Shown here one piece after another: positions 1 through 64,000 of a stretch of DNA of 64,000 nt. The translations under genes were made by a program, and so were the position numbers. This DNA comes from Gemmatimonadota bacterium (GTDB lineage Bacteria; Latescibacterota; UBA2968; UBA8231). The first letter of the stretch is position 1. Each line of letters starts with the position of its first letter. The stretch lies in contig JAYOYH010000007.1 of the NCBI GenBank assembly GCA_038153405.1, positions 32,001 to 96,000 of the forward strand, given 5' to 3'. The notes beneath the pieces were generated by a model. The model searched no databases. It was not told the origin of the DNA and saw only the letters and a list, made by a program, of their open reading frames with translations.

Positions 1-1131
1 GAATCGCAGCGGGTTGACGGAGCAGTCCTCTGCGCCGGCGCGGCGCTGTCCTCTGCGGTGTATTTGGTCTTGCGCACGCGCCATTGGCTGGGACGGGGAG
101 TGCTGTTCTGGCTGGCGGCAATGAGTCTGACTAGCGTAGTGCCGCTCAACGTGGTAGTCAACGAACACCGACTCTATCTCGGCTCGGTTGGGCTATGTGC
201 CCTACTGGCGGGGCTGCCCATGGGGCCCGGGCGCCGCATGGTGCGCCGTCTCGGCGTGGTCTACTTGCTCTTCCTTGCCGCTCTTGGGTGGCAGCGCAAT
301 GCCGTATGGCAAGACGAGTATAGCCTGTGGAGCGATGCGGTAGACAAGGCGCCGAACTCATTTCGCGCTCTGAGCAATTTAGGTTTGGCCCAGCTCGAGC
401 GCGGAGATCTGGAGGCGGCGCGCCAAACGCTGGAGCGCGCCCTCGATCTCAACCCGGAATACGGACGCACTTGGAGCAATATGGGCTTGGTCTACGAGGA
501 GCTAGGCGCCTATGATAGAGCCGAGTCTGCCTATCGAAAGGCCGTTGCGCTGCGCCCCGATTGGACGGGATTTCGCCTCCAACTAGGGCGTCTGTACTTA
601 GGATTGGGGCGCTATGGAGAGGCGATTGCCCTGCTGGCAGACGCTGCTGTGGGCGATGTGCACTCGGGGGCCGTGCACGCGCTGCTGGGGTTGGCCCATC
701 AGCGTGCAGGGAGGATACAACTTGCTGTAGAGCAATATGATAAAGCAATAACATTAGGTAATTTATCAATTGAGTTATTCAATAATTTGGGGTTGGCCCG
801 GCAGGATATTGGCGATTGGGATGGCGCGCGTCGAGCGTTTAGCCAGGCGCTAGAGCGGGCACCGGAAGATGGTCCGACTCACATCAACCTGCGCATGCTA
901 GCATTGCGGCGATCGGGGCGGTCGCTGCTCGAGTGCTATGAGCAGCTGGTCGTGGAGTTCCCACGGCAGGCCGATCTGTGGCGCGCCTTGGCCAGCGAAT
1001 TGGCCGGCGTCGGCCGCCTTGGCGAGGCCATAGACGCCTGTCAGAAAGTGTTAGAGATCCATCCACAAGACCGCCGGGCGAGGGACAATATAATGCGCCT
1101 GCGGGCGCTGGATTCAACGCCTTCCGATTGA
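1..1131 (+). CDS. Membrane protein with C-terminal TPRs, TMTC-like O-mannosyltransferase family (5' partial)
   Basis: Frame is open from base 1. TM segments with NEHRLYL and RNAVWQDEYSLW motifs (TMTC/DUF1736-like) are followed by multiple TPRs. Confidence 0.7.
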   Translation, partial: ESQRVDGAVLCAGAALSSAVYLVLRTRHWLGRGVLFWLAAMSLTSVVPLNVVVNEHRLYLGSVGLCALLAGLPMGPGRRMVRRLGVVYLLFLAALGWQRNAVWQDEYSLWSDAVDKAPNSFRALSNLGLAQLERGDLEAARQTLERALDLNPEYGRTWSNMGLVYEELGAYDRAESAYRKAVALRPDWTGFRLQLGRLYLGLGRYGEAIALLADAAVGDVHSGAVHALLGLAHQRAGRIQLAVEQYDKAITLGNLSIELFNNLGLARQDIGDWDGARRAFSQALERAPEDGPTHINLRMLALRRSGRSLLECYEQLVVEFPRQADLWRALASELAGVGRLGEAIDACQKVLEIHPQDRRARDNIMRLRALDSTPSD

Positions 1132-1210
1132 CAGAAAGGACGGTGAATCCGTTCTTTGACAGACGCTTTTTTCTCCTGAATTTACAACCTGTTGAGGCAC
1201 TTACCAGAGC

Positions 1211-3010
1211 ATGGACGCATCGCGCATCCGCAACTTTTCGATTATCGCTCACATAGATCACGGCAAGTCGACGCTGGCCGATCGCCTGCTCGAAAAAACG
1301 GCCACGCTCACGCAAAAACAGATGCAGGAACAGGTCCTCGACAGCATGGACCTTGAGCGTGAACGCGGCATTACGATCAAGGCGCATGCCGTGCGCATGA
1401 ACTACCAGGCTCGCAGCGGCGAAATTTACCAGTTTAACCTTATCGACACGCCGGGTCACGTCGATTTCACCTACGAAGTGTCGCGCAGCCTGGCCGCCTG
1501 TGAGGGTGCGCTGCTCGTAGTAGACGCTACGCAGGGGGTCGAGGCGCAAACCGTGAGCAACCTGCTGCTGGCCATGAATAACGATCTGGCCATCATTCCC
1601 GTGCTCAATAAAATCGATATGCCTGCGGCACAGGTCGACTCGGTCAAGCAGCAAGTGTTGGATTTACTCGGGGGCAGCGAAGACGAGATTCTCTGCATCA
1701 GCGCCAAATCCGGGATCGGCATAGACGATGTATTGGAGGCGGTGGTCGAACGCATACCGGCGCCTACCGGCCGGCGCGAAGCGCCTCTGCGCGCGCTGAT
1801 CTTCGACTCGCTCTACGACCAGTACCGCGGTGTGATATGCTTTATTCGCGTGGTGGATGGAACCCTGCGCAAGGGGCAGAAAGTGCGCTTTTACTCGACG
1901 GGAGTCGTCTACGAAGTGGAGGAAGTGGGCACGCTGGTGCTCGATCGAGTCGCGACGCCGGAGCTGCTGGCCGGCGAAGTGGGCTATCTGACGGCCAATA
2001 TCAAGGAGCTTGACGAGGCCGGGGTGGGCGATACCGTGATGAATGTCGGCGGGGAGGACGTGCCGCCCCTACCCGGTTACCAACCGCTCAAGCCCATGGT
2101 GTTTAGCGGCATTTATCCGGTTAACCCGGATGTCTACGAGGAACTGCGCGACGCATTGGAGCGGCTCAAGCTCAACGACGCGGCCTTCTCCTACGAACCG
2201 GAGACCTCGCCCGCGCTTGGCTTTGGCTTCCGCTGCGGGTTTCTCGGCCTGCTGCACATGGAAATTATTCAGGAGCGCCTCGACCGCGAGTACCAAGTTG
2301 AAATCATCACTACGCTGCCCAATGTGCGCTACGAAGTCCTCAAGAAAAACGGCGAATTAATCGAGGTGGAAAACCCCTCTTTACTACCGCCCGCCGTAGA
2401 GATCGACGAGGTGCGCGAACCCATTCTATCGGTGCAAATACTGGCGCCGAGCGAGTTTATTGGCGCGGTGATGAAGATTTGCAACGATCGTCGAGGCCAC
2501 TATCTCAACACCGAGTATCTCGATGGCAGCCGCGCCATCCTCAGCTTTGAGCTGCCCCTTTCAGAGGTGGTTATCGACTTCTATGATCGCCTTAAGTCGT
2601 CTACGCGCGGCTACGCTTCCTTCGACTATGAGCACAAGGAAATGCGCGCTGGGCCGTTGGCCAAGCTCGATATACTCATCAACGGCGAACCACTCGACGC
2701 GCTTTCGGCCATTATTCACCGGGACAACGCCCCTGTGTGGGGTCGCAAGCTCTGTCTCAAGCTGAAAGAGCTGATTCCGCGCCAGATGTTCGAGGTCATT
2801 ATTCAGGGAGCAGTGGGCAATAAGATCATCGCGCGCGAAGTGGTGCGGCCCTTCCGCAAGAACGTCATTGCCAAGTGCTATGGGGGCGATATAACGCGCA
2901 AGCGCAAATTGCTCGAGAAGCAAAAGGAAGGCAAGAAGCGCGCCAAGCAGTTCGGCAAGGTCGAAATCCCTCAGGAGGCCTTTCTGGCCGCGCTCAAAAT
3001 GGAAGATTGA
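1211..3010 (+). CDS. lepA: Translation elongation factor 4 (LepA)
   Basis: IRNFSIIAHIDHGKSTLADRL, DTPGHVDF, NKID and C-terminal KCYGGDITRKRKLLEKQKEGKKR; 599 aa. Confidence 0.99.
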   Translation: MDASRIRNFSIIAHIDHGKSTLADRLLEKTATLTQKQMQEQVLDSMDLERERGITIKAHAVRMNYQARSGEIYQFNLIDTPGHVDFTYEVSRSLAACEGALLVVDATQGVEAQTVSNLLLAMNNDLAIIPVLNKIDMPAAQVDSVKQQVLDLLGGSEDEILCISAKSGIGIDDVLEAVVERIPAPTGRREAPLRALIFDSLYDQYRGVICFIRVVDGTLRKGQKVRFYSTGVVYEVEEVGTLVLDRVATPELLAGEVGYLTANIKELDEAGVGDTVMNVGGEDVPPLPGYQPLKPMVFSGIYPVNPDVYEELRDALERLKLNDAAFSYEPETSPALGFGFRCGFLGLLHMEIIQERLDREYQVEIITTLPNVRYEVLKKNGELIEVENPSLLPPAVEIDEVREPILSVQILAPSEFIGAVMKICNDRRGHYLNTEYLDGSRAILSFELPLSEVVIDFYDRLKSSTRGYASFDYEHKEMRAGPLAKLDILINGEPLDALSAIIHRDNAPVWGRKLCLKLKELIPRQMFEVIIQGAVGNKIIAREVVRPFRKNVIAKCYGGDITRKRKLLEKQKEGKKRAKQFGKVEIPQEAFLAALKMED

Positions 3011-3013
3011 GCA

Positions 3014-3721
3014 ATGGGCAAGAAGGGGGCGACCAAAGCGGCTAAGGGAACCGTTCGCCGCTCCGGTACTCGCGCGGGTCGCGCGGGTTGGCTCGGTGCC
3101 GCGCTAGCGGTTTTGGCCCTGCTTGGTGCGGTGCTGTACCTGTCTATCGCCCTGCCCTACCGCGTTCCCTCGCGCGCCATGGAAGATACCCTATTGGCGG
3201 GGGATTACCTACTGATAGAAAAGCTCAGCTATGGGGCTCGGTTGCCCTTTGCCACTGGGCGGTTTCCTGCCATGGGGCAAGTCGATGTCGGCGACGTCGT
3301 CGCATTTCACCTGCCCGAAGATCCCCAGCGGATCTATATCAAGCGCTGTATGGCTACGCAGGGACAGGTCGTGGAGATCATCGACAAAGTGCTCTACGTC
3401 GATGGCCTACGCGTCCCCGATCCGCCCTTTTCAAAATACATCGATGCGCGCGTATTGGCCCCCGAGCGCAGCACGCGCGACCATTGGGGCCCGGTTGAAG
3501 TGCCCGCCGGTAGCATCTTTCTCGTGGGCGACAACCGCGATAATAGCCGCGATAGCCGCGCTTGGGGATTTGTGCCCGTCGAAGCGTTGGTCGGACGGGC
3601 CGTTGCGGTGCTCTTTTCCCTGTATCCGCAGCCCGGCGCCGATGACGTGCCGCTGTGGGCTGCGCTGGGTGGACTCGCCGAGCGCGTGCGCTGGGAGCGT
3701 CCCGGAACCTGGGTTGATTGA
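3014..3721 (+). CDS. lepB: Signal peptidase I
   Basis: TM helix, PSRAMEDTLLAGD (Ser), YIKRC (Lys), GDNRDNSRDSR; directly after lepA. Confidence 0.95.
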   Translation: MGKKGATKAAKGTVRRSGTRAGRAGWLGAALAVLALLGAVLYLSIALPYRVPSRAMEDTLLAGDYLLIEKLSYGARLPFATGRFPAMGQVDVGDVVAFHLPEDPQRIYIKRCMATQGQVVEIIDKVLYVDGLRVPDPPFSKYIDARVLAPERSTRDHWGPVEVPAGSIFLVGDNRDNSRDSRAWGFVPVEALVGRAVAVLFSLYPQPGADDVPLWAALGGLAERVRWERPGTWVD

Positions 3722-4905
3722 GCGTGCTGCGCGGCCTCTATATTCACATACCTTTCTGCCCGCAAATCTGTCCCTACTGCGCCTTCGCATCGCTGCGCGG
3801 CCGCGATCATCTACACGAACCCTATATGGCCGCTCTGCGCCTGGAACTGGAGCGCTGGGCCGAGATGCGTCCGCCCTTGCCGCTGGACACCGTATTTATC
3901 GGCGGCGGAACGCCCACTCAGATTGCCCCGGCCCTACTGGCTGATCTAATAGAAGCCGTTGACGCCGTGTTGGGCGTGGGCGACAGAGCGGAAATAACGA
4001 TTGAGGCCAATCCAGGTACCGTCGATGAGAAGGCCTTTGCCGACCTGCGCGCGGCCGGCTGCACGCGCCTGAGTTTGGGCGTGCAGTCTTTTGACGATGG
4101 CGCTCTCAAGCGGCTGGGGCGCGTGCACAGCGCCGCCGATGCCGAGCGCGCCTTTGAAAGGGCGCGCCGGGCGGGTTTTGACAACGTCAGCATAGATCTC
4201 ATCTTCAGCGTGCCCGGCGTGGGACGGGAGGTCTGGCAGAGCAGCGTGGTTAGGGCCATAGACTTGGGACCGGAGCACATATCGGCCTATGCGCTGACCA
4301 TAGAAGAGGGCACGACGTTCGCCCAACGCCAGCGCGATGGGCTCCTAATCGCACTGGGTGAAGACGAGGATGCCGAGCAGTACGAATGGACGCGTCGGCG
4401 CCTGATCGAAGCGGGATTCGATCAGTACGAAGTATCGAACTTCGCCCGCGGCGGGTTCCATTCGCGCCACAATTGGGGCTATTGGACGGGAGTTGAGTAC
4501 CTTGGCCTCGGTCTTTCGTCCCACAGTTATTTGGGGGGAGAACGCTTTTGGAATACGCGCGAAATAGATGCGTACATAGACCGGCTCAAAGGCGGTCTGT
4601 CGCCGATTGTCGGGAGCGAGCGGGTCGACGAGCAGACGGCGCGTCGCGAGCGCTTTTGGCTGGGTTTGCGGACGAGCCAAGGCGTTGCGTTGAGCGTCGA
4701 TGAAAGTGCTCTATTGGCGTCGAGTATGCGCTTTGGTCAGCTGGTCGGAGCCGGTTATCTCGCCGTGGTTGGGGGGTATTTATCCCTCGAGGAGGCGGGC
4801 TGGAGTCTGGCCGATTTGCTGGCGGTGGAAGTGACTGATATACTAGAAGAGGCACCCCTTTGCCGCGCCGCAACTTCGCAGGAAAACGGGATTAGAGGAT
4901 ATTGA
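3718..4905 (+). CDS. hemW: Radical SAM heme chaperone HemW
   Basis: LYIHIPFCPQICPYCAF (CxxxCxxC), GGGTPT, QYEVSNF, SRHN; TTG start overlaps the lepB stop. Confidence 0.92.
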   Translation: MSVLRGLYIHIPFCPQICPYCAFASLRGRDHLHEPYMAALRLELERWAEMRPPLPLDTVFIGGGTPTQIAPALLADLIEAVDAVLGVGDRAEITIEANPGTVDEKAFADLRAAGCTRLSLGVQSFDDGALKRLGRVHSAADAERAFERARRAGFDNVSIDLIFSVPGVGREVWQSSVVRAIDLGPEHISAYALTIEEGTTFAQRQRDGLLIALGEDEDAEQYEWTRRRLIEAGFDQYEVSNFARGGFHSRHNWGYWTGVEYLGLGLSSHSYLGGERFWNTREIDAYIDRLKGGLSPIVGSERVDEQTARRERFWLGLRTSQGVALSVDESALLASSMRFGQLVGAGYLAVVGGYLSLEEAGWSLADLLAVEVTDILEEAPLCRAATSQENGIRGY

Positions 4906-6605
4906 ATAAAACACTTTGTATATGGCTTCTGATCGGTTTGGCCCTAGGGTCTCCGGTCCGCGCTCAACAAGCGGAGCGGGAAGGAGAAGGAGAAGATGAA
5001 CTGCGCCAGGAGCCGAGCGATATGTCCGCGAACGACGCACCTCTCATCGGTATGGAAGCATATCGCGAAGTGCTGGAGTCCGGCGCGTATTTGGTGGGCC
5101 CGGGAGACGAGTTTCTCGTTTACGTGCCGGGCATGATGTCGCCGATGTATAACCGCGTGTTGGCTGAAGGAGGGGTATTTATTCCCCAAGTGGGCATTAT
5201 CAGCGTCGGTGGACTAAGTTTGGGCGAGGCGAGGCGCCGCGTGCAGCAGCGCTTTGCCGAAGTAGTGCACCTGGGAGAGCTGAGCTTTGAACTGAGTGAG
5301 GCGCGACAATTCCCCGTTCCCGTTCTCGGGCTGGTCTCCGAACCGGGGATATATAAGGCCAGCGGAATAGAGCGGGTAAGCCAGATCATAGACAAGGCCG
5401 GTGAACTAGAGGAAAAGGCAACGACGCGCAATATTCACCTCATAAAAACGGCCGGTGTATCGGCCGAAGACCGCGTGCAACTCAGCAAACGCCTCGCCCT
5501 CGGCCTCAGTGCTGAGGGAATGGATGGGGTGGAGATTGGAAGGGTGGATATCGACATGTATCGGATAACGGGTGAATCGCAGTATAACCCGTTTATCGAA
5601 GACGGTGATATTATTCTCGTCACTGCTTCTCTCGGCCGCATGGCCTGCTTTGGTGCGATAAATCGCTCGGGGTTTTACGAGTATGTGAAGGGAGACCGCT
5701 TGAGTGACCTATTGAGCCTAGCGCTTGGCCCGACTGTTGATATCGACTTTTCCAACACCTCGCTGTTTCGCTTTGAAAACGATCTTGAGGGGCGAGTGGC
5801 TCTCTCGGTCGATTTGCAAGCGGTATTGGATGGTGACCCGGAGGCCGATATCGAACTGCAAGCCGACGACTGGCTTAACGTGCGTTCCATTCCTGAATTC
5901 CACAAGAGGAGCGAGGTCTCCATTTTAGGTGAAGTGGCCTATCCGGGGTATTACGTTACCGATGTGGAAGGCATGGATCTGCGCTCGTTGGTGGCCAAGG
6001 CCGGCGGCTTCACTGAGCAGGCCGCCTTAGCAGAGGCGCGTATCGTGCGCCAACAAAGCGTAGAGGGGCAAAATCAACAAAGCAGGGTCGAGGAAATCGA
6101 TCCGGAATTTGAACGCATTCGCTTTATACCCGTAGTTGACCGCACGGAAGACGAAAACCAGTACTTCATTATGAAGTCGCGCGAGCGCGCTGGTCAGATG
6201 TCGGTCGATTGGGTCAAGCTCTTTATCGAGGGGGACGATTCGCACAACATAACGCTCTTGCCCGGTGATGTCATCGTGGTGCCTACGCTGCTGCGCACCG
6301 TGACGGTAAGCGGTGCCGTCGCCCAGCCCGGGACGGTTACATACGATGCGTCCTATACCGTGGAGGACTATATAGAGCGGACGGGGGGATTGGGATGGCG
6401 CGCCTCCGATGATGTGCGCATCATTAAGGGGTTAACTGGCGAGGTAAAACGCGCAAAGGATTATGTTGAGATCCAACCGGGCGATCGAATTTGGGTCAAG
6501 GAGAAGCCCGAGCGAGACTATTGGGAAATCTTTACGCAGGGCATGAACGTGATTGGCGAGGTGACGACAGTGGTGCTGCTCTTTGTAACGATTACGGGAA
6601 ACTGA
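4902..6605 (+). CDS. Polysaccharide export protein with SLBB domains (Wza/KpsD-like)
   Basis: Signal peptide, YLVGPGD Poly_export motif, repeated V.V.G.V..PG.Y SLBB motifs, C-terminal helix. Confidence 0.85.
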   Translation: MNKTLCIWLLIGLALGSPVRAQQAEREGEGEDELRQEPSDMSANDAPLIGMEAYREVLESGAYLVGPGDEFLVYVPGMMSPMYNRVLAEGGVFIPQVGIISVGGLSLGEARRRVQQRFAEVVHLGELSFELSEARQFPVPVLGLVSEPGIYKASGIERVSQIIDKAGELEEKATTRNIHLIKTAGVSAEDRVQLSKRLALGLSAEGMDGVEIGRVDIDMYRITGESQYNPFIEDGDIILVTASLGRMACFGAINRSGFYEYVKGDRLSDLLSLALGPTVDIDFSNTSLFRFENDLEGRVALSVDLQAVLDGDPEADIELQADDWLNVRSIPEFHKRSEVSILGEVAYPGYYVTDVEGMDLRSLVAKAGGFTEQAALAEARIVRQQSVEGQNQQSRVEEIDPEFERIRFIPVVDRTEDENQYFIMKSRERAGQMSVDWVKLFIEGDDSHNITLLPGDVIVVPTLLRTVTVSGAVAQPGTVTYDASYTVEDYIERTGGLGWRASDDVRIIKGLTGEVKRAKDYVEIQPGDRIWVKEKPERDYWEIFTQGMNVIGEVTTVVLLFVTITGN

Positions 6606-6609
6606 GCGC

Positions 6610-7800
6610 ATGCAAAGCGAAAAGACCCTGCTCGACTACGTCTACGTGTTGGTTAAATGGCGGCGCTTGATCCTCTGGCCTGTGCTTGTCGTCTCGCTGT
6701 GTGCGGCCGTCGTGGCCTTGCTGCTACCGGAGCGCTGGCAGGCCGACACCGTGCTCTTGCCCAGTGAGGAGAAACCGGGAAGCATTGAGATGTCGATGTT
6801 ATTGGGGCCCACTATGCCTGGCGGATTGGGCGGGTTATTGGGGCAGGCGACGCCGGGGGAACGCCTGCTGACCGTGCTGAAGAGTCGGCGCGTCTTAGGG
6901 GCGATGGTCGACCGCTTTGACCTCGTCGACGACTTCGACGTGCCCAATCGCGATTTGGCCATTGAGACGCTCCGCGAAATTGTTGAAGCGGAGCTGAGCC
7001 GCGACGGGGCACTCTTTGTGCAGGTCGAGGCGTCGAGCCCGCAGTTGGCGGCTGATTTAGCCAATGCCCTTGCGGCAGAGCTCGACGTAGTTGTGCGCCA
7101 AAACAAGCGGGAGCAGGCCGACGAACTGCGCGGCTTTTTGGAGAGCCGAATGGAGGCGGTGCAGGGGGAGATCGAGACCAAGGCGCTCCATATGCGCCGC
7201 TTTCAGGAGGAAAGGGGTGTCGTCGATCTGGAAGCACAGACGGCGGCCATGGTCGAGCTCACCCAGCACATCGTCCAAGAGCTGGCCATGCTCGAAGTAA
7301 AACTGGGCATTGCCCAGCGCCGCTTAAACCCCGATCACGAAGAGCGCCTGCTGCTAGAAATGGAGGCCGACGAACTGCGTCGACAGCTGCGGCGGGCCGT
7401 CGGCGATTTGGGGGGGACCGGCGTTGAGCAGCGCGGCCGAGATGACGCTTTTGCCGCATTGGGTCCCCCGCTGCGCCAGTGGCCGAGCCTAGGCTTGGAA
7501 TATGCCCAACTCAGCCTAGAGATGAAAGTGGCCGAACAAGTGCTGGTCTTCCTCGCCGCTCAGCTGGAAGACGCTAAATATCGCCAGGCACAGGACGCGC
7601 CCACGTTGCAAGTACTCGATCCGGCTTCCATTCCCGAGTTTCGCAGCGCGCCGGGCCGCACCCTCATCGTATTGATAGCGGCTGGGCTCAGCTTGGCTAT
7701 TGGCATCGTCTTGGCATTTTTCTGCGAGGCGCTGGGGGGGCTATCCAGCAATAACCGCGACAAAGTGCTGGCCATTCGCCAGGCGTGGGGCAATAATTAG
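6610..7800 (+). CDS. Polysaccharide co-polymerase / chain-length determinant (Wzz/GNVR), no kinase domain
   Basis: N-terminal TM (LLDYVYVLVKWRRLI), coiled coil, LQVLDPASIPEFRSAP before the C-terminal TM. Confidence 0.85.
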   Translation: MQSEKTLLDYVYVLVKWRRLILWPVLVVSLCAAVVALLLPERWQADTVLLPSEEKPGSIEMSMLLGPTMPGGLGGLLGQATPGERLLTVLKSRRVLGAMVDRFDLVDDFDVPNRDLAIETLREIVEAELSRDGALFVQVEASSPQLAADLANALAAELDVVVRQNKREQADELRGFLESRMEAVQGEIETKALHMRRFQEERGVVDLEAQTAAMVELTQHIVQELAMLEVKLGIAQRRLNPDHEERLLLEMEADELRRQLRRAVGDLGGTGVEQRGRDDAFAALGPPLRQWPSLGLEYAQLSLEMKVAEQVLVFLAAQLEDAKYRQAQDAPTLQVLDPASIPEFRSAPGRTLIVLIAAGLSLAIGIVLAFFCEALGGLSSNNRDKVLAIRQAWGNN

Positions 7801-7861
7801 TTCGTAATTTTTCTGGCCGGAATGGTGGCCGTGCCGATACAATAATTAGGTGGATTATTGT

Positions 7862-8053
7862 ATGAACTTTAAGAAAAATTACCCATTGCCCGAACATCTC
7901 AGCAGTGAAGATGCCCTGCCGCGCAGCCAAGAAGAGCGCTTGATGTGGATTCGACTGCGCGTTGAAAAGGGATATTACGAGAGCGAACGGGTTAAAAAGG
8001 CCGTGGCGGAAGCGTTTTTAGACCCGCCGGCCTACCGACGTGCCGGGGATTGA
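7862..8053 (+). CDS. Small protein with FlgM-like (anti-sigma) C-terminal motif
   Basis: AGGTGG RBS before ATG 7862. EERLMWIRLRVEKGYYESERVKKAVAEAFL resembles the FlgM C-terminal R/K-x-x-x-I-R/K-x-x-I/V-x-x-G-x-Y...A-x-x-hh pattern. Confidence 0.5.
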   Translation: MNFKKNYPLPEHLSSEDALPRSQEERLMWIRLRVEKGYYESERVKKAVAEAFLDPPAYRRAGD

Positions 8054-8075
8054 GTCAGGAAAAAAATACACATTG

Positions 8076-8112
8076 AAAAAGCGCCGCATCTGTAGAAGAT
8101 GCGGCTCTTTTT
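8076..8112. terminator. Bidirectional intrinsic terminator
   Basis: AAAAA..GCCGCATCT-gtaga-AGATGCGGC..TTTTT between the convergent small ORF and the tRNA. Confidence 0.8.
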
Positions 8113-8116
8113 CTTA

Positions 8117-8201
8117 TGGTGGGGGGAGCAGGATTCGAACCTACGAAGGCTGAGCCAACAGATTTACAGTCTGCCCCGTTTGACCGCTTCGGTATCCCCC
8201 C
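8117..8201 (-). tRNA. tRNA-Tyr: tRNA-Tyr (GTA), 85 nt, encoded CCA
   Basis: Reverse complement GGGGGGATACCGAAGCGGTCAAACGGGGCAGACTGTAAATCTG...GGTTCGAATCCTGCTCCCCCCACCA; 7-bp acceptor stem, GTA anticodon, long variable arm, TTCGA loop. Confidence 0.97.
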
Positions 8202-8225
8202 TAAAGTCGCAGCCAAGACTGCTAA

Positions 8226-8253
8226 AAAATAGGTGGGATTAGAAAACTGTCAA
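8226..8253 (-). promoter_or_regulatory. Putative tRNA promoter
   Basis: Minus strand TTGACA-N16-TATTTT about 25 nt upstream of the tRNA. Confidence 0.6.
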
Positions 8254-8258
8254 TACTT

Positions 8259-9107
8259 TCACGACTCGCTGGACAGGCTTTTCAGCGCTCCGTTGCGCGC
8301 CGGGTGGCGCAGCTTGCTCAGGGCCCGCTCCTTGAGCTGGCGAATGCGCTCGCGCGTTAGGTTCATCATATCGCCAATCTCTTCCAGCGTTAGCGCCTCA
8401 TTGCCGTCTAGACCAAAGTAAAGACGGATGATGCGCAGCTCGCGCTCATCCAACGTATTGAGGGCATTTTCCAGTTGGACGCGCGCCGACTCGCGCAGGA
8501 CGTCGGCGTCGGGCGATTCCAGCGACTGATCGGCCAGCGTGTTGAGCAGGCTGCGTTCGTCGTCGTCGGTAAACGACTCGTCGAGGGAACACACGGAGCG
8601 CGCGCTGAGAATGGTCTCCAGCACCTCTTCGGCCGGCACGTCGAGTTCCTCGGCAATTTCTTCTACATCGGGCTCGCTTTCGCGATCCTGGCCCAATTTG
8701 CGCGAGGCTTTGGAGATGTCTTTGAGCAAGCTCACTTTGTTGAGGGGGAGGCGGACCGTGCGCACGTGCTCGGCCAGCGTTTGCAGGATGGATTGGCGAA
8801 TCCACCAAACGGCATAGGATATGAACTTGTACCCCTTAGTACCGTCAAAGCGATCAGCGGCCGTTATGAGGCCCAGGTTGCCGGCGCTGATCAGATCGGA
8901 AAGCGATAAACCGCGGTTTTGATACTTCTTAGCTACGTCGACGACAAAGCGCAAATTGGCGCGAATCATCTCGTCGCGGGCGCGCATGTCGCCGTTTTTA
9001 ATGCGTTCTGCTAGCTCTACTTCACGTTCGCGGCTAAGCGGCGTGGATTCGGCGATATCGTCGAAGTAGAGTCGTAGGGTACTCTCCTCGTCGTGCAGAT
9101 TCTGCAT
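8259..9107 (-). CDS. RNA polymerase sigma factor, RpoD/SigA family lacking region 1.1
   Basis: ANLRFVVDVAKKY, DLISAGNLGL, KFISYAVWWIRQSIL, LTLEEIG..LTRERIRQ; 282 aa. Confidence 0.93.
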   Translation of the reverse strand: MQNLHDEESTLRLYFDDIAESTPLSREREVELAERIKNGDMRARDEMIRANLRFVVDVAKKYQNRGLSLSDLISAGNLGLITAADRFDGTKGYKFISYAVWWIRQSILQTLAEHVRTVRLPLNKVSLLKDISKASRKLGQDRESEPDVEEIAEELDVPAEEVLETILSARSVCSLDESFTDDDERSLLNTLADQSLESPDADVLRESARVQLENALNTLDERELRIIRLYFGLDGNEALTLEEIGDMMNLTRERIRQLKERALSKLRHPARNGALKSLSSES

Positions 9108-9174
9108 AGTTCCTCTCGTTTATCGTGTAGGGTTAAACGGAGCGATTGTACATAAGTTGAGATGCTCGGTCAAG

Positions 9175-9405
9175 TTATTTATCGCTCGGCGCGGCGGGGT
9201 GCAACACGTCGACGATGTATTTGTGGGCGCCCTCGTAGGGCTGATTGCCCAATTCGCGCGCGACTAAGAGAGCGCTCTCGACCAAAAGGCGGTCGCCTAA
9301 AGCGAGGTCGAGCAGCTGCTGTACGTGATCGGGGCGCAGGGCAAAGCGATCGGTTAGTAGCTGTATTGCGTCTGTGTCTTCCGGTGTAATTCCTGTGTCG
9401 AGCAT
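9175..9405 (-). CDS. Hypothetical 76-aa protein upstream of the sigma factor
   Basis: ATG start with purine-rich upstream sequence; co-oriented with the sigma gene. Confidence 0.55.
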   Translation of the reverse strand: MLDTGITPEDTDAIQLLTDRFALRPDHVQQLLDLALGDRLLVESALLVARELGNQPYEGAHKYIVDVLHPAAPSDK

Positions 9406-9637
9406 TGAAAAATCACTCTCGTAAATAAAGGGAAGGGGCGGAAGCTACCATTTGAAAACATACCAAGTGCCGCAGGTTTACGCCACCTGTTTGGCCCGCT
9501 CGGGGACAGGGCAAAGAAGGCCCCAAAGAGTTAGCCAATCGCCCCGATCTCCTGTAAGCAGAGCTAGTTAGCTGAAATTTATTGCGCGGGTATTACCGTG
9601 CCTTTGCAAAAGAAATTTTTAGTTTTAAATAAAAAAA

Positions 9638-9650
9638 AATCAATAAGTTA
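9638..9650. promoter_or_regulatory. IHF consensus-like site
   Basis: AATCAA-TAAG-TTA matches WATCAA-N4-TTR, with a 5' A/T tract, in an AT-rich intergenic region. Confidence 0.4.
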
Positions 9651-9762
9651 CCAATTTAATTCACAAAATGGGCAATTTGCCCTATTTCCCATCCGTATGG
9701 GCCCTTTAAACGGGGCGATCTCGGTCCACTGTGGGTCGAGATCGCCCTCGGTTCGTTTCGAT

Positions 9763-10923
9763 TCAGTCGATGCGGTGGTAGTGGCCGCTCTTATCCCAGT
9801 GCGGCCGCGAGCGCCCGTTGGGATCCCATACGATGCGACCCGAGCGCAGGGTGAGTTGGCAGTCGAGCAAGTGGCGGCCGTCGTGGCGCGCCCCGCCCGA
9901 ATCGACAAAGCCGAAGGCGCCCTCGCGCAGTTCAAATACGGCGATATCGGCTTCCGCCCCCACGGTCATGTGGCCGAGTTCGGGACGGCGAATCACCTTG
10001 GCCGCTTTGTGCGTGGAGCGGTAAACCACTTCCTGCAGGGGCATGCCCATAGCCAGAAACTTCGACATCGTCACGGGCATGGTTGCGTTGGGCCGCATGC
10101 GACTGCTCTTGTGCAGGTCGGTGCTGATGGTGTCGGGTGGAAAACCCTGTTGGATGGCGGGAACGGCGATGCGAAACCAGAACGAGCCCCCGCCGTGGCC
10201 GGTGTCGAAGATGATGCCGCGACGGCGTGCGGCCAGCACGTAGTCGTTGATCACCTTGTCGTCGTCGAGCAGGGGAATGTGCGCAGCATAGAGGTGGGTG
10301 TGGATATCGCCGGGGCTCATGTGTTCGAGCAGTTCTTCGTAGGAGCGCGTAGGTCGCGGGGCAAAGTCGATCATGGCGATAGAGTCGCTCAGACGAGCGG
10401 CTTCAATGGCGCCACCGGCCGACTCCCAGCCCGGTCCGCCGAAATGGGCAGACTTTGAGCCGACCACGTGTTCGCGGTACTGCTTTATGGTGGCAGCACA
10501 GGGCGTGGGGTCCATATCGCTTGTGTCCTGCTCTGGGGGACCTGTCATGCCGGCGCCCACAATATTGATAAAGGCCAGCACGCGCGTGGTGGAGCGGTCG
10601 ATGATGGTCGATTTGAAATCGGCGAAATCTTTCCAGCCGGCCCCGCCCGTGTCGACGACGGTGGTCACGCCGTTGGTTAGCGAGTGCTGATCGGGAAAGA
10701 GCCAGCCGTCGTAGCCACCGTAGACGTGCACGTGGATGTCGAGTAGGCCTGGAGTAACGTAGAGCCCGGTGACGTCGACTTCTTTTGTCGCGCTGCCCTC
10801 AACCTGGGGAGATACAGCGGCAACTACCCCGTCCTTGACGGCAATATCGGCAGGTCCGTCTATGTCGTTCCTGGGATCAATGACGTGCCCACCGCGCAGC
10901 AGCACATCGTAGGTTTCGCTCAT
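9763..10923 (-). CDS. Amidohydrolase/deacetylase-family metallohydrolase (dihydroorotase-like fold)
   Basis: VTPGLLDIHVH (HxH), GVTTVVDTG, GDIHTH, DTGHGGGSF, PDTISTD. Confidence 0.85.
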   Translation of the reverse strand: MSETYDVLLRGGHVIDPRNDIDGPADIAVKDGVVAAVSPQVEGSATKEVDVTGLYVTPGLLDIHVHVYGGYDGWLFPDQHSLTNGVTTVVDTGGAGWKDFADFKSTIIDRSTTRVLAFINIVGAGMTGPPEQDTSDMDPTPCAATIKQYREHVVGSKSAHFGGPGWESAGGAIEAARLSDSIAMIDFAPRPTRSYEELLEHMSPGDIHTHLYAAHIPLLDDDKVINDYVLAARRRGIIFDTGHGGGSFWFRIAVPAIQQGFPPDTISTDLHKSSRMRPNATMPVTMSKFLAMGMPLQEVVYRSTHKAAKVIRRPELGHMTVGAEADIAVFELREGAFGFVDSGGARHDGRHLLDCQLTLRSGRIVWDPNGRSRPHWDKSGHYHRID

Positions 10924-11067
10924 GGCCGATCCTTTCGTCGATTTTGGGAGCGGCTAGCGGTTGCTGCCGGCGTGTTGCCCCCTAGTGGATTTTTGAGCAA
11001 ATTGTAGATGCTTGAACACTGTTTATTTCGATCAACTACTGCAATTTACAGCAAGGAGAATAAACAA

Positions 11068-12057
11068 ATGGCTCGCACTGTGAAAGTGGCTGTCACCGGC
11101 GCCGCTGGACAGATTGGTTACGCGCTGTTGCCGCGCCTGGCATCGGGAGCTGTATTCGGCCCCGACGTGCGCGTTTCGCTGCACCTCCTCGAAATCACGC
11201 CAGCGCTCAAAGCACTGGAGGGCGTGGTCATGGAGTTGGACGACTGCGCCTTTCCACTGCTCGACGATATCGTGCTTACAGACGACGCAGAGAAGGCGTT
11301 TGACGGCATTAATTGGGGTCTACTGGTGGGCTCCAAACCGCGCGGGAAGGGTATGGAGCGCGGCGATTTGATTCGCGAAAACGGGCCTATTTTCGTCGGG
11401 CAGGGCAAGGCGCTGGCGCGCGCAGCGTCCGATGTGCGGGTGCTAGTCGTGGGCAATCCGGCCAACACAAACTGCCTGATTGCCATGCACAATGCCGCGG
11501 GGGCCGGGGTGCCTAAGGAGCGCTTTCACGCCATGACGCGCCTCGATCAGAATCGCGCCCAGGCGCAGCTAGCCAAGAAGGCCGGCGTCAAAGTGGCCGA
11601 GGTGACCAATATGGCCATCTGGGGCAATCATAGCGCGACCCAGTACCCCGACGCGGAAAACGCGCGCATCGGTGGGCGCCCGGTTGCCGAAGTAATCGGC
11701 CACGTTTCGTGGCTACAGCAGGATTTTATAAAGATTGTCCAGCAGCGCGGGGCGGCCGTTATCGAAGCGCGCGGTCTGTCGTCGGCTGCTTCGGCTGCCA
11801 ATGCCGCCCTCGACCACGTAATGAGCATGGAGCGCGCCACGCCCGAGGGCGACTTTTTCTCGGCGGCCATTGTCTCTGACGGCAGCTATGGCGTTGAGGA
11901 GGGGCTGATTTACTCCTTCCCCGTTTGCAGCGATGGAAAGGGGAACTGGAGTATCGTACAGGGGCTCGAATTGAGCGGTTTTGCCCGCGAAAAGATTGCC
12001 GCCACCGAGGCCGAACTCAAAGAAGAGCGGGCCGTCATAGCCGATTTGCTTTCGTAA
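11068..12057 (+). CDS. mdh: Malate dehydrogenase (type 2)
   Basis: [52 protein letters not shown]. Confidence 0.97.
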
Positions 12058-12828
12058 TTGTCTCCCTCTGCAGTGCAGTGGGACGCCCGTCTGTACGATG
12101 AGCACCACGGCTACGTGGCTCGCTTTGGGCGCGATCTGCTCGATGTGTTGCGCCCCCAGGTCGGTGAGTCCATCCTCGACCTGGGGTGCGGCACGGGCGA
12201 TTTGACGGTGCAGTTGGCCGCAGTTGGATCGCAGGTGCTGGGCGTGGATGCCTCGCCCGCGATGGTCGATGCGGCCCGCGCTAAGTATCCTCAGCAATCC
12301 TTTTTACAGGCCGATGTGCGCACGCTGGATCAGGTGCTCGGACAGCGTCGCTTCGACGCCGTTTTTTCCAATGCCGTTCTCCACTGGGTTCGCCAGCCCG
12401 AACTGGCGCTGGGCCAGATGGCCGCCCGGCTGAAAAAGGGCGGCCGCTTGGTGTTGGAAATGGGCGGTGCGCGCAATATTGCCGCCATACGCGATGGCTT
12501 GGATAGGGCCCGCCGTCACTTGGCACTGCCCGCAGTGCAATCCCCCTGGTATTTTCCCTCGCTAAGTCAGTACTGCGCCCTGGTAGAAGGGTGCGGCCTG
12601 CGCGTTGGCGCGGCGTGGCATTTTGCGCGCCCGACGCCGATGGAAGGGGAAGGGGGCCTGCGCGACTGGTTGTCCATGTTTGCCACCGCCTACCTAGACG
12701 ACGTGGATTTGTCGATGAGGGAAAAATTGGTCGAAGCCGTTGAAGGACACGCCCGTGCCCAACTCTACCGCGACGGCCAGTGGTGGGTCGACTACTGGCG
12801 GCTGCGCGTCGTCGCCCACGAGGGTTGA
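12058..12828 (+). CDS. Class I SAM-dependent methyltransferase (Tam-like)
   Basis: ILDLGCGTGDLT, FDAVFSNAVLHW. Confidence 0.88.
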   Translation: MSPSAVQWDARLYDEHHGYVARFGRDLLDVLRPQVGESILDLGCGTGDLTVQLAAVGSQVLGVDASPAMVDAARAKYPQQSFLQADVRTLDQVLGQRRFDAVFSNAVLHWVRQPELALGQMAARLKKGGRLVLEMGGARNIAAIRDGLDRARRHLALPAVQSPWYFPSLSQYCALVEGCGLRVGAAWHFARPTPMEGEGGLRDWLSMFATAYLDDVDLSMREKLVEAVEGHARAQLYRDGQWWVDYWRLRVVAHEG

Positions 12829-12834
12829 GCTCGA

Positions 12835-13599
12835 ATGGAAGCCTACCGAGCGCGGTTTTACGACGCCTATTTTACTGGAGTGGATGGCGAAGTCGACTTT
12901 TACGTGGACGAGGCGGCCGAAGCCAGCGGTCCCGTGCTCGAATTGGGCTGCGGCACGGGGCGCGTATTATTGCCCATCGCCCGCAGCGGGGTGGAGGTCG
13001 TTGGGCTGGATCGATCGCCTGAATTGTTGGATGTGCTGAGAGAAAAACTGGCTGGCGAAGAGGATGCCGTCGTTGAGCGGGTTGGCCTCGTCGAAGCCGA
13101 TATGATTGATTTTTCCCTCGGGCAAAGAGTGGGCGCTGCCCTCATTCCCTACCGCTCGTTCCAGCACCTCTTGGATCGGAGCGACCAGGAGTGCGCGCTG
13201 CGCACTATCTGGCAGCATCTCGAGGTGGGGGGGCGACTGGTGTTCAATGCCTACGACCCGCTGGGCGATATTGCGCGCGAGGGGCTTTCCTGTCCGCTGC
13301 GCAAAGATATCGATTTCTTCGACAATCGCACCGGACACGCGGTGACCGTCTATTACAGTCGGCAAGTCGATCCCCAGGTGCAGATCATAGAGCAGGAATT
13401 CATCTATGAAGAGTTTGATGCGGAGGGCATTTCGCAGGGGCGCTGGATGAATTTGCTGCAGCTGCGCTGGACCCCGCAGGGAGAAATGGCGCATTTGTTG
13501 GAGCGCTGTGGATTTTGCATAGAGGCGCTGTACGGCGATTTCGAGGGAGCGCCCTATGCGGGATACGGCGAACAGGTATGGGTAGCCAGCCGAACATAA
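12835..13599 (+). CDS. Class I SAM-dependent methyltransferase
   Basis: VLELGCGTGRV, LVEADM, HLEVGGRLVFN. Confidence 0.88.
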   Translation: MEAYRARFYDAYFTGVDGEVDFYVDEAAEASGPVLELGCGTGRVLLPIARSGVEVVGLDRSPELLDVLREKLAGEEDAVVERVGLVEADMIDFSLGQRVGAALIPYRSFQHLLDRSDQECALRTIWQHLEVGGRLVFNAYDPLGDIAREGLSCPLRKDIDFFDNRTGHAVTVYYSRQVDPQVQIIEQEFIYEEFDAEGISQGRWMNLLQLRWTPQGEMAHLLERCGFCIEALYGDFEGAPYAGYGEQVWVASRT

Positions 13600-14258
13600 A
13601 AACCTACCGGCACTTGGTCTGGGATTGGAACGGCACGCTGATGGACGATGTGCAGCTGTGTCTCGAAATAACAAATCTGCTGCTAGCCCGTCGCGCCCTG
13701 CCCTCGGTCGATGTCGTTCGCTATCGCGATGTTTTTGGCTTTCCCCTGCGCGACTATTGCCTGCGACTGGGGTTTGACTTGCGCCGAGATTCCTTTGAGC
13801 AGATCAGCGACGAGTTTGCCGAAATCTACGAAGGGCGACGCTACGAGTGCCCGCTGCAGACCGGGAGCGCTCAGCGCTTGGCCGATCTTGAACGCAGAGG
13901 CGTAGAGCACTCGCTGCTTTCGGCCTACGGACAAGAACGGTTGGAAGAGATCGTGGACTACTACGAATTGACGCCCTTTTTCTCCGCGATTATTGGACTC
14001 GATAACGACTATGCTCAAGGCAAGGTCGAGCGCGGCCGTCGCTGCATGGCCGAAATGAATTGGGCTGCTGCCGACATGCTCTACATTGGGGACACGCTGC
14101 ACGACGCCGAGGTCGCACGGGCCATGGGCGTCGACTGTCTGCTCGTATCACAGGGACACCAGAGCCGTGCCAGACTGCTGTCTTCCGGTTTTCCAGTGGT
14201 AGACGATCTGGGCGCCGTGGGCCTTTTTTTAGCCGGTGGCCATGACGCCCGTCCGTGA
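13578..14258 (+). CDS. HAD-family hydrolase (phosphoglycolate phosphatase-like)
   Basis: LVWDWNGTLMDD motif I; YIGDTLHDAEVA motif IV; start chosen at ATG 13578. Confidence 0.88.
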   Translation: MGSQPNIKTYRHLVWDWNGTLMDDVQLCLEITNLLLARRALPSVDVVRYRDVFGFPLRDYCLRLGFDLRRDSFEQISDEFAEIYEGRRYECPLQTGSAQRLADLERRGVEHSLLSAYGQERLEEIVDYYELTPFFSAIIGLDNDYAQGKVERGRRCMAEMNWAAADMLYIGDTLHDAEVARAMGVDCLLVSQGHQSRARLLSSGFPVVDDLGAVGLFLAGGHDARP

Positions 14259-15447
14259 AGAATTTCTGCGGGCCTGGTGCGAGGTGAGCCGCGCTGCCCT
14301 GCGCACCAATGTGGCTACGCTGCGCTCGGGCTTGGCCGCCGGTGCGCTGCTGGGAATCGTGGTCAAAAGCGATGCCTACGGGCACGGACTCGTGCTGTGT
14401 GCCCGCGAATTTGTCGCTGCCGGTGCCGATTGGTTGGTGGTCAACTCGCTGGACGAGGCGGTGCGACTGCGCCGGGCCGGTTTGATGGTTCCGCTCTACA
14501 TCTGTGCGCAGGTTGCCCCCTTTGAGGCATCGCTCGCCGTTGAGAGCGGCGCGCGCATCGTGCTGTGCGATGCGGATACTGCTCGAGCACTGGCCGCCTC
14601 AGCACGTCAGAGCGGCGTTGTGCTTCGCTGTCATATAAAGGTAGAAACAGGCACGCACCGCCAGGGTATAGGGCGGGATGAGCTGCCGGAATTTGCCCGG
14701 CTGGTCAAAGGGCTTGATGGCCTCGAGATAGAGGGCCTGACGACGCACTTTGCCGATATTGAAGAGGCGGCCGATCGCAGTTTTTCCGAAGAGCAAATGC
14801 GCGCCCTATCCGCTGCGGCCTCTGACCTGCGCTCTATGGGGATCGACGTGCCCATGGTGCATGCGGCCAATTCCGCTGCAGCCCTGCTGTGGCCGGAAAC
14901 CCACGGCAGCCTCGTGCGGGCCGGCATTGCCGCCTATGGGTTATGGCCCTCCAACGCCACGCATGCGGTGGCCGAAGGGCGCTCAGCGCCGTTGCCTCGG
15001 CTCTACCCGGCGCTGAGCTGGAAGGCGCGCATCGCCCAAGTCAAAACGGTGCCAGTAGGGGGCACCATTGGCTATGGGCGCACCTTTCGCACGCGCCGTT
15101 CCATGCGCATTGGCATCGTGCCGGTTGGCTATTACGAGGGCTACGATCGCCGCATGTCGAACCGGGGCCACGTGCTGGTAGAGGGCGCGCGCGCGCCCGT
15201 GCGCGGTCGCGTTTGCATGAATATGTTTATGATCGATCTCACGGATGTTCCTCAGGTGCGCACCGGGCAGGTGGTGACGCTGCTGGGCGCCGAGGGAAGC
15301 GAGGACGTTGGTGCCCAACAGTGGGCGTCTTGGATGAACAGCATACACTACGAGGCAATCAGTCGGATTCACCCTGAACAGCCGCGTCTGCTGCGGGCAG
15401 AAGACGGGTTGCTCTATTTAGGAGAGGATGCAAAAGCATATGAGTGA
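14236..15447 (+). CDS. alr: Alanine racemase
   Basis: VVKSDAYGHG (PLP Lys), HIKVETGTHRQG, HAANSAA, IGYG, GRVCMN. Confidence 0.93.
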   Translation: MAMTPVREEFLRAWCEVSRAALRTNVATLRSGLAAGALLGIVVKSDAYGHGLVLCAREFVAAGADWLVVNSLDEAVRLRRAGLMVPLYICAQVAPFEASLAVESGARIVLCDADTARALAASARQSGVVLRCHIKVETGTHRQGIGRDELPEFARLVKGLDGLEIEGLTTHFADIEEAADRSFSEEQMRALSAAASDLRSMGIDVPMVHAANSAAALLWPETHGSLVRAGIAAYGLWPSNATHAVAEGRSAPLPRLYPALSWKARIAQVKTVPVGGTIGYGRTFRTRRSMRIGIVPVGYYEGYDRRMSNRGHVLVEGARAPVRGRVCMNMFMIDLTDVPQVRTGQVVTLLGAEGSEDVGAQQWASWMNSIHYEAISRIHPEQPRLLRAEDGLLYLGEDAKAYE

Positions 15448-16339
15448 GACTTGGCGCGGAATTATGCCCATCGTGGCCACGCCCTTTACGCGCACGTACG
15501 AATTAGACGAAGCGGGATTGCGCAAGCTCGTGCACTTTTGCATCGATGCCGGGGCCACTGGACTGGTCGGGCCGGCCAATGCCAGCGAGTTTTCTACGCT
15601 GTCCGATGACGAGCGCCGGCGCTGGATCGAGATCGTCGTCGGCGAGGCGGGCGGCCAAGTGCCGGTGGTCGCCGCAGTGACCTCCGGTCATGTATTGCCG
15701 GCCGTGGCCCTATCCTGCTTTGCGCAGCGCGTCGGTGCAGAGGGAATTATGTCGATGCCGCCGCACGTTCTGCATCCCGATGCCGGCGGCTGTTATGCTT
15801 TTTACGATGCCTTGAGTACGGCGGTAGATATTCCGATATGCGTGCAGAATTTTAACCTGCCGATCGGCACGCCGATGAGCGCTGAACTGCTGGCGCGCAT
15901 GTGTGCTGAGTTGGACGGCGTGGACTATATAAAAGAGGAGACCGCGCCCGAACCGCGCCAGATAAGCCGCACCCTCGAAGCGGCCAAAGCCGGCTGCCGC
16001 GGGGTGCTGGGCGGACAGGGGGGTATTTACCTCATCGACGAATACCGCCGTGGAGCTTGCGGCAATATGCCGGGATGCCATACGACGGATGTGTTGGTGG
16101 ATTTGTGGACTAAGCTAGAATCCGATGACGAGTCGGGCGCCAGGCAACTCTTTAACCAACTCCTGCCGCTCATGAACTACGAACGGCTCTACGGCGTGGC
16201 CGTCTACAAGCTCATTTTACATCGGCGCGGCCTGATCGATACGCCGCTGCGCCGTGCCCCTGGTGTTGATCTCGATGCCTACGATATGACCGAGTTGGAC
16301 AGCGTTCTCAACAGCGTCGAAGCGCTGTTTCGCCTGTAG
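15440..16339 (+). CDS. DHDPS/NAL-family Schiff-base lyase (not canonical DapA)
   Basis: GIMPIVATPF, ANASEF in place of GTTGE, YIKEE Schiff-base Lys; alternative start 15428. Confidence 0.8.
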   Translation: MSETWRGIMPIVATPFTRTYELDEAGLRKLVHFCIDAGATGLVGPANASEFSTLSDDERRRWIEIVVGEAGGQVPVVAAVTSGHVLPAVALSCFAQRVGAEGIMSMPPHVLHPDAGGCYAFYDALSTAVDIPICVQNFNLPIGTPMSAELLARMCAELDGVDYIKEETAPEPRQISRTLEAAKAGCRGVLGGQGGIYLIDEYRRGACGNMPGCHTTDVLVDLWTKLESDDESGARQLFNQLLPLMNYERLYGVAVYKLILHRRGLIDTPLRRAPGVDLDAYDMTELDSVLNSVEALFRL

Positions 16340-16345
16340 ATAGCC

Positions 16346-17191
16346 ATGGGGGCCGAGGCGGCGATAGGGGCGATTGCGCGCGACGGGTTTTGCCTGATTG
16401 AAGGCGTAGTGCCAAGCGATGCCCTGCCGGAGATTGGCCGCCAAGTAGTGGCTGCGCAGGGCGCGCACAACTCCGAGTCCGAAGCGCAAAAGCAGGCTAC
16501 GAGGGCGCGGGGGCATCGGGTCGGTGCACGCGGAGTCAGCAGCATGCGCCAGATAATAAACGCTTCGCAGGTTTTCGCTCCCTATTTGGCCGATCGCCGC
16601 ATACTCGATATCGTCGAGGCCTGCTTTGGTCCTTGGCCGCGCATCTCCTGCACCGACTGCGTCATAAACGAGCCGGGCAATGAACGCGGCTACTGGCACG
16701 CCGACTGGCCCTACAACCAGACCAATGCATCCCATGTGGCCGCGCCCTATCCGGACCTGCTAATGCACCTATCGACCATTTGGATGCTGAGCGATTTTAC
16801 CCGCGAAAACGGCGCTACCTGGATTTTGCCAGGCAGCCATCGACGGGGGGAAAATCCTTCGGCCGGGTCGATGAACGGCATCGACTGCGATCGGGCACTT
16901 CCCGGGCAAATGCAGGTTGAAGGAGAGGCGGGCAGCGTGCTGGTCTACGACAGCCGGCTATGGCACGCCGTGGCGGCCAACGTCAGTTCATCGCGCCGCT
17001 TGGCCCTGTTGGTGCGCTATGCCCCTTGGTGGCTCAATCTCAACCCGACGCATCCCGGCACGCCGGAATATCAGATGATGGTCGACGAGACGGAAGGGAA
17101 GAACTACGAAGTGCCTTCGCTGCGCCGCGAGGTATTTGACGGTCTACCGCCTGCCGTCCAGCCGCTTTACCGACATTGGGTTCACCCGTAG
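16346..17191 (+). CDS. Phytanoyl-CoA dioxygenase (PhyH)-family Fe(II)/2OG oxygenase
   Basis: WHADWP (HxD), NGATWILPGSH, DSRLWHAVAAN. Confidence 0.88.
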   Translation: MGAEAAIGAIARDGFCLIEGVVPSDALPEIGRQVVAAQGAHNSESEAQKQATRARGHRVGARGVSSMRQIINASQVFAPYLADRRILDIVEACFGPWPRISCTDCVINEPGNERGYWHADWPYNQTNASHVAAPYPDLLMHLSTIWMLSDFTRENGATWILPGSHRRGENPSAGSMNGIDCDRALPGQMQVEGEAGSVLVYDSRLWHAVAANVSSSRRLALLVRYAPWWLNLNPTHPGTPEYQMMVDETEGKNYEVPSLRREVFDGLPPAVQPLYRHWVHP

Positions 17192-17204
17192 CGAAAGGCC
17201 TGCC

Positions 17205-18710
17205 GTGCAGCGCGCTCCCAATATCCTCTATGTGATGACCGACCAGCAGCGCTTTGATACGATTGCGGCGCTGGGCAACAAACATATTTATACGCCTAAT
17301 TTCGATCGTCTCGTTGGTCGCGGATTGGCATTTACCAATGCCTATTCGACGTGTCCGGTGTGCGTTGCGGCCCGCTACACCATTCGCACGGGCTGCGAAC
17401 CGCTCAATACGCGCGTCTTTTCCAACGGGATAGACGACCCGGCGCCCGGGCAGGGGGCGACGATGGCCGAGCGCTGTGGACCCTATCTGGCTGAAGCGAT
17501 GGCTTCGAGGGGCTACCGCACGTTCGGCATTGGCAAGTTTCATACCAATCCCTGGGATGAAGAACTGGGCTATCAATCGCATCTGCGCAGCGAGGAATTG
17601 TACGGCAACCCCGAGCGGCGCCGCGGCGATGCCTATGCCCAGTTTATCGCCCAGCACTACCCGGCTTACGACTTTGTCGAAGGCCTAATGGGCGAGCGAA
17701 CAGAGATGTACTATATGCCGCAAATGAGTCCTATGCCCGCCGAGTGCACGGTCGAGGCATGGGCCGCCGATCGCGCCGTAGAGCGCATACGCCTAGACGA
17801 CGGCCGGCCCTTTTTTGGCTTTGTCTCCTTTATTGGTCCCCATCCACCGCTGGCCCCGCCCATTCCTTTTAACCGCATGTACGATCCCGATCGCATGCCC
17901 AGTCCGGTGCGCGGCGCCGTCGATTCAGACCATATGGACGAGCAAATTCCGTGGATGAACTACGCCATTTGGGCCGAAGATATTACCGACGCGCATGCCC
18001 GCATTTTAAAGGCGCGCTACTACGGAGAGATAAGTTATATCGACCAGTGCTTAGGCCGCATACTCGACGCGGTGGAAGCGCGCGCAGATGCCGAAGATAC
18101 GCTCATCTGCTTTTTTGCCGATCACGGCGACCACATGGGCGACCACGGCGCCTGGCAGAAGGAGAGCTTTTTCGACGTTTCGTGCCGCATTCCCTTTTTG
18201 CTCAGTTGGCCGGCGCGTTTACCGGCAGACCAGCGGCGCGAGGAGTTGGTTTGCCTAACGGACCTCTTTGCCATCGCAACGGGGGCCAGTGCCGAGGTTC
18301 AGGTGCGCGATGGGTGCGATATGCTGGGGGTAGTGAGGGGCGATGTAGCCCCCCGCAGTGCGCTCTTTGGCTACTACGGTTCACCGGGCACGCCCCGGTT
18401 TAAGATTATGGTCAGAGAAGGGGAGTGGAAGTATATCTACCTAGCCAACGGTGGGCGTCAACAGCTTTTTAATTTGCGGCAGGATCCGGCGGAAATGAGC
18501 GAGTGTGCGCGGGACAACCGAGGAAAGGTAGAGCAACTGCGAAGACTAGCTGCTGGTGCACTCGCTTGCAATGCCGGACGGGCGGCGCTTGACGGAGGCG
18601 ATCTGCGCGCCTTTGCGTTTGAGGCCCGGCCGCTGCAGCGCATCTACCAATTTGACCGCTCGCGCGGCGTTGTCGGCTTTCCCACACGCCCTGAGGACGC
18701 TCTGAACTAG
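17205..18710 (+). CDS. Sulfatase (S1 family)
   Basis: PNILYVMTDQQR, CVAARYTIRTG, GKFH, PHPP, ADHGD..G; GTG start after GAAAGG. Confidence 0.9.
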   Translation: MQRAPNILYVMTDQQRFDTIAALGNKHIYTPNFDRLVGRGLAFTNAYSTCPVCVAARYTIRTGCEPLNTRVFSNGIDDPAPGQGATMAERCGPYLAEAMASRGYRTFGIGKFHTNPWDEELGYQSHLRSEELYGNPERRRGDAYAQFIAQHYPAYDFVEGLMGERTEMYYMPQMSPMPAECTVEAWAADRAVERIRLDDGRPFFGFVSFIGPHPPLAPPIPFNRMYDPDRMPSPVRGAVDSDHMDEQIPWMNYAIWAEDITDAHARILKARYYGEISYIDQCLGRILDAVEARADAEDTLICFFADHGDHMGDHGAWQKESFFDVSCRIPFLLSWPARLPADQRREELVCLTDLFAIATGASAEVQVRDGCDMLGVVRGDVAPRSALFGYYGSPGTPRFKIMVREGEWKYIYLANGGRQQLFNLRQDPAEMSECARDNRGKVEQLRRLAAGALACNAGRAALDGGDLRAFAFEARPLQRIYQFDRSRGVVGFPTRPEDALN

Positions 18711-18747
18711 CTGTCCTCAGGCGATGGGAAGCGGGCGCGATCTGCCT

Positions 18748-19986
18748 TTATAAATGCGTTTGCCCGGCGGAATGCAGGGCGCGCGCGCTGACCCCGAGAA
18801 CGCCGAGGAAACCCTCTGAGTCGCGGTGGTCAAAGTCGCCGACGGCCTCCATCGAGGCGGTGTCCTCGCTGTAGAGGGAGTGGGGTGCATCGTCGGCGGC
18901 GTGAAACGAGACCTGCCCTTTGTACAGCGACACGGAGATGGTGCCGGTGGCCAGGCCATTGAGGTGTTCGACGAATTTCCAGCAGGCCTGCGTCGCCGTG
19001 TCGAACCAATATCCCTGGTAAATCTGCTCGGCGATATAGTCGCTGATCGGGGCAAAAACGCGCCGTGCACGGCGGTCGAGGACGAGTTGGAGCAGATACT
19101 CGTAGCACTGTCCGAGCAGCTCGAGAGCCGGGGCTTCGTAAATACCGCGCGATTTGATCCCCACAAAGCGGTTTTCCACCGCGTGCAGTCCGATGCCGAT
19201 GCCGTGTCTTCCGCCAATGGCGTTGCTTTGGGCGATGGCCTCCAGCGCCGTGACAGGCGTGCCGTTGATGGCTATGGGCTGTCCCTGCTCAAAGCGCACC
19301 GTAAAGATTTCGGCCTCGTCCGGGGCTTGCACGGCAAAGACGCCCATACCGGGGTTGACGCGGTTCGTCGGCGTATGCAGGTCTTCCAATTCGCCGGCCT
19401 CGTGCGTTAGGCCGAGAATATTGGCGTCCGTCGAGTAGGGTTTGTCGTGCGTGGCGGTTATGGGCAGGTCGTGCGCTTGGCAGTAGTCGATCATTTCCCT
19501 GCGTCCGCCGAAGGAGCTGAGAAAGTGGCTGTCGCGCCAGGGCGCATAAACGGCAATGTGCGGGTCGAGCATTTGCGTGGCTAGCTGGAAGCGCACCTGG
19601 TCATTGCCCCGTCCAGTAGCGCCGTGTCCGAGAATGCGAATGCCGCGCTCCTGCATCAGCGGCACCATATCGGCGACGACGATGTGGCGGGCAAGGCCCG
19701 TCGTGTTCCAATAGCCGCCCTCGTAGCGGGCCTGTGCCTGCACCAGTTGAATGCCGGCCTGGCTTATGGCATCCTTTAGGTCGCCGATGATCATTTCGCT
19801 TGCGCCGCAGGCCAGCATGCGCGTGCGCACATCTTCGATATCGATCTCGTCGGGCTGTCCCAGATCGGCCGTATAGGCGATCACGTCGACGCCTTGTTGA
19901 CTCAGCCAGTGAGTAATGGTGCAGCTATCGAGTCCGCCGGAGACGGCCATCATAATTTTCTGTCCCACGAGATCGGCGACGTTCAT
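18748..19986 (-). CDS. argG: Argininosuccinate synthase
   Basis: SGGLDS, HGATGRGNDQVRF, YSTDANILG, ENRFVGIKSRGIYEAP; CAGGAG RBS before ATG 19986. Confidence 0.96.
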   Translation of the reverse strand: MNVADLVGQKIMMAVSGGLDSCTITHWLSQQGVDVIAYTADLGQPDEIDIEDVRTRMLACGASEMIIGDLKDAISQAGIQLVQAQARYEGGYWNTTGLARHIVVADMVPLMQERGIRILGHGATGRGNDQVRFQLATQMLDPHIAVYAPWRDSHFLSSFGGRREMIDYCQAHDLPITATHDKPYSTDANILGLTHEAGELEDLHTPTNRVNPGMGVFAVQAPDEAEIFTVRFEQGQPIAINGTPVTALEAIAQSNAIGGRHGIGIGLHAVENRFVGIKSRGIYEAPALELLGQCYEYLLQLVLDRRARRVFAPISDYIAEQIYQGYWFDTATQACWKFVEHLNGLATGTISVSLYKGQVSFHAADDAPHSLYSEDTASMEAVGDFDHRDSEGFLGVLGVSARALHSAGQTHL

Positions 19987-20147
19987 TGCAGTAACTCCTG
20001 ATGGGTGCGATGTATTTTTTTGCAAAAAAAGGGGTCATGCGCGCAGAAACGCATTTGCTGAATGGATCTGAATTACCGCTAGCCCTCGAAAAATGTCAAG
20101 ATCGAGAGCGGGTTGGGATGAGTGGTTGCCGGGCAGGGGACAGGAGC

Positions 20148-20417
20148 TTAGTGGAGGCCTTCTTCAAAGCTGTAGAGCACGGTGCGCAAGCGCTCCATAT
20201 CTTGCGTTGGCACCGCAGCCAGGCGCCGCTCCGGGCCGATCTTAAGCCAGAGCGCGCGCCAAAGGGACAAATCAGAGGCCAAGGGCGAAGCTGGCGGCCG
20301 TTCCCCTTCTGCCCGCTTAGAGCGGCGCAGTGTGCCTAAGACAATATAGGCAATGGCACCTAGAACGTCTAGGACGATGACGATCTGTAGGAGGTGGGTG
20401 AGAAATTGATCCAACAT
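20148..20417 (-). CDS. Small hypothetical membrane protein
   Basis: 89 aa with an N-terminal hydrophobic helix; GAGGA upstream. Confidence 0.55.
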   Translation of the reverse strand: MLDQFLTHLLQIVIVLDVLGAIAYIVLGTLRRSKRAEGERPPASPLASDLSLWRALWLKIGPERRLAAVPTQDMERLRTVLYSFEEGLH

Positions 20418-20534
20418 GCGCGCTGAAGGTCCTCGTATGAGCCGATGTCGACGATCGCTAGTGGCTCCAGTTTTTGTTAATATAATAAAACTTGATACTA
20501 AGTCATACTTTATATCGGCCTGCGCTGAGATAAC

Positions 20535-20563
20535 TTGACAGGTTTATGGGAGGTCGGTATCAT
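20535..20563 (+). promoter_or_regulatory. Sigma70-type promoter
   Basis: TTGACA-N17-TATCAT in the AT-rich intergenic region upstream of the 20645 gene. Confidence 0.65.
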
Positions 20564-20644
20564 TAAAAAAGTATTTCGGCGAAAAGAGACGAGTGTTTTG
20601 ACGCTCGATTTTTTTTGTAGGTAATAGTAAAAAAAGGGGCTTAT

Positions 20645-21508
20645 ATGCTGATCGATGCCCATAATCATCCCAATTGGCACGGCTTTAATGCGGATAAGAT
20701 CCTGCGCAATATGGACGAGCAGGGAATCGACCAAATGTGGCTCTTTAGCTGGGAAGTGCCCGAAGACGAATACGCTCCGTCCTACCACGCCGTGCTGCCG
20801 CCTACGGGGATGGGCATTCCACTCGAGGATGTGATTGAGGTTGGCAAGGCAGCCCCCGACCGCTTTGTATTGGGGTACATGCCGCATCCTAAGCGGCCCG
20901 ATGCCATAGACCGCCTCAAGGCGGCCGTCGAGATCCATGGGATTCGCCTCGCCTCTGAACTCAAGGTGCGCTTGCCCTTTGACGATCCGGACGCCCTGCG
21001 CCTGTACGCCTTTTGCGGCGAGCAAAAACTGCCCATCACCATTCACCTCGACTATCCCATCGATCACGGCCGCGGTCATTATCCGCGGCCCAACTGGTGG
21101 TACGGCGGCAGCTTGGACGCCTTTGAGCGGGCCGTTGTCGCCTGTCCGGAAACCGTTTTTATCGGCCACGCCCCCGGATTTTGGGCTCATATTTCGGGCG
21201 ACGATCAGTTTGATAAGGCCGCCTACCCCGAGGGGCCGGTCGTGCCCGGCGGACGCGTCGGCCAAATGCTGCGCACCCATGCCAACCTCTACGCCGATTT
21301 GTCGGCCGGTTCGGGGCTGCGCGCACTGCAGCGCGACGCGGAATTTGGCCGGCAGTTTCTCATCGAATTTCAGGATCGTCTGCTCTTTGGCCGAGATTAT
21401 TTCGATACCCGCCTTATGGATTTTCTCCTCGAAGCTAAACTGCCTCCGGAAGCCTTTGCCAAGATTACCCATCGCAATGCCGAGCACTTGCTACATGCCT
21501 ATCTCTAA
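20645..21508 (+). CDS. Amidohydrolase_2-family metal-dependent hydrolase
   Basis: IDAHNH, LPITIH, FIGH, LYADLSAGSG, DRLLFGRD. Confidence 0.87.
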   Translation: MLIDAHNHPNWHGFNADKILRNMDEQGIDQMWLFSWEVPEDEYAPSYHAVLPPTGMGIPLEDVIEVGKAAPDRFVLGYMPHPKRPDAIDRLKAAVEIHGIRLASELKVRLPFDDPDALRLYAFCGEQKLPITIHLDYPIDHGRGHYPRPNWWYGGSLDAFERAVVACPETVFIGHAPGFWAHISGDDQFDKAAYPEGPVVPGGRVGQMLRTHANLYADLSAGSGLRALQRDAEFGRQFLIEFQDRLLFGRDYFDTRLMDFLLEAKLPPEAFAKITHRNAEHLLHAYL

Positions 21509-21600
21509 ACGAGCGCTCTTTTGAATGAGCCTAGCGCTGCCTACCGACCGCATGTGCATTGCGTTGCCACGTTCTCTTCTCCCGTCCGGTATTAGGTGCG

Positions 21601-22542
21601 ATGAATCCCCTAGAAATCTTCTGGTTTATACTGGGTTTGGTTGGACTGTACTTCGGTGCAGAATGGATGGTCACAGGTGCTTCGCGCGCTGCCGGCAGCT
21701 TTGGCATACGGCCCATCGTCGTCGGCCTGACGGTGGTGGCTTTTGGCACCTCCAGCCCCGAGTTGGCGGTGAGTATGATTGCCGTTTTCGAGGAGAGCAA
21801 CGGCATTGCCATCGGTAATATCATCGGCAGCAATATTGCCAATGTGGGACTTATTTTGGGCGCTTCAGCCCTCGTTTCTCCGCTCAAGGTAGAGCTCAAT
21901 GTCCTGCGCAGAGAGCTGCCGATTATGGTCTTTGTATCCCTGCTTTTTATTGTTCTACTCTACGACGGCACTATAGGGTTTTGGGATGGATGCCTGCTCT
22001 TTGTCGGCCTCCTAGTCTACTTGGCTTACCAGCTGCGCGGTCTGTTTAAGGGTGGCCAACCAACGGCCGAGTTGCCGAAGGGCCAGGGAGTGGCACCGCG
22101 CCACGGATGGAATGCGCTGTTGATCGTCGTGGGGCTGGGTCTGTTGGTGGGGGGAGCGAACCTGATGATCGAGTCGGGTATTGTTATTGCCAAAATGTTC
22201 GGCATTAGCGAAATCGCTATTGGCATTGCGCTGGTAGCCGTCGGAACGTCACTGCCCGAATTGGCCACCTCTATGGTAAGCGCCTTTCGCGGCGAGAGCG
22301 ATATATCGGTTGGCAATATCATCGGTAGCAATATTTTCAACATCATGTGCGTCGTGGGGTTGGTCTCGATGATCGCCCCGTTGTCCGTAAGCGCGGAACT
22401 GCTTTATTTTGAACTACCCGTTATGATTGCGTTTAGTCTCGTGCTCTTTCCCTTTATGCGTTCGGGCTTTGTCCTCAGTCGCTTGGAGGGAGCGGCGCTA
22501 CTCGTCGGATATGCCGTATTCATGGTTTTTGTGTTTGACTGA
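21601..22542 (+). CDS. Calcium/sodium antiporter (CaCA, YrbG-like)
   Basis: Two alpha repeats, GTSSPEL..GNIIGSNIAN and GTSLPEL..GNIIGSNIFN. Confidence 0.93.
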   Translation: MNPLEIFWFILGLVGLYFGAEWMVTGASRAAGSFGIRPIVVGLTVVAFGTSSPELAVSMIAVFEESNGIAIGNIIGSNIANVGLILGASALVSPLKVELNVLRRELPIMVFVSLLFIVLLYDGTIGFWDGCLLFVGLLVYLAYQLRGLFKGGQPTAELPKGQGVAPRHGWNALLIVVGLGLLVGGANLMIESGIVIAKMFGISEIAIGIALVAVGTSLPELATSMVSAFRGESDISVGNIIGSNIFNIMCVVGLVSMIAPLSVSAELLYFELPVMIAFSLVLFPFMRSGFVLSRLEGAALLVGYAVFMVFVFD

Positions 22543-22650
22543 TTCAGATTGCGCACATCGGGTGGAAGAGGCAAGAGCGCGCAACCGAACTCAGGTTAGG
22601 CGTTGGCGCATCGGGCGCATAGGTGATTTAAAAAAGCAAAGGAGTTTGAC

Positions 22651-23421
22651 ATGGATCTGGGTTTAGGAGGCAAAGTCGCCATCGTCAGCGGTGCCAGTCG
22701 CGGGATTGGCCGCTCTATTGCGCTGGCACTAGCCGCCGAAGGCGCTAAGCTGTGCGTTTGTGCTCGCAATGAGGAGGGCCTCACCATAGCCGCAGAGGAG
22801 ATGCGCGTCGCCGGAGCAGAGGTTGAAGCGCTCGCGCTGGACGTGACGACGGCAGAGGGCGCCGACGCGCTGGTCGCCGGTGCGGTGGCCCGCTTTGGCG
22901 GCGTCGACATTCTCGTCAACAACGTCGGTGGCTCAGTATGGACCCCCTTTGCCGAAATAAGCGATGACGAGTGGAACCACGTGCTCAATTTGAGCTTTAT
23001 GTCGGCCGTGCGCGTAAGCCGAGCCGCGTTCCCGGTGATGGAGCGAAGAGGGGGCGGCAGCATCGTCAACATCTCGTCGATCTTTGGCCGCGAGACAGGG
23101 GGGCCCATTTCATACAACGCCGCTAAGTCGGCCATGATCAGCATGTCGTCCAATTTGGCCATAGAGGGTGCCGGCAAGAATATTCGCGTCAATTCGGTAG
23201 CGCCGGGATCCATTATCTTTCCCGGCGGCAGCTGGGAGCGCCGGCAGAAGGAAAACCCCGAGCAGATTGCCGCATTTATCGATGCCAATCTGCCCTTTGG
23301 GCGCTTCGGCAAGCCGGAAGAGGTAGCCGACGTCGTTGCTTTTCTCGTTTCCGAGCGCGGCAGTTGGGTCACGGGCGCGTGCATCAATGTCGACGGTGGC
23401 CAGTCCAAATCGAATACGTGA
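22651..23421 (+). CDS. SDR-family oxidoreductase
   Basis: SGASRGIG, NNVG, YNAAK; AAGGAG RBS. Confidence 0.92.
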   Translation: MDLGLGGKVAIVSGASRGIGRSIALALAAEGAKLCVCARNEEGLTIAAEEMRVAGAEVEALALDVTTAEGADALVAGAVARFGGVDILVNNVGGSVWTPFAEISDDEWNHVLNLSFMSAVRVSRAAFPVMERRGGGSIVNISSIFGRETGGPISYNAAKSAMISMSSNLAIEGAGKNIRVNSVAPGSIIFPGGSWERRQKENPEQIAAFIDANLPFGRFGKPEEVADVVAFLVSERGSWVTGACINVDGGQSKSNT

Positions 23422-24451
23422 TTGGGCCGTGGCGTTCGGGCTGGTTATCGCCTTGCTCGTTGCAGGGCCCCTACTCGTCGATAAAACCGATGCGCAATCG
23501 CGCAAACAGTCGATCGACTTTCTCAACGAGCGCCTGAAGATTCCCGATTCGTCGAGGTTTACCGAAGGCGAATACATCGAGAGCGGCGTGGGGGTGCCCT
23601 TTGGCGTGGACAAGCGCCTCAGCTATTTTAGCGGCAACTACGCCGAGTCCATTACGCGCTTTAGCGAGGCGCTGCGTCGCTACCCCTACAAAGCGGAAAT
23701 ATGGGTATTTCTGGCGCGCTCTTTTTTCTATGAAAAGGTACCCGAAGAAGCCAAGCGGACGATTGAGCGCGCCGCTGAAGTGATGCCCGATCTAGCGGAG
23801 AGCTTCTGGGATCCTCTTTTGGAAAGCATGCTGGGCGAAATTCACAATCGCGCCTTAGAGCAGCAGGCGCAGATCGATTTTTATACGAGGAGCCAAGAGG
23901 AGTTTCTCGAACTTTTCCGACTCTTTCGCTTCCTGGTCGATGAAAATGGCATGGTTGGTATCGTGCTGCGGGCCGATGCCAAAGCGGCGAAAATGTCGTT
24001 TTTGGCGACGATGGTCTCGGCCGACTCGCGCACGCGCTACCGGGCCGAATCGGATAAGTGGGTGGCGCTGGCCGAGCAGATGCGCGGTGAAATGCGCAAC
24101 TTGGGGTTTTCGCCGCCGGAGGCTGTCGAAGTGCCGGTATACCGGGAGGAGGAAGTGCCCCTCGACGATGCCGACCTCCTCGAGCAGACGCACCAGTTGC
24201 AGCTAAAAGTCGATTTTTACCAGCCACTGCTAGCTGATTTTAGCGCCCTTTTTGAAAACTATCTTGCCCTAGACCTGCCCGATGGAGCGCGCTTTGTCCT
24301 TGAGGGATTGCAGCGCGAAGCCGGGCGCGTGCGCCTGCAGGCCGATACTGCCAACGACTTTGCCATGGCCAGCCAGTACGGCGAAGAGGCCGATGCGCTC
24401 GATGCGCTGCGCGAGGAACTCCTTCAGCGCTTGCCTGATAGCGGGCCCTGA
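23387..24451 (+). CDS. Exported or membrane-anchored TPR/helical protein
   Basis: N-terminal hydrophobic segment, TPR-like YFSGNYAESI..YPYKAEIWVFLAR, internal repeat QAQIDFY/QLKVDFY; start uncertain (23387 or 23429). Confidence 0.65.
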   Translation: MSTVASPNRIRDWAVAFGLVIALLVAGPLLVDKTDAQSRKQSIDFLNERLKIPDSSRFTEGEYIESGVGVPFGVDKRLSYFSGNYAESITRFSEALRRYPYKAEIWVFLARSFFYEKVPEEAKRTIERAAEVMPDLAESFWDPLLESMLGEIHNRALEQQAQIDFYTRSQEEFLELFRLFRFLVDENGMVGIVLRADAKAAKMSFLATMVSADSRTRYRAESDKWVALAEQMRGEMRNLGFSPPEAVEVPVYREEEVPLDDADLLEQTHQLQLKVDFYQPLLADFSALFENYLALDLPDGARFVLEGLQREAGRVRLQADTANDFAMASQYGEEADALDALREELLQRLPDSGP

Positions 24452-25602
24452 TGAACTGGGTCGCCGCATTGCTGCTGCTGTGGTGCGCGGGCGAGTGCAT
24501 GGCGAATACCCCCCTTGCGTGGCGTCGCGAGTACAATCAGGTCGTCGCCAGCATCGATACGCTCACTCGCCTCAATGGCGATCAAGACGTTGAGGCCCTC
24601 GTGCGACAGCAGGGTAATCGGGGGGCGAACGTGCCGCTCGTGCTGCTGTTTTGGGCAGACGACGAGGCGGAAATATTCATCAACGGCTTTCGCATCGCCG
24701 AAACGCGCCTAACGCCGACGCAGGTGGAAATACCTGCTCTCTACCTGCGCGATATGAACCACATCCGCGCCCACTGCTGGGATACGGACAAGGTAGAGAG
24801 CGGGTTTATGGCGGGTTTATATGCGCGCGATGCTTCCGGCGGTCTGCGCCCGGTGCTGGTTACCAGCGAGGGGCCGTGGCGGATCGGTGAGAGACGCGCC
24901 GAAGTGCGCTTCTACTCCAACACGCAGCCCGATATCCCCGGTGCCGAGGTCATTTGGGGCGATGGGCTTTACGGCGAAGTGTGGTTGGAGGCCGAATTCA
25001 GCGCGCAGGCCATTCAGCAGGCGATGCAGCGTCCCGCGGTAGAGATGCCCGCGGCCAACCAGCAGTCGATGGAGGCACACGCCGTCCTGAGCCGCATAGT
25101 GCAGCTACAGACTCGGCAAAAAGAGCTTGAAGTGCGCTTGGGCGCTAGCGCTCAAGCGGCCGAAACGCCGCGCTATAAGGGCTATGTCAGCGGTCGTTTG
25201 GGGTTTAGTTTGGGGCGGGCGGGCAGGCTGGCCGAGCGGGAAAATCGCCTGCAGGCCGAAGCGCTGTACCAATGGGCGCAGGCGCTACCTGCCCAAGAGC
25301 GCGCGCTCGTTTTTCGCCCGCCGCGCCAGTTAAAAGGGGCCGAAGCCGCCGTGCAGCGCCAGTCGCTGGCCGCCGGCGGGAGCGAGGGACGCGCGGATCG
25401 CCGCAAAGACTACTTGCCGCCGCCGGAACGAGCACCGCAGCGCGCAGGGCAGACCGCGGCTGCCTTCGCCGTTTCCCTACCTGCTGCGGGTCGCGCTATG
25501 GCTTGGTTGAGTTGGACGGCATTGATCGGATTGCTGGGGTATGCCGCTGCGGCTGGAAGGCATTGGTGGTCCCTTTTTACAGCTGAGGATTGGAAGCGAT
25601 GA
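24451..25602 (+). CDS. Exported protein with galactose-binding-like beta-sandwich and C-terminal TM anchor
   Basis: Signal peptide; WADDEAEIFING..N.I.A....SGFMAGL..VTS..W jelly-roll pattern; C-terminal hydrophobic helix. Confidence 0.55.
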   Translation: MNWVAALLLLWCAGECMANTPLAWRREYNQVVASIDTLTRLNGDQDVEALVRQQGNRGANVPLVLLFWADDEAEIFINGFRIAETRLTPTQVEIPALYLRDMNHIRAHCWDTDKVESGFMAGLYARDASGGLRPVLVTSEGPWRIGERRAEVRFYSNTQPDIPGAEVIWGDGLYGEVWLEAEFSAQAIQQAMQRPAVEMPAANQQSMEAHAVLSRIVQLQTRQKELEVRLGASAQAAETPRYKGYVSGRLGFSLGRAGRLAERENRLQAEALYQWAQALPAQERALVFRPPRQLKGAEAAVQRQSLAAGGSEGRADRRKDYLPPPERAPQRAGQTAAAFAVSLPAAGRAMAWLSWTALIGLLGYAAAAGRHWWSLFTAEDWKR

Positions 25603-26366
25603 ACGCATTGCTCATCGTAGTTGGTATTGCCCTTGTCGCCGCTGGCGGGATTAGCGGCAGCTTGCTGCAGCTAATGCGCGCGCGCCGGTTACATCTGCGC
25701 GATCGCGAGCACGGCGTAGCGGTAGAACCCCTACGCCACGTGGCCGGTGCCATAGGAGCGGTGGCCGGGGTAATCGTCGGTGCGTTAGTCGCCTATTACC
25801 TATCGCTTAACCAGCGCGCCGATCTGATCGCCTGGGTCGGACGCTGCTCATATGTACTCATCGCCTGGTCGGCCAGCGGCCACCTGATTACGCTGGCGCA
25901 TATGGGATTGCATCTGGTGCGGGAGGAACGAGCCCTGCGCAAATTAGGATCGGACCCATCGCTGACCGCGCGTCGGTTGCACCTGCTGCAGGAAGAGCGC
26001 AGGACGCACCGCCACTACATCGATTTCAAGACGCGCGATGAAGAGGTAATGGATGGGTTGATCGGATTCTTTGCCGAACCGCTGCTCAACGCACGGCGGG
26101 ATATGGCCCGCCTGCCCCTCTACGGCTATCTGGGCACGGTGTGCGGCATTTTACTCATGGCGCAGGAGTTGGGCCAGATCGACGAGGCTTCCCAGACGTT
26201 TAAGGTGCTATCCTCTATGGCCGAGGGATTGGCCTTGGCTTTTAAGACGACGCTGGTCGCTCTGGTTTCTTACCTACCGCTGCGCAAGGCCGTCGACTAC
26301 ATGTTGCAGCGCGTTGCCGTTGTCGAGGGAGCCTGGCGGCGCATGCGCGAGGATGCGAACGCATGA
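25590..26366 (+). CDS. Divergent MotA/TolQ/ExbB-family proton channel protein
   Basis: LPLYGYLGTVCGIL and GLALAFKTTLVALV match ExbB TM2/TM3; three N-terminal hydrophobic segments. Confidence 0.75.
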   Translation: MEAMNALLIVVGIALVAAGGISGSLLQLMRARRLHLRDREHGVAVEPLRHVAGAIGAVAGVIVGALVAYYLSLNQRADLIAWVGRCSYVLIAWSASGHLITLAHMGLHLVREERALRKLGSDPSLTARRLHLLQEERRTHRHYIDFKTRDEEVMDGLIGFFAEPLLNARRDMARLPLYGYLGTVCGILLMAQELGQIDEASQTFKVLSSMAEGLALAFKTTLVALVSYLPLRKAVDYMLQRVAVVEGAWRRMREDANA

Positions 26367-26782
26367 GCCGTTTACTGCGGCGTTGGGAAGAGGAGGTCGA
26401 AGAGCACGATATTAGCAAAGAGCTCTTTCTCGGCATTATGATGCTCATGCTCTGTTTGGGTATTATGATTCTCAACGCGACGCAGCCGGTCTGGCGCGTC
26501 CACCGACACGATCCGCAGCCCGATGATATTGTCGTACTCTACACGCGCGATGGGCTTGGTCTTTCGCAGGACGGCTACACGATTGTCCAGCCGCTGGCCG
26601 AGGCTAGCTTTCGCAAACTGGTGCAGGGAATGGTCAGCGATCCCGAAGCGGATTTGCATCTCTTCTTAAAGGGAGGCAGCCGCGACCAATTGGTGCGCCA
26701 TGCATCGTTTGCCGATTCGCTGCTGTCGACGGATCAGGCGGGCAACAAAGTGCGCACCGCCGTATACGTCCATACGTGGTAG
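26363..26782 (+). CDS. Divergent ExbD/TolR-like single-TM partner
   Basis: ATGA overlap with the ExbB-like gene; acidic N-tail, single TM, ~100-aa extracytoplasmic domain. Confidence 0.55.
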   Translation: MSRLLRRWEEEVEEHDISKELFLGIMMLMLCLGIMILNATQPVWRVHRHDPQPDDIVVLYTRDGLGLSQDGYTIVQPLAEASFRKLVQGMVSDPEADLHLFLKGGSRDQLVRHASFADSLLSTDQAGNKVRTAVYVHTW

Positions 26783-26785
26783 AAC

Positions 26786-26827
26786 AAAAAAGGGGCTGGA
26801 GGCCGCTCGGCTCCAACCCCTTTTTTT
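26786..26827. terminator. Bidirectional intrinsic terminator
   Basis: AAAAAA-GGGGcTGGAgGCC-gctc-GGCTCCAaCCCC-TTTTTTT between convergent genes. Confidence 0.8.
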
Positions 26828-26843
26828 GCGGTTGATCTATGCG

Positions 26844-27662
26844 CTAATTCCCAATTACAGCGAGGACGTCAGTGCCCGCGACCATTTCGTTTAAAAAGGT
26901 GATGGTCGTTTGCCCATCGGCCGTTTTGAGTTTGTAATCATCGCCTTTTTTCAACGTGCCATAGCGGTCGGCCAGAGCGTTTACCTTGCCCGCCACGACG
27001 ACTTCAGTGCCGACGGGTACTAACTGCACGCCGGGGTCTTCAGGGTCGACCTTCTTGACTAGCTTATACTGCTTGCGGAAGGCGCTGCCAAAAGGGCGGC
27101 TGGTATCGAGGTAGCCGTTTTCCTGCAGAAATTGCTCGCTTGCCACATATAGGCGTACCGAAGTTTGCGCAGCCTTGAGCGTCGAGACTTGGTCTTGGGT
27201 TTTGGCCAGGTCCATTTCCAACTGGCGAATGTGGTCGCTCTGGCGGCGGATGGAGGTGTGGGCTTCCAAGAGCACCGTATTGAGGCTGTCGGCTTGTCCG
27301 CGCAGGCTGGCAATGGTGCGGCTATCGGCCTGCTTATCCTCTTTAAGACGGCGGATTTCGGCCTGCAGTCGGTCGTTCTGCTGTCGGCGCTGCTCGGCCA
27401 AATTGCGGAACTCGCGCAGCGATTTATTGAGGCCCTGCACGTCGCTGATGAGCTTCTCGTTGACGTGCTGTGCGCTATCGGCTTTGGCGCGCATGGCGTC
27501 GAGCAGCAGGTTGGAGTCGTCGAGCGTATAGGTTAGCGAATCAATGGCCGAGTTGGCCGAGTTGAGGTCGGTCTGCAGCTGGGCCAGCATCTGCTCCTGC
27601 TCTTCGTTGGCGCAGGCCGTCAACGAAACTGCAGTGCAGACAAGGGCGATATAGCGTAGCAT
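26844..27662 (-). CDS. Coiled-coil lipoprotein with C-terminal globular domain
   Basis: Lipobox LTAC, ~150-aa heptad region, AAGGAG RBS. Confidence 0.7.
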   Translation of the reverse strand: MLRYIALVCTAVSLTACANEEQEQMLAQLQTDLNSANSAIDSLTYTLDDSNLLLDAMRAKADSAQHVNEKLISDVQGLNKSLREFRNLAEQRRQQNDRLQAEIRRLKEDKQADSRTIASLRGQADSLNTVLLEAHTSIRRQSDHIRQLEMDLAKTQDQVSTLKAAQTSVRLYVASEQFLQENGYLDTSRPFGSAFRKQYKLVKKVDPEDPGVQLVPVGTEVVVAGKVNALADRYGTLKKGDDYKLKTADGQTTITFLNEMVAGTDVLAVIGN

Positions 27663-27679
27663 GAGAGCTCCTTTGTGCG

Positions 27680-28537
27680 TTATTTAAACTCTTTTGTGTA
27701 CAGGCTATCGACTTCGGCCATGGTCTTGTTCAAGTCGTCGTAGAGCGAGGCTTGGTTGCGCGCCAATGCGTCGATCTTCTGCGCTGTCAAATCCTGTATC
27801 TCGCGGGTGGTGTTGACCTTTCCAAGCAGCGTATTCTGCCTTGAGTCGAGGGATGCCGTCGTCGTATTGAGCTTGGCCAAGTCGCTCTGCACCGCACTGA
27901 GTTGCTGTTGCATGGTTTGCTGCCAGCGGCGCTGTGCTTCAGTAAATTCGCGATAGCGCGCATCTTCCTGAACAAAGCGATCTTCGAGCGTTTTATTGGT
28001 CTGCTGCTGGTAGGCCAGCCTAGCGCGTCGTTCGGCTTCGAGCTTAGATTCGAGAGCGTCAGTGGCCTCGCTTTGGTCGGCCAACGCTTGGCGCGTCCGC
28101 TCGTGGTTGCTGCGTTCGTTTTGTAGGTCGCGCCGCACTTCGAATTCCGACTGAGTCAGATTGGCTTTTTCCTCCAATTGGGCGGCGAGCCGTACGCTGA
28201 GGGCATTGAGTCGCGACGAAAACTCATTCATCTGTTCGTTGAGCTCTTGGCGATGCTCTTTTTGGCGTTCGTGATTGGTGTAGAGCACCAGGCCCATAAC
28301 GCTGCCGGCCACCAGCGTGGCATAGGCGCCGAGTAGGAAGATATGTTTGCGTTCAAACATATCGACGACGCGCAGCAGGCCGATTATACCGCCCCAAATC
28401 AGAACAATGCCGCCCGCGATTGCGGCGATGATTACGTTCAACGGGCTAATCCTCACTTGCCATGTGTAAGGGGATACAAAAGAAAAAATAACATGCTCTA
28501 CAGTGCGGCGCAAACGCCAATGTGTAGCGGTCGCCAT
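27680..28537 (-). CDS. Membrane-anchored coiled-coil protein
   Basis: Two TM helices followed by long heptad repeats; start uncertain. Confidence 0.65.
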   Translation of the reverse strand: MATATHWRLRRTVEHVIFSFVSPYTWQVRISPLNVIIAAIAGGIVLIWGGIIGLLRVVDMFERKHIFLLGAYATLVAGSVMGLVLYTNHERQKEHRQELNEQMNEFSSRLNALSVRLAAQLEEKANLTQSEFEVRRDLQNERSNHERTRQALADQSEATDALESKLEAERRARLAYQQQTNKTLEDRFVQEDARYREFTEAQRRWQQTMQQQLSAVQSDLAKLNTTTASLDSRQNTLLGKVNTTREIQDLTAQKIDALARNQASLYDDLNKTMAEVDSLYTKEFK

Positions 28538-28634
28538 TCGCCGTGCCGTTGCAAAAAGGGCGATTGCCCGTAATGTTTAATGAAGTGATTTAAAGGAAAT
28601 TTTTTTGAGCGAACGGTTAACGGGGGAGCGGGCT

Positions 28635-30290
28635 TTGCCGCGTAAAAAAGTCTCATATGGATTTGGGCATATGCTGTGGACCATCGCACTGTCGGGCACT
28701 GTGGCGACTGTGCTCAGTGCACAGCAGGTCCATTTCGTCGACGTGACGCGGGCCGTCGGCATTGAATTTACCCATTACAATGGCGTTAGCGAAGAAAAGC
28801 GCCTGCCCGAGACGGACGGTTCCGGTGGGGCTTTTCTCGACTACGATAACGACGGCGACCTCGATCTCTACCTGGTCAACAGCGGCGATCTCATAGAGGG
28901 ACGCGGACCGTGGCACAATGCGCTCTACCGCAACGATGGGTCACTTTTTGCCGACGTTACCCAAGCTACAAACACGGCCGGTGAGCGCTATGGCATGGGG
29001 GTGGTTGCCGCCGACTACGACAACGACGGCGACGCCGATATGTATCTGACCAACTGGGGTGAGGATGCGCTCTACCGCAACGATGGGGGGTCTTTTACCA
29101 ATGCGACGGGTGCGGCGGGTATTTCCAATGAGGCGTGGGGCAGCAGTGCGGCTTTTTTCGATTACGATAACGACGGCGACCTCGATCTATTTGTCGTCAA
29201 CTACGTCGACTTTAGCCTTCAGACGCACAAGTGGTGTGGGCACGAGGCGCTGGGGCTGCGCTTTTACTGCGATCCACGTCAGCACAACCCCACTGTCGAT
29301 CTGCTTTTTCGCAACAACGGCGATGGGACCTTTAGCGATATTGGACAGCAGGCAGGCATTGTCGAAAAGGGCAACGGCTTGGGATTGGCGTGCTGGGACT
29401 ACGACAACGACGGCGATCAGGATGTCTACGTAGCCAATGATATGGAGGCCAATTTCCTATACGAAAACCAGGGGAACGGCCAGTTTTTGGAAGCCGGTTT
29501 GCTCTCGGGCACGGCGCTGAGCGCCGACGGCGCGGCGCAGGCGGGCATGGGCGTGGATACGGGTGACTTTGACGGCGACGGCGATCTCGATCTATTTGTG
29601 ACCAACTACCAATTGGAAAACAACGCGCTCTACCGCAACGACGGTCTGATGTTTAGCGACGTTAGCTTCCGCACGGGATTGGGAGAAATCAGCCTGAACT
29701 ACTTGGGGTTTGGCGCTCTATTTACGGATTTCGATAACGACGGGTGGTTGGATCTATTTGTAGCCAATGGACACGTGCACGACAATATCGAGGCATACGA
29801 TAAGCTGGTTACCTATGCGCAGAAAGCGCAGCTTTTCCGCAACGAAATGGGTTCCTTTCGCGAGTTGACGGTCGATGCTGGACCGGCCTTTCAGGCAGAA
29901 TACGTCGGACGCGGCACGGCGCAGGGCGACTACGATAGCGATGGAGATATGGATCTACTGTTGACCAATTCGGGCGGCGCAGCCGCGCTGCTGCGCAACG
30001 AGGGGGGCAACGCCGGAAATTGGCTGCAGGTCGATCTACGGGGAACGCTAAGCAACCGCGACGGGATAGGCGCGATTGTGCGCCTAGAGGCGGGGGGCAT
30101 GCAGCGCATGCAGCAGGTCAAAGCCGGATCGGGCTATCAGTCGAGCAGCCAGAAGGCGCTCTTTTTCGGATTGGGCCGCATCGAGCGCGTTGAACGTATT
30201 GGCATCGAGTGGCCTTCCGGGGTCAGGCAATACATACGCGATATCGCGGCAAATCAGGCGATATACATCGTCGAAGAGACGGCTCCCTAA
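28635..30290 (+). CDS. CRTAC1-family protein (FG-GAP/VCBS repeats + ASPIC/UnbV)
   Basis: Repeated DYDNDGDxDL; NWLQVDLRG..NRDGIGA..FGLG..IEWPSG; TTG start after GGGAG. Confidence 0.9.
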   Translation: MPRKKVSYGFGHMLWTIALSGTVATVLSAQQVHFVDVTRAVGIEFTHYNGVSEEKRLPETDGSGGAFLDYDNDGDLDLYLVNSGDLIEGRGPWHNALYRNDGSLFADVTQATNTAGERYGMGVVAADYDNDGDADMYLTNWGEDALYRNDGGSFTNATGAAGISNEAWGSSAAFFDYDNDGDLDLFVVNYVDFSLQTHKWCGHEALGLRFYCDPRQHNPTVDLLFRNNGDGTFSDIGQQAGIVEKGNGLGLACWDYDNDGDQDVYVANDMEANFLYENQGNGQFLEAGLLSGTALSADGAAQAGMGVDTGDFDGDGDLDLFVTNYQLENNALYRNDGLMFSDVSFRTGLGEISLNYLGFGALFTDFDNDGWLDLFVANGHVHDNIEAYDKLVTYAQKAQLFRNEMGSFRELTVDAGPAFQAEYVGRGTAQGDYDSDGDMDLLLTNSGGAAALLRNEGGNAGNWLQVDLRGTLSNRDGIGAIVRLEAGGMQRMQQVKAGSGYQSSSQKALFFGLGRIERVERIGIEWPSGVRQYIRDIAANQAIYIVEETAP

Positions 30291-30311
30291 TGGGAAGGTC
30301 CGGTCTTGCCG

Positions 30312-31628
30312 CTATTTCTGCCCGTTGAGCTGGGCCAGCCGCTGCTGTATTTGTTCGTGCAGCGGATGGCCCGGTCCCGCGCGCTCGAGGCTTTTTTGCC
30401 ACGCTTGCCGAGCGCGCACAGGGCGGCCCGCATTGAATTCACTCAGTCCGTAGGCGTACCATCCGCGCGGGTCGTCAGGCGCTAGGTGCTGCACGCGTTC
30501 GTAATAAGCGCGCGCCTCCTGGCCGCGCTTAAGCAGCTCGAGTGCCACGCCGGCGTTGAGCAGCGTGGGGATGTGCTGTGGCTGTGTGCGCAGGGCCGCT
30601 TTAAACAGGCGGAGAGCGGATAGGGGGCGTTTGTAGCGCAGCATAAGGGCGCCCATTCTTCTGTGTTGTTCGACCTCTGCACCGGGCAGTTCGCTGGCCA
30701 GATCAAACAGGTTTTCCGCTTCGTCTAAGAAACCGTGCTGGGCGAAAAAAGCGCCCAAGCGCTCGTGGTACAGGGGGGATTCCGGGGCGTTGAGTATGGA
30801 TGCACGCAGCTTTTTCATTTGCTTTGGCACGTCTGGATCGCCGGCGCCGATACGCTGTAACCGCTGGAACTTTTGCATGCTCAGTCGAGCTAGGTCGGCC
30901 CGGCCAGCGCGGCGCGCTAGCTGGGCTAAGCGGTAAAAGCCTTCGGCAAAGCCGCTGTCCAATTGAGTGGATTCAGCGAAGGCGACTAGCGCGTCGTCGT
31001 CGTTGCCTGCTCCTTCGTAGGCGCGTCCCAGATAGTAGTGCAGCGTGGAGGCATTGGGGAAGAGGCGGATGGCCTCATTGAATTGCGCAGCGGCCTCGGC
31101 AAAGCGCTCGGTTCCCAGGTATACTTCTCCCAGGCGCCGGTGGACTTCCGGTTGGTTTGGGGCATGGGTCAGCGCTTGCAATAAGTAGTGCTCGGCCGAT
31201 TCGTACTGGCCGAGTTTGGTGTAAATCCCGCCCAGATTGAGATAGGTTAGGGCAAAATCAGGTCGCAGCCCGCGTATGCGTTCCAATGCGGCAATGGCAA
31301 GCGCATAGCGCCCTTCAGAGGCGTGCGCTGTAGCCATGATATTGAGAAGGTCAACGGAGGTCGAATCGATCGCCAACCCCGCTTGGCAAGCGCTTACCGC
31401 TTCGAGATACTGCCCGTTGACCATGTGCTCCTGCGCGCGCTGCAGGTGGTTTATAGAGGATTGACTTGGGGGCAGGGGGACCGGGGCGGTTTGCTCCGTC
31501 TGCTGGGGGGCGTCGTCGCAGGAGCAGTAGGCGATGGCCAGCAGTAGGAAGATGGTCCACTGCAGAGGCGTACGGGTCCGTTGGGGTGGTCGGCGCAATA
31601 GGGCGTGCAGTGCGTTGGCGTTGGGCAA
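30312..31628 (-). CDS. TPR protein, probable lipoprotein
   Basis: Hydrophobic segment ending YCSCDD; many TPRs; start uncertain. Confidence 0.8.
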   Translation of the reverse strand: MPNANALHALLRRPPQRTRTPLQWTIFLLLAIAYCSCDDAPQQTEQTAPVPLPPSQSSINHLQRAQEHMVNGQYLEAVSACQAGLAIDSTSVDLLNIMATAHASEGRYALAIAALERIRGLRPDFALTYLNLGGIYTKLGQYESAEHYLLQALTHAPNQPEVHRRLGEVYLGTERFAEAAAQFNEAIRLFPNASTLHYYLGRAYEGAGNDDDALVAFAESTQLDSGFAEGFYRLAQLARRAGRADLARLSMQKFQRLQRIGAGDPDVPKQMKKLRASILNAPESPLYHERLGAFFAQHGFLDEAENLFDLASELPGAEVEQHRRMGALMLRYKRPLSALRLFKAALRTQPQHIPTLLNAGVALELLKRGQEARAYYERVQHLAPDDPRGWYAYGLSEFNAGRPVRARQAWQKSLERAGPGHPLHEQIQQRLAQLNGQK

Positions 31629-31759
31629 AAGAAGAAAACCGTGGTTCTTTTATCGTAGACGGAATGCGTACGGAGTCGGATCAGCCAAGCAATATAAGCT
31701 ATTTTGGAGTGTATATTGAACTGCAAGGGTAGAAAAGTGCGTGGAGAATCAACTTTCTC

Positions 31760-33028
31760 ATGAGCGCAAAACAAAGAAAACTTGAACAGCACCAGCGCGA
31801 TCAGCGCCAGCGTCGGCGGTGGATGGCCATCGGCTTACTCGCGGCGATTGGCCTGGGAGCCGGCTACTGGCAGTGGCAGCGCACCGTCGATGAGCGCGAG
31901 GCTGCCGAGGCGTTGCGCCGCGGAGATCAGCTTATGGCGCAGGGAAGTGTGCTACAAGCCATTGCCGTCTACCGACGGGCTGTGGAAAGGGCACCCGAAC
32001 GAGCAGATGGCTGGGTGAAAATTGCGTCGGCGCATGCGGCCGCCGAGCGCTTTGCAGAGGCAGCGCCGCTGTACGAGCGGGCGCTGGATCGGGATCCGGC
32101 CCATTTTGAAGCGCGCATTGGTCTGGCCATAAGCCGAGAGCGGCTCGGTGAGTTCTTGGTAGCGGAAGCGCATTACAAAGCAGCCATTGGGCTTCGGCCG
32201 ACCTTTGCCGAGATCTACTACAACCTCGGTTATCTGTATCAGCAGCAGCGCTTGTATCAAAACGCAGCGCTCCAATATGAGAAAGCCCTCGAGCTAAAGC
32301 CAAAGTTTATTGGCGCATTGGCCAATTTGGGATGGGTCTGGGACCGACTACACGATCCAGGTAAGGCCGTGGATATATATAAGAGGGCGTTGGCCCTAAA
32401 GCCAGATGAGGTGCCCATATACGTGCGGCTAGGGGCCAGCTATATGAGTATGAGCCAGTATGAGGAAGCAAGGACGGCCTATGAGAAGGCGCTGAGCTTG
32501 GGCGACGAGCGCCCTTCCGTTCTGCATGATTTGGGCGTTATCAATGAACAGGGGGGGCAACTTGAAGAAGCGCGCGTCTATTTTCGCCGGGCTTTGCAGC
32601 AGCAGCCGAGGGCCAGTGAAACGCATTTTCACCTGGCCGGCGTGTTGGATCAGCTAGGGGATCGGGTGGGAGCCGAGGTGCATTTTCGCCGGTCTATTGA
32701 GTTAGATCCGGATAATGCGGGCGCACATTATGGTCTAGCGCAGCTCTATTTTGCGGTTGGGCGCGGCCAAGAAGGACAGGCATTGTTGAAGATCTTTGCC
32801 CTGCTGAAGGAGTATCAAGGGCGACTGGTCCCGTTGAAGCGCGCCGTGGAACAGGCACCGCGCGATGCACAGGCCGCATACGACTTGGCCCAGTTACATA
32901 TAGAATACGGCCGAGTGCAAAAAGGCGCCGCTATCCTGCAGCGCATTCTCGAGTTGAATCCCGATTTTACAGAAGCGCAAAAACGCCTTGGAGAAATCGC
33001 GGAGCCATCGAAGGCCGATAGGCTCTAA
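31760..33028 (+). CDS. Membrane-anchored TPR protein
   Basis: Basic N-tail, TM, about 10 TPRs; stop overlaps the stop of the convergent gene. Confidence 0.85.
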   Translation: MSAKQRKLEQHQRDQRQRRRWMAIGLLAAIGLGAGYWQWQRTVDEREAAEALRRGDQLMAQGSVLQAIAVYRRAVERAPERADGWVKIASAHAAAERFAEAAPLYERALDRDPAHFEARIGLAISRERLGEFLVAEAHYKAAIGLRPTFAEIYYNLGYLYQQQRLYQNAALQYEKALELKPKFIGALANLGWVWDRLHDPGKAVDIYKRALALKPDEVPIYVRLGASYMSMSQYEEARTAYEKALSLGDERPSVLHDLGVINEQGGQLEEARVYFRRALQQQPRASETHFHLAGVLDQLGDRVGAEVHFRRSIELDPDNAGAHYGLAQLYFAVGRGQEGQALLKIFALLKEYQGRLVPLKRAVEQAPRDAQAAYDLAQLHIEYGRVQKGAAILQRILELNPDFTEAQKRLGEIAEPSKADRL

Positions 33029-34752
33029 GGCTGGATCGTATAGGGGTTGGAACGCAGGTTAATCGCGCTGTGCGAGCCACCCTGATGCACGACGAGGAGT
33101 TGATTAGCCGCTAGGTCGAGCAGGCGCTGGTTCGTTCCGTTAGGCCAGGTAATATCGACAGCGTCAATGCGTTCGGCCGCGCCGAGGCCAAATTGGGCGC
33201 GCAGGTCGCTGTGCGATAGATAGCTTCCAGCGCCGTTAATGCGCCGGCGCTGGCGTACGTCCCCGCTGGTAACCTCGATCAGCGCGCCGACTCCGTCGCG
33301 GCTGTCCGCACGGCCGATAAGCTGCACGTACAGCCAATTTTGCCGGTTGCCACCCTCGTTGCGCATCAGCACGGCGCGATCGTTTAAGTTGACGACTAAA
33401 ATGTCGAAGTCGCCGTCATTGTCATAGTCGCCAAAGGCCGCCCCTCTGCTGACCTGTTCAAGTGCGAGCGCGCGTGCGGCTTCTACTTGCTTAAAGCGCC
33501 CGTTTCCGACGTTGGAAAAAAGTTGGTTGGGTTGCCTGTAGCGCGATCCCGTATCGATGCGGTCGACCTGAGGGTATACGTGGCCGTTGGCCACGAACAC
33601 GTCCAATAGCCCATCGTTGTCAAAATCGAAAAAGCGCGTCCCCCAGCCCATTAAATCAATGGTGGGTCCGGCTAGGCCTGCCGTCGTCGTCACATCGGTA
33701 AAGCGCAGGCCGCCTTCGTTGCGGTATAGCGTATTGGTTTCGCTAAAGAAATGGGTGACGTAGACGTCGGGATCGCCGTCGTTGTCGTAATCGGCAAAGT
33801 CGACGCCCATGCCCGCCTCGGTGTCCCCATCGGCATTGTAAGCGACGCCAGCCATTAACGCGACGTCTTCAAACGTGCCGTCTCCGCGATTGTGGAAGAG
33901 GACGTTGGGCGTTTCGTCGTTGGCGACAAAGAGATCCAATAGCCCATCGCCATTGTAGTCTTCGGGCACGACTCCGAGGCCGTAATAGCGGTTGGCGCGT
34001 CCGATGCCGGAGGCCTCCGTGACGTCGGTAAAGACGCCGTTGCCCTCGTTGCGGTAGAGTACGTCTGGCGCGCCGACCAATCCTTTGGGGCCGCAGTAGA
34101 CCTGCAGGCCGCCGTAAAAGGTGCAGAGCTGGGGGTCAGCAGGGCGATTTTCGGCGTCAAAAACGACGTAGTTAGTGACGTAGAGGTCGAGGTCGCCGTC
34201 GTTATCGTAGTCGAAGAACGCCGAACTGGCACTGAAGTCATCGCCCGCAGTGCCGGCTGCCTGCGTGCCATCGACAAAGGTACCCCTGCCTTCGTTGAGG
34301 TAGAGCATATTGGCGCCAAAGTTGGTGACGTAGAGGTCGCGATCGCCATCGTTGTCGACGTCGCCGACGGCAATGCCCGTACCCCAACCGGCGTGGTCTG
34401 CACCGGAAGCGGCGCTGTGGTCGGCGTAGTGCCCCTCGCCGTCGTTGAGGTAAAACTGATTGCCCGGCCCCGACTGATCTAAATAGGTTGAAAAGGTCGC
34501 TCCGTTGGGGAGATACAGATCTAAGTCCCCGTCGTTATCTGCATCGAAAAAGGCCGCACCGTTGCCGTGCGCTTCCAGCACGTAGCGCTTGTCGAGGTCG
34601 CCGCAGACATTGTCATAAGCAATGCCAGCGGCCTGTGTTTGGTCGCTAAAGTGCACCTGTGCCGACAGCGCTAGAGGGGCGAGGGCAAAGCCATGCCCGA
34701 GAATAATCGACTTGATCAATTTCGACTTCGTACGAATGCGTGATGGCCTCAT
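33025..34752 (-). CDS. CRTAC1-family protein (FG-GAP + ASPIC/UnbV)
   Basis: Repeated DYDNDGD; NWLYVQLIG..RDGVGA..FGLG..ITWPNG; paralog of the 28635 gene. Confidence 0.9.
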   Translation of the reverse strand: MRPSRIRTKSKLIKSIILGHGFALAPLALSAQVHFSDQTQAAGIAYDNVCGDLDKRYVLEAHGNGAAFFDADNDGDLDLYLPNGATFSTYLDQSGPGNQFYLNDGEGHYADHSAASGADHAGWGTGIAVGDVDNDGDRDLYVTNFGANMLYLNEGRGTFVDGTQAAGTAGDDFSASSAFFDYDNDGDLDLYVTNYVVFDAENRPADPQLCTFYGGLQVYCGPKGLVGAPDVLYRNEGNGVFTDVTEASGIGRANRYYGLGVVPEDYNGDGLLDLFVANDETPNVLFHNRGDGTFEDVALMAGVAYNADGDTEAGMGVDFADYDNDGDPDVYVTHFFSETNTLYRNEGGLRFTDVTTTAGLAGPTIDLMGWGTRFFDFDNDGLLDVFVANGHVYPQVDRIDTGSRYRQPNQLFSNVGNGRFKQVEAARALALEQVSRGAAFGDYDNDGDFDILVVNLNDRAVLMRNEGGNRQNWLYVQLIGRADSRDGVGALIEVTSGDVRQRRRINGAGSYLSHSDLRAQFGLGAAERIDAVDITWPNGTNQRLLDLAANQLLVVHQGGSHSAINLRSNPYTIQP

Positions 34753-34756
34753 GAAC

Positions 34757-37060
34757 CTATTCTGTTTCGGTGAAGTGCAGCACTTGGTTGGTCTGTAAGG
34801 GACCGTGCCGCTCGCTCTGTCCAGAGGGCCAGTAGATATGCAGGCTATCTACGATCTCTTGCTGACCGAGACCGAATTCGAGCGCAAAGCTGCTGGTCGA
34901 GCCAAAGCCACCGCCGCTCTGGATTTCGGCGCGGAGCGCGCGTCTGCCGCTATAGACAACGGCCTGGGCGCCGATGGCGGAAGTGTTGGGGGGGCGTCCC
35001 TCTATATCGACGCTGAGCCACCGGTTGGAAGTTCCTTCGTTGCGGTAGAGGCTGTTGGGCCACAGGTCGCCGGGATAGTGGCCGCCGAGCCCCACGTAGA
35101 AGTCTACATCGCCGTCGCCGTCGTAGTCGGCAAAGGCGACGCCGTGGCCCTTACCTTGATTGTCGACGCCGGCATCGCTGGCCACGTCCACATAGCTACC
35201 GTCGCGGGCGATAAAAAGCGCATTCGGCTCAAAGCGCGCCATAATAGGGCCGCCATTGGCCAGGTATATATCGATTTGCCCATCGCCGTCTAGGTCGCTG
35301 TAGCCGGCCCCCATCGAGCCAAATGCGCGCGCTAGGCCGGCGTCGGGTGCCCGTTCGTGAAAGCGATCGTTGCCGTCGTTGCGGTAGAGGTGTGCGCGAC
35401 TGCGGTAGATGCCTGCGTCGCTCGTGGCCGAGGCCACAAAGTCCTCGTAATAGGCCATCGCCGAAACGAAAATATCTAGGTCGCCGTCGCTGTCGCTATC
35501 AAAAAAGAGGGGGACATAGCTGCCGTTGACCGGCGCGCTGACGCCGGCCTTTTCTGCCATATCGGCAAAGCGACCGCCGTCGTTGCGGAAGAGGCGATTG
35601 GCACCGGCGACATTGGCCACGTAAAGATCGAGATCGCCGTCGCCGTCGTAGTCGCCAAAGGCCACGCCCAAGGATTTGCCCACATCGTCTATGCCAAAAG
35701 GCGCTGCGCGCTCGCGGAACCTCCCGCTTCCGCTGTTGATATACAATTTGTTGGGTGCCCCGCTGCCGGTTACGCCGTCGGCCACGTAGAGGTCTAGCCA
35801 GCCGTCGCCGTCGACGTCGCCCCAGGCGGCGGTAAAGCTATCGTCTCCGTCTTCGGTGCCCGCTGTCGCCGCGATATCGGCAAAGCGCGCGTAGCCGTCG
35901 TTTTGGTAGAGGGAGTTGACCTCGGCACCTTCCCACGCGTCGCGCGTCACGTAGAGGTCGCTATCGCCGTCGCCGTCAAAATCGGCAGCAATGGCGGCCC
36001 AGCCCCCGATGTGTTTATCCAGTTCAGATCGCTCCGATGCGGGTGCAAAGCGTCCGTTGTCCTGTATAAACAGCCCGTGAGGTGTGGATATCCCGACGGT
36101 GAAAAGGTCGAGATGGTCGTCGCCGTCCAAGTCGGCCCACGCTACGCCGCGGCCGCGGTCGGTTTTGTCGACCCGGTTTTCTGGCGCCACGTCGGTAAAA
36201 TGCACCGGAGACGGCTGCTGCCCGTGTGCAGGTGAAATGACGTAGGCGGATGGCAGATTGCCCGGATAGGTAGCGTGTGCTGCTAGGTAGGCCAGGCGCA
36301 GGTTCCAGAGGCGCACCGGCCGCTGCGGAGAAGCGGAGGGCAGAACGTCGATTGCGCGCTTATAGGCTTCGATGGCGCCGATAAAATCGCGCTGCCAGTG
36401 TCGTGCCGTGGCCAGTAAAAAGGGCAGATGCAAATCGTCGGGGGCCTTTTGCAGGAGATCTTCAAAATCGCGCTCGGCGCGTTCAAACTGTCCCAATCGC
36501 AGGCGCGAAGCAGCGGCCCCGGCCTTGGCCTTGACCATTTCGGGATCCACTTTCAGAATGGCCTCATACTGCTCTAAGGCTCCCTCTGGACTGGGGGGTG
36601 CATCCGTCATTAACACATCGGCATAGGCCATGCAGGCCGGCGTAAAGGTTGGAAAGCGCTCGACGATGAGCTTGAGCAGTTTGCGCGCCTCGCCGTCGCG
36701 TCGCATCATGCGGTATACCTGTGCCAGTTGAAAGGGCGCGTCAACGCGCAGAGTATCCAGCCGTATGGCGCGCTGAAGAATGGGGATGGCTTGTTCTAAC
36801 TGGCGCTTGCGCATACTGATTTCGGCTAGGCCGAGCAGGGCCGTATACTCCGTCGAGTCGCGCAGGACGATTTGGCCAAAGAGCACACGCGCTGAATCGA
36901 GCTGGGAACGGGCTACGAGCTGCATGGCCCGTTCATAGAGCGCGGGGATGTGCTCTTTAGATGGAGGTTCCGGTTCGGGTACAGGATCACAGCTAACCAC
37001 TGCGATCGCTGCTACAACAACGAATAGGGCCGAACGGGCAATGCGCATACGGGCAGTCAT
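34757..37060 (-). CDS. Lipoprotein with TPRs fused to FG-GAP + ASPIC/UnbV domains
   Basis: ATG 37060 overlaps the HEAT gene stop (ATGA); VVSC lipobox-like; TPRs, then DxDGDG repeats and FGLG..IYWPSG. Confidence 0.85.
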   Translation of the reverse strand: MTARMRIARSALFVVVAAIAVVSCDPVPEPEPPSKEHIPALYERAMQLVARSQLDSARVLFGQIVLRDSTEYTALLGLAEISMRKRQLEQAIPILQRAIRLDTLRVDAPFQLAQVYRMMRRDGEARKLLKLIVERFPTFTPACMAYADVLMTDAPPSPEGALEQYEAILKVDPEMVKAKAGAAASRLRLGQFERAERDFEDLLQKAPDDLHLPFLLATARHWQRDFIGAIEAYKRAIDVLPSASPQRPVRLWNLRLAYLAAHATYPGNLPSAYVISPAHGQQPSPVHFTDVAPENRVDKTDRGRGVAWADLDGDDHLDLFTVGISTPHGLFIQDNGRFAPASERSELDKHIGGWAAIAADFDGDGDSDLYVTRDAWEGAEVNSLYQNDGYARFADIAATAGTEDGDDSFTAAWGDVDGDGWLDLYVADGVTGSGAPNKLYINSGSGRFRERAAPFGIDDVGKSLGVAFGDYDGDGDLDLYVANVAGANRLFRNDGGRFADMAEKAGVSAPVNGSYVPLFFDSDSDGDLDIFVSAMAYYEDFVASATSDAGIYRSRAHLYRNDGNDRFHERAPDAGLARAFGSMGAGYSDLDGDGQIDIYLANGGPIMARFEPNALFIARDGSYVDVASDAGVDNQGKGHGVAFADYDGDGDVDFYVGLGGHYPGDLWPNSLYRNEGTSNRWLSVDIEGRPPNTSAIGAQAVVYSGRRALRAEIQSGGGFGSTSSFALEFGLGQQEIVDSLHIYWPSGQSERHGPLQTNQVLHFTETE

Positions 37061-37875
37061 TCGATAACGTAGTCGATGCCCGTCAGTTCCTGCAGCGCTT
37101 TGCGAGCGGCTTCGGCATCGGGGCCTTGGCGCTGTTTCAATAAGTCCAGCAGCGCCTCTGCTGAGGCCGTATCCCCCCGAGCAGAAATTCCACGCACCGC
37201 TTCCAAACGGACCCACTCGCTGGGGTCTTGCAGCGCCGCGCGAAGCAGGGGCAGTGCGTCATCGATGGGGCGAATGGCCGCTATTTGGGTGGCGATATAG
37301 CGGACCTTTTCGTCGGGGTCGCGCATGGAGCGCAATACGGCCGGCGCGGCACTCGGCGACCAGATTTTATTGATGGCGGCCAGGGCGCTCTGGCGCACGA
37401 TGGCGATACTATCGCCAAGCGCTAGCTGGAGCACGTGCGTAGCCGATGTGTCGCGGAAGCCGGGTAGGCCCTCCGCTGCGGCGGCGCGCAGATCGGCGTG
37501 GGGCGAAGAGAGTAGGAACTGTCGCACGGTATCGAGGAGAGCCGGCACGTGGATCTTCGACAGCGCGAGGACGGCTTCTTTGGCAATGTGCGTATTGGGG
37601 TCGTGGGCGAGTGCGCGCAGCGCGTTTTCGGCGCGGGGGGAGCCTATCCGGCCGAGGACCTGAGCGCCTATATAGCGCAGGGTATCCGAGCCGCTGTCCA
37701 TGGCTGCGATGAGCGGTTCAACGGCCGTGCTGCCTTGGTCGACGAGGCGATAGGCCGCTTTGCGTCGCACCGCCGACGAGGCATCGGCTAAATCGCTTAC
37801 GAGCTGGTCGGTGCTGTGTTGCTCACAGCCCAGACAGCAGAGCAGAGCGATGACTAAGTATCGAGGGAACGGCAT
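37057..37875 (-). CDS. HEAT-repeat lipoprotein
   Basis: CLGC lipobox; repeated L..D....VR..A...L. Confidence 0.82.
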   Translation of the reverse strand: MPFPRYLVIALLCCLGCEQHSTDQLVSDLADASSAVRRKAAYRLVDQGSTAVEPLIAAMDSGSDTLRYIGAQVLGRIGSPRAENALRALAHDPNTHIAKEAVLALSKIHVPALLDTVRQFLLSSPHADLRAAAAEGLPGFRDTSATHVLQLALGDSIAIVRQSALAAINKIWSPSAAPAVLRSMRDPDEKVRYIATQIAAIRPIDDALPLLRAALQDPSEWVRLEAVRGISARGDTASAEALLDLLKQRQGPDAEAARKALQELTGIDYVIE

Positions 37876-37893
37876 GGCGGGAAATGGGGGATT

Positions 37894-37931
37894 GCACTGT
37901 TCCGAGGGGAAGATACCTCTCGGAACAGCGC
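37894..37931 (-). other. Intergenic stem-loop
   Basis: Minus strand GCGCTGTTCCGAG..CTCGGAACAGTGC, 13-bp stem with one G-U, no U-tract. Confidence 0.65.
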
Positions 37932-37971
37932 GTTGTATTTAAGCAGTGAGAAAATGGATCGCAGTGCGGTC

Positions 37972-39153
37972 TCAGTTGACCATCTGCATAAGGCGCTGCG
38001 TCATGGAGCCTTCCTGAGTCAGCGCGTAGACGATGACGTTGATCGCCATTTGCATCTGGCGCAGCTTATCCTGCCCTTCAACGGATTCCGTATACCCCAG
38101 GCCGAGGCTGAAATCGATTCCTACGAGGCGCCCCTTTATAAAGTGTCCCGTGGTATATTGCCAAGCATTTTGGTTCTTGTTGGAACTGGTTCCGCGCGTC
38201 GAAGTAGGCGCTCCCCCTTTGAAATCGAAATAGGAGCTGAAGACCGGGTGGTCGTCTGGGAGGCGCTCAGACCAGAAATCGCGGCCCTCTACCAAACCGC
38301 CGTACTTTTCGAGGCCCTCTTTAACAAAACCGATGCCGCCAAAAATAAATCCGCCGGACAGCAGATAGCGGGTCATCTGCTCCAATTCGCTCTCGTTGGG
38401 TGCACCTGCGGGCAGGATAATGGGTATTTCCAATAGGCGATCGTCGTCGTAGGTGATGCTGCCGATGAAATCGGCGCTGATGCCCGTATACTCGTTCAGG
38501 CCGTTAACTAAAAAGCGCAGATTATTGGTCGATCCGGTCGCCGTGCCCGAAGCCAGTGCGGCAGCAGATATTACGCGGGCAAAGTTGATGAACCCTTTAA
38601 TGGCCTGCGGATCGCCCTGTTCCTGCACGAGCATGGCGCGGTAGCGTCCGGTGTCCATGCTATTGACGTCGAGCATTTCAAGCGCCATATCGATTTTATT
38701 GTCCGGTTGGCGCGTGCCCGTAATGTCTACGGCGGTCATGGAAGGCTCCAGGGCAACCGTCCCCAAATCCACGGAGCGGGCCACCATCATCGATGGGCTT
38801 GCAGTCATGTTGAGTGCGGAAATGGTGCTAAAACTGGCCGTGGCCTTCACCTGGTCCATCCGCGCGCGCGTGGCTACGGTCTGGCGCTGGATCATTTGCC
38901 GTTTGGGTTTGGGGATCTTGCGCAGTTCAAGTGGCTTGGTCAGCCGCGGTTCGCGCTTTATGAACTTGGTCGTCAGCGGCCTTGGAGCCGTCTCAACCGT
39001 CTCTTCCAGGGGATCGATGATCGCCGCGCAAAGGTGGATGAGCACGGCGAGTATCAGCGATAATAGGAGATACTTATGGAGCTCTTTGAGAAGAATCTCA
39101 GGATGGAACGATCGGGCGGGTGAAACAAAGCGCCGCGCAATGCCTGAACTCAT
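37972..39153 (-). CDS. Single-TM protein with TonB-like N-terminus and C-terminal DUF4159-like domain
   Basis: TM SLILAVLIHL, Pro/Lys-rich linker; RYLLSGGFIF, LPDDHPVF, AINVIVYALT typical of DUF4159. Confidence 0.7.
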   Translation of the reverse strand: MSSGIARRFVSPARSFHPEILLKELHKYLLLSLILAVLIHLCAAIIDPLEETVETAPRPLTTKFIKREPRLTKPLELRKIPKPKRQMIQRQTVATRARMDQVKATASFSTISALNMTASPSMMVARSVDLGTVALEPSMTAVDITGTRQPDNKIDMALEMLDVNSMDTGRYRAMLVQEQGDPQAIKGFINFARVISAAALASGTATGSTNNLRFLVNGLNEYTGISADFIGSITYDDDRLLEIPIILPAGAPNESELEQMTRYLLSGGFIFGGIGFVKEGLEKYGGLVEGRDFWSERLPDDHPVFSSYFDFKGGAPTSTRGTSSNKNQNAWQYTTGHFIKGRLVGIDFSLGLGYTESVEGQDKLRQMQMAINVIVYALTQEGSMTQRLMQMVN

Positions 39154-40193
39154 TGTAAAACCCTTTTCTCGTAGTGAACGGGCCGCTGCTTTGAAAAGAC
39201 GAGATCGCCGATGCCCAGTGTCTGACCGCGTTTACGCACAGCGCGCTCCAACTTGTGGAGTCGCACCGTTGCCGAAGTGGGACCGACGGCTACTACTTTT
39301 ACTCGGCCCAGCTTCATCTGCCTGTTTTCTCGCTGGAACACATCGAGCTGCATCCCTTCAATAATGCCATGATTAGCCCCTCTGTCAATGCGATACTGAG
39401 GTCGGTTGTCTTCATCGGTCGCTAGGATGGTGGAGATCGTTCCCCACAGGGGCAGGTGTGCGTCAATTTGGGGCAGGAGATCGCGTATCATGCAATCGAT
39501 GAGATGGCCGCCGATGGCCGCATCGTTTTCGAGTGGGGATAGATACCAGCGGTCAGCGGAATTCAGCATGCGCAGGGAGGGTGGGTTTTTAAAGCGCTGA
39601 CGCATAATCGGTGCTACGTAATCGCGTATGACCTCGGGGTGGGTATAGCCCGGATATTTGTCGGGATTGTAAACAAATCGGTTGTCGTGCTGCAGCATGA
39701 TAGTGCTATCCTGTAAAGCGGACCAGACGATTTTATCGCGCTGGGTTTCTATCAGTCTAACTTCGATCGCCGCGCTCAGTGCGGGAAGAGCGGCTACTTC
39801 TCTGGGCTGAGAGTCGGCGGAACCGGAAAGCGTGGCTGCACTCGGCTCTGTGTAATACAGTGTGCGGTTGCGGTACAGCCTATCGATGCGCCGCAGCACG
39901 AAGTGTAAAACAAAGTCGATGCCTTCCTCCGCTTGAAATACGCTTCGTCCCCGCTGATCTAACTGTGCCGCTCGCGAGACCAGCCTGCAGCGGGGAAGGG
40001 TACCCAAGCCCCGCATTACGCCTTTTTGGGCCCGATAGCTTGCCGACTCGTATAGCGAATCGAGATGATCCCATCGCTTATCGGCGTCGGTCTCGTCGCT
40101 GAATGCGATGGCAACATTTAGGTGGGGTCTGGCCTGTAGGGCAGAGGGAGCAATTAGACCGAGGAGGATGCTCCACGCGCTCCACCGTATCAT
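39150..40193 (-). CDS. Exported protein with CsgG/FlgT-like middle domain and FlgT-C-like C-terminus
   Basis: Signal peptide from ATG 40193 (GAGG RBS); IEVRLIETQRDKIVWS; IDRGANHGIIEGMQLDV..GRVKVVAV....A. Confidence 0.55.
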   Translation of the reverse strand: MIRWSAWSILLGLIAPSALQARPHLNVAIAFSDETDADKRWDHLDSLYESASYRAQKGVMRGLGTLPRCRLVSRAAQLDQRGRSVFQAEEGIDFVLHFVLRRIDRLYRNRTLYYTEPSAATLSGSADSQPREVAALPALSAAIEVRLIETQRDKIVWSALQDSTIMLQHDNRFVYNPDKYPGYTHPEVIRDYVAPIMRQRFKNPPSLRMLNSADRWYLSPLENDAAIGGHLIDCMIRDLLPQIDAHLPLWGTISTILATDEDNRPQYRIDRGANHGIIEGMQLDVFQRENRQMKLGRVKVVAVGPTSATVRLHKLERAVRKRGQTLGIGDLVFSKQRPVHYEKRVLQ

Positions 40194-40380
40194 GAGCCTC
40201 TTTTCGTAGTCTATATTGAGCGCCAAATTGTGCGTAAAAATACATCTGCCTTAAGGCAATAACAATAATTATTTTTTTAGTTGTATGGGATTTTAAGATA
40301 TAGACAACTATAGCCAAACACAGGCAATGCAATGCGTTTATGAATTTGTTAAGAATTTTGAAAAAGGGGGCGATATGATC

Positions 40381-40409
40381 TTGACTTTGGTTGCACTGCC
40401 AATTATCTT
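40381..40409 (+). promoter_or_regulatory. Sigma70-type promoter of the rightward envelope operon
   Basis: TTGACT-N17-TATCTT in the AT-rich divergent intergenic region; GCCAAT direct repeats flank the -10. Confidence 0.6.
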
Positions 40410-40509
40410 GGCCAATCAAGTAGACATTTTTTTACGCTCAATACCTAGGCTCTAATCGCGCAGCGTGCGCGGGGATGACCTAAGGTGTTTTTCTTCAAGG
40501 AGAAGAAGT

Positions 40510-41442
40510 ATGAGGAAGCTGAGCATAGCTGCAGCTGCAGTGGTCGGTTTGGCCGGTGCCGCTTTCGCCCAGGGCGAAAGGGTATTCGACCTGCCGAAGC
40601 TTACCCAGGCACCCGTTCTCGACGGTGTCATTGACGGCGATGAGTGGAACGGTTCGCTCGAACTCGACTGTTCCCCCTCGCGCGTTCAGGCCGACGGTGC
40701 CGAGTATGGCTGGCGCGACATCGAAGCCCAGCAGAGCGAAGTTAGCGTCAATCAGTTGGTGCAGTCGGATGGCGAAGATGCCGCGATTGCCCGCACCGAT
40801 GCCGACTTCAGCTCGCGCATTTGGCAGGCTTGGGATGACGACGGCCTGTGGGTCGTAACCGCCGCTGCCGACAACGTCCATGACGTTGAGGGTGGTGACC
40901 GCGGTTGGGCCTGGTGGGAGCGCGATAGCCTCTCCCTCTACGTCGATCTGCTCAACGAAAAAGAAGAGTCTGTGCTCAACGGTGAATACACCGCGCTGAA
41001 TATCATCAACTTCCAGGCTCGTCCGCTTGAGTCCAGCCCCTACACCGTTTCGTGGGCCCGCACGGTTGAAAATGCGCGTTCTGACGAAGACGGTAACGAT
41101 CCCGACCTCGTCGCTGGTTTCGACAACGGCTATCGCGACGCAGGCGACGAGTTTGGTGGCGAAGCAGACTACGTCCTTGAGATGTTTATTCCCTGGGAGA
41201 ACCTGCTCCGTTTTAACCTGCCCGCCACGCCGGTCGTCGGCACCGAGATGGGTTTCTCTTGGCTGCCGCCAGATCCGGATGGCGATGACGCCTACGGCGG
41301 TCAGTTGCAGTGCTGGGGATGGGCTGATGACCCCTCCAACTACTCCACTTGGATCTTCTCCGACATGCCGGCTGGTCCCGCTGGTGGCAGCACGGCCGTC
41401 GAGAGCGATTCATGGGGTCGCATCAAGACGACGTTCCAGTAA
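40510..41442 (+). CDS. Exported CBM9/DOMON-like protein with C-terminal TAVE..SWGRIK motif
   Basis: AAGGAG RBS; signal peptide AFA-Q; APVLDGVIDGDEW, AWDDDGLW, WERDSLSLYVD, YVLEMFIPW. Confidence 0.75.
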   Translation: MRKLSIAAAAVVGLAGAAFAQGERVFDLPKLTQAPVLDGVIDGDEWNGSLELDCSPSRVQADGAEYGWRDIEAQQSEVSVNQLVQSDGEDAAIARTDADFSSRIWQAWDDDGLWVVTAAADNVHDVEGGDRGWAWWERDSLSLYVDLLNEKEESVLNGEYTALNIINFQARPLESSPYTVSWARTVENARSDEDGNDPDLVAGFDNGYRDAGDEFGGEADYVLEMFIPWENLLRFNLPATPVVGTEMGFSWLPPDPDGDDAYGGQLQCWGWADDPSNYSTWIFSDMPAGPAGGSTAVESDSWGRIKTTFQ

Positions 41443-41482
41443 GACTGGGCTTTATAGCCTGATGTAAAGGTCGTATTGTTGA

Positions 41483-41542
41483 GTTTCATGCCGGGGAAGT
41501 TACTTCCTCGGCATGAAACCTATAGAGGCCTATGCCTTTTTT
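41483..41542 (+). other. 17-bp stem-loop followed by a short hairpin and U-tract
   Basis: GTTTCATGCCGGGGAAG-tta-CTTCCTCGGCATGAAAC (41483-41519), then AGGC-ctat-GCCT-TTTTT. Confidence 0.75.
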
Positions 41543-41607
41543 CACTACAATACAAATTTGGATACGTGCCCGTGCGGGTGCGTGTCGAGGATGACGGGGA
41601 GCCGACG

Positions 41608-44600
41608 GTGAAAACGCCCTTCAAGGTGAATTTAAGCCAAATAGCACGGTTCTTGGCGTTGGTTGGCTTATGGACGCTTGCCTCCCAGGCCGATGCGCAG
41701 CGCCATCCGGAATCGCAGGGCCCCTTGCCCTACTATCGCGATGAACCGGGGGTGTTGCCGGAGCCTGAATGGCTGCATCGCCCCGAGTTCATCCGTGGGC
41801 CGCGGGATCGCTATGAGCGCGGTGCCAATCGACTGTTTTTGGCCACAGGGGACGACGTTCCCTACCTCAACTACGCCGAAGAGCGCTTTATCCTCTCGCA
41901 GCGAGAGTTAATTCCTTGGTTCCAGCCCAAAGGCCGTTCTTGGAAATTTCGCAACACGCGCTGGGATCGCATGGGCAATTATATGGGATCCCCCTCCAGT
42001 ACATCCTCGCCGGCCAGCGGTTATTTGCGGCTGTTTTCTTGGGAGGAAACGCGCAGCGACGACGACGGTTTAGGGCGCAGTTTTATCGACCATCGCTCGC
42101 CTTCGCCGTGGGGGCCGCCTGCCGGATATAACGACGCCACTTTGCGCATAGGTCATTACAACTATAAAGATCTTCACTGGACGGCTACCGTCGGTCAGAG
42201 TGTGCGCAGTTATTTCACGCCGTTGACGCTAGCGCAAAGCCATCTTTCCGTGGCGCGCTTGGACTTCGATAATAAATTCGGCAAAGACCGCGCCACGATT
42301 CTGCTCAACAGGGGGCGGACGCGGCCCGGTGGCCTCTTTTCCGAATGGGCTTCCGTTGGCGGTGAAACCGAAGATGCCAACCCAGTCCTTATGTACGGTC
42401 TCCACTACAAGCATCGCTTCGGCCGCTACGCCCAATTTGGCACGACGCTCCTCAACCAGGTTTTGAACCAACCCGGATCCGGCAGCAGCAGTCCTTTGAA
42501 GGGCGATCTGCCCTACGATATGCTCGGTCCGCGCGTGATTCGCGTGTTCATCGCCGATGATTCACCCAGAGAGAGCCTGCACAATGCCAAGGTCTACGGC
42601 GTCGACATCGTCGTTCGCGGCACGCGCGGAGACCAGCCCGTGACCCTTAGCAACCGCCAGGGGGAATTCTACGACCCGGGTTTAGAGCCGGTAGTGGCAG
42701 GTGGGCGGTTGCTGAGCGGAGATGGGCGGGAGGCGGTCGGTCTTGAAACGGTCGTGTATGAATTTACTATTCCGGGTGATATTACGGCGACCTCGGCCCG
42801 CTTCTTCGCCGATGTCTCCAACGACTATCGAATTGGCATTCGGCAAATCTACGATTTTCCCGGCATTAGCCGCTCGGGCGAGCTCGATTTGGAAGAGCGG
42901 GTTTGGCCCGACGACTTCGTCACCACCGAATCCGTCACGCGCCGCCCCTTTAAGTGGGATATCCAGGAGGGCGAGGAACCCTATTATACGGTGGCCCGTT
43001 CGGAGGGCGTGGGGCAAAATGGTTCAAACCGTCGCGTCGTGCAGTTCGATCACGGCATTCCCACGGGCCAGAACCTATTTTCGTTCGACGCACAGGCCAA
43101 TCTCATCGGTCTGAAGTTCAGCGGCGAAATCGTCCGCAACAATCAGAATTACATCTATCCCGTAGGCCGCAATGACGGGCGGCGGACCAGCCACAAGGCG
43201 TTGGCCTATTGGCTCAACGTCAAAAAGGATATTGGGATTGCCAAGCGCTTGGGCGCGCAGCTGGGCGCCGAGTTTTTTCGCTTGGATCCCAGCTATAGCG
43301 GCGGCTATGACAGCCAGCGCGGCGGCATGGCCTTCCACTTAGATCTGCAGGAATCACCGGGTGGGCGCGTGAAGTCGGATACGCAGGAGTACGGACTGGT
43401 CGAAGACAACGACGACGACGATCAGTGGCCCGATGATTTTGTCGAAGATACAGCCTCGCCGGGACGCCTTTCTTACCCCGGTTGGCCCAACGCATCCGTA
43501 TATCCGGGCTTGGACGAAAATCTCGACAATATTCCCGACGTCGACCGCAACGAAAACTTTGTGCCCGATTGGAACGAGGCATTTCTCACCTACGATGTCG
43601 ATCCGCCAGAGTTTGTCTACGGAATAGACTTTAACAACAACGGCATGCCGGATTTTCGCGAGAACGACGACTTGCCCGACTATCCTTATCGCCGGGATCA
43701 AAAGGGACGCCACTTCTTCCTATTGCTTGACCGCTTGGGCGGCTGGGGCAAATCCATTTCCGCTGGCTACTATAAGTCGAACGAGATTGCTGGCGGGACT
43801 GAGGCCAAAAGCATGTACCTGCGCTATGCTCTCGAAAAGCAGCGAGATGGGGTGGGGAGTTTACAAATCAACATCGATACCAAGATCGTAGAGGACAATA
43901 TTCAAGACGATAGCTACGTGTATATCGTCCCGCCCAACGACGACGATGTCATTCCCTGGCTCAACAAGCCGGACCATCATCCCGACGTTGCCGGTCGCTA
44001 CCGTCCTGCAACGCCCGATCCGCTGCTGATGCGCGACAGCTGGGTCAATACCGCTTATATCGACGCCGATTACCTGAAGATTGCGAATATGCGCATTCAC
44101 AATGCGCTGCTGTGGACGCGCAACAGCATGTCCGAGATTCCCCTTGAAGGAGGCGGAGATGGCGAGTTGTTGCAGGCCGAAGACGTCCGCTCGCGCCTCA
44201 TCGTGATCAACAAAGTCGATCGAACCTGGTTGCTTAAGTCCATCGCGATTTCGACCAAGTTCAAACACCGCTTAATCTACGAAAATGTCGACAGCGAAGA
44301 AGATCCGCGCATATCAGCTTCCGATTTTATTCCCATCGTGATGGGGGAGTATGCGCTGACGCCCAAGACCCGATTGGTGCTGGGCGCACAGGGCATGCCT
44401 TTTTTGCCCATGAAGCACTGGGATAGAGCCAATAAAGACGGCACTTATTCTCAGACCGACTACGCCTTCATGTACAAGATGCGCTCGGAGTATTTCGGTT
44501 TTGAAAACGACTTCTTCTTCGGCTATTTGCTTACGGATAGGCAGCACACTCGATTGCGCGACCGCGACTTCAATCGCGGCACGTTTTTCGTCGAAGTCAT

Positions 44601-44613
44601 AACGCCATTCTAA
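41608..44613 (+). CDS. Large putative outer-membrane beta-barrel protein A (~1000 aa), uncharacterised
   Basis: GTG after GGGGAG; signal peptide ADA-Q; amphipathic beta-strand runs; ends FFVEVITPF; Asp-rich insert. Confidence 0.6.
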   Translation: MKTPFKVNLSQIARFLALVGLWTLASQADAQRHPESQGPLPYYRDEPGVLPEPEWLHRPEFIRGPRDRYERGANRLFLATGDDVPYLNYAEERFILSQRELIPWFQPKGRSWKFRNTRWDRMGNYMGSPSSTSSPASGYLRLFSWEETRSDDDGLGRSFIDHRSPSPWGPPAGYNDATLRIGHYNYKDLHWTATVGQSVRSYFTPLTLAQSHLSVARLDFDNKFGKDRATILLNRGRTRPGGLFSEWASVGGETEDANPVLMYGLHYKHRFGRYAQFGTTLLNQVLNQPGSGSSSPLKGDLPYDMLGPRVIRVFIADDSPRESLHNAKVYGVDIVVRGTRGDQPVTLSNRQGEFYDPGLEPVVAGGRLLSGDGREAVGLETVVYEFTIPGDITATSARFFADVSNDYRIGIRQIYDFPGISRSGELDLEERVWPDDFVTTESVTRRPFKWDIQEGEEPYYTVARSEGVGQNGSNRRVVQFDHGIPTGQNLFSFDAQANLIGLKFSGEIVRNNQNYIYPVGRNDGRRTSHKALAYWLNVKKDIGIAKRLGAQLGAEFFRLDPSYSGGYDSQRGGMAFHLDLQESPGGRVKSDTQEYGLVEDNDDDDQWPDDFVEDTASPGRLSYPGWPNASVYPGLDENLDNIPDVDRNENFVPDWNEAFLTYDVDPPEFVYGIDFNNNGMPDFRENDDLPDYPYRRDQKGRHFFLLLDRLGGWGKSISAGYYKSNEIAGGTEAKSMYLRYALEKQRDGVGSLQINIDTKIVEDNIQDDSYVYIVPPNDDDVIPWLNKPDHHPDVAGRYRPATPDPLLMRDSWVNTAYIDADYLKIANMRIHNALLWTRNSMSEIPLEGGGDGELLQAEDVRSRLIVINKVDRTWLLKSIAISTKFKHRLIYENVDSEEDPRISASDFIPIVMGEYALTPKTRLVLGAQGMPFLPMKHWDRANKDGTYSQTDYAFMYKMRSEYFGFENDFFFGYLLTDRQHTRLRDRDFNRGTFFVEVITPF

Positions 44614-44618
44614 TCACG

Positions 44619-45380
44619 GTGAATGCGATGCCTCTGTTGAACTATACCGGCATACTCGCGGCTCTGTTGATCGCGGGATGCGCGCTTCCTCCGCACTCTG
44701 TCCTTAAGTATCAGGTGCAGGCTTTACCCATTATCCCCGCGGGTGAATCGGTCTTTTACGAAGATCCGGTAGACAGCACCATTGTTTGGAGCAAAGAGGG
44801 CCTACAAATCAAAGTCCGGTTTTACAACGACGACATGCTCGATGCCCGTTTTGATCCGAGAGTGAGCCCCTATACGCTGACCGGATGGAGCGATCCAATC
44901 TTGGGGTACACGCCGCCGCTGTGGACGACGTTTGAAATCACGGTGATCAACCGCACGCGCGAACGCGTAGAACTCGACCCGACACAGGCCATACTGCGAC
45001 TGGACAATGGCAACCATCTCTATTGTCGTCAAGGCGTTGGGGTTTGGAAGACGCTGCCGCACTACTACGACTACAGCTATCTGAAGTGGAGTGGCCGCCA
45101 GGGCAACGTCGAGTTTTATGCCAATACGGACCGTAACGCCATTTGGAACCGCACGGAATTTCAGCGCGAAAAGCCCGTGCGCAAAGGGCGCAAATACACG
45201 GGTATGCTAACCTTTCCTCGGCTGCCCAATGACGTCGAGTCGTTCACCCTTGAAATCAACGATTTCATCTTGGCCTATGACAGTGCCGAAGCCGGTTTTG
45301 GCAATCCGATAGAGTTTACTGATATACACTTTGACTTTACAGTGAAGCAGGGAGTGGTCACCGTGGAGAGGAGTCGCTAA
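44619..45380 (+). CDS. Lipoprotein, paralog of 56517-57311
   Basis: IAGC lipobox; shared motifs with the 56517 gene. Confidence 0.75.
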   Translation: MNAMPLLNYTGILAALLIAGCALPPHSVLKYQVQALPIIPAGESVFYEDPVDSTIVWSKEGLQIKVRFYNDDMLDARFDPRVSPYTLTGWSDPILGYTPPLWTTFEITVINRTRERVELDPTQAILRLDNGNHLYCRQGVGVWKTLPHYYDYSYLKWSGRQGNVEFYANTDRNAIWNRTEFQREKPVRKGRKYTGMLTFPRLPNDVESFTLEINDFILAYDSAEAGFGNPIEFTDIHFDFTVKQGVVTVERSR

Positions 45381-46049
45381 ATGAGAGCGCCTGCTCTATA
45401 CATGCGCGCGTTTGCCGTGTTTGCTGCGTTGGCTGCCGTTGTTGGCTGTGGAAATCTGAAATACCAGGCGCTCAAGGGGACCAGCGTGGAGAATCCACCG
45501 CAGGCTCCGGTGAAGGTCTACGTAAAGGAGTTCCCCGTTACGAGCAAGGCCAATGTAATCGATCCCAATGCCGCGCTGGGGGACGGCGGTTACGGTGGAG
45601 GCGGGCGATCGATCAATGCGCTGGCGGAAGTGGGCAATGCCATCATGGTCATATCGAGGCCCTCGCGCATCGAAGACCTAACCCGTTCCCTACTGCGCGA
45701 ACTGCGTCCGCGGCAGCTGCGCATCTTTTCCGAGTACGATCGGGTAACAGACTTGAAGGGCGTTCGCAATATTGACAACCCATTTGTCCTCGTGCCGCCG
45801 GAAGACGAGTCGGCGCAGCTCGAAATTAGTGGCACTGTCTACTTGTTGAGCGAACGCGTCGAGCAGCGTTTTTCGCAAAACAGCAGCAGCGCGCGCGTGG
45901 AGCTTGTAGTGCGTGATGTTGCCAGCGGGGAAGAGGTTCGCTTGCCGCCGACGGCGGCCGGTATAAGCATGACCTATAACTCGAAAGAATTGGAAGAGGC
46001 GATCGCCATTTTCATCTCCACGCTGCTAACCCAAAAGACGCTCTTTTGA
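45381..46049 (+). CDS. Lipoprotein with probable CsgG/TolB-N-like fold
   Basis: VVGC lipobox; VYVKEFP, LEISGTV, VELVVRDVASGE. Confidence 0.6.
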   Translation: MRAPALYMRAFAVFAALAAVVGCGNLKYQALKGTSVENPPQAPVKVYVKEFPVTSKANVIDPNAALGDGGYGGGGRSINALAEVGNAIMVISRPSRIEDLTRSLLRELRPRQLRIFSEYDRVTDLKGVRNIDNPFVLVPPEDESAQLEISGTVYLLSERVEQRFSQNSSSARVELVVRDVASGEEVRLPPTAAGISMTYNSKELEEAIAIFISTLLTQKTLF

Positions 46050-46050
46050 G

Positions 46051-47697
46051 GTGGTGAGGAAGATTGCCTTGGTATCAATGGTAACCATGCTGACGGCCTT
46101 TCCCAGCGCAGTGGATGCTGCAAGCCAAACGGTGACTTGGCGTTGGGATGGCGAGGATGCGAGTGTCTTGCAGTTGCTGCAGACAAGCGTTGACGTCGGC
46201 CGCGGAGTTGTGTTGGACGTGCTCTCGCCAGACAAAAATATAGCTTTGGGAGCGATCGCGCGGAACGATTTTGGTCTGCGTGAACCGCTGACGGACGGGG
46301 AGGTCTCTCTGGTTGCCAGCGAGTGGATATCCAATACGCCGAACGTATTCGGTCGATATTTCACCGTTGACCTTGGTGTAAACCGTGCGATAACGCGGGT
46401 GCGGGTGCGGCCCGGTCAAACCGCGATTAACCAACCGGAATACTACATCCGCGGATACAGAGTGGAAGCGGCCTTGGAAAATGATCCGGATATTTGGCGT
46501 CTGCTGGCCGAAGAGCGCACGAACTTCAATTTGCTAATTGACACCGGTGCGGACTCTACGTGGGCCGTTGTGGCCGATGGTCAACTCGCTTCTCGTTTGG
46601 GCCGCTACGTGCGCTTTACCATTACCCGGCAGGACCGCAGCAATTGGGTGGCAATTGGCGATATCGAGGTGTTCGGCGAGGGCGTTGAGGCTGAGGGTAC
46701 GGCTCAATACACCTGGTTGCCGCAAGCACCGGTGAATGTGGGGCGCATACGGTGGCAGACCGAAGACCGTGCAGAGGGATTTAGTCTGTCTGCCAAGGGC
46801 GGTGATGAAACGTGGTCTACCGTCAACCCGCTGGAGTCCGATCGGTCTTTTGCAGGAGCTGAACCGATCGACTCGCTGCAATTTATGGCCTCGCTGTCGA
46901 CTCACGATCCGTTTGCCACGCCCGTTTGGCGCGGGGTAGAGGTCGAATACGACACGCGCTTAGTCGCCGACGGGGCGTTGGGGGCGGTTGAGCCCAACGC
47001 GGTTGCCCGCGGGGAGTGGGCCGAGATTAACTACAGCATTGAACTGGCACTGCGAGCGGATAATTACGGTGTGGATAGGGTGCTATTGGACGGAACGGCG
47101 CTGGTCGTTGATGGGCTGCGCGTGGATGGCGTCTTGCTGAGCAATAATGAGTATAGCTACAGCGCCAACGACGAATTGGGTCAGACTGAGATACAGATAA
47201 ACCGCGCGGTCTTGCAGACGGCTCTGCTCCAAATAGAAGGCCGGGGCCTTTTCCTCAACGAGGTAACGGAGATAGGATTTCGCGTTGGCAATGCGCAGCA
47301 GGAAGAAGCCGACGGCTATATTAACTGGCAAAACGGCCGAGAGAGCCCGGTGGCTAGTTGGCGCGTGCGCGCTCAGGGAACACCCGGCGAATTGCTCGGC
47401 GAGATCGAGCTTTCCGAGCGGCCATTCTCGCCCTACGAAAGCAAAGAGCTGACGTTCAAGTTTATCGTCTCCAATTTGAACAACCCAACGGATATCGTCC
47501 TTTCGCTCTATCGTTTGAACGGCGTGCGGGTCCGGCAAATGCAGCAAAACGGCGGTGCGCGGCCCTATGAATTCCGCTGGGATGGAAGGGATGAAGGGGA
47601 CCGATTGGTGGACCCCGGTCTCTACTTGTACGAGGTAAGAGTAGCCGGTGGCGGCGAGAGGAGCGGGCGGCGAGGAACATGCGTTGTCGCCTATTAG
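46051..47697 (+). CDS. Exported protein with discoidin-like domain and C-terminal FlgD-Ig/T9SS-CTD-like domain
   Basis: Signal peptide; FTVDLG..RYVRF..IGDIEVFG; PFSP..LYRLNGVRVR..WDGRD..VDPGLYLY..GTCVVAY. Confidence 0.75.
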   Translation: MVRKIALVSMVTMLTAFPSAVDAASQTVTWRWDGEDASVLQLLQTSVDVGRGVVLDVLSPDKNIALGAIARNDFGLREPLTDGEVSLVASEWISNTPNVFGRYFTVDLGVNRAITRVRVRPGQTAINQPEYYIRGYRVEAALENDPDIWRLLAEERTNFNLLIDTGADSTWAVVADGQLASRLGRYVRFTITRQDRSNWVAIGDIEVFGEGVEAEGTAQYTWLPQAPVNVGRIRWQTEDRAEGFSLSAKGGDETWSTVNPLESDRSFAGAEPIDSLQFMASLSTHDPFATPVWRGVEVEYDTRLVADGALGAVEPNAVARGEWAEINYSIELALRADNYGVDRVLLDGTALVVDGLRVDGVLLSNNEYSYSANDELGQTEIQINRAVLQTALLQIEGRGLFLNEVTEIGFRVGNAQQEEADGYINWQNGRESPVASWRVRAQGTPGELLGEIELSERPFSPYESKELTFKFIVSNLNNPTDIVLSLYRLNGVRVRQMQQNGGARPYEFRWDGRDEGDRLVDPGLYLYEVRVAGGGERSGRRGTCVVAY

Positions 47698-48547
47698 AAG
47701 CTGGTTGTTGTTCATTAATTGTTTGGGACTCAGTGTCGTAGGGCCAGTCGGCGCCGCGTTTGAAACGGGGGCAGGGGCGTATTCCACTGCGCTGGGCAAC
47801 GCTTTTTCGGCCGGGGTAGAATCGGCCGAAGGAGTATGGTTTAATCCTGCGACCTCTGCTAGGCTGCGTTTGCCGCGCGTCGCCATAACGCAGGGTGCGC
47901 TCTACTCAGGGCTGAGCGATCGCCCAAGCATCAGCGCTGCAGCCGGTGTTTGGCCCCGGCGCTGGGGCACGCTGCAGGCGGGTTTTTCCGGCCTGTGGGC
48001 AGATGATTGGGCTGAAAGCCAGTGGCTATTGGGCTACGGTCGCGTGCTGCACCCTCGGTTGTCGGTTGGAGCGCAGCTGCGGACGGCCAGTTGGAGTTCG
48101 GGGCGCTATGGGCAGCGCCGCTGGCTGGCCACCGTCGGTGCCCTATACGAAGCGGGGTGGGTCAGTTCGCGTTCCTACGTTCGCTTTTCGGCTGTCGTGG
48201 CCAATATAGGCCGGCCCGATTCCAAGTCGGCCAGGGCGTCGGGTATGCCCGCGCGTTCGCATACGTTGGGCATGCAGGTTCGAAATGCAACGCGTGCCCT
48301 CTTGCTCGACTTGGTCGAACAGGGCGGCGATTGGCAGGCGCGCTGCGGGTATGAATCGGTGCTGCGCGCCGAATTAAAGCTGCGGCTTGGAGCGACGGTA
48401 TTGCGGGGTGATACCGTAAATAAGACCGGGCATATAGGACTGGGGTACGAGTGGAAAAACGTGCATTTTGACTATGCGTTTTCGCGTTCGTACGACCTAA
48501 ACGACTTCGGGGCCGACCACCGTTTTGGCATTGGCTATGCTTGGTGA
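47684..48547 (+). CDS. PorV/PorQ/PorP-like outer-membrane beta-barrel
   Basis: TTG after GAGGA; GAYSTALGNAFSA..GVWFNPA and DYAF..HRFGIGYAW. Confidence 0.72.
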   Translation: MSPIRSWLLFINCLGLSVVGPVGAAFETGAGAYSTALGNAFSAGVESAEGVWFNPATSARLRLPRVAITQGALYSGLSDRPSISAAAGVWPRRWGTLQAGFSGLWADDWAESQWLLGYGRVLHPRLSVGAQLRTASWSSGRYGQRRWLATVGALYEAGWVSSRSYVRFSAVVANIGRPDSKSARASGMPARSHTLGMQVRNATRALLLDLVEQGGDWQARCGYESVLRAELKLRLGATVLRGDTVNKTGHIGLGYEWKNVHFDYAFSRSYDLNDFGADHRFGIGYAW

Positions 48548-48646
48548 GGTTTCGGACGCAACGAAAAGGCAAAAGGATTCGCTGAGCGGAGGCGAATGTC
48601 CATGAAAATAGAGCGGTTTTTATACTTCTCGGGTGAGGGAGCAATT

Positions 48647-51577
48647 ATGGAGCACGCGAATCGCGGTTATCGCTTGAGGTTACACGTCCTCGGGGTGCTT
48701 TGCGCGCTGGTCGCTCTGGGCGATGTCGGGTTTGCGCAGACGCACCTGCGCGATCGCGACTTTCTCAATCTGGGCTCGACAGAGGGCTATCTCAACTACG
48801 GCCGCACGGAATACGAGCCCTATCCCGAACTCATTAGTGCGCGCAATCGCTACGACCGCCTGGGCAATTTTCAGATGCGCGGCCACAGGACGTTCACCTG
48901 GGAACTCCAGCGTCCTGGGTTTAGCGAAATCAGCACGCGCTCTGAGCAGTATCTGGGTTGGTTTAACAACCTCATCATTATGAATGATACTTACCGGGGT
49001 TGGGATTTCGGGGTGACGGTTGGTGAGGATATCCGCACTAAACTCACCGATTTGACCTTCCACGATCCGCGCTACTACGGTATTCGCATGGACGGCGCGT
49101 CGGCCGATAACCGCTTTACGCTACTGCTTAGCCAGGGCGGCACGCAGGCCACGCAGTCGCCCAATCCCAAGTTTTCCACTTTTCAGGGCGGCAAAGAGCG
49201 TTCGTCTGTGCTGATGTTTGGTGGACACTGGGAGACGCAGTTGGGCAATATCCTCAAACTGGGCGCTACTTATTTCAACCACCATATGTTGGATACGTTC
49301 AATGACAAGGGCGCCTTTGTCCGCGGCGATACACCCTATAGCATGCTGGCGCCCGCCTTTATTACGATCATCGTCGAGGACGATTCGCCCGATGCCAATC
49401 AGGTCGGTGCCGTCGTATACGATGTGGGTATCGAAATTCAGGCCGAGTCGCTGGGGCAGCAAATCCGCCTTAGCAGCTTGGAAGGCGATGCCAACTACGA
49501 TCCCACTCTGAGGCCGACGGTAGAAGGCGGCCTTCTCAACGCAGACGGCGGTCGTCACGTCAGCGGCGACGGCCAGCGCGTATTCTACACTTTCCGGATG
49601 CCCGAGTTCGCCCTGCCCGACGCGGCCGACTATGCCAACGATCCGTCCGCGGCGTTAAACGGACTCACGGTCAAATCGGTTCGCTTTCTGGCCGATGTAG
49701 CCGGCGATTACAGAATATTGGTTAAGCAGCAGCACCTCTTCTTCAATGAATCGGCCTACGAGAAGAACCTCGAAAAAGAGTATGTGCCCGGCGATAATAG
49801 CTACGTCAATCCATTCACCGGTTTGAAAGGAGCGGATGCCCTGCTGAGTCCGCAAGAAGCCTACGAAGCGGGGGAAGAAATATTCAAGCAGTGGCCGGTG
49901 CCGCCCAACCAGTCGATTAGCCAACTCAACCCCTTTATGCAGTTCAAATGGGATCTGGAAAACCCAGAAGAGGTGGCCTATACCGTCGTCCGCGCCGAGT
50001 CCAACTCAACCGATCTGAGCAACCGCCGCATCGTGAGCTTTGACTACGGCATTCCCACCGGGCAAGCGCTATTCGGTCTCAATAGCCACCTGACGTTGGG
50101 TGGATTTGATGTCAAGGCCGAGTTCGTTACAAATCCGCAGTATTTTATCTACCCGATTGGGAATAATGCGGGCAAGCGATTTCAGAAGAAGACGTTGGCC
50201 TACTTCATCAATGCGGTCAAGCGCTACGAGTCGCTGTCCTTTGGCGTTGAACTCTTCCAACTCGACCCCGACTACGGCGGCAATTACGACAGCATTCGCG
50301 GTGGCGTGCCCTTTTTTACTGATGTGGCGCAAACCGGTTCGCAAATGCAGGAAATATTCGTCATGACCGACAACGACGACAACGATCAGTGGCCCGACGA
50401 ACTCATCGTCGAACTGCCTAGCGCAGACCGCCAAGATTCGGGCGTTTTTCCCGGCCTCGACGAAAACCAGGATCTGGTGCCCGATACCGATCAGAACCTC
50501 AACGGCATCGCCGACTGGACCGAGCCCATTATTTTTTACGATGCCGATCCACCCGAATTCGTCTACGGCCTCGACTTCAACAACAACGGCGTAGTCGATT
50601 TTCGCGAAAACGATGGGTTGCCCGATTACCCCTATCGCCGTGATCGCCGCGGGTTCCACCTCTTCACGCGCAAGGACGGCCTCGGCTTGTTGGGTAAGAC
50701 CCTTTCGCTGGGCTACTACGACACCAAGGAAGTGGCTGGTCGCGGCAGGGCCAAGGCCATCTACGCGCGCTACGAGTACAGCACGAACTCACCGTATTTG
50801 GGCCGTATTCGCATCAACGAGGATATCAAACGCGTAGAAGACAGTATTCGCGATGACGTCTATATCTGGCGCGATCGCAGCGTGCAGCGCATCGACTCGC
50901 CCTATCCGCACATCACGCCGCGTCAGATAGAGGAGCGCGACCTCAACTCGCAGTTGCTGCCGCCCGACAGGGACCCGTTGCTGATGCGCAACAGCCTAGT
51001 CAATACCCTCTTTATCGAGGCACGCACCAGCCCCATCATCGATTTTAATTTGATCAACAACATTCAATGGCTGCGCAACAGCCAGTCAGCTGACGAGTTT
51101 GACGACGGCGTAGTACAAGAAGAGGACGTCCGTTCGCTCATCACCATGGTCAATAAAGTCGACTATACGATCCGCGCTGGAAATGTTACGGTAAAGCCCA
51201 TGTTCAAGCATTTGCTCCTGCGCGAACACTCGCAAAAGCTCGATCGCGAACAGGGTCAAGGCAGCACGCGCTCGTTTTCCATTTTTACGCCGATTTTGCG
51301 CACCCGTCTCGATCTGACCAACAAATCCTACCTGCAGCTGGGATTTCAGGGGTTGCCGTTCTGGCGCTACACCAAGACCGACCGCGTCGACAGCAGCCAG
51401 AATTTCAAGGAGTGGACTACCGTATTCATGTTGACCAATCGATCGGATTACTATGGTTTTGCGCTGTCGACTCAAATTGGCTGGGAGACTACCCGCCGCG
51501 AGTATGACGACGAGATCAATTCGGCGCTCAACCGCAACAGCTCTACGCTGTTTTTCGATGTGCTGGCCGGCTTTTAA
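48647..51577 (+). CDS. Large putative outer-membrane beta-barrel protein B (~976 aa), paralog of A
   Basis: ATG after GAGGGAG; signal peptide GFA-Q; colinear motifs with protein A; ends LFFDVLAGF. Confidence 0.6.
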   Translation: MEHANRGYRLRLHVLGVLCALVALGDVGFAQTHLRDRDFLNLGSTEGYLNYGRTEYEPYPELISARNRYDRLGNFQMRGHRTFTWELQRPGFSEISTRSEQYLGWFNNLIIMNDTYRGWDFGVTVGEDIRTKLTDLTFHDPRYYGIRMDGASADNRFTLLLSQGGTQATQSPNPKFSTFQGGKERSSVLMFGGHWETQLGNILKLGATYFNHHMLDTFNDKGAFVRGDTPYSMLAPAFITIIVEDDSPDANQVGAVVYDVGIEIQAESLGQQIRLSSLEGDANYDPTLRPTVEGGLLNADGGRHVSGDGQRVFYTFRMPEFALPDAADYANDPSAALNGLTVKSVRFLADVAGDYRILVKQQHLFFNESAYEKNLEKEYVPGDNSYVNPFTGLKGADALLSPQEAYEAGEEIFKQWPVPPNQSISQLNPFMQFKWDLENPEEVAYTVVRAESNSTDLSNRRIVSFDYGIPTGQALFGLNSHLTLGGFDVKAEFVTNPQYFIYPIGNNAGKRFQKKTLAYFINAVKRYESLSFGVELFQLDPDYGGNYDSIRGGVPFFTDVAQTGSQMQEIFVMTDNDDNDQWPDELIVELPSADRQDSGVFPGLDENQDLVPDTDQNLNGIADWTEPIIFYDADPPEFVYGLDFNNNGVVDFRENDGLPDYPYRRDRRGFHLFTRKDGLGLLGKTLSLGYYDTKEVAGRGRAKAIYARYEYSTNSPYLGRIRINEDIKRVEDSIRDDVYIWRDRSVQRIDSPYPHITPRQIEERDLNSQLLPPDRDPLLMRNSLVNTLFIEARTSPIIDFNLINNIQWLRNSQSADEFDDGVVQEEDVRSLITMVNKVDYTIRAGNVTVKPMFKHLLLREHSQKLDREQGQGSTRSFSIFTPILRTRLDLTNKSYLQLGFQGLPFWRYTKTDRVDSSQNFKEWTTVFMLTNRSDYYGFALSTQIGWETTRREYDDEINSALNRNSSTLFFDVLAGF

Positions 51578-51621
51578 AAGGCCCAACCACCTAGGACGCA
51601 GAACGAACTGAGGATCCAACT

Positions 51622-54600
51622 ATGCTTCTTGTGAATCTTCTCGTGATTGCCATAATGGGCGGAGCTGTGGGGTTGACGTCGCGCTATTTTTCCCCGCAAG
51701 AGCTGCAAGATCGCTTTGGCTTTGGGCAAAAGCTCTATGCCTTGGGCGACTACGAGAAGGCCTTGCCTCATTTCGAAGCCGTTATGGCGACGAAAAACAA
51801 CATCACGATCAACGTCGAAGATGTCACTGTTACTCTCGACGAGTTTATCTTGCCCGTGCGAGTTGCTGCCACCTATCAGCTGGGCAATACGCACAACAAG
51901 CTGGGGCAGGACAAACTGCGCCGCTCGGGGTTCTTGCGCGCAGAGGGCAAAGAGGATCAAGCCGATCAGCGCTACCAAGAGGCATTGGAGGAATTCAAGC
52001 GCAGCTTGGAGTATTTTGGCGAAATAAGCGCTGGCGAAGAAATCGATGAGCGCACGCGGGTTATGGCGCAATTCCAGACGCTTGAAACCAACTACAAGCT
52101 CAAGCAATTTGATAGCGTGATTGAAGAGGGGGAACGCCTGCTCGAGCAGTTTCCCAACAGCGTGTATGAGACGGCCGCTTACTATAATATCGGCTGGTCG
52201 TATTACGAATTGGGTCAATACGGCAACGCTATCGACAACTTTAAAGAAGTGATAACGCTGTCGCCGCGCGGTTCGCACGCCGACCGCTCATACTTTCAGA
52301 TCGCCGAATCGTACGGCAATTTGGAAGAGTACGACCAATCGCTGAACTACCTGGACCGGCTCATACGGCGCTATGACTTTTCCGCGATGTCGGAAAAGGA
52401 ACTGATAGAAATGGCCAGCCTCAAGCTCAAAGGCCTCGTCGAGGAGACCTCGCGTGAATTGGTCGCCAAAGCACAGCTCAAGCGCGGCGATATTTTTTCC
52501 CGGCGCGGCGATGTAGATATGGCGCTGGCGGCCTATGCCAATGTGCCGGAAAAGTATCCGATGGAGACGGCACTAGTCGAGAATGCCTACATTCGCTCAG
52601 CCGAACTGATCAACGAAACGCGCGGCACCGACGCGGCGCTTATCGCCTACCAGAGCGCCATTGAAAACGTTGACGACAAGCGCTTTCAGGCCAGAACTCA
52701 GCTGACGATCGCGCGCTTGCTGTTTGAAAAAGATGCCTTTGAACGGGCGGCCGAGCAGTACCGCATCTTCCTCAGCGCCTACGGAGACGTGGCGGCGCGC
52801 ATTGGCTTTGCCGAAGACAAGGTGCTCTTCCGCATCAGCCAGTGTCACCAAGCGCTGATTCGCACGCACTTGGCCAACGGCAATGCCGATGGGGCAGACG
52901 AAGCAACGGCTGAGGCGTTGAGGATCTACGACGAGCTGCTAGTCAAACACGGCGATAGCCCGCTGTTGCCCGACGTCTACTTCTCGCGCGGTTACGCCCG
53001 CCAGCTAATAAAAGACGCAGGAGCAGCCGACGACTTCACGCATATGGTTAGTACCTACCCCGATCACCCAGCCGCCCCCAATGCGCTTCTGCAGCTTGCG
53101 CGCATCGACTTTGAGGCGGGTAAGTTCCAGAGGGCACAGGCGACCTATGAGCGATTGCTGACGGACTTTCCCGAATCTGACCCGATCAATCCCGCGCGTA
53201 TGGAACTGGGTCTGTGCTTCAAGAATATGAACGACCTGACCCGCGCAATCGCCTCCTTTGAATCGATTGATTCGCAGTGGAGCCAGTGGGGCAAAGTGCA
53301 GGCTGAGTTGGCCGACCTCTACGTGCGTTCCGGCGATCGCTCGGGTGCCAAGCGCGTGCTCGAGCGCGCTATGGAGCAGGTTGACAGCGATGAACTGCGC
53401 GGACAGCTCGTTTACGTAAAATCGCGCGTCCACTTCACCGAGGCCGAGTATCGCGAGGCCATTGAAGGCTTTTCGCAAGCGCTGGAACTGCCTATTCGCG
53501 AAGATATTTACAACGGTTCGCTTCTCTCGCGGGGCAGTGCATACTACGAACTGGCCAAAACGCTCGATGCCAAGGGCGATACGGCGCGCGCGCGCGGCGA
53601 ATACGAGTTGTCTTTGATTGATATGAAAGCGCTCCTTGAGCGCGACCCGCCAGCCAACATAAAGGACAGCGCATTTCGTACTTTGGGTGCGGGAATGATC
53701 CGTCTGCAGCGAGAGGACGAGGCCGTTCGCTACTACAAAGAGCTCATCGCATCCAGCGATGATCAGCAGCAGCGCGCGACGTTTCAAATGCTGCTGATGG
53801 AGCTCTATTTTGATCAGCAGGCCTTCGAACAGTCTGAAATCTTTGCCCGAGAGCTCCTCGAAATGGATTTCGAGGACGACAACAACGCCGGCTATTACCG
53901 CAAAGAACGCGCCTATTCAATAATTGGCAACGCGCTTGTTCAGCGCAAAGATTATGCGGAAGCCAGTAAGATTTTCGCCGAAGGGCTAGCCCAGTATCCA
54001 CAGTCGGGTGAGAGCGCCAACCTGGCCTTTTCCAAGGCGTTTTCTGATTTCAATGGCGGCGATTACGAACTGGCCGCTAAGGGGTTTGCTTTTTATGTCA
54101 ATTCGTTTTCGAACGATCGCAATGCCGTACACGGCCAGTACTACCTGGCCCATAGCTATCAAATGCTCACCGACTTTGATAGCGCGGCGACGTCATTCAG
54201 TGAGCTAATGGATCGCTATCCTCGCTCGAACTATACCGAAGAGGCGATGTTCTTAGTCGGGGAAAATTACTACAACAAGCGCGATTTCGCCGCCGCTTCG
54301 CAGGCCTATTCTACGCTGCTAGAGCGCTTTCCGAAGGGAAGGTATGGCGACGCGGCTCTGTACGCCAAGGCCTGGTGCGAATTCGAGCAAGAAGATATGG
54401 AAGCGGGAGTGGCTTCAATGGCCCAGCTCGTAAGCAACTTTCCCCAAAGCGAGTTTGCCGCCAAAGCTCAGTTTACGGTTGGCGATTACCACTACAACAA
54501 CCGCAACTATAAAGAGGCGCTCAAAGCCTACTCTGTCTTGATCGAGTCCTATGCCTCTACGCCGGAAAAACAGCGCGCAGAAGCTCTCGTCGAAGAACTG

Positions 54601-54894
54601 AGCGAAATCGAGGCGAGTTTGGATTACGCTCAGGTTATGGGCAAATTCGAGTCAAAAGACTATGAAAATGCCATTAGGGGTTTTAAGGAAATTATCGAGA
54701 AATATCCCGATACCTATACGCAGCTGGCTGCCTATTGCAATCTGGGGCTCACCTACGAGATCCTCAGGCAGTGGCCTCAAGCTGTCGAGAATTACGATCA
54801 AACCCTGGCCAGAGGGGAGGGCGATATCGAAAATTCGGACGTCGTCAATTTTGCTCGTCTGCACCGGGATTGGATCGTCGAAAACAGGCTATAA
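51622..54894 (+). CDS. 1090-aa TPR protein with BamD/CpoB-type repeats
   Basis: N-terminal hydrophobic segment; many L...(Y/F)P.S.....A repeats. Confidence 0.85.
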   Translation: MLLVNLLVIAIMGGAVGLTSRYFSPQELQDRFGFGQKLYALGDYEKALPHFEAVMATKNNITINVEDVTVTLDEFILPVRVAATYQLGNTHNKLGQDKLRRSGFLRAEGKEDQADQRYQEALEEFKRSLEYFGEISAGEEIDERTRVMAQFQTLETNYKLKQFDSVIEEGERLLEQFPNSVYETAAYYNIGWSYYELGQYGNAIDNFKEVITLSPRGSHADRSYFQIAESYGNLEEYDQSLNYLDRLIRRYDFSAMSEKELIEMASLKLKGLVEETSRELVAKAQLKRGDIFSRRGDVDMALAAYANVPEKYPMETALVENAYIRSAELINETRGTDAALIAYQSAIENVDDKRFQARTQLTIARLLFEKDAFERAAEQYRIFLSAYGDVAARIGFAEDKVLFRISQCHQALIRTHLANGNADGADEATAEALRIYDELLVKHGDSPLLPDVYFSRGYARQLIKDAGAADDFTHMVSTYPDHPAAPNALLQLARIDFEAGKFQRAQATYERLLTDFPESDPINPARMELGLCFKNMNDLTRAIASFESIDSQWSQWGKVQAELADLYVRSGDRSGAKRVLERAMEQVDSDELRGQLVYVKSRVHFTEAEYREAIEGFSQALELPIREDIYNGSLLSRGSAYYELAKTLDAKGDTARARGEYELSLIDMKALLERDPPANIKDSAFRTLGAGMIRLQREDEAVRYYKELIASSDDQQQRATFQMLLMELYFDQQAFEQSEIFARELLEMDFEDDNNAGYYRKERAYSIIGNALVQRKDYAEASKIFAEGLAQYPQSGESANLAFSKAFSDFNGGDYELAAKGFAFYVNSFSNDRNAVHGQYYLAHSYQMLTDFDSAATSFSELMDRYPRSNYTEEAMFLVGENYYNKRDFAAASQAYSTLLERFPKGRYGDAALYAKAWCEFEQEDMEAGVASMAQLVSNFPQSEFAAKAQFTVGDYHYNNRNYKEALKAYSVLIESYASTPEKQRAEALVEELSEIEASLDYAQVMGKFESKDYENAIRGFKEIIEKYPDTYTQLAAYCNLGLTYEILRQWPQAVENYDQTLARGEGDIENSDVVNFARLHRDWIVENRL

Positions 54895-54930
54895 CACGCA
54901 CCCTACAAGCGCTACAATGGGAGGTCTAAG

Positions 54931-55599
54931 ATGTCGGAAAATTTTATAGTCGGCCAGTTTCTCAAGGGCGGTCCAATGATGTGGCCGCTATTGATCTGTT
55001 CTCTCATTTCGATGGTCGTTGCCATCGACCGCCTGTTGAGCTATATGCGCCTGCCGTCTGAGGAAGAGGCGGAAGCACATCTTTCGGAAGTGGAATCGGT
55101 GTTGGAAAAGGGCGGCGAAGCGGCCGCCGTAGAGCACTTCAAGGCGAATAAAGGCGTGCTCAATTACGTTTTTGCCGCGTTGTTAAAACGCTATGACTCG
55201 CTCGTTTTAGAGAATCGGACGGATGTGGAGGATATGCGGCAGGAACTCATCACGGTTACGGAAGAGGCGGGCATCGACTATCTCGGCCGTCTGCTCAATG
55301 CCTTAGGGACGATTGGGGTGCTCGCACCGCTCATGGGGCTGCTGGGAACGATCGTGGGAATGATCCGCGCCTTTGACGCCATTGCCCAGGCCGGTGCCGG
55401 CGATCCGGCCGCCGTGGCCAGCGGTATTTCCGAAGCGCTTATCACCACGGCTTCGGGTCTGATCGTGGCCATTCCGACCATCGTCTTTCACCGTTACCTA
55501 TCTGCCCGGGCCGACAAGGCGTATAAGGAGATTGAACTCTACTGCCATGCCTTCGCCAACACGCTTATCGTTCGCTTTAGCAATCAGCGCGAGAGCTAG
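54931..55599 (+). CDS. exbB: MotA/TolQ/ExbB proton channel protein
   Basis: GGPMMWPL, APLMGLLGTIVGMI, GISEALITTASGL; GGAGG RBS. Confidence 0.93.
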   Translation: MSENFIVGQFLKGGPMMWPLLICSLISMVVAIDRLLSYMRLPSEEEAEAHLSEVESVLEKGGEAAAVEHFKANKGVLNYVFAALLKRYDSLVLENRTDVEDMRQELITVTEEAGIDYLGRLLNALGTIGVLAPLMGLLGTIVGMIRAFDAIAQAGAGDPAAVASGISEALITTASGLIVAIPTIVFHRYLSARADKAYKEIELYCHAFANTLIVRFSNQRES

Positions 55600-55614
55600 A
55601 AGAGGAGAAGGGGG

Positions 55615-56061
55615 ATGCCCAAAAGGCCAGCACTAGCTCGGCGAATAAAGGGCAAGGCGCGCAATAATGCGCGTTTTGCGACCAGTACAGATCCGGATAT
55701 GACGCCGTTGATCAACTGCATCTTTCTGCTATTGGTCTTCTTTATGGTGGCGACGACCTTTCTCAATACTAAGGGGCTTAGCGTTGATTTGCCTGGAGGC
55801 CAGGGGGATGATTCTTCGCGCGCTAGCAAAGATATCAACATCGTCATAGAAAAAGACGGTGCGATACAGGTCAACGGCGAATTGACGACGACCGAGCAGC
55901 TTGCCGAGCGGATTGGCAATATCGTTCAGTCCGATAATATCAAGAATGTGATTATAGAGGCGCATCGCACCGTTCGACACCAAACGGTGGTCCAGGTCGT
56001 CGATATCGCGCGCGGACAGGGTATCCAAGCGGTGGCTTTTGCCAAGTCGGCGGAGGGCTAG
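55615..56061 (+). CDS. exbD: ExbD/TolR-family protein with Asn at the conserved TM Asp
   Basis: MTPLINCIFLLLVFFMV; VDLP; VIIEAH..VVQVVD. Confidence 0.88.
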   Translation: MPKRPALARRIKGKARNNARFATSTDPDMTPLINCIFLLLVFFMVATTFLNTKGLSVDLPGGQGDDSSRASKDINIVIEKDGAIQVNGELTTTEQLAERIGNIVQSDNIKNVIIEAHRTVRHQTVVQVVDIARGQGIQAVAFAKSAEG

Positions 56062-56063
56062 CC

Positions 56064-56513
56064 ATGGCGCGCAGAATGCAGACAAGCGATGCCAACAACA
56101 ACGATCTTAACCTGACACCCCTGATTGACGCGGTCTTTCTATTGCTGGTCTTTTTTATGGTCACGTCAGTTTTTGTACAGGCCACGCAGTTAAAGATCGA
56201 GTTGCCCATTGCCGACAACTACGACAAGATCGACCAGGAGAAAAAGCTGAGCCTGCTCATTTCGGCCGAGGGGCAACTCGAGTTTAACAGTCAGTTGGTG
56301 AGCATGGGCCAGTTGACCGGCTTCATTGAGGACGAACGCCTGCGTTCGGGGTCGGGCACCCTCATCATAACGGCCGATGCGCAAACGCCGCACGGCTTTG
56401 TACTCGATGCGATGGAAATGGCGGTAATGGCAGGTGTGAGCAAGATCGACCTCGAAACCGGCGAAAACAAAGCGGCCGGAGAGGCCAGCGCCGCGGCCGC
56501 AGCAAAGGAATAG
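56064..56513 (+). CDS. exbD: ExbD/TolR-family protein, canonical Asp
   Basis: LTPLIDAVFLLLVFFMV; IELP; LIITAD..HGFV. Confidence 0.92.
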   Translation: MARRMQTSDANNNDLNLTPLIDAVFLLLVFFMVTSVFVQATQLKIELPIADNYDKIDQEKKLSLLISAEGQLEFNSQLVSMGQLTGFIEDERLRSGSGTLIITADAQTPHGFVLDAMEMAVMAGVSKIDLETGENKAAGEASAAAAAKE

Positions 56514-56516
56514 CGA

Positions 56517-57311
56517 ATGACGTCCCTTCGGTTGAGTTCTATTGCCCTGTGTATGTCCCTTATCGCCACGCTGAGCGGATGTGCCTATCTGGCCAGCCTC
56601 ATCCCGCAAGAGATGTATTACGAAATCTCTCTCAGCCCTTTGCTGCCCGAGGGGAGAGGTGAGTATCAGGTTGACCCCGACGATCCCCAAGCGGTGACGT
56701 TTAGCCACGAGGGCATGGTCGTACGGGTGCGGCCCTATACCGACGACGAACTCAACGCGCTCTATCCACCGCTCTTTGACGGGCGCCATACCAATCCCTA
56801 CACCACCGATCAACTCAATGTGGATCTCGGCTACGTGCCGCCGATTTTTATGGTGTTTGACATAACGGTGGTCAACCAGACGTATTCCAAGATCGAATTT
56901 GACCCGGCTAGGACTTTGCTTACGACCAATACCGGACGCAAGCTGCGCTATTACGATCCCGGTAGAGCTGGAGAGGGCGTAGATCCGCTGGGTGGAAACC
57001 GCTTTAGCACCTATTATCAGACGGAGCGGGGCCGTTCGGGTATCGATAAGGACATCAACTTGGAACGCATGGGCCTTATTTACAAAACGGCTTTCCATCG
57101 CTTTCGCCCCGTCTTTCGCGGCGACGAGCGCAGCGGCACGCTGACCTTTGATAAGTTGCCTCCCGATGCGACCGAGGTGGTCCTTTCAGTTGATGACTTC
57201 GTCCTTTCTTTTGACGCGAGCGGCAACCCCGAACGGACCATTGACTTTGAGTGCCGGTTTAAAGTCAACCAGGGCGTTGTTGAAAGCCAAGTCGATCCGC
57301 TGTTAGATTAG
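56517..57311 (+). CDS. Lipoprotein, paralog of 44619-45380
   Basis: LSGC lipobox; shared motifs with the 44619 gene. Confidence 0.75.
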   Translation: MTSLRLSSIALCMSLIATLSGCAYLASLIPQEMYYEISLSPLLPEGRGEYQVDPDDPQAVTFSHEGMVVRVRPYTDDELNALYPPLFDGRHTNPYTTDQLNVDLGYVPPIFMVFDITVVNQTYSKIEFDPARTLLTTNTGRKLRYYDPGRAGEGVDPLGGNRFSTYYQTERGRSGIDKDINLERMGLIYKTAFHRFRPVFRGDERSGTLTFDKLPPDATEVVLSVDDFVLSFDASGNPERTIDFECRFKVNQGVVESQVDPLLD

Positions 57312-57439
57312 GGCGCCAGCCCCCTCTATCGGGGCCCATTTAACGAAGGTTAACTCACCTGTTTAAACCGCACATCGTTTCATCTGCAAGTAATTCGACC
57401 AGAGAATGCACGGCCTCCGCACTCTCTGGTCGAATTGTA

Positions 57440-59080
57440 ATGTCGTCTTTGTCGCTCGCCCTATGTGGGCTGCTGATGGCCTGTGGCGGCGAGAAGCCGG
57501 CGCCCACACTGCTGGCACGAGTAGGCGATAAGTCCATCCATATCGACGATCTCATTGCTTTTGAGCGCGCCATTGAAAGCGGAGATTCGCTGAGCGCAGA
57601 GGCGCATCGCCAGCACCTTAATACGCTCGTCGATCGCGAAGTGCTGATCTTGGAAGCGCGAGCCCAAGGCTTGGAGACCGATGCCTATTTTCAGCAGGTA
57701 CTGGCTGGTGATATTGAAACTAAACTAGCCGAAATGATGTTTAATCAGGAGGTGGCCGAGCGCTCTGAACCGACGCCGGAAGAAATTGAGGCGGCCTATG
57801 CCACCGGTGATTGGAAGCAGCAGGTCGTAAGCGTTGAGCTGTTCTTGCCCGACGAGGAAACGGCGCTTAGGGTGCGCGCGGAAATTCTCAATGGAATGGA
57901 CATCTTCGAGGCCGGTCGACTCTATTCGGTTGACCGCCTAATGCACATTCCGATGGGCGGTGCTCAGCAGTTTGTCTATTCCAAACAGGATGGACCGGCC
58001 GAAGTCGTTCAGCGCGTTTTTCAGATTCCCGCCGGTAGTATTTCATCGCCTATACCGCTATTTAATGGCTTTGTCCTAGCCTACGTCGCCGAGTACCGCG
58101 ACGTCCAGCGTGCGGAGGTCGCCGACGAATTGGCCCGCTATGTTCGCAAGGAAAAGCGTCGCTTGCTGCGGGGGGCCTATTTGCAGCATTTGAACAAAGC
58201 GCTCAATCTGCAGTTTTCATCGACCGGTTTAGAGCGCGCTGTTGCCCATTTGTCGCAGCTGAAAGCGGACGATTCGACGCCGCTGCCGGCCGACTCCAAT
58301 GCGGTGGTCTATTCGTACGGTGACGCGTCTGCCGACCTGGGGACCGTTGTGGGATTGATGCAGGGTCCGGCGCGGCGCTGGCCCGAAATAAATTCGGAAA
58401 ATATCGTCGCCGAAATAAAGAATACCGTATTGCCGAATCTGCTAATGGCCGCCAATGCGCGCGAACGCGATATCGATTCCTCGCCCGAGTTCCTCGCCTG
58501 GAAGAGCTGGCGCAGCGAGGATTTGCTCCTTTCGCTGCTGCGCAAAACCGTTTGCTCCGGCATCGAGGTGTCAGAAGATGAGGTGGTCTCGCACTATCGG
58601 AAAGTGAGGCGGCGCTTTCGCATTCCCGGCTATGCCCGAGTGCGCGATGTGCTGGTGGCAACGCGGGAGGAAGCTGTTGCGCTCAAAGAGGCCGTTGAAA
58701 ATGGAGCCGACTTTGCCCAGATCATTGAGGAGCATTCCCTGCGCAAGGGCAGCAAAAAAGGCGTGTTTCGCGTCTTTGCCCTACAGGCCAATAAATATGG
58801 CAGCGGGTGGATGAACTACGCGTTTAACGTCCCTATCGGACAGCTTGAGGGGCCCGTGCAGGCCGAAGGGGGATTTTCCCTATTGGAAGTAGTCGAACGG
58901 GTCGATGATGCCTATTATTCCCTCGACGAGTCTAGGGTGCGCTCGGCGGTCACGCGCGATATGCAAAAAATAAAAGAACGCAGCGCGTTTAATGAATTTG
59001 TAAGGGACGTGCGCGCAAGGCGCGCTGAGCAAATTACCCTATACCAAGATCATCTGGCAGCTGTTTGGGAGCGCCCGTAG
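57440..59080 (+). CDS. SurA/PrsA-like lipoprotein with two parvulin-like domains
   Basis: LMAC lipobox; LARVGD..LILEARAQGL; two A...R/K..I/V.NG.D.....(Y/H)S modules. Confidence 0.8.
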   Translation: MSSLSLALCGLLMACGGEKPAPTLLARVGDKSIHIDDLIAFERAIESGDSLSAEAHRQHLNTLVDREVLILEARAQGLETDAYFQQVLAGDIETKLAEMMFNQEVAERSEPTPEEIEAAYATGDWKQQVVSVELFLPDEETALRVRAEILNGMDIFEAGRLYSVDRLMHIPMGGAQQFVYSKQDGPAEVVQRVFQIPAGSISSPIPLFNGFVLAYVAEYRDVQRAEVADELARYVRKEKRRLLRGAYLQHLNKALNLQFSSTGLERAVAHLSQLKADDSTPLPADSNAVVYSYGDASADLGTVVGLMQGPARRWPEINSENIVAEIKNTVLPNLLMAANARERDIDSSPEFLAWKSWRSEDLLLSLLRKTVCSGIEVSEDEVVSHYRKVRRRFRIPGYARVRDVLVATREEAVALKEAVENGADFAQIIEEHSLRKGSKKGVFRVFALQANKYGSGWMNYAFNVPIGQLEGPVQAEGGFSLLEVVERVDDAYYSLDESRVRSAVTRDMQKIKERSAFNEFVRDVRARRAEQITLYQDHLAAVWERP

Positions 59081-59087
59081 CGCGGGT

Positions 59088-59117
59088 CTCGACGGGGGAG
59101 TATTTTCCCACGTCGAG
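59088..59117. other. Intergenic stem-loop
   Basis: CTCGACG-g-GGGA..TTCCC-a-CGTCGAG just after the PPIase stop. Confidence 0.5.
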
Positions 59118-59199
59118 CGGTCTCCATTAGAGTGAGCATGCCGGGCGGCTCAACGCTACCGGAGTTGAGTGGGTTCATAGGCTTCTCCTATCAAGGGAA

Positions 59200-61200
59200 A
59201 TGGATCTGAACGTGGCCGATGCAAGAGGGCAGGAGCGCTTCGAAATAATGCCCGAAGACGCGCCGTTTGAGCCAGGGTTTAATATCAAGACGCTCTGGGC
59301 GGCGCTCTTTGTCGGATTCGTTATGTTGCCGGGGGCTATTTACCTCGGATTGGTGACCGGGCAGAGTATGGCCGGCGGCGCCGAGTGGGTGACGCTCATT
59401 CTCTTTATCGAGATTGCCAAGCGCACCTTTGTCCGCCTGCGCACACAAGAGATTATTATTCTCTACTGGGTGGCCGGTGGCTTGGTGCTGATGGGGGGGA
59501 AGCTAGGCACGGGGGCCGACCTGTTTGGCGGTCCGTTTGGCGTGCTCATTTGGGATCAGTATTTAATTCAATCCCCCCAGGCCAATGGCTTGGCCGAGCA
59601 CATTCCGGATTGGGTCGTGCCGCCGCGCGGATCGGAAGCGCTGCTCGAGCGCAGCTTTCTGCACGCGGCCTGGATCAAGCCGATTTTCATATTGCTCGTA
59701 GCGGTGGTACTACAGCGGATCAATGCCCTCTCGCTAGGCTATGCGCTCTTTCGCATAACCCACGATATAGAGCGCTTGCCCTATCCCATGGCCTATGTGC
59801 AGGCTGGGGGAGCTACCGCTCTTGCAGAAACCTCATCGCAAAAAGAAGGTTGGCGCTGGCACGTATTCAGCACGGGTACTTTTATCGGGGCGGTCTGGGG
59901 TCTGTTGTATGTCGTGGTGCCAACGCTGTCTTCTGTATTTCTCACGGAGACGGTTTCCGTTCTGCCCATTCCCTTTATTGATTTCACGGTGCCCATGAAG
60001 TCGGTGCTGCCGGCTGCAGTAATCGGTTTGGCTACCGATCTCATTCACGTGCTCATTGGATTGGTGCTGCCCTTTTGGGTTGTCGTGGGCGTATTTTCAT
60101 CGTCTATTCTAGCCAATCTGGTGGCCAACCCGCTGCTCTATGCCAGTGGGGTATTGCACACCTGGGAACCGGGTATGTCGGCTATTCCGACGATGATCGC
60201 CAATTCGTTCGACTTTTGGCTGAGCTTCTCCATTGGGGGGGCTATCGTCGTGGCATTGGTCGGTTTTACCACGGCATTTATTTCGCTGCGCGCGGCACAG
60301 CGCTCCGTGGCGCAGCCATCTGATCGAGGCGGTCCCAGCCCCGAGCGCGGCGATATACGCATCGTCTATGCATTGGGTATCTGGGCGTTGAGCACGCTGG
60401 CCTTTGTTGGGATGGTTTACTATCTGGTGCCCCAATTCCCCTGGTGGATAACTGCCTTTTTTGGCTTTGTGTGGACCCCTATTTACTCCTATATCGGCGC
60501 GCGCATGGTCGGTTTAACTGGCAGCCCACAGGGGGTGACTTTTCCCTACCTGCGCGAGGCGAGCTTCTATCTTTCGGGTTATCAGGGCGCGGGGATTTGG
60601 TTTGCTCCCGTACCGATCTTCCAGTGGGGGTATGAGGCGCAGACCTTTAAGCAACTCGAGTTAACGCGCACTCGCTTCGGTTCGCTAATAAAAATGACGG
60701 CCCTGACCCTCTTGGTCATGTTCGTCTGCTCGTTTTTGTTTTGGTCGCTCATTTGGAAATTGGGACCGATTCCCTCGTCGGCCTATCCCTATGTGCAAAA
60801 GCTCTGGCCCTTTCACGCGACGATGCAGGCTTTTTGGGTCAAATCGACGCTGCCAGGTGCCAGTTCGAACCTGCTGACGCAGATCATTCGCTGGGACTAT
60901 ATCGGCATCGGGTTGCTCTTCAGCAGCGTGCTCTACGCCGCCCTCCACGTGCTGCACGCGCCGATGGCTATTTTCTACGGTTTTGTCGCTGGGCTCGGAC
61001 AGTGGCCGCACTTTGTGATCTTAAATTTTATTGGAGCCATGCTCGGGCGCTTTTACCTGCAAAAGCGCTTTGGCGAGGAACGCTGGCGGGCCTATGCGCC
61101 GATTTTGCTGGCCGGCTATTCCTGTGGGGTGGGACTCATTGGCATGAGTTCGATTGCCATTGCCCTGATTTCCAAAGCCGTTTCACAGGTCGTCTTTTAG
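59200..61200 (+). CDS. Polytopic membrane protein, OPT-like 'peptide transporter'
   Basis: 666 aa, many TM helices; FEPGFNIKT, IERLPYPMA. Confidence 0.65.
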   Translation: MDLNVADARGQERFEIMPEDAPFEPGFNIKTLWAALFVGFVMLPGAIYLGLVTGQSMAGGAEWVTLILFIEIAKRTFVRLRTQEIIILYWVAGGLVLMGGKLGTGADLFGGPFGVLIWDQYLIQSPQANGLAEHIPDWVVPPRGSEALLERSFLHAAWIKPIFILLVAVVLQRINALSLGYALFRITHDIERLPYPMAYVQAGGATALAETSSQKEGWRWHVFSTGTFIGAVWGLLYVVVPTLSSVFLTETVSVLPIPFIDFTVPMKSVLPAAVIGLATDLIHVLIGLVLPFWVVVGVFSSSILANLVANPLLYASGVLHTWEPGMSAIPTMIANSFDFWLSFSIGGAIVVALVGFTTAFISLRAAQRSVAQPSDRGGPSPERGDIRIVYALGIWALSTLAFVGMVYYLVPQFPWWITAFFGFVWTPIYSYIGARMVGLTGSPQGVTFPYLREASFYLSGYQGAGIWFAPVPIFQWGYEAQTFKQLELTRTRFGSLIKMTALTLLVMFVCSFLFWSLIWKLGPIPSSAYPYVQKLWPFHATMQAFWVKSTLPGASSNLLTQIIRWDYIGIGLLFSSVLYAALHVLHAPMAIFYGFVAGLGQWPHFVILNFIGAMLGRFYLQKRFGEERWRAYAPILLAGYSCGVGLIGMSSIAIALISKAVSQVVF

Positions 61201-61323
61201 CCCGATTATAGATCGTTATTTATTCGCTGTTTCCACGGCAATACGCCGCTCCACCGATCCCCTTGAGATGCGTTAATGGATGTGAAATGCGAGCCATGCT
61301 GCGCACCATTTTGACGAACCGCC

Positions 61324-63228
61324 ATGACCTATAGATCGTTCATATTGGGCACCTTGGTGGTGCTGGCTGTGGTCTGCGGGGCGCCCTATGCCATCTGGAT
61401 GGTGCGCTCGTCGGAAATCACGTGGTCCTATTTTCCCACCAGCGTTGGCTTTTGCTTTGTCGTCCTCTTTTTGCTCAATGCACTCATACAGAAGGTGAGC
61501 GGTCGGTCTTTTCTACAGCCAAGTGAGTGGGCGATTGTCGTGATTATGGGTTTGGCGGCCACGGGTATACCGACCTTTATCGTCGGCACGCTATTGGCCA
61601 TTATTTCCAGTCCATACTACGGGGCAACGCCCGAAAATGACTGGGAGGGCAATATTCACGCTTTCCTCCCCGACTGGCTGGTGCCTAGCCCCGAAGGCGG
61701 AGCCATGCGCCATTTCTACGAGGGGCTGCCCGCCGGCCAGGAGGTGCCCTTTGACGTCTGGATGGGGCCGCTGTTCTGGTGGCTGAGTCTTATTTTTTCC
61801 ATCTACTTTATCTGCTTTTGCATGGTCGTGCTGTTTCGAAGGCAGTGGGTTGAAAACGAGCGCTTGGTCTTTCCGCTGATGGAAATGCCGCGCCTATTGG
61901 TCGACGAAGATGGTCGTCATCTGCTGCGTTCTAAGCTATTCTGGGCCGGGTGTGCTGTGCCCCTGTCTATGATGCTGTTTAACGTGGTGGGTTATTTCTA
62001 CATTGGGTTTCCGCAAATAAACTTTCACCACCCCGTTACGATCGAGTTGAGTCGCGATTTTCCCGCACTCTCGCTCATGCTCTACTTTCCCGTCATCGGT
62101 TTTATGTATTTGGTGAGCACCTCCGTTTCGCTCAGCATCGTCGTCTTTTACCTAATCGCTGTTCTGCAGGAGGGGATTACCAATCGCATTGGCTACGACG
62201 TGACGCGCCCCGATGCCTGTGTCTGGGGCATGCAGTCGCTTTCCTGGCAGGCGTGGGGCGGATTTACGGCGATGGTGCTGATCAGTTTGTGGATGGCTCG
62301 GCGACATCTGGGCGCTGTCGCTGGCCAGGTCTTTGCCGGGCAAAGGACCGTGGACGATAGCGAGGAGATGATTTCCTACCGCACAGCGGTTTACGGTTTC
62401 CTCTTGGGGTTGCTCTACGTGGTGGGCTGGCTGTGGAAATCCGGTATGGATCTGCACGTCGCCCTGCTCTTTATCGGCGCCGTATTGATCGCCTATTACG
62501 GCGTTACCCGCCTGGTTATCCAGGCCGGCATTTACTTTCTGACCCCCCCAGTGGGTGCCCAAGCATTTGCCCTAGCCATAACCGGCACGAGCATTGGCGG
62601 TCACAACTTGGTTGCTCTGGGGCTCTCCTACGCCTGGTTTGGCGACGTGCAGTCGCTCTTTATGCCGGCGGCTGCGCACGGGGCGCGCCTAGCCGAAATT
62701 TATCGCGTGCGTCGCGGTATGGCTTGGGCGCTGGGGGCGGCCGTGCTGATCGGTTTTGTCGCCAATATCTACTTTGTCCTGACGCTGTGCTACAAGTTTG
62801 GCGCGGGCAATTTTGGCTCCTGGTACTTTGTTGCCGGGGGCGGAGCAGGAGGCATGGCTTTTAACGGAGTCATTCGCCATTTTAACGATCCCTGGCCGAT
62901 GGATGTAAACAAGCTTAGCTACTTTGCCATTGGAGCATGTGCCTACGCGCTGCTGGCATTTTGTCAATATCGCTTTTACTGGTGGCCACTGTCGCCCGTA
63001 GGGATTGCCGTCGCACCACTGTGGATGACGCGTCTGATCGTGTTTTCGGTCTTTTTGGCTTGGGTGAGCAAGAGTGCCATTATGCGCTATGGGGGGATTA
63101 GCGCCTACCGCACGGCGCGGCCATTTTTCATGGGGCTGATCGCGGGTTATTTTCTCGGCGTCGGCATTTCCTACTGCATAGATGCCATTTGGTTTATGGG
63201 GGACGGACACGTTTATTTTCACGGCTAG
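61324..63228 (+). CDS. Polytopic membrane protein, DUF6785/DUF6784-like
   Basis: 634 aa; LPDWLVP..FYEG, RRQWVENERLVFPL, FYWWPLSPVG, RYGG....RPFFMGLI. Confidence 0.7.
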   Translation: MTYRSFILGTLVVLAVVCGAPYAIWMVRSSEITWSYFPTSVGFCFVVLFLLNALIQKVSGRSFLQPSEWAIVVIMGLAATGIPTFIVGTLLAIISSPYYGATPENDWEGNIHAFLPDWLVPSPEGGAMRHFYEGLPAGQEVPFDVWMGPLFWWLSLIFSIYFICFCMVVLFRRQWVENERLVFPLMEMPRLLVDEDGRHLLRSKLFWAGCAVPLSMMLFNVVGYFYIGFPQINFHHPVTIELSRDFPALSLMLYFPVIGFMYLVSTSVSLSIVVFYLIAVLQEGITNRIGYDVTRPDACVWGMQSLSWQAWGGFTAMVLISLWMARRHLGAVAGQVFAGQRTVDDSEEMISYRTAVYGFLLGLLYVVGWLWKSGMDLHVALLFIGAVLIAYYGVTRLVIQAGIYFLTPPVGAQAFALAITGTSIGGHNLVALGLSYAWFGDVQSLFMPAAAHGARLAEIYRVRRGMAWALGAAVLIGFVANIYFVLTLCYKFGAGNFGSWYFVAGGGAGGMAFNGVIRHFNDPWPMDVNKLSYFAIGACAYALLAFCQYRFYWWPLSPVGIAVAPLWMTRLIVFSVFLAWVSKSAIMRYGGISAYRTARPFFMGLIAGYFLGVGISYCIDAIWFMGDGHVYFHG

Positions 63229-63285
63229 TGCGCCGTAGCTGTTGGGGCTATGGTCCCGAATGGGAAGGTTTCGAGGGAGTTGGCT

Positions 63286-64000
63286 ATGAAGAAATTGCTC
63301 AGTGGAGCGGTCCTGGTCTTTGCGCTGGGAATGGTGCTGGCGCTGGCCGTTGGCGATCCGCAGCGGATCAATACGCGAGTAAATGCCTTTTTCGGCTGGG
63401 AGCCAACGCCTCCACGGGCCGAGCGCCTAGTGGGCGAAGAGGAGGCTGGGGCCCTGCGCGCGCTGGTATCGGGCATTCGCCGTCAGGATGTGGCTGCCGA
63501 GATTGAGCATTTTGCCGCTATGGGATCCCGCGTTACGGGCTATCCGGGTGAGCGCCGTGCCTATGAGTATATTCGCGACCGTTTTGCCGAATTGGGGTTA
63601 GATGATGTCCGCAGCGAGGCCTTTTCAGTCACAGTGCCCATTGACAAGGGAGGGCAATTGCACCTTCCCAACGGTCAGGTAAAAGAGCTCTACAGCCTGT
63701 GGCCCAACGGCGTGCGCACGCCTTCGCTGCCGGCTGGCGGCATACGAGGGCCGCTGGTATATGGCGGCAAGGGAACGCTGGAAGAGGTGGACGGTAAGGT
63801 GCTAGACGGCGCGATCGTCTTACTCGATTTCGACGGTGGGCAAAACTACTTGAACCTGGCCACGCTGGGAGTTCGAGCGGTCGTCTTCTTCGACAACGGC
63901 GGCGTCAATCGCGAGCAGGCCGCCGACAAATTTCTCAAGGTCTCGGTCGACGTCCCGCGGTTTTGGATCGAGCGCCAAGATGCATTGGCGTTGGTAGACG
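63286..64000 (+). CDS. Exported protein with M28-peptidase/PA-like N-terminus (3' partial, absent from the ORF track)
   Basis: GAGGGAG RBS; frame open to the window end: MKKLLSGAVLVFALG..GSRVTGYPGERRAYEYI..LWPNGVRT..GPLVYGGKG..GAIVLLDF. Confidence 0.75.
   Translation, partial: MKKLLSGAVLVFALGMVLALAVGDPQRINTRVNAFFGWEPTPPRAERLVGEEEAGALRALVSGIRRQDVAAEIEHFAAMGSRVTGYPGERRAYEYIRDRFAELGLDDVRSEAFSVTVPIDKGGQLHLPNGQVKELYSLWPNGVRTPSLPAGGIRGPLVYGGKGTLEEVDGKVLDGAIVLLDFDGGQNYLNLATLGVRAVVFFDNGGVNREQAADKFLKVSVDVPRFWIERQDALALVD

Follow-up and report, generated by a model that had tools for sequence, protein, structure and literature searches.

The window (the whole 64,000-nucleotide stretch of DNA that was analysed) contains an operon with two genes for large, related proteins, here called A and B. 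The operon runs in the order CBM9-like gene, A, two lipoprotein genes, discoidin/sorting-domain gene, PorV-like barrel gene, B, a gene for a 1090-aa TPR protein, ExbB, ExbD, ExbD, lipoprotein gene and PPIase gene. The features of the locus are as follows.

37972 to 39153, minus strand: TonB-shaped DUF4159 protein (PF13709), a candidate force transducer, encoded divergently from the operon.
39150 to 40226, minus strand: apparently secreted protein without a known family; its gene precedes that of the DUF4159 protein in the same direction.
40465 to 41442, plus strand: CBM9-like secreted protein (PF06452, E 2.7e-7) with a TAVE..SWGRIK tail, the operon's first gene.
41608 to 44613, plus strand: barrel paralog A, with an open frame from 41476; in an ortholog clade of its own (support 1.0).
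42469 to 43065, plus strand: inserted beta-sandwich domain of A (Ig-like, loop-borne; model pLDDT 89.5).
44619 to 45380, plus strand: lipoprotein of family 1, lipobox IAGC, with the G-C invariant in 8 of 8 paralogs.
45381 to 46049, plus strand: lipoprotein of family 2, single copy, VVGC, its position in the operon conserved.
46051 to 47697, plus strand: discoidin (F5/8) protein whose T9SS sorting domain is type-B-like and ends in Tyr (F5/8 and FlgD_ig matches).
47648 to 48547, plus strand: PorV/PorQ-like small barrel directly 3' of the sorting-domain gene (NF033709, E 4.8e-8; its 32.9 bits do not reach the cut-off of 90).
48596 to 51577, plus strand: barrel paralog B (AlphaFold pLDDT 86.6, pTM 0.85), mature part from 48737.
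50264 to 50644, plus strand: acidic insert of B (mature residues 510-636, 24% D/E), a predicted lumen plug.
51622 to 54894, plus strand: 1090-aa TPR protein whose N-terminal part includes a hydrophobic segment.
54931 to 55599, plus strand: ExbB/TolQ/MotA-family proton channel (PF01618, E 6.8e-30).
55615 to 56061, plus strand: first ExbD/TolR protein (PF02472, E 3.5e-26).
56064 to 56513, plus strand: second ExbD/TolR protein (PF02472, E 1.1e-25).
56517 to 57311, plus strand: second family-1 lipoprotein, 34% identical to that at 44619-45380.
57440 to 59080, plus strand: parvulin (SurA/PrsA-type) PPIase lipoprotein with Rotamase domains.

A and B had been described in the original prediction as two colinear paralogs of about 1000 residues from an unrecognised family, and pairwise alignment bore this out. 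The two proteins aligned colinearly by BLASTP with 35% identity across 1005 columns (482 bits, E 6e-158), compared with a best score of 28.9 bits among 200 shuffles of B, and all eight motif pairs listed in that prediction were found in both proteins in identical order. Neither A nor B had a Pfam or NCBIfam match at E≤0.1, and sequence searches of PDB with B and with the family profile returned nothing meaningful. The 0.98-level clusters of the ESM Atlas were all unnamed; the nearest named entry, DUF6029 at 0.88, is a lead only. The two genes are not adjacent, as four genes lie between them. The open frame of A spans 41476-44613, with an in-frame GTG at 41608, 44 codons in, and the orthologs of A begin just ahead of the same mature end, QRHPES. 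Both N-termini are signal-peptide-like, as had been proposed, judged from sequence alone. Both proteins also end in the predicted Phe; across the family, however, only 42 of 150 aligned members do so, and the conserved C-terminal feature is a last strand F-x-x-V-x-x-G.

The operon order recurred in loci L021-L024, L027 and L033 as far as each locus reaches. All B-orthologous loci that have A upstream and extend past the TPR gene, six in number, carry ExbB-ExbD after B and the TPR gene. Genomes G093, G007 and G010 also have core operons containing the TPR gene, and in G007 and G010 the examined stretch includes ExbB-ExbD. Among 71 barrel loci, family-1 lipoprotein genes were found at 49, DUF4159 at 27 and ExbB at 17, with upper bounds of 57 for sorting-domain genes and 46 for TPR genes, because the profiles used for these two pick up type A domains and further TPR proteins as well. 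Against a background of 5.3% of the source genome's genes lying within 10 kb of a barrel gene, this distance held for 8 of 8 family-1 lipoproteins, 8 of 13 PPIases, 8 of 11 CBM9-like proteins, 10 of 23 ASPIC proteins, 4 of 21 DUF6785 proteins and 2 of 8 DUF4159-like proteins. The 39150-40226 protein had no match in Pfam, NCBIfam or PDB sequences, and a sequence search of PDB with the lipoprotein profile gave nothing meaningful. A and B, like most genes, are in part matched by contigs from RNA libraries of three studies, mostly at 99% identity or higher; such contigs are silent on level, strand and co-transcription, and the gaps in their cover carry no weight. Promoter and terminator scans gave signals near or at shuffle level.

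The source genome encodes 23 barrel paralogs, A and B included, of which 22 are 877-1054 aa long and one is truncated at a contig end. A family profile recovered 446 representatives at E≤1e-30 among 1.84 billion, and the named homologs were mostly Ca. Latescibacterota among the matches listed (80 of 634 genome matches); our assignment of the phylum rests on these homolog names. The family was present in 101 of the phylum's 161 genomes, in 74 of 74 other genomes of the source genome's family, and was absent from all 56 genomes of families f2-f4. Barrel matches numbered 17 and 28 in two records whose titles name other phyla; these numbers are like those of typical family members, and we deemed the titles unreliable; a third other-phylum record had one match on a 2.5-kb contig, with none in 80 others sampled from that phylum. 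Frames of 1489-1850 aa, considered as fused double barrels, proved to contain a single domain apiece, preceded by spurious sequence.

In a midpoint-rooted FastTree tree (759 HMM columns, 76 rows, the C60 fragment excluded), A and B formed separate ortholog clades with support of 1.0 each, sister to each other at 0.96. Three-gene barrel runs elsewhere also grouped largely by position, and most of the expanded copies of the source genome formed a distinct subfamily. That A and B are each retained as a stable ortholog within the operon fits a two-subunit complex. An A/B heterodimer, which the original prediction offered beside a pair of substrate-specific channels, is plausible from these sequence relationships. 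Single-gene loci (C19 in the source genome; others in G093 and G010) show that a barrel can also be encoded alone, and the 66 barrel matches of G093, fragments counted, are mostly single genes.

The original prediction of a large barrel with inserted soluble domains gained support from an AlphaFold model, from strand amphipathy and from fold searches. For mature B (84 alignment rows), the five models agreed within 2.5 points of pLDDT, and the model contained 23 long strands between residues 79 and 945. The faces of 22 of these (89-945) alternate between hydrophobic and polar family-wide (alternation 0.39-0.89), and the strand at 79-86 does so weakly. Short turns and long loops lie on opposite sides, and the protein ends on the last strand. 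In the model and in its amphipathy, B thus has the hallmarks of an outer-membrane beta-barrel, namely antiparallel amphipathic strands, turn and loop sides and a terminal strand. We infer a wall of 22 strands, or of 24 if N-terminal strands join; barrel closure was not seen in the covariation, where Neff was about 307 for 946 positions. All Foldseek and VIA rows listed were membrane barrels. The best fold-search Z was about 12, spanning about half the wall, and no solved structure matched beyond part of the wall, all TM-scores (by query) being 0.24 or less.

Two inserts depart from the long-loop side of the B model. Residues 187-438, modelled from A, fold alone as a beta-sandwich with a weak likeness to pilin/adhesin domains (best Z 5.3). 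No Foldseek match was obtained for it at E≤0.001, and an ESM Atlas search with the insert gave nothing usable; no fold stood out among the matches listed, which is not proof of a new fold. The second insert, B residues 510-636, carries four DxDxD-type motifs, which we take to bind calcium, and holds 14 of the 28 invariant columns of a 33-row alignment. The strongest long-range couplings, N616-K698 (z 13.0), Y601-D809 (12.5), P605-L826 (7.3) and D604-V805 (6.9), join insert residues 601-616 to partners that all lie on the non-lipid face; a weaker coupled pair, L612-I693, does not fit lumen placement. Superposition on BtuB laid model residues 575-944 onto chain residues 8-594 (Z 10.8), with the plug region over the acidic insert. 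Since covariation and superposition both place this insert in the lumen, the barrel is predicted to be plugged, with the acidic insert lining the pore, but not by a TonB plug. The plugs of several TonB-dependent transporters (TBDTs) align with the N-terminus of the B model, and a short N-terminal segment is predicted to lie near the lumen. The earlier statement that TonB-plug motifs are lacking was therefore right as to the family, with no TonB plug domain match in A or B, although the barrel itself would not be open.

The DUF4159 protein at 37972-39153 has one N-terminal membrane helix bearing a His, a Pro/Lys/Arg-rich linker and a DUF4159 head. A single His-bearing membrane helix and a Pro-rich linker are features of a Ton transducer; the head, however, is DUF4159 and not TonB_C. 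Of 28 relatives between 350 and 520 aa long, 22 keep the His (three of 31 rows were left out for length), and one of the three motor-linked DUF4159 proteins in the source genome is without it. In G007 a DUF4159 gene adjoins the barrel gene in 5 of 7 loci. The paralogy of A and B, a conserved gene order, the motor genes and a DUF4159 protein of this helix-His and linker layout are established for the locus. The original prediction took no account of the paralog expansion, the motor or the partners with sorting domains. The source genome contains three motor modules of the barrel-linked kind. A separate ExbB-ExbD-ExbD operon on contig C52 closes with one further gene, presumably for an ordinary TonB, and the barrel-linked motors therefore look dedicated.

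The surroundings of dispersed copies were compared in one genome, G093, where 41 of 68 flanking ORFs were picked by nearness before annotation. Sulfatases, glycosidases, deacetylases or a lyase made up 10 of the 41 flanking proteins and 2 of 91 control proteins (p 1.4e-4), with the enzyme category defined after the flanks were seen and the controls taken from 14 regions at hand-picked coordinates. DUF6785 membrane proteins accounted for 4 of 41 and 0 of 91, respectively. Common placement in accessory DNA could cause this enrichment. The barrel loci of the source genome are rich in sorting-domain, LRR, TPR and ASPIC proteins and have few degrading enzymes.

We suggest, with moderate confidence, that A and B are plugged outer-membrane barrels of 22-24 strands that act as proton-driven gated importers through ExbB-ExbD and the DUF4159 protein. 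A barrel of this size with a plug suits a gated transporter, and gated import is favoured by the combination of plug, motor, transducer and expansion beside catabolic genes. The expansion is itself transporter-like (23 copies in the source genome and 66 matches in G093, often as single genes), and the carbohydrate-binding-type folds of the partner proteins count in the same direction. The DUF4159 head would transmit the motor's pull to the periplasmic side of the barrel, the TPR protein would serve as a scaffold, and the pull would shift the plug. Surface-exported discoidin and CBM9-like proteins may capture the substrate, as SusD/E do, and the substrate may be an oligosaccharide or a similar organic polymer fragment. 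On this view A and B belong to the core operon with its motor, and the copies without a motor, of which there are many, would be substrate-specific variants sharing these motors. The scarcity of degrading enzymes at the source genome's loci, and the nearness of only 2 of 8 DUF4159-like proteins, count against import. So do the TBDT counts, which also speak against a replacement role: mean TBDT plug matches were 17.5 in 58 family-f1 genomes and 20.4 in 53 barrel-less genomes of f2-f4, so TBDTs are not depleted where barrels occur and their replacement by barrels was not supported.

The sorting-domain proteins suggest another function, in which the barrels would be the carrier, anchor or private export and display pore of their own Tyr-ending, possibly SWG.IK-tailed, surface proteins, a PorP/SprF-like job with ExbBD energy replacing that of GldLM. 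Aromatic-ending sorting-domain proteins cluster near barrel genes, with 34 of 52 lying within 10 kb compared to 2 of 42 others (p 4e-10). A cargo gene with a sorting domain is directly upstream of 15 of the 23 barrel genes, A and B not among these; its domain is CHU_C-like, and Bacteroidota, as described in PMC12618676, commonly have a type B cargo gene directly upstream of the shuttle gene. The Tyr-class domains match CHU_C, yet the three that were scanned score below the TIGR04131 cut-off. The Tyr-ending sorting domain is co-distributed with the barrel family almost genome for genome (100 and 101 of 161 genomes), and the tallies by family are equal except for G007. SprA, in contrast, is present in 159 of 161 genomes, including the source genome (contig C29); replacement of SprA by the barrels was accordingly rejected, and the barrels would be an add-on to T9SS rather than its core. 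No GldM/GldN match and no PorP match over cut-off were found in the source genome, which is 93% complete, the controls likewise falling under cut-off. The SWG.IK pattern averaged 11.7 against a control of 1.7 in 100 barrel genomes and 2.7 against 1.8 in 61 without (G026, with its single weak barrel match, placed among the 61), and in family f1 its count correlated (rho 0.65) with the number of barrel candidates from a first look.

These co-distribution and SWG.IK figures are patterns rather than tests, since genomes within a family are kin and not independent, and the Tyr-class domain model was built from barrel-linked genes. Copy numbers also uncouple: G093 has 66 barrel matches and 2 Tyr-class domains, G007 has 16 barrel matches and none at threshold (a diverged copy is retained in its core operon), and most f10 genomes have one. 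Family f10 holds barrels without SWG.IK enrichment, dispersed barrel copies mostly have no cargo gene, and the operon's own cargo gene already has a PorV-like barrel directly downstream. A co-folding trial of paralog L006:2690-5245 and the C-terminal 104 residues of the cargo protein encoded upstream of it scored 0.00, but with its controls equally unfolded it has no bearing on binding either way. Compared with PorP/SprF, the barrel is about three times longer, plugged, unrelated in sequence and not 1:1 with cargo. A and B had no PF11751 or NF033709 match (PorP/SprF or PorV shuttles, about 300-400 aa) and no TIGR04189/PF14349 match (SprA/Sov, about 2100-2400 aa), and the family profile aligned with the source genome's SprA over 15 columns at a probability of 8.6%. 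A carrier function is the strongest rival reading, though it seems unlikely.

Passive oligomeric porins or envelope-structural proteins, remotely akin to SlpA of Deinococcus and OmpM of Veillonella, with the motor serving another part of the operon, make an improbable explanation. SlpA tops the Foldseek rows and OmpM1 the wide search, and the grouping of clades by position in two- and three-gene runs would suit hetero-oligomers. PF21620 (SlpA_C) was matched by 5 of 12 scanned members, six of them chosen because they were already annotated with SlpA_C; one match was above cut-off, and the matches are weak and local, covering about 80 of 656 positions. A and B themselves have no such match, however, and the global superposition on SlpA is poor (TM-score 0.17-0.23, rmsd 10-24 A), with a Z that ties with unrelated porins. 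The inserted domains and the motor link also set the family apart, as does the N-terminal stalk, which was not seen in the model; a passive porin has no need for a conserved lumen plug or a fixed TPR-ExbBD link.

In Myxococcus, the AglRQS-GltDEGC core complex includes TPR proteins and two ExbD-like proteins. The least probable reading is an Agl-Glt-like surface-motility or envelope-remodelling machine whose barrels couple the motor to surface adhesins: the ExbB-like protein, two ExbD-like proteins, TonB-like transducer and TPR set parallel the stator, transducer and TPR proteins of one Agl-Glt cluster as given in the available portion of PMC3169522, and the loop domain is weakly like pilin/adhesin folds. 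Against this, the Pfam and NCBIfam matches were generic ExbB, ExbD and TPR ones with no Glt match among them, that portion of the paper describes nothing comparable to the large plugged barrels, the DUF4159 head or the T9SS-type cargo and also considers the Agl-Glt core alone unlikely to drive motility, and three motor modules and tens of single barrels by catabolic genes in G093 fit poorly.

Gated import remains our preferred reading, and the locus resembles TBDT/SusCD loci in its predicted barrel of about 22 strands with an occupied lumen, its ExbB-ExbD motor, its paralog expansion and, in one relative (G093), its adjoining glycan genes. Unlike TBDTs, the barrels have no PF07715 plug (in A, B and the scanned members) or PF00593 match in Pfam, the main plug would be an internal acidic insert, and an Ig-like loop domain and a giant TPR protein are present. 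Unlike in SusCD, the partners carry sorting domains and are not SusD lipoproteins, and only about half of the wall superposes. Against one TBDT of the source genome the family profile reached a probability of 0.1%, and TM-scores to TBDTs were 0.21 or less; a very diverged TBDT origin is possible. Ushers carry a mid-sequence plug, comparable in position to the mid-sequence insert of the barrel family. PapC/FimD share a similar curvature (rmsd 4.4-5.0 over 213-260 residues), but the barrels have no usher match in Pfam and no C-terminal domains past the last strand, and no chaperone-usher pilin genes were noted near A and B.

The system appears to work in a Ton-like manner, yet judged by sequence is outside the TBDT, SprA, PorP/PorV, SlpA/OmpM and usher families. 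It may, tentatively and with some doubt, represent a second class of proton-powered outer-membrane transporter that is not TBDT-descended, with a calcium-clamped internal plug, a DUF4159 transducer, hetero-oligomers in the core operon and interchangeable surface modules with their own sorting signals. In the boldest form of this proposal, the same pore would also export and display the surface modules, as a new secretion and display system beside T9SS.

The phylum is known for polysaccharide use, and the accessible text of PMC4454575 predicts non-specific porins and ordinary TBDTs for it, with porin-based uptake; that of PMC12635249 does not mention ExbD or TonB. A literature search, with subscription papers and supplements outside its scope, returned no description of the barrel family among the matches listed and nothing joining DUF4159 with TonB, or Latescibacter with SprA and type IX secretion.

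TonB-dependent transporters are the textbook route of energised outer-membrane uptake. A separate barrel family that works on an ExbBD motor via another transducer would add a second such route. Few envelope families of this widespread, uncultured phylum have expanded as far as the barrels, and the locus also points to candidate functions of DUF4159 and of two tails that resemble sorting signals.

The C-terminal TAVE..[ST]WG.IK tail is carried by 15 ORFs genome-wide, on small secreted proteins, and 8/15 of these ORFs lie no more than 10 kb from a barrel gene. Enrichment of the tail tracks the barrel family over the phylum, with the exception of one family (f10), and a literature search for the tail found no paper. 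The deepest RNA contigs in 4/4 RNA libraries fell on one tailed gene, which is CBM9-like (window 40465-41442); such contigs cannot rank genes and give only a hint that this gene is abundant.

Other neighbours of the barrel genes include the following group:

Window 33025-37875: two proteins of the FG-GAP/ASPIC type, and one lipoprotein with HEAT repeats

A genome-wide count placed ASPIC genes near barrel genes in 10/23 cases. Leucine-rich-repeat lipoprotein genes were near a barrel gene in 4/5 cases, and at three loci of the source genome (L002, L003 and L004) they come after the barrel genes.

The T9SS of the source genome (G000) includes a genuine SprA of 2132 aa (G000:C29:30661-37059), and above the cut-off there are matches to the PorV family (7) and to type A domains (55). 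GldM, GldN and PorP were not found in this 93% complete genome, where control searches also returned no match over the cut-off. A third ExbB-ExbD motor module was located at locus L015:

G000:C85:8437-14676: PorV-like fragment, TPR, ExbB, ExbD and DUF4159 genes

This module sits at the contig end, and the contig contains no barrel gene.

In the related genome G093, transposase-rich regions contain several copies of the barrel gene that have been split, interrupted or frameshifted, a sign of rapid turnover of the family. Three distant homologs (P0231, P0256 and P0261) form a divergent subfamily, with 39-44% identity among themselves and approximately 26% to other members, and are possibly barrel-family members from other phyla.

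The right-hand part of the window contains a run of membrane proteins:

Window 59200-64000: 666-aa protein, DUF6785/DUF6784 protein and the 5' part of a long gene

The 666-aa protein matched no Pfam family, and the relative of the long gene on contig C60 is a peptidase M28-FtsX fusion. The source genome has 21 DUF6785 genes, and several DUF6785 genes adjoin barrel loci in this genome, in G093 and in G007, another related genome. This DUF6785-containing run provides a candidate for an inner-membrane partner.

Follow-up and report, generated by a model that had tools for sequence, protein, structure and literature searches.

A tandem exbD pair with Asn and Asp at the axle site

The window analysed here (the whole stretch of DNA under study, 64,000 nucleotides long) carries a ring-subunit gene, exbB, followed by two axle-subunit genes, exbD1 and exbD2, all in the same direction and flanked by a gene for a TPR protein and one for a putative lipoprotein (Table 1). 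The two exbD genes are separated by 2 bases. A promoter and terminator scan yielded 4 and 4 sites, respectively, as compared with 1.5 and 2.5 expected, and was uninformative.

Both exbD products matched PF02472 in a Pfam profile search (ExbD1, 92.2 bits; ExbD2, 90.5 bits; cut-off 25.4), which together with the reading of the codons bears out the tandem pair with Asn34 and Asp22 given in the preliminary description. The near identity of the flanking membrane segments that it had noted also stands, with 13/16 positions identical in the membrane segment as compared with 22/103 in the periplasmic part. Hydropathy and the predicted model of ExbD1 (mean pLDDT 73.5) agree with the ExbD/TolR architecture of one N-terminal membrane helix, at residues 30-53 of the model, and a periplasmic alpha/beta domain. 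In a profile of 35 ExbD1 orthologues, Asn34 aligns with Asp25 of E. coli ExbD (6tyi_Y), as well as with the equivalent Asp of Serratia ExbD (7ajq_F), so that the essential Asp is found in only one of the two axle helices of this locus, at Asp22 of ExbD2, a residue that is invariant in the aligned orthologues (26/26). None of the residues D, E, H, K or R occurs in the ExbD1 helix at any of 39 loci, and the ExbB helix consensus holds no new acidic or basic residue; judging by these alignments, there appears to be no acidic residue that compensates for the lost Asp. The genome contains seven ExbD matches, and the other five all carry Asp. We conclude that both proteins belong to the ExbD/TolR family, and that the locus has an Asn/Asp axle pair.

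The E. coli and Serratia Ton motor, ExbB5-ExbD2(-TonB) (6tyi, 7ajq, 9ddo), has in common with this locus the PF01618 and PF02472 subunits, the single ExbD membrane helix and the equivalents of ExbB T148/E176/T181, but here there are two different ExbDs, one of them without Asp, and no adjacent tonB. The locus does not qualify as a Ton system proper: tonB is absent from this contig (C7), the genome's matches to TonB_C lie on contigs C52 and C2, and no TonB-dependent transporter was recognised, the barrel giving weak generic matches. With respect to the Tol motor, TolQ5-TolR2(-TolA), the best NCBIfam scores were those of tolQ and tolR, although the scores for ExbB, ExbD, TolQ and TolR were all below cut-off, and a TPR gene adjoins the locus here. 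In contrast to the Tol system, a scan of the 15 neighbouring proteins recognised no tolA, tolB or pal, and TolR forms a homodimer with two Asp residues.

Table 1. Positions of genes and codons at and around the exbB-exbD1-exbD2 locus, numbered within the window.
Feature	Position	Strand	Description	Match or basis
Divergent MotA/ExbB-like ORF	25590-26366	+	no exbD match beside it	PF01618, 30 bits
Candidate TonB/TolA-like force transducer	37972-39153	-	393 aa	PF13709 (DUF4159)
Paralogue of large barrel	41476-44613	+		matches the same paralogous genome loci; aligned family
PorV/PorQ-like small barrel	47648-48547	+		NF033709, 32.9 bits, below cut-off 90
Large predicted outer-membrane beta-barrel	48596-51577	+	993 aa	model pLDDT 78, long antiparallel strands
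TPR protein	51622-54894	+	1090 aa; directly upstream of exbB in orthologous loci
exbB	54931-55599	+	ring subunit	MotA/ExbB PF01618; alignment to 5sv0_B
exbD1	55615-56061	+	148 aa; ExbD/TolR-family axle subunit, Asn at Asp25 position	PF02472
Asn34 codon AAC (exbD1)	55714-55716	+
exbD2	56064-56513	+	149 aa; partner subunit with canonical Asp	PF02472
Asp22 codon GAC (exbD2)	56127-56129	+
Conserved putative lipoprotein	56517-57311	+	directly downstream of exbD2

The Asn codon is conserved and the subunit is under purifying selection

The codon for Asn34 was covered by contigs from all four runs that we compared (4/4, from four studies), without a differing letter. Two of these runs (X5 and X7) are DNA libraries and two (X9 and X13) are RNA libraries, and contigs of the latter span parts of exbB, exbD1 and exbD2, presence in an RNA library being no proof of transcription. 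Asn was found in 91/99 ExbD1 homologues, the window's own included (85 by pattern and 6 by eye), while five homologues were cut before the site and three had Asp, one of these being a true orthologue-like sequence and two chimeric-looking. The homologues that carry names belong to Candidatus Latescibacterota, with two records titled Gemmatimonadota and one Opitutia. Across the phylum, an Asn ExbD1 is present in 40/168 genomes, which fall into six genera of a single family, that of the window, and in which the Asn is kept at identities down to 55%; 39 of these matched an Asn-helix DNA pattern (0 control matches), and the fortieth, G120, has one further change in the motif. The holders of the locus are estuarine and marine.

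ExbD1 is under strong purifying selection. In genus g14 (19 loci chosen), dN/dS was 0.043 for ExbD1, 0.066 for ExbD2 and 0.074 for ExbB, and in the window's own genus, where 1 of 10 pairs was unsaturated, the values were 0.027, 0.043 and 0.014, respectively, indicating that the constraint on the Asn subunit is no weaker than that on its partners. Among 41 distinct orthologous genes the Asn is encoded by AAC in 40 and by AAT in one. A sequencing error or the decay of one copy, under which the orthologues would all carry Asp, can be set aside with near certainty: GAC to AAC is a single transition, but the Asn recurs in 40 genomes, with a synonymous codon, low dN/dS and four concordant independent runs, and is thus real and selected.

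Asp was replaced within an older exbD pair

We compared 58 loci in which two exbD genes and an exbB were recognised, after removal of 6 duplicates; loci with only one recognised exbD, or with no recognised exbB, lie outside this set. In an IQ-TREE phylogeny of 28 hand-picked loci of the 58, built with the trait column removed, the 15 Asn/Asp rows formed one clade (support 93/93, which is below the level of a starred branch). Its sister was L010, the Asp/Asp orthologue from genome G017 (100/100), and the outgroup loci were all Asp/Asp. The G017 locus has the same neighbours, with the TPR gene upstream and the lipoprotein gene downstream. Within the window's own genome, a paralogous locus on contig C34 is likewise a complete cassette with an Asp/Asp pair.

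A second tree, of 97 ExbD rows, drew on 24 paired loci and 2 single ones from the phylum, along with 25 of 80 metagenome loci. Here the first and second ExbDs formed separate old clades (SH-aLRT 98 each), which, together with the Asp/Asp sister and outgroups, indicates that the pair predates the Asn: specialised subunits came first and the loss of Asp followed. Asp thus changed to Asn once in this clade, within an older exbD1/exbD2 pair. At all Asn loci of the clade in the tree set at which both genes were assembled, the partner carries Asp (39/39). ExbD1 and ExbD2 co-diverge (rho 0.90), as shared descent of operon neighbours would by itself predict.

Three further features of the comparison may be recorded. 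The first subunit is more variable around the Asp site than the second. First-position ExbDs that keep the Asp (L010 of G017, P0089, L227 and L230) sometimes have Thr directly before it, where Ile is usual. In two Asp/Asp loci, L216 and L222, the exbD genes are separated by an inserted gene some 450 codons long.

Asn/Asp pairs occur in other lineages

Searching metagenome contigs with the Asn-helix pattern gave more than 120 stretches among the matches listed, 80 of them with DNA. An adjacent Asp ExbD was present at 74/80 of these listed loci, a figure that carries no background rate of Asn since the pattern selects for it, and related loci among them are not independent of one another. The order was exbD(Asp)-exbD(Asn) in 66/80 listed loci and, on inspection, in 5/80 more in which the Asn gene was cut or missed by the regular expression; 3/80 had the Asn-Asp order of the window, 4/80 were cut at the contig end, and there was no Asn/Asn pair among the 80. 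The commonest layout among the matches listed was exbB-exbD(D)-exbD(N)-tonB, and TonB_C was found in 37/40 complete ORFs downstream of the metagenome Asn genes. Most of these loci look proteobacterial. In plasmid records we found no Asp/Asn pair from a named organism, and one further search returned only distant ExbDs.

A single origin of Asn was rejected when all 18 Asn rows of a 47-row subset were constrained to group together (p-AU = 8e-5, from a short alignment with long branches), and at least 4 changes were required. In one subgroup of the 97-row tree (L045, L057 and L075) the Asn subunit was sister to its own Asp partner (support 94). Asn therefore arose separately several times, and the pairing is widespread.

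The Asn does not always stand beside an Asp at its locus: 2/80 listed loci (L056 and L069, Omnitrophota-like) have, behind a TPR gene, an exbB with a lone Asn ExbD after it. Among the 120 homologues listed for the L056 protein, which are named Omnitrophota, Asn is likewise present in 3, the others being 116 with Asp and 1 unread. Within this group the residue four positions after the site is Gln where the site is Asp (116/120 listed) and Leu where it is Asn (3/120 listed). The single Asn ExbD gene of L056 is at L056:2444-2845.

A candidate motor with one ion-carrying Asp

The preliminary description had offered three readings of the pair, namely an asymmetric heterodimer with one site, an altered ion specificity and a regulatory brake. 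Of these, the asymmetric heterodimer appears to be the best supported, on the grounds of gene order, conservation and convergence. We think it fairly probable that ExbD1 and ExbD2 form a working ExbB5-ExbD1-ExbD2 motor of the Ton/Tol type, in which one helix of each would lie in the pore of the ExbB pentamer and the coupling ion would be carried by Asp22 of ExbD2 only. Asn34 would act as a fixed mimic of a protonated Asp, and for this reason there would be no alternation between two sites; structures of MotB use D22N as such a stand-in, according to PMC9389320. The motor could then work as a one-site ratchet, with a stroke on ion binding and release at Asp22 followed by a reset, or by a passive step past the neutral ExbD1 helix, probably at a lower flux or leak. 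Force would pass to a His-anchored DUF4159 protein and from there to the operon's large outer-membrane barrels, a target and substrate suggested by gene order only.

In Myxococcus, AglR-AglQ-AglS and the Oar-linked ExbB1-ExbD1-ExbD2 likewise combine a single ring gene with two axle genes that differ from each other. For the former, an AglR5-AglQ-AglS heterodimer is predicted in PMC11761067, and for the latter PMC6434023 describes two non-redundant ExbD-like subunits, in that deletions of either exbD gene give phenotypes and full function requires both. AglQ and AglS differ from the pair described here in that both have the conserved Asp, according to PMC9389320, and the partner genes also differ. 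The PVC loci of PMC12204202, with TPR, a tolQ-like gene, a heterologous tolR-like pair and a vWA transducer, share the gene layout, and an axle subunit with Asn is not mentioned for them in the available part of that paper. All Sphingobium axle genes retain the Asp according to the portion available of PMC8599685, while the corresponding text of PMC5225302 gives a duplicated exbD at the TM1040 heme locus with the residue not stated, and the excerpts of PMC11658791 and PMC11940233 contribute nothing on mixed dimers. A natural Asn ExbD or axle subunit was not described in the largely open-access literature that we searched.

The Asp of the axle subunit is called absolutely required in PMC12905483, which also states, in its available part, that the Ton/Tol mechanism has yet to be tested in vitro. 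In all rotary models of MotAB, ExbBD and TolQR, the channel opening alternates between two essential Asp residues, at 36 degrees per proton (PMC12215075). The reading of the locus as a one-Asp motor does not fit this alternating two-Asp model, and a functional motor of this kind, if real, would require the power-stroke model to be revised. The two sites of a homodimer are hard to change singly; natural heterodimers make this possible. The Asn/Asp motors of this group of uncultured marine bacteria probably depend on a single ion-binding site, where current models assume two. More broadly, we see an even chance that there is a repeatedly evolved and widespread 5:2 class with one titratable residue, in which an Asp/Asn axle powers TonB-dependent uptake and other envelope machines; were this so, two-Asp alternation, and perhaps continuous rotation, would not be needed. 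The contribution of the present locus is one recent origin for which there are matched Asp/Asp controls, the sister in G017 and the same-genome paralogue on C34; in the broader reading, the change from Asp to Asn would be seen here shortly after the event, beside Asp/Asp versions of the machine.

The behaviour of the E. coli protein, like the lone Asn ExbDs, tells against the one-Asp motor, and it also bears on a different reading, in which the active motors would be ExbD2 homodimers and ExbD1 would act in some of the complexes as a natural dominant negative, lowering their activity or ion leak. The D25N variant of E. coli ExbD has no activity and is dominant negative (10.1101/2022.09.26.509584, in its accessible part), suggesting that mixed D/N dimers work poorly in that organism, and an Asn that is selected and recurrent is what would be expected of a useful regulator. 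We nevertheless consider a brake or tuning subunit unlikely, because exbD1 and exbD2 adjoin and show no sign of being controlled separately, a fixed co-expression more in keeping with an obligate partner than with an inhibitor that can be switched, and because they were already distinct lineages when both had Asp. As a counterpoint to a fixed pairing, the five Asp ExbDs of the genome could mix with this ExbB. Annotation by analogy to D25N would wrongly label the Asn subunits as dead.

The ExbB ring and the coupling ion

ExbB residues T140, E168 and T173 correspond to T148, E176 and T181 of E. coli in the alignment to 5sv0_B, and the pore threonines T140 and T173 are kept. ExbB M135 and L131 accompany the Asn clade in a manner indistinguishable from shared descent. 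An additional threonine, T172, places T140, T172 and T173 at the positions of T158, T185 and T186 of PomA (register by motif), which form its Na+ site (PMC10374538). The T172-T173 pair was present in 71/71 ExbBs beside metagenome Asn ExbDs, among the matches listed, but also in 19/19 checked Asp/Asp loci of the phylum and in 4/6 plasmid-record controls with an Asp ExbD, and hence does not track the Asn.

These threonines, and the estuarine and marine habitats, would suit a sodium-coupled motor in which Asn34 still helps to bind Na+ and both helices take part in ion transfer. We regard this as quite improbable: Na+-driven PomB retains its Asp (PMC10374538, as far as available), and the other Asn lineages lack the Thr four residues before the site, a loss that points to the loss of an ion site. 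The extra threonine would allow sodium coupling and leaves the Asn unexplained; altered ion specificity thus gained no specific support, the threonine being common to Asp/Asp and single-Asp loci.

In four loci (L236, L237, L238 and L241) there are two different exbB-like genes with one Asp exbD, and in three of these the third-helix motif is altered in one of the ring paralogues, indicating that asymmetry of the ring occurs as well.

Neighbouring genes, candidate transducer and target

The protein encoded divergently at the left of the barrel genes has one membrane helix with a His, a basic and Pro-rich linker and a DUF4159 domain, and its His-helix presumably resembles that of TonB/TolA. Its gene lies 16.2-21.6 kb upstream of the locus, in divergent orientation, in 30/40 Asn genomes, is on another contig in 8 and is unlinked in 2. 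In several Asp/Asp loci a homologue immediately follows exbD2, and homologues also lie inside the paralogous loci on C34 and C85 of the window's own genome. We regard this protein as the leading force-transducer candidate. PVC loci have a His-anchored non-TonB transducer whose helix is likened to TonB/TolA (PMC12204202, available part); the candidate described here differs in ending in DUF4159.

A search of the PDB with the model of the 993-aa barrel returned weak generic barrel matches (TM-score <=0.23 by query length) and no family, and this barrel may, from its position, be a target of the motor. The lipoprotein had no match in Pfam or NCBIfam.

The absence of tonB from the operon, a change of ExbB E168 to Gln in 4/35 Asn loci, and the single Asn ExbDs at some loci would be compatible with a complex, or separate ExbD1 homodimers, retained not as an ion motor but to scaffold the TPR protein, the lipoprotein and the barrels. 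To this we give little credence, as Asp22 of ExbD2 is invariant, ExbB T140/T173 are kept, ordinary tonB operons have the Asp/Asn pairing equally, and the His-anchored transducer candidate remains linked.

The barrel family has many invariant Asp and Asn residues in repeated motifs at positions ~574-659, which we take to be, possibly, calcium-binding loops. Behind the gene for a PPIase, orthologous loci encode two large membrane proteins (59200-63228 in the window, + strand), one of them DUF6785/DUF6784, which may serve in the import of a substrate. Barrel, lipoprotein and PPIase genes (those of the window lie within 40465-63228) recur as many paralogues that far outnumber the motors: the 993-aa barrel is found at 11 further places in the genome, and paralogous copies occur on contigs C34, C85, C3, C4, C5, C6, C10, C12, C19, C35, C60 and C79.
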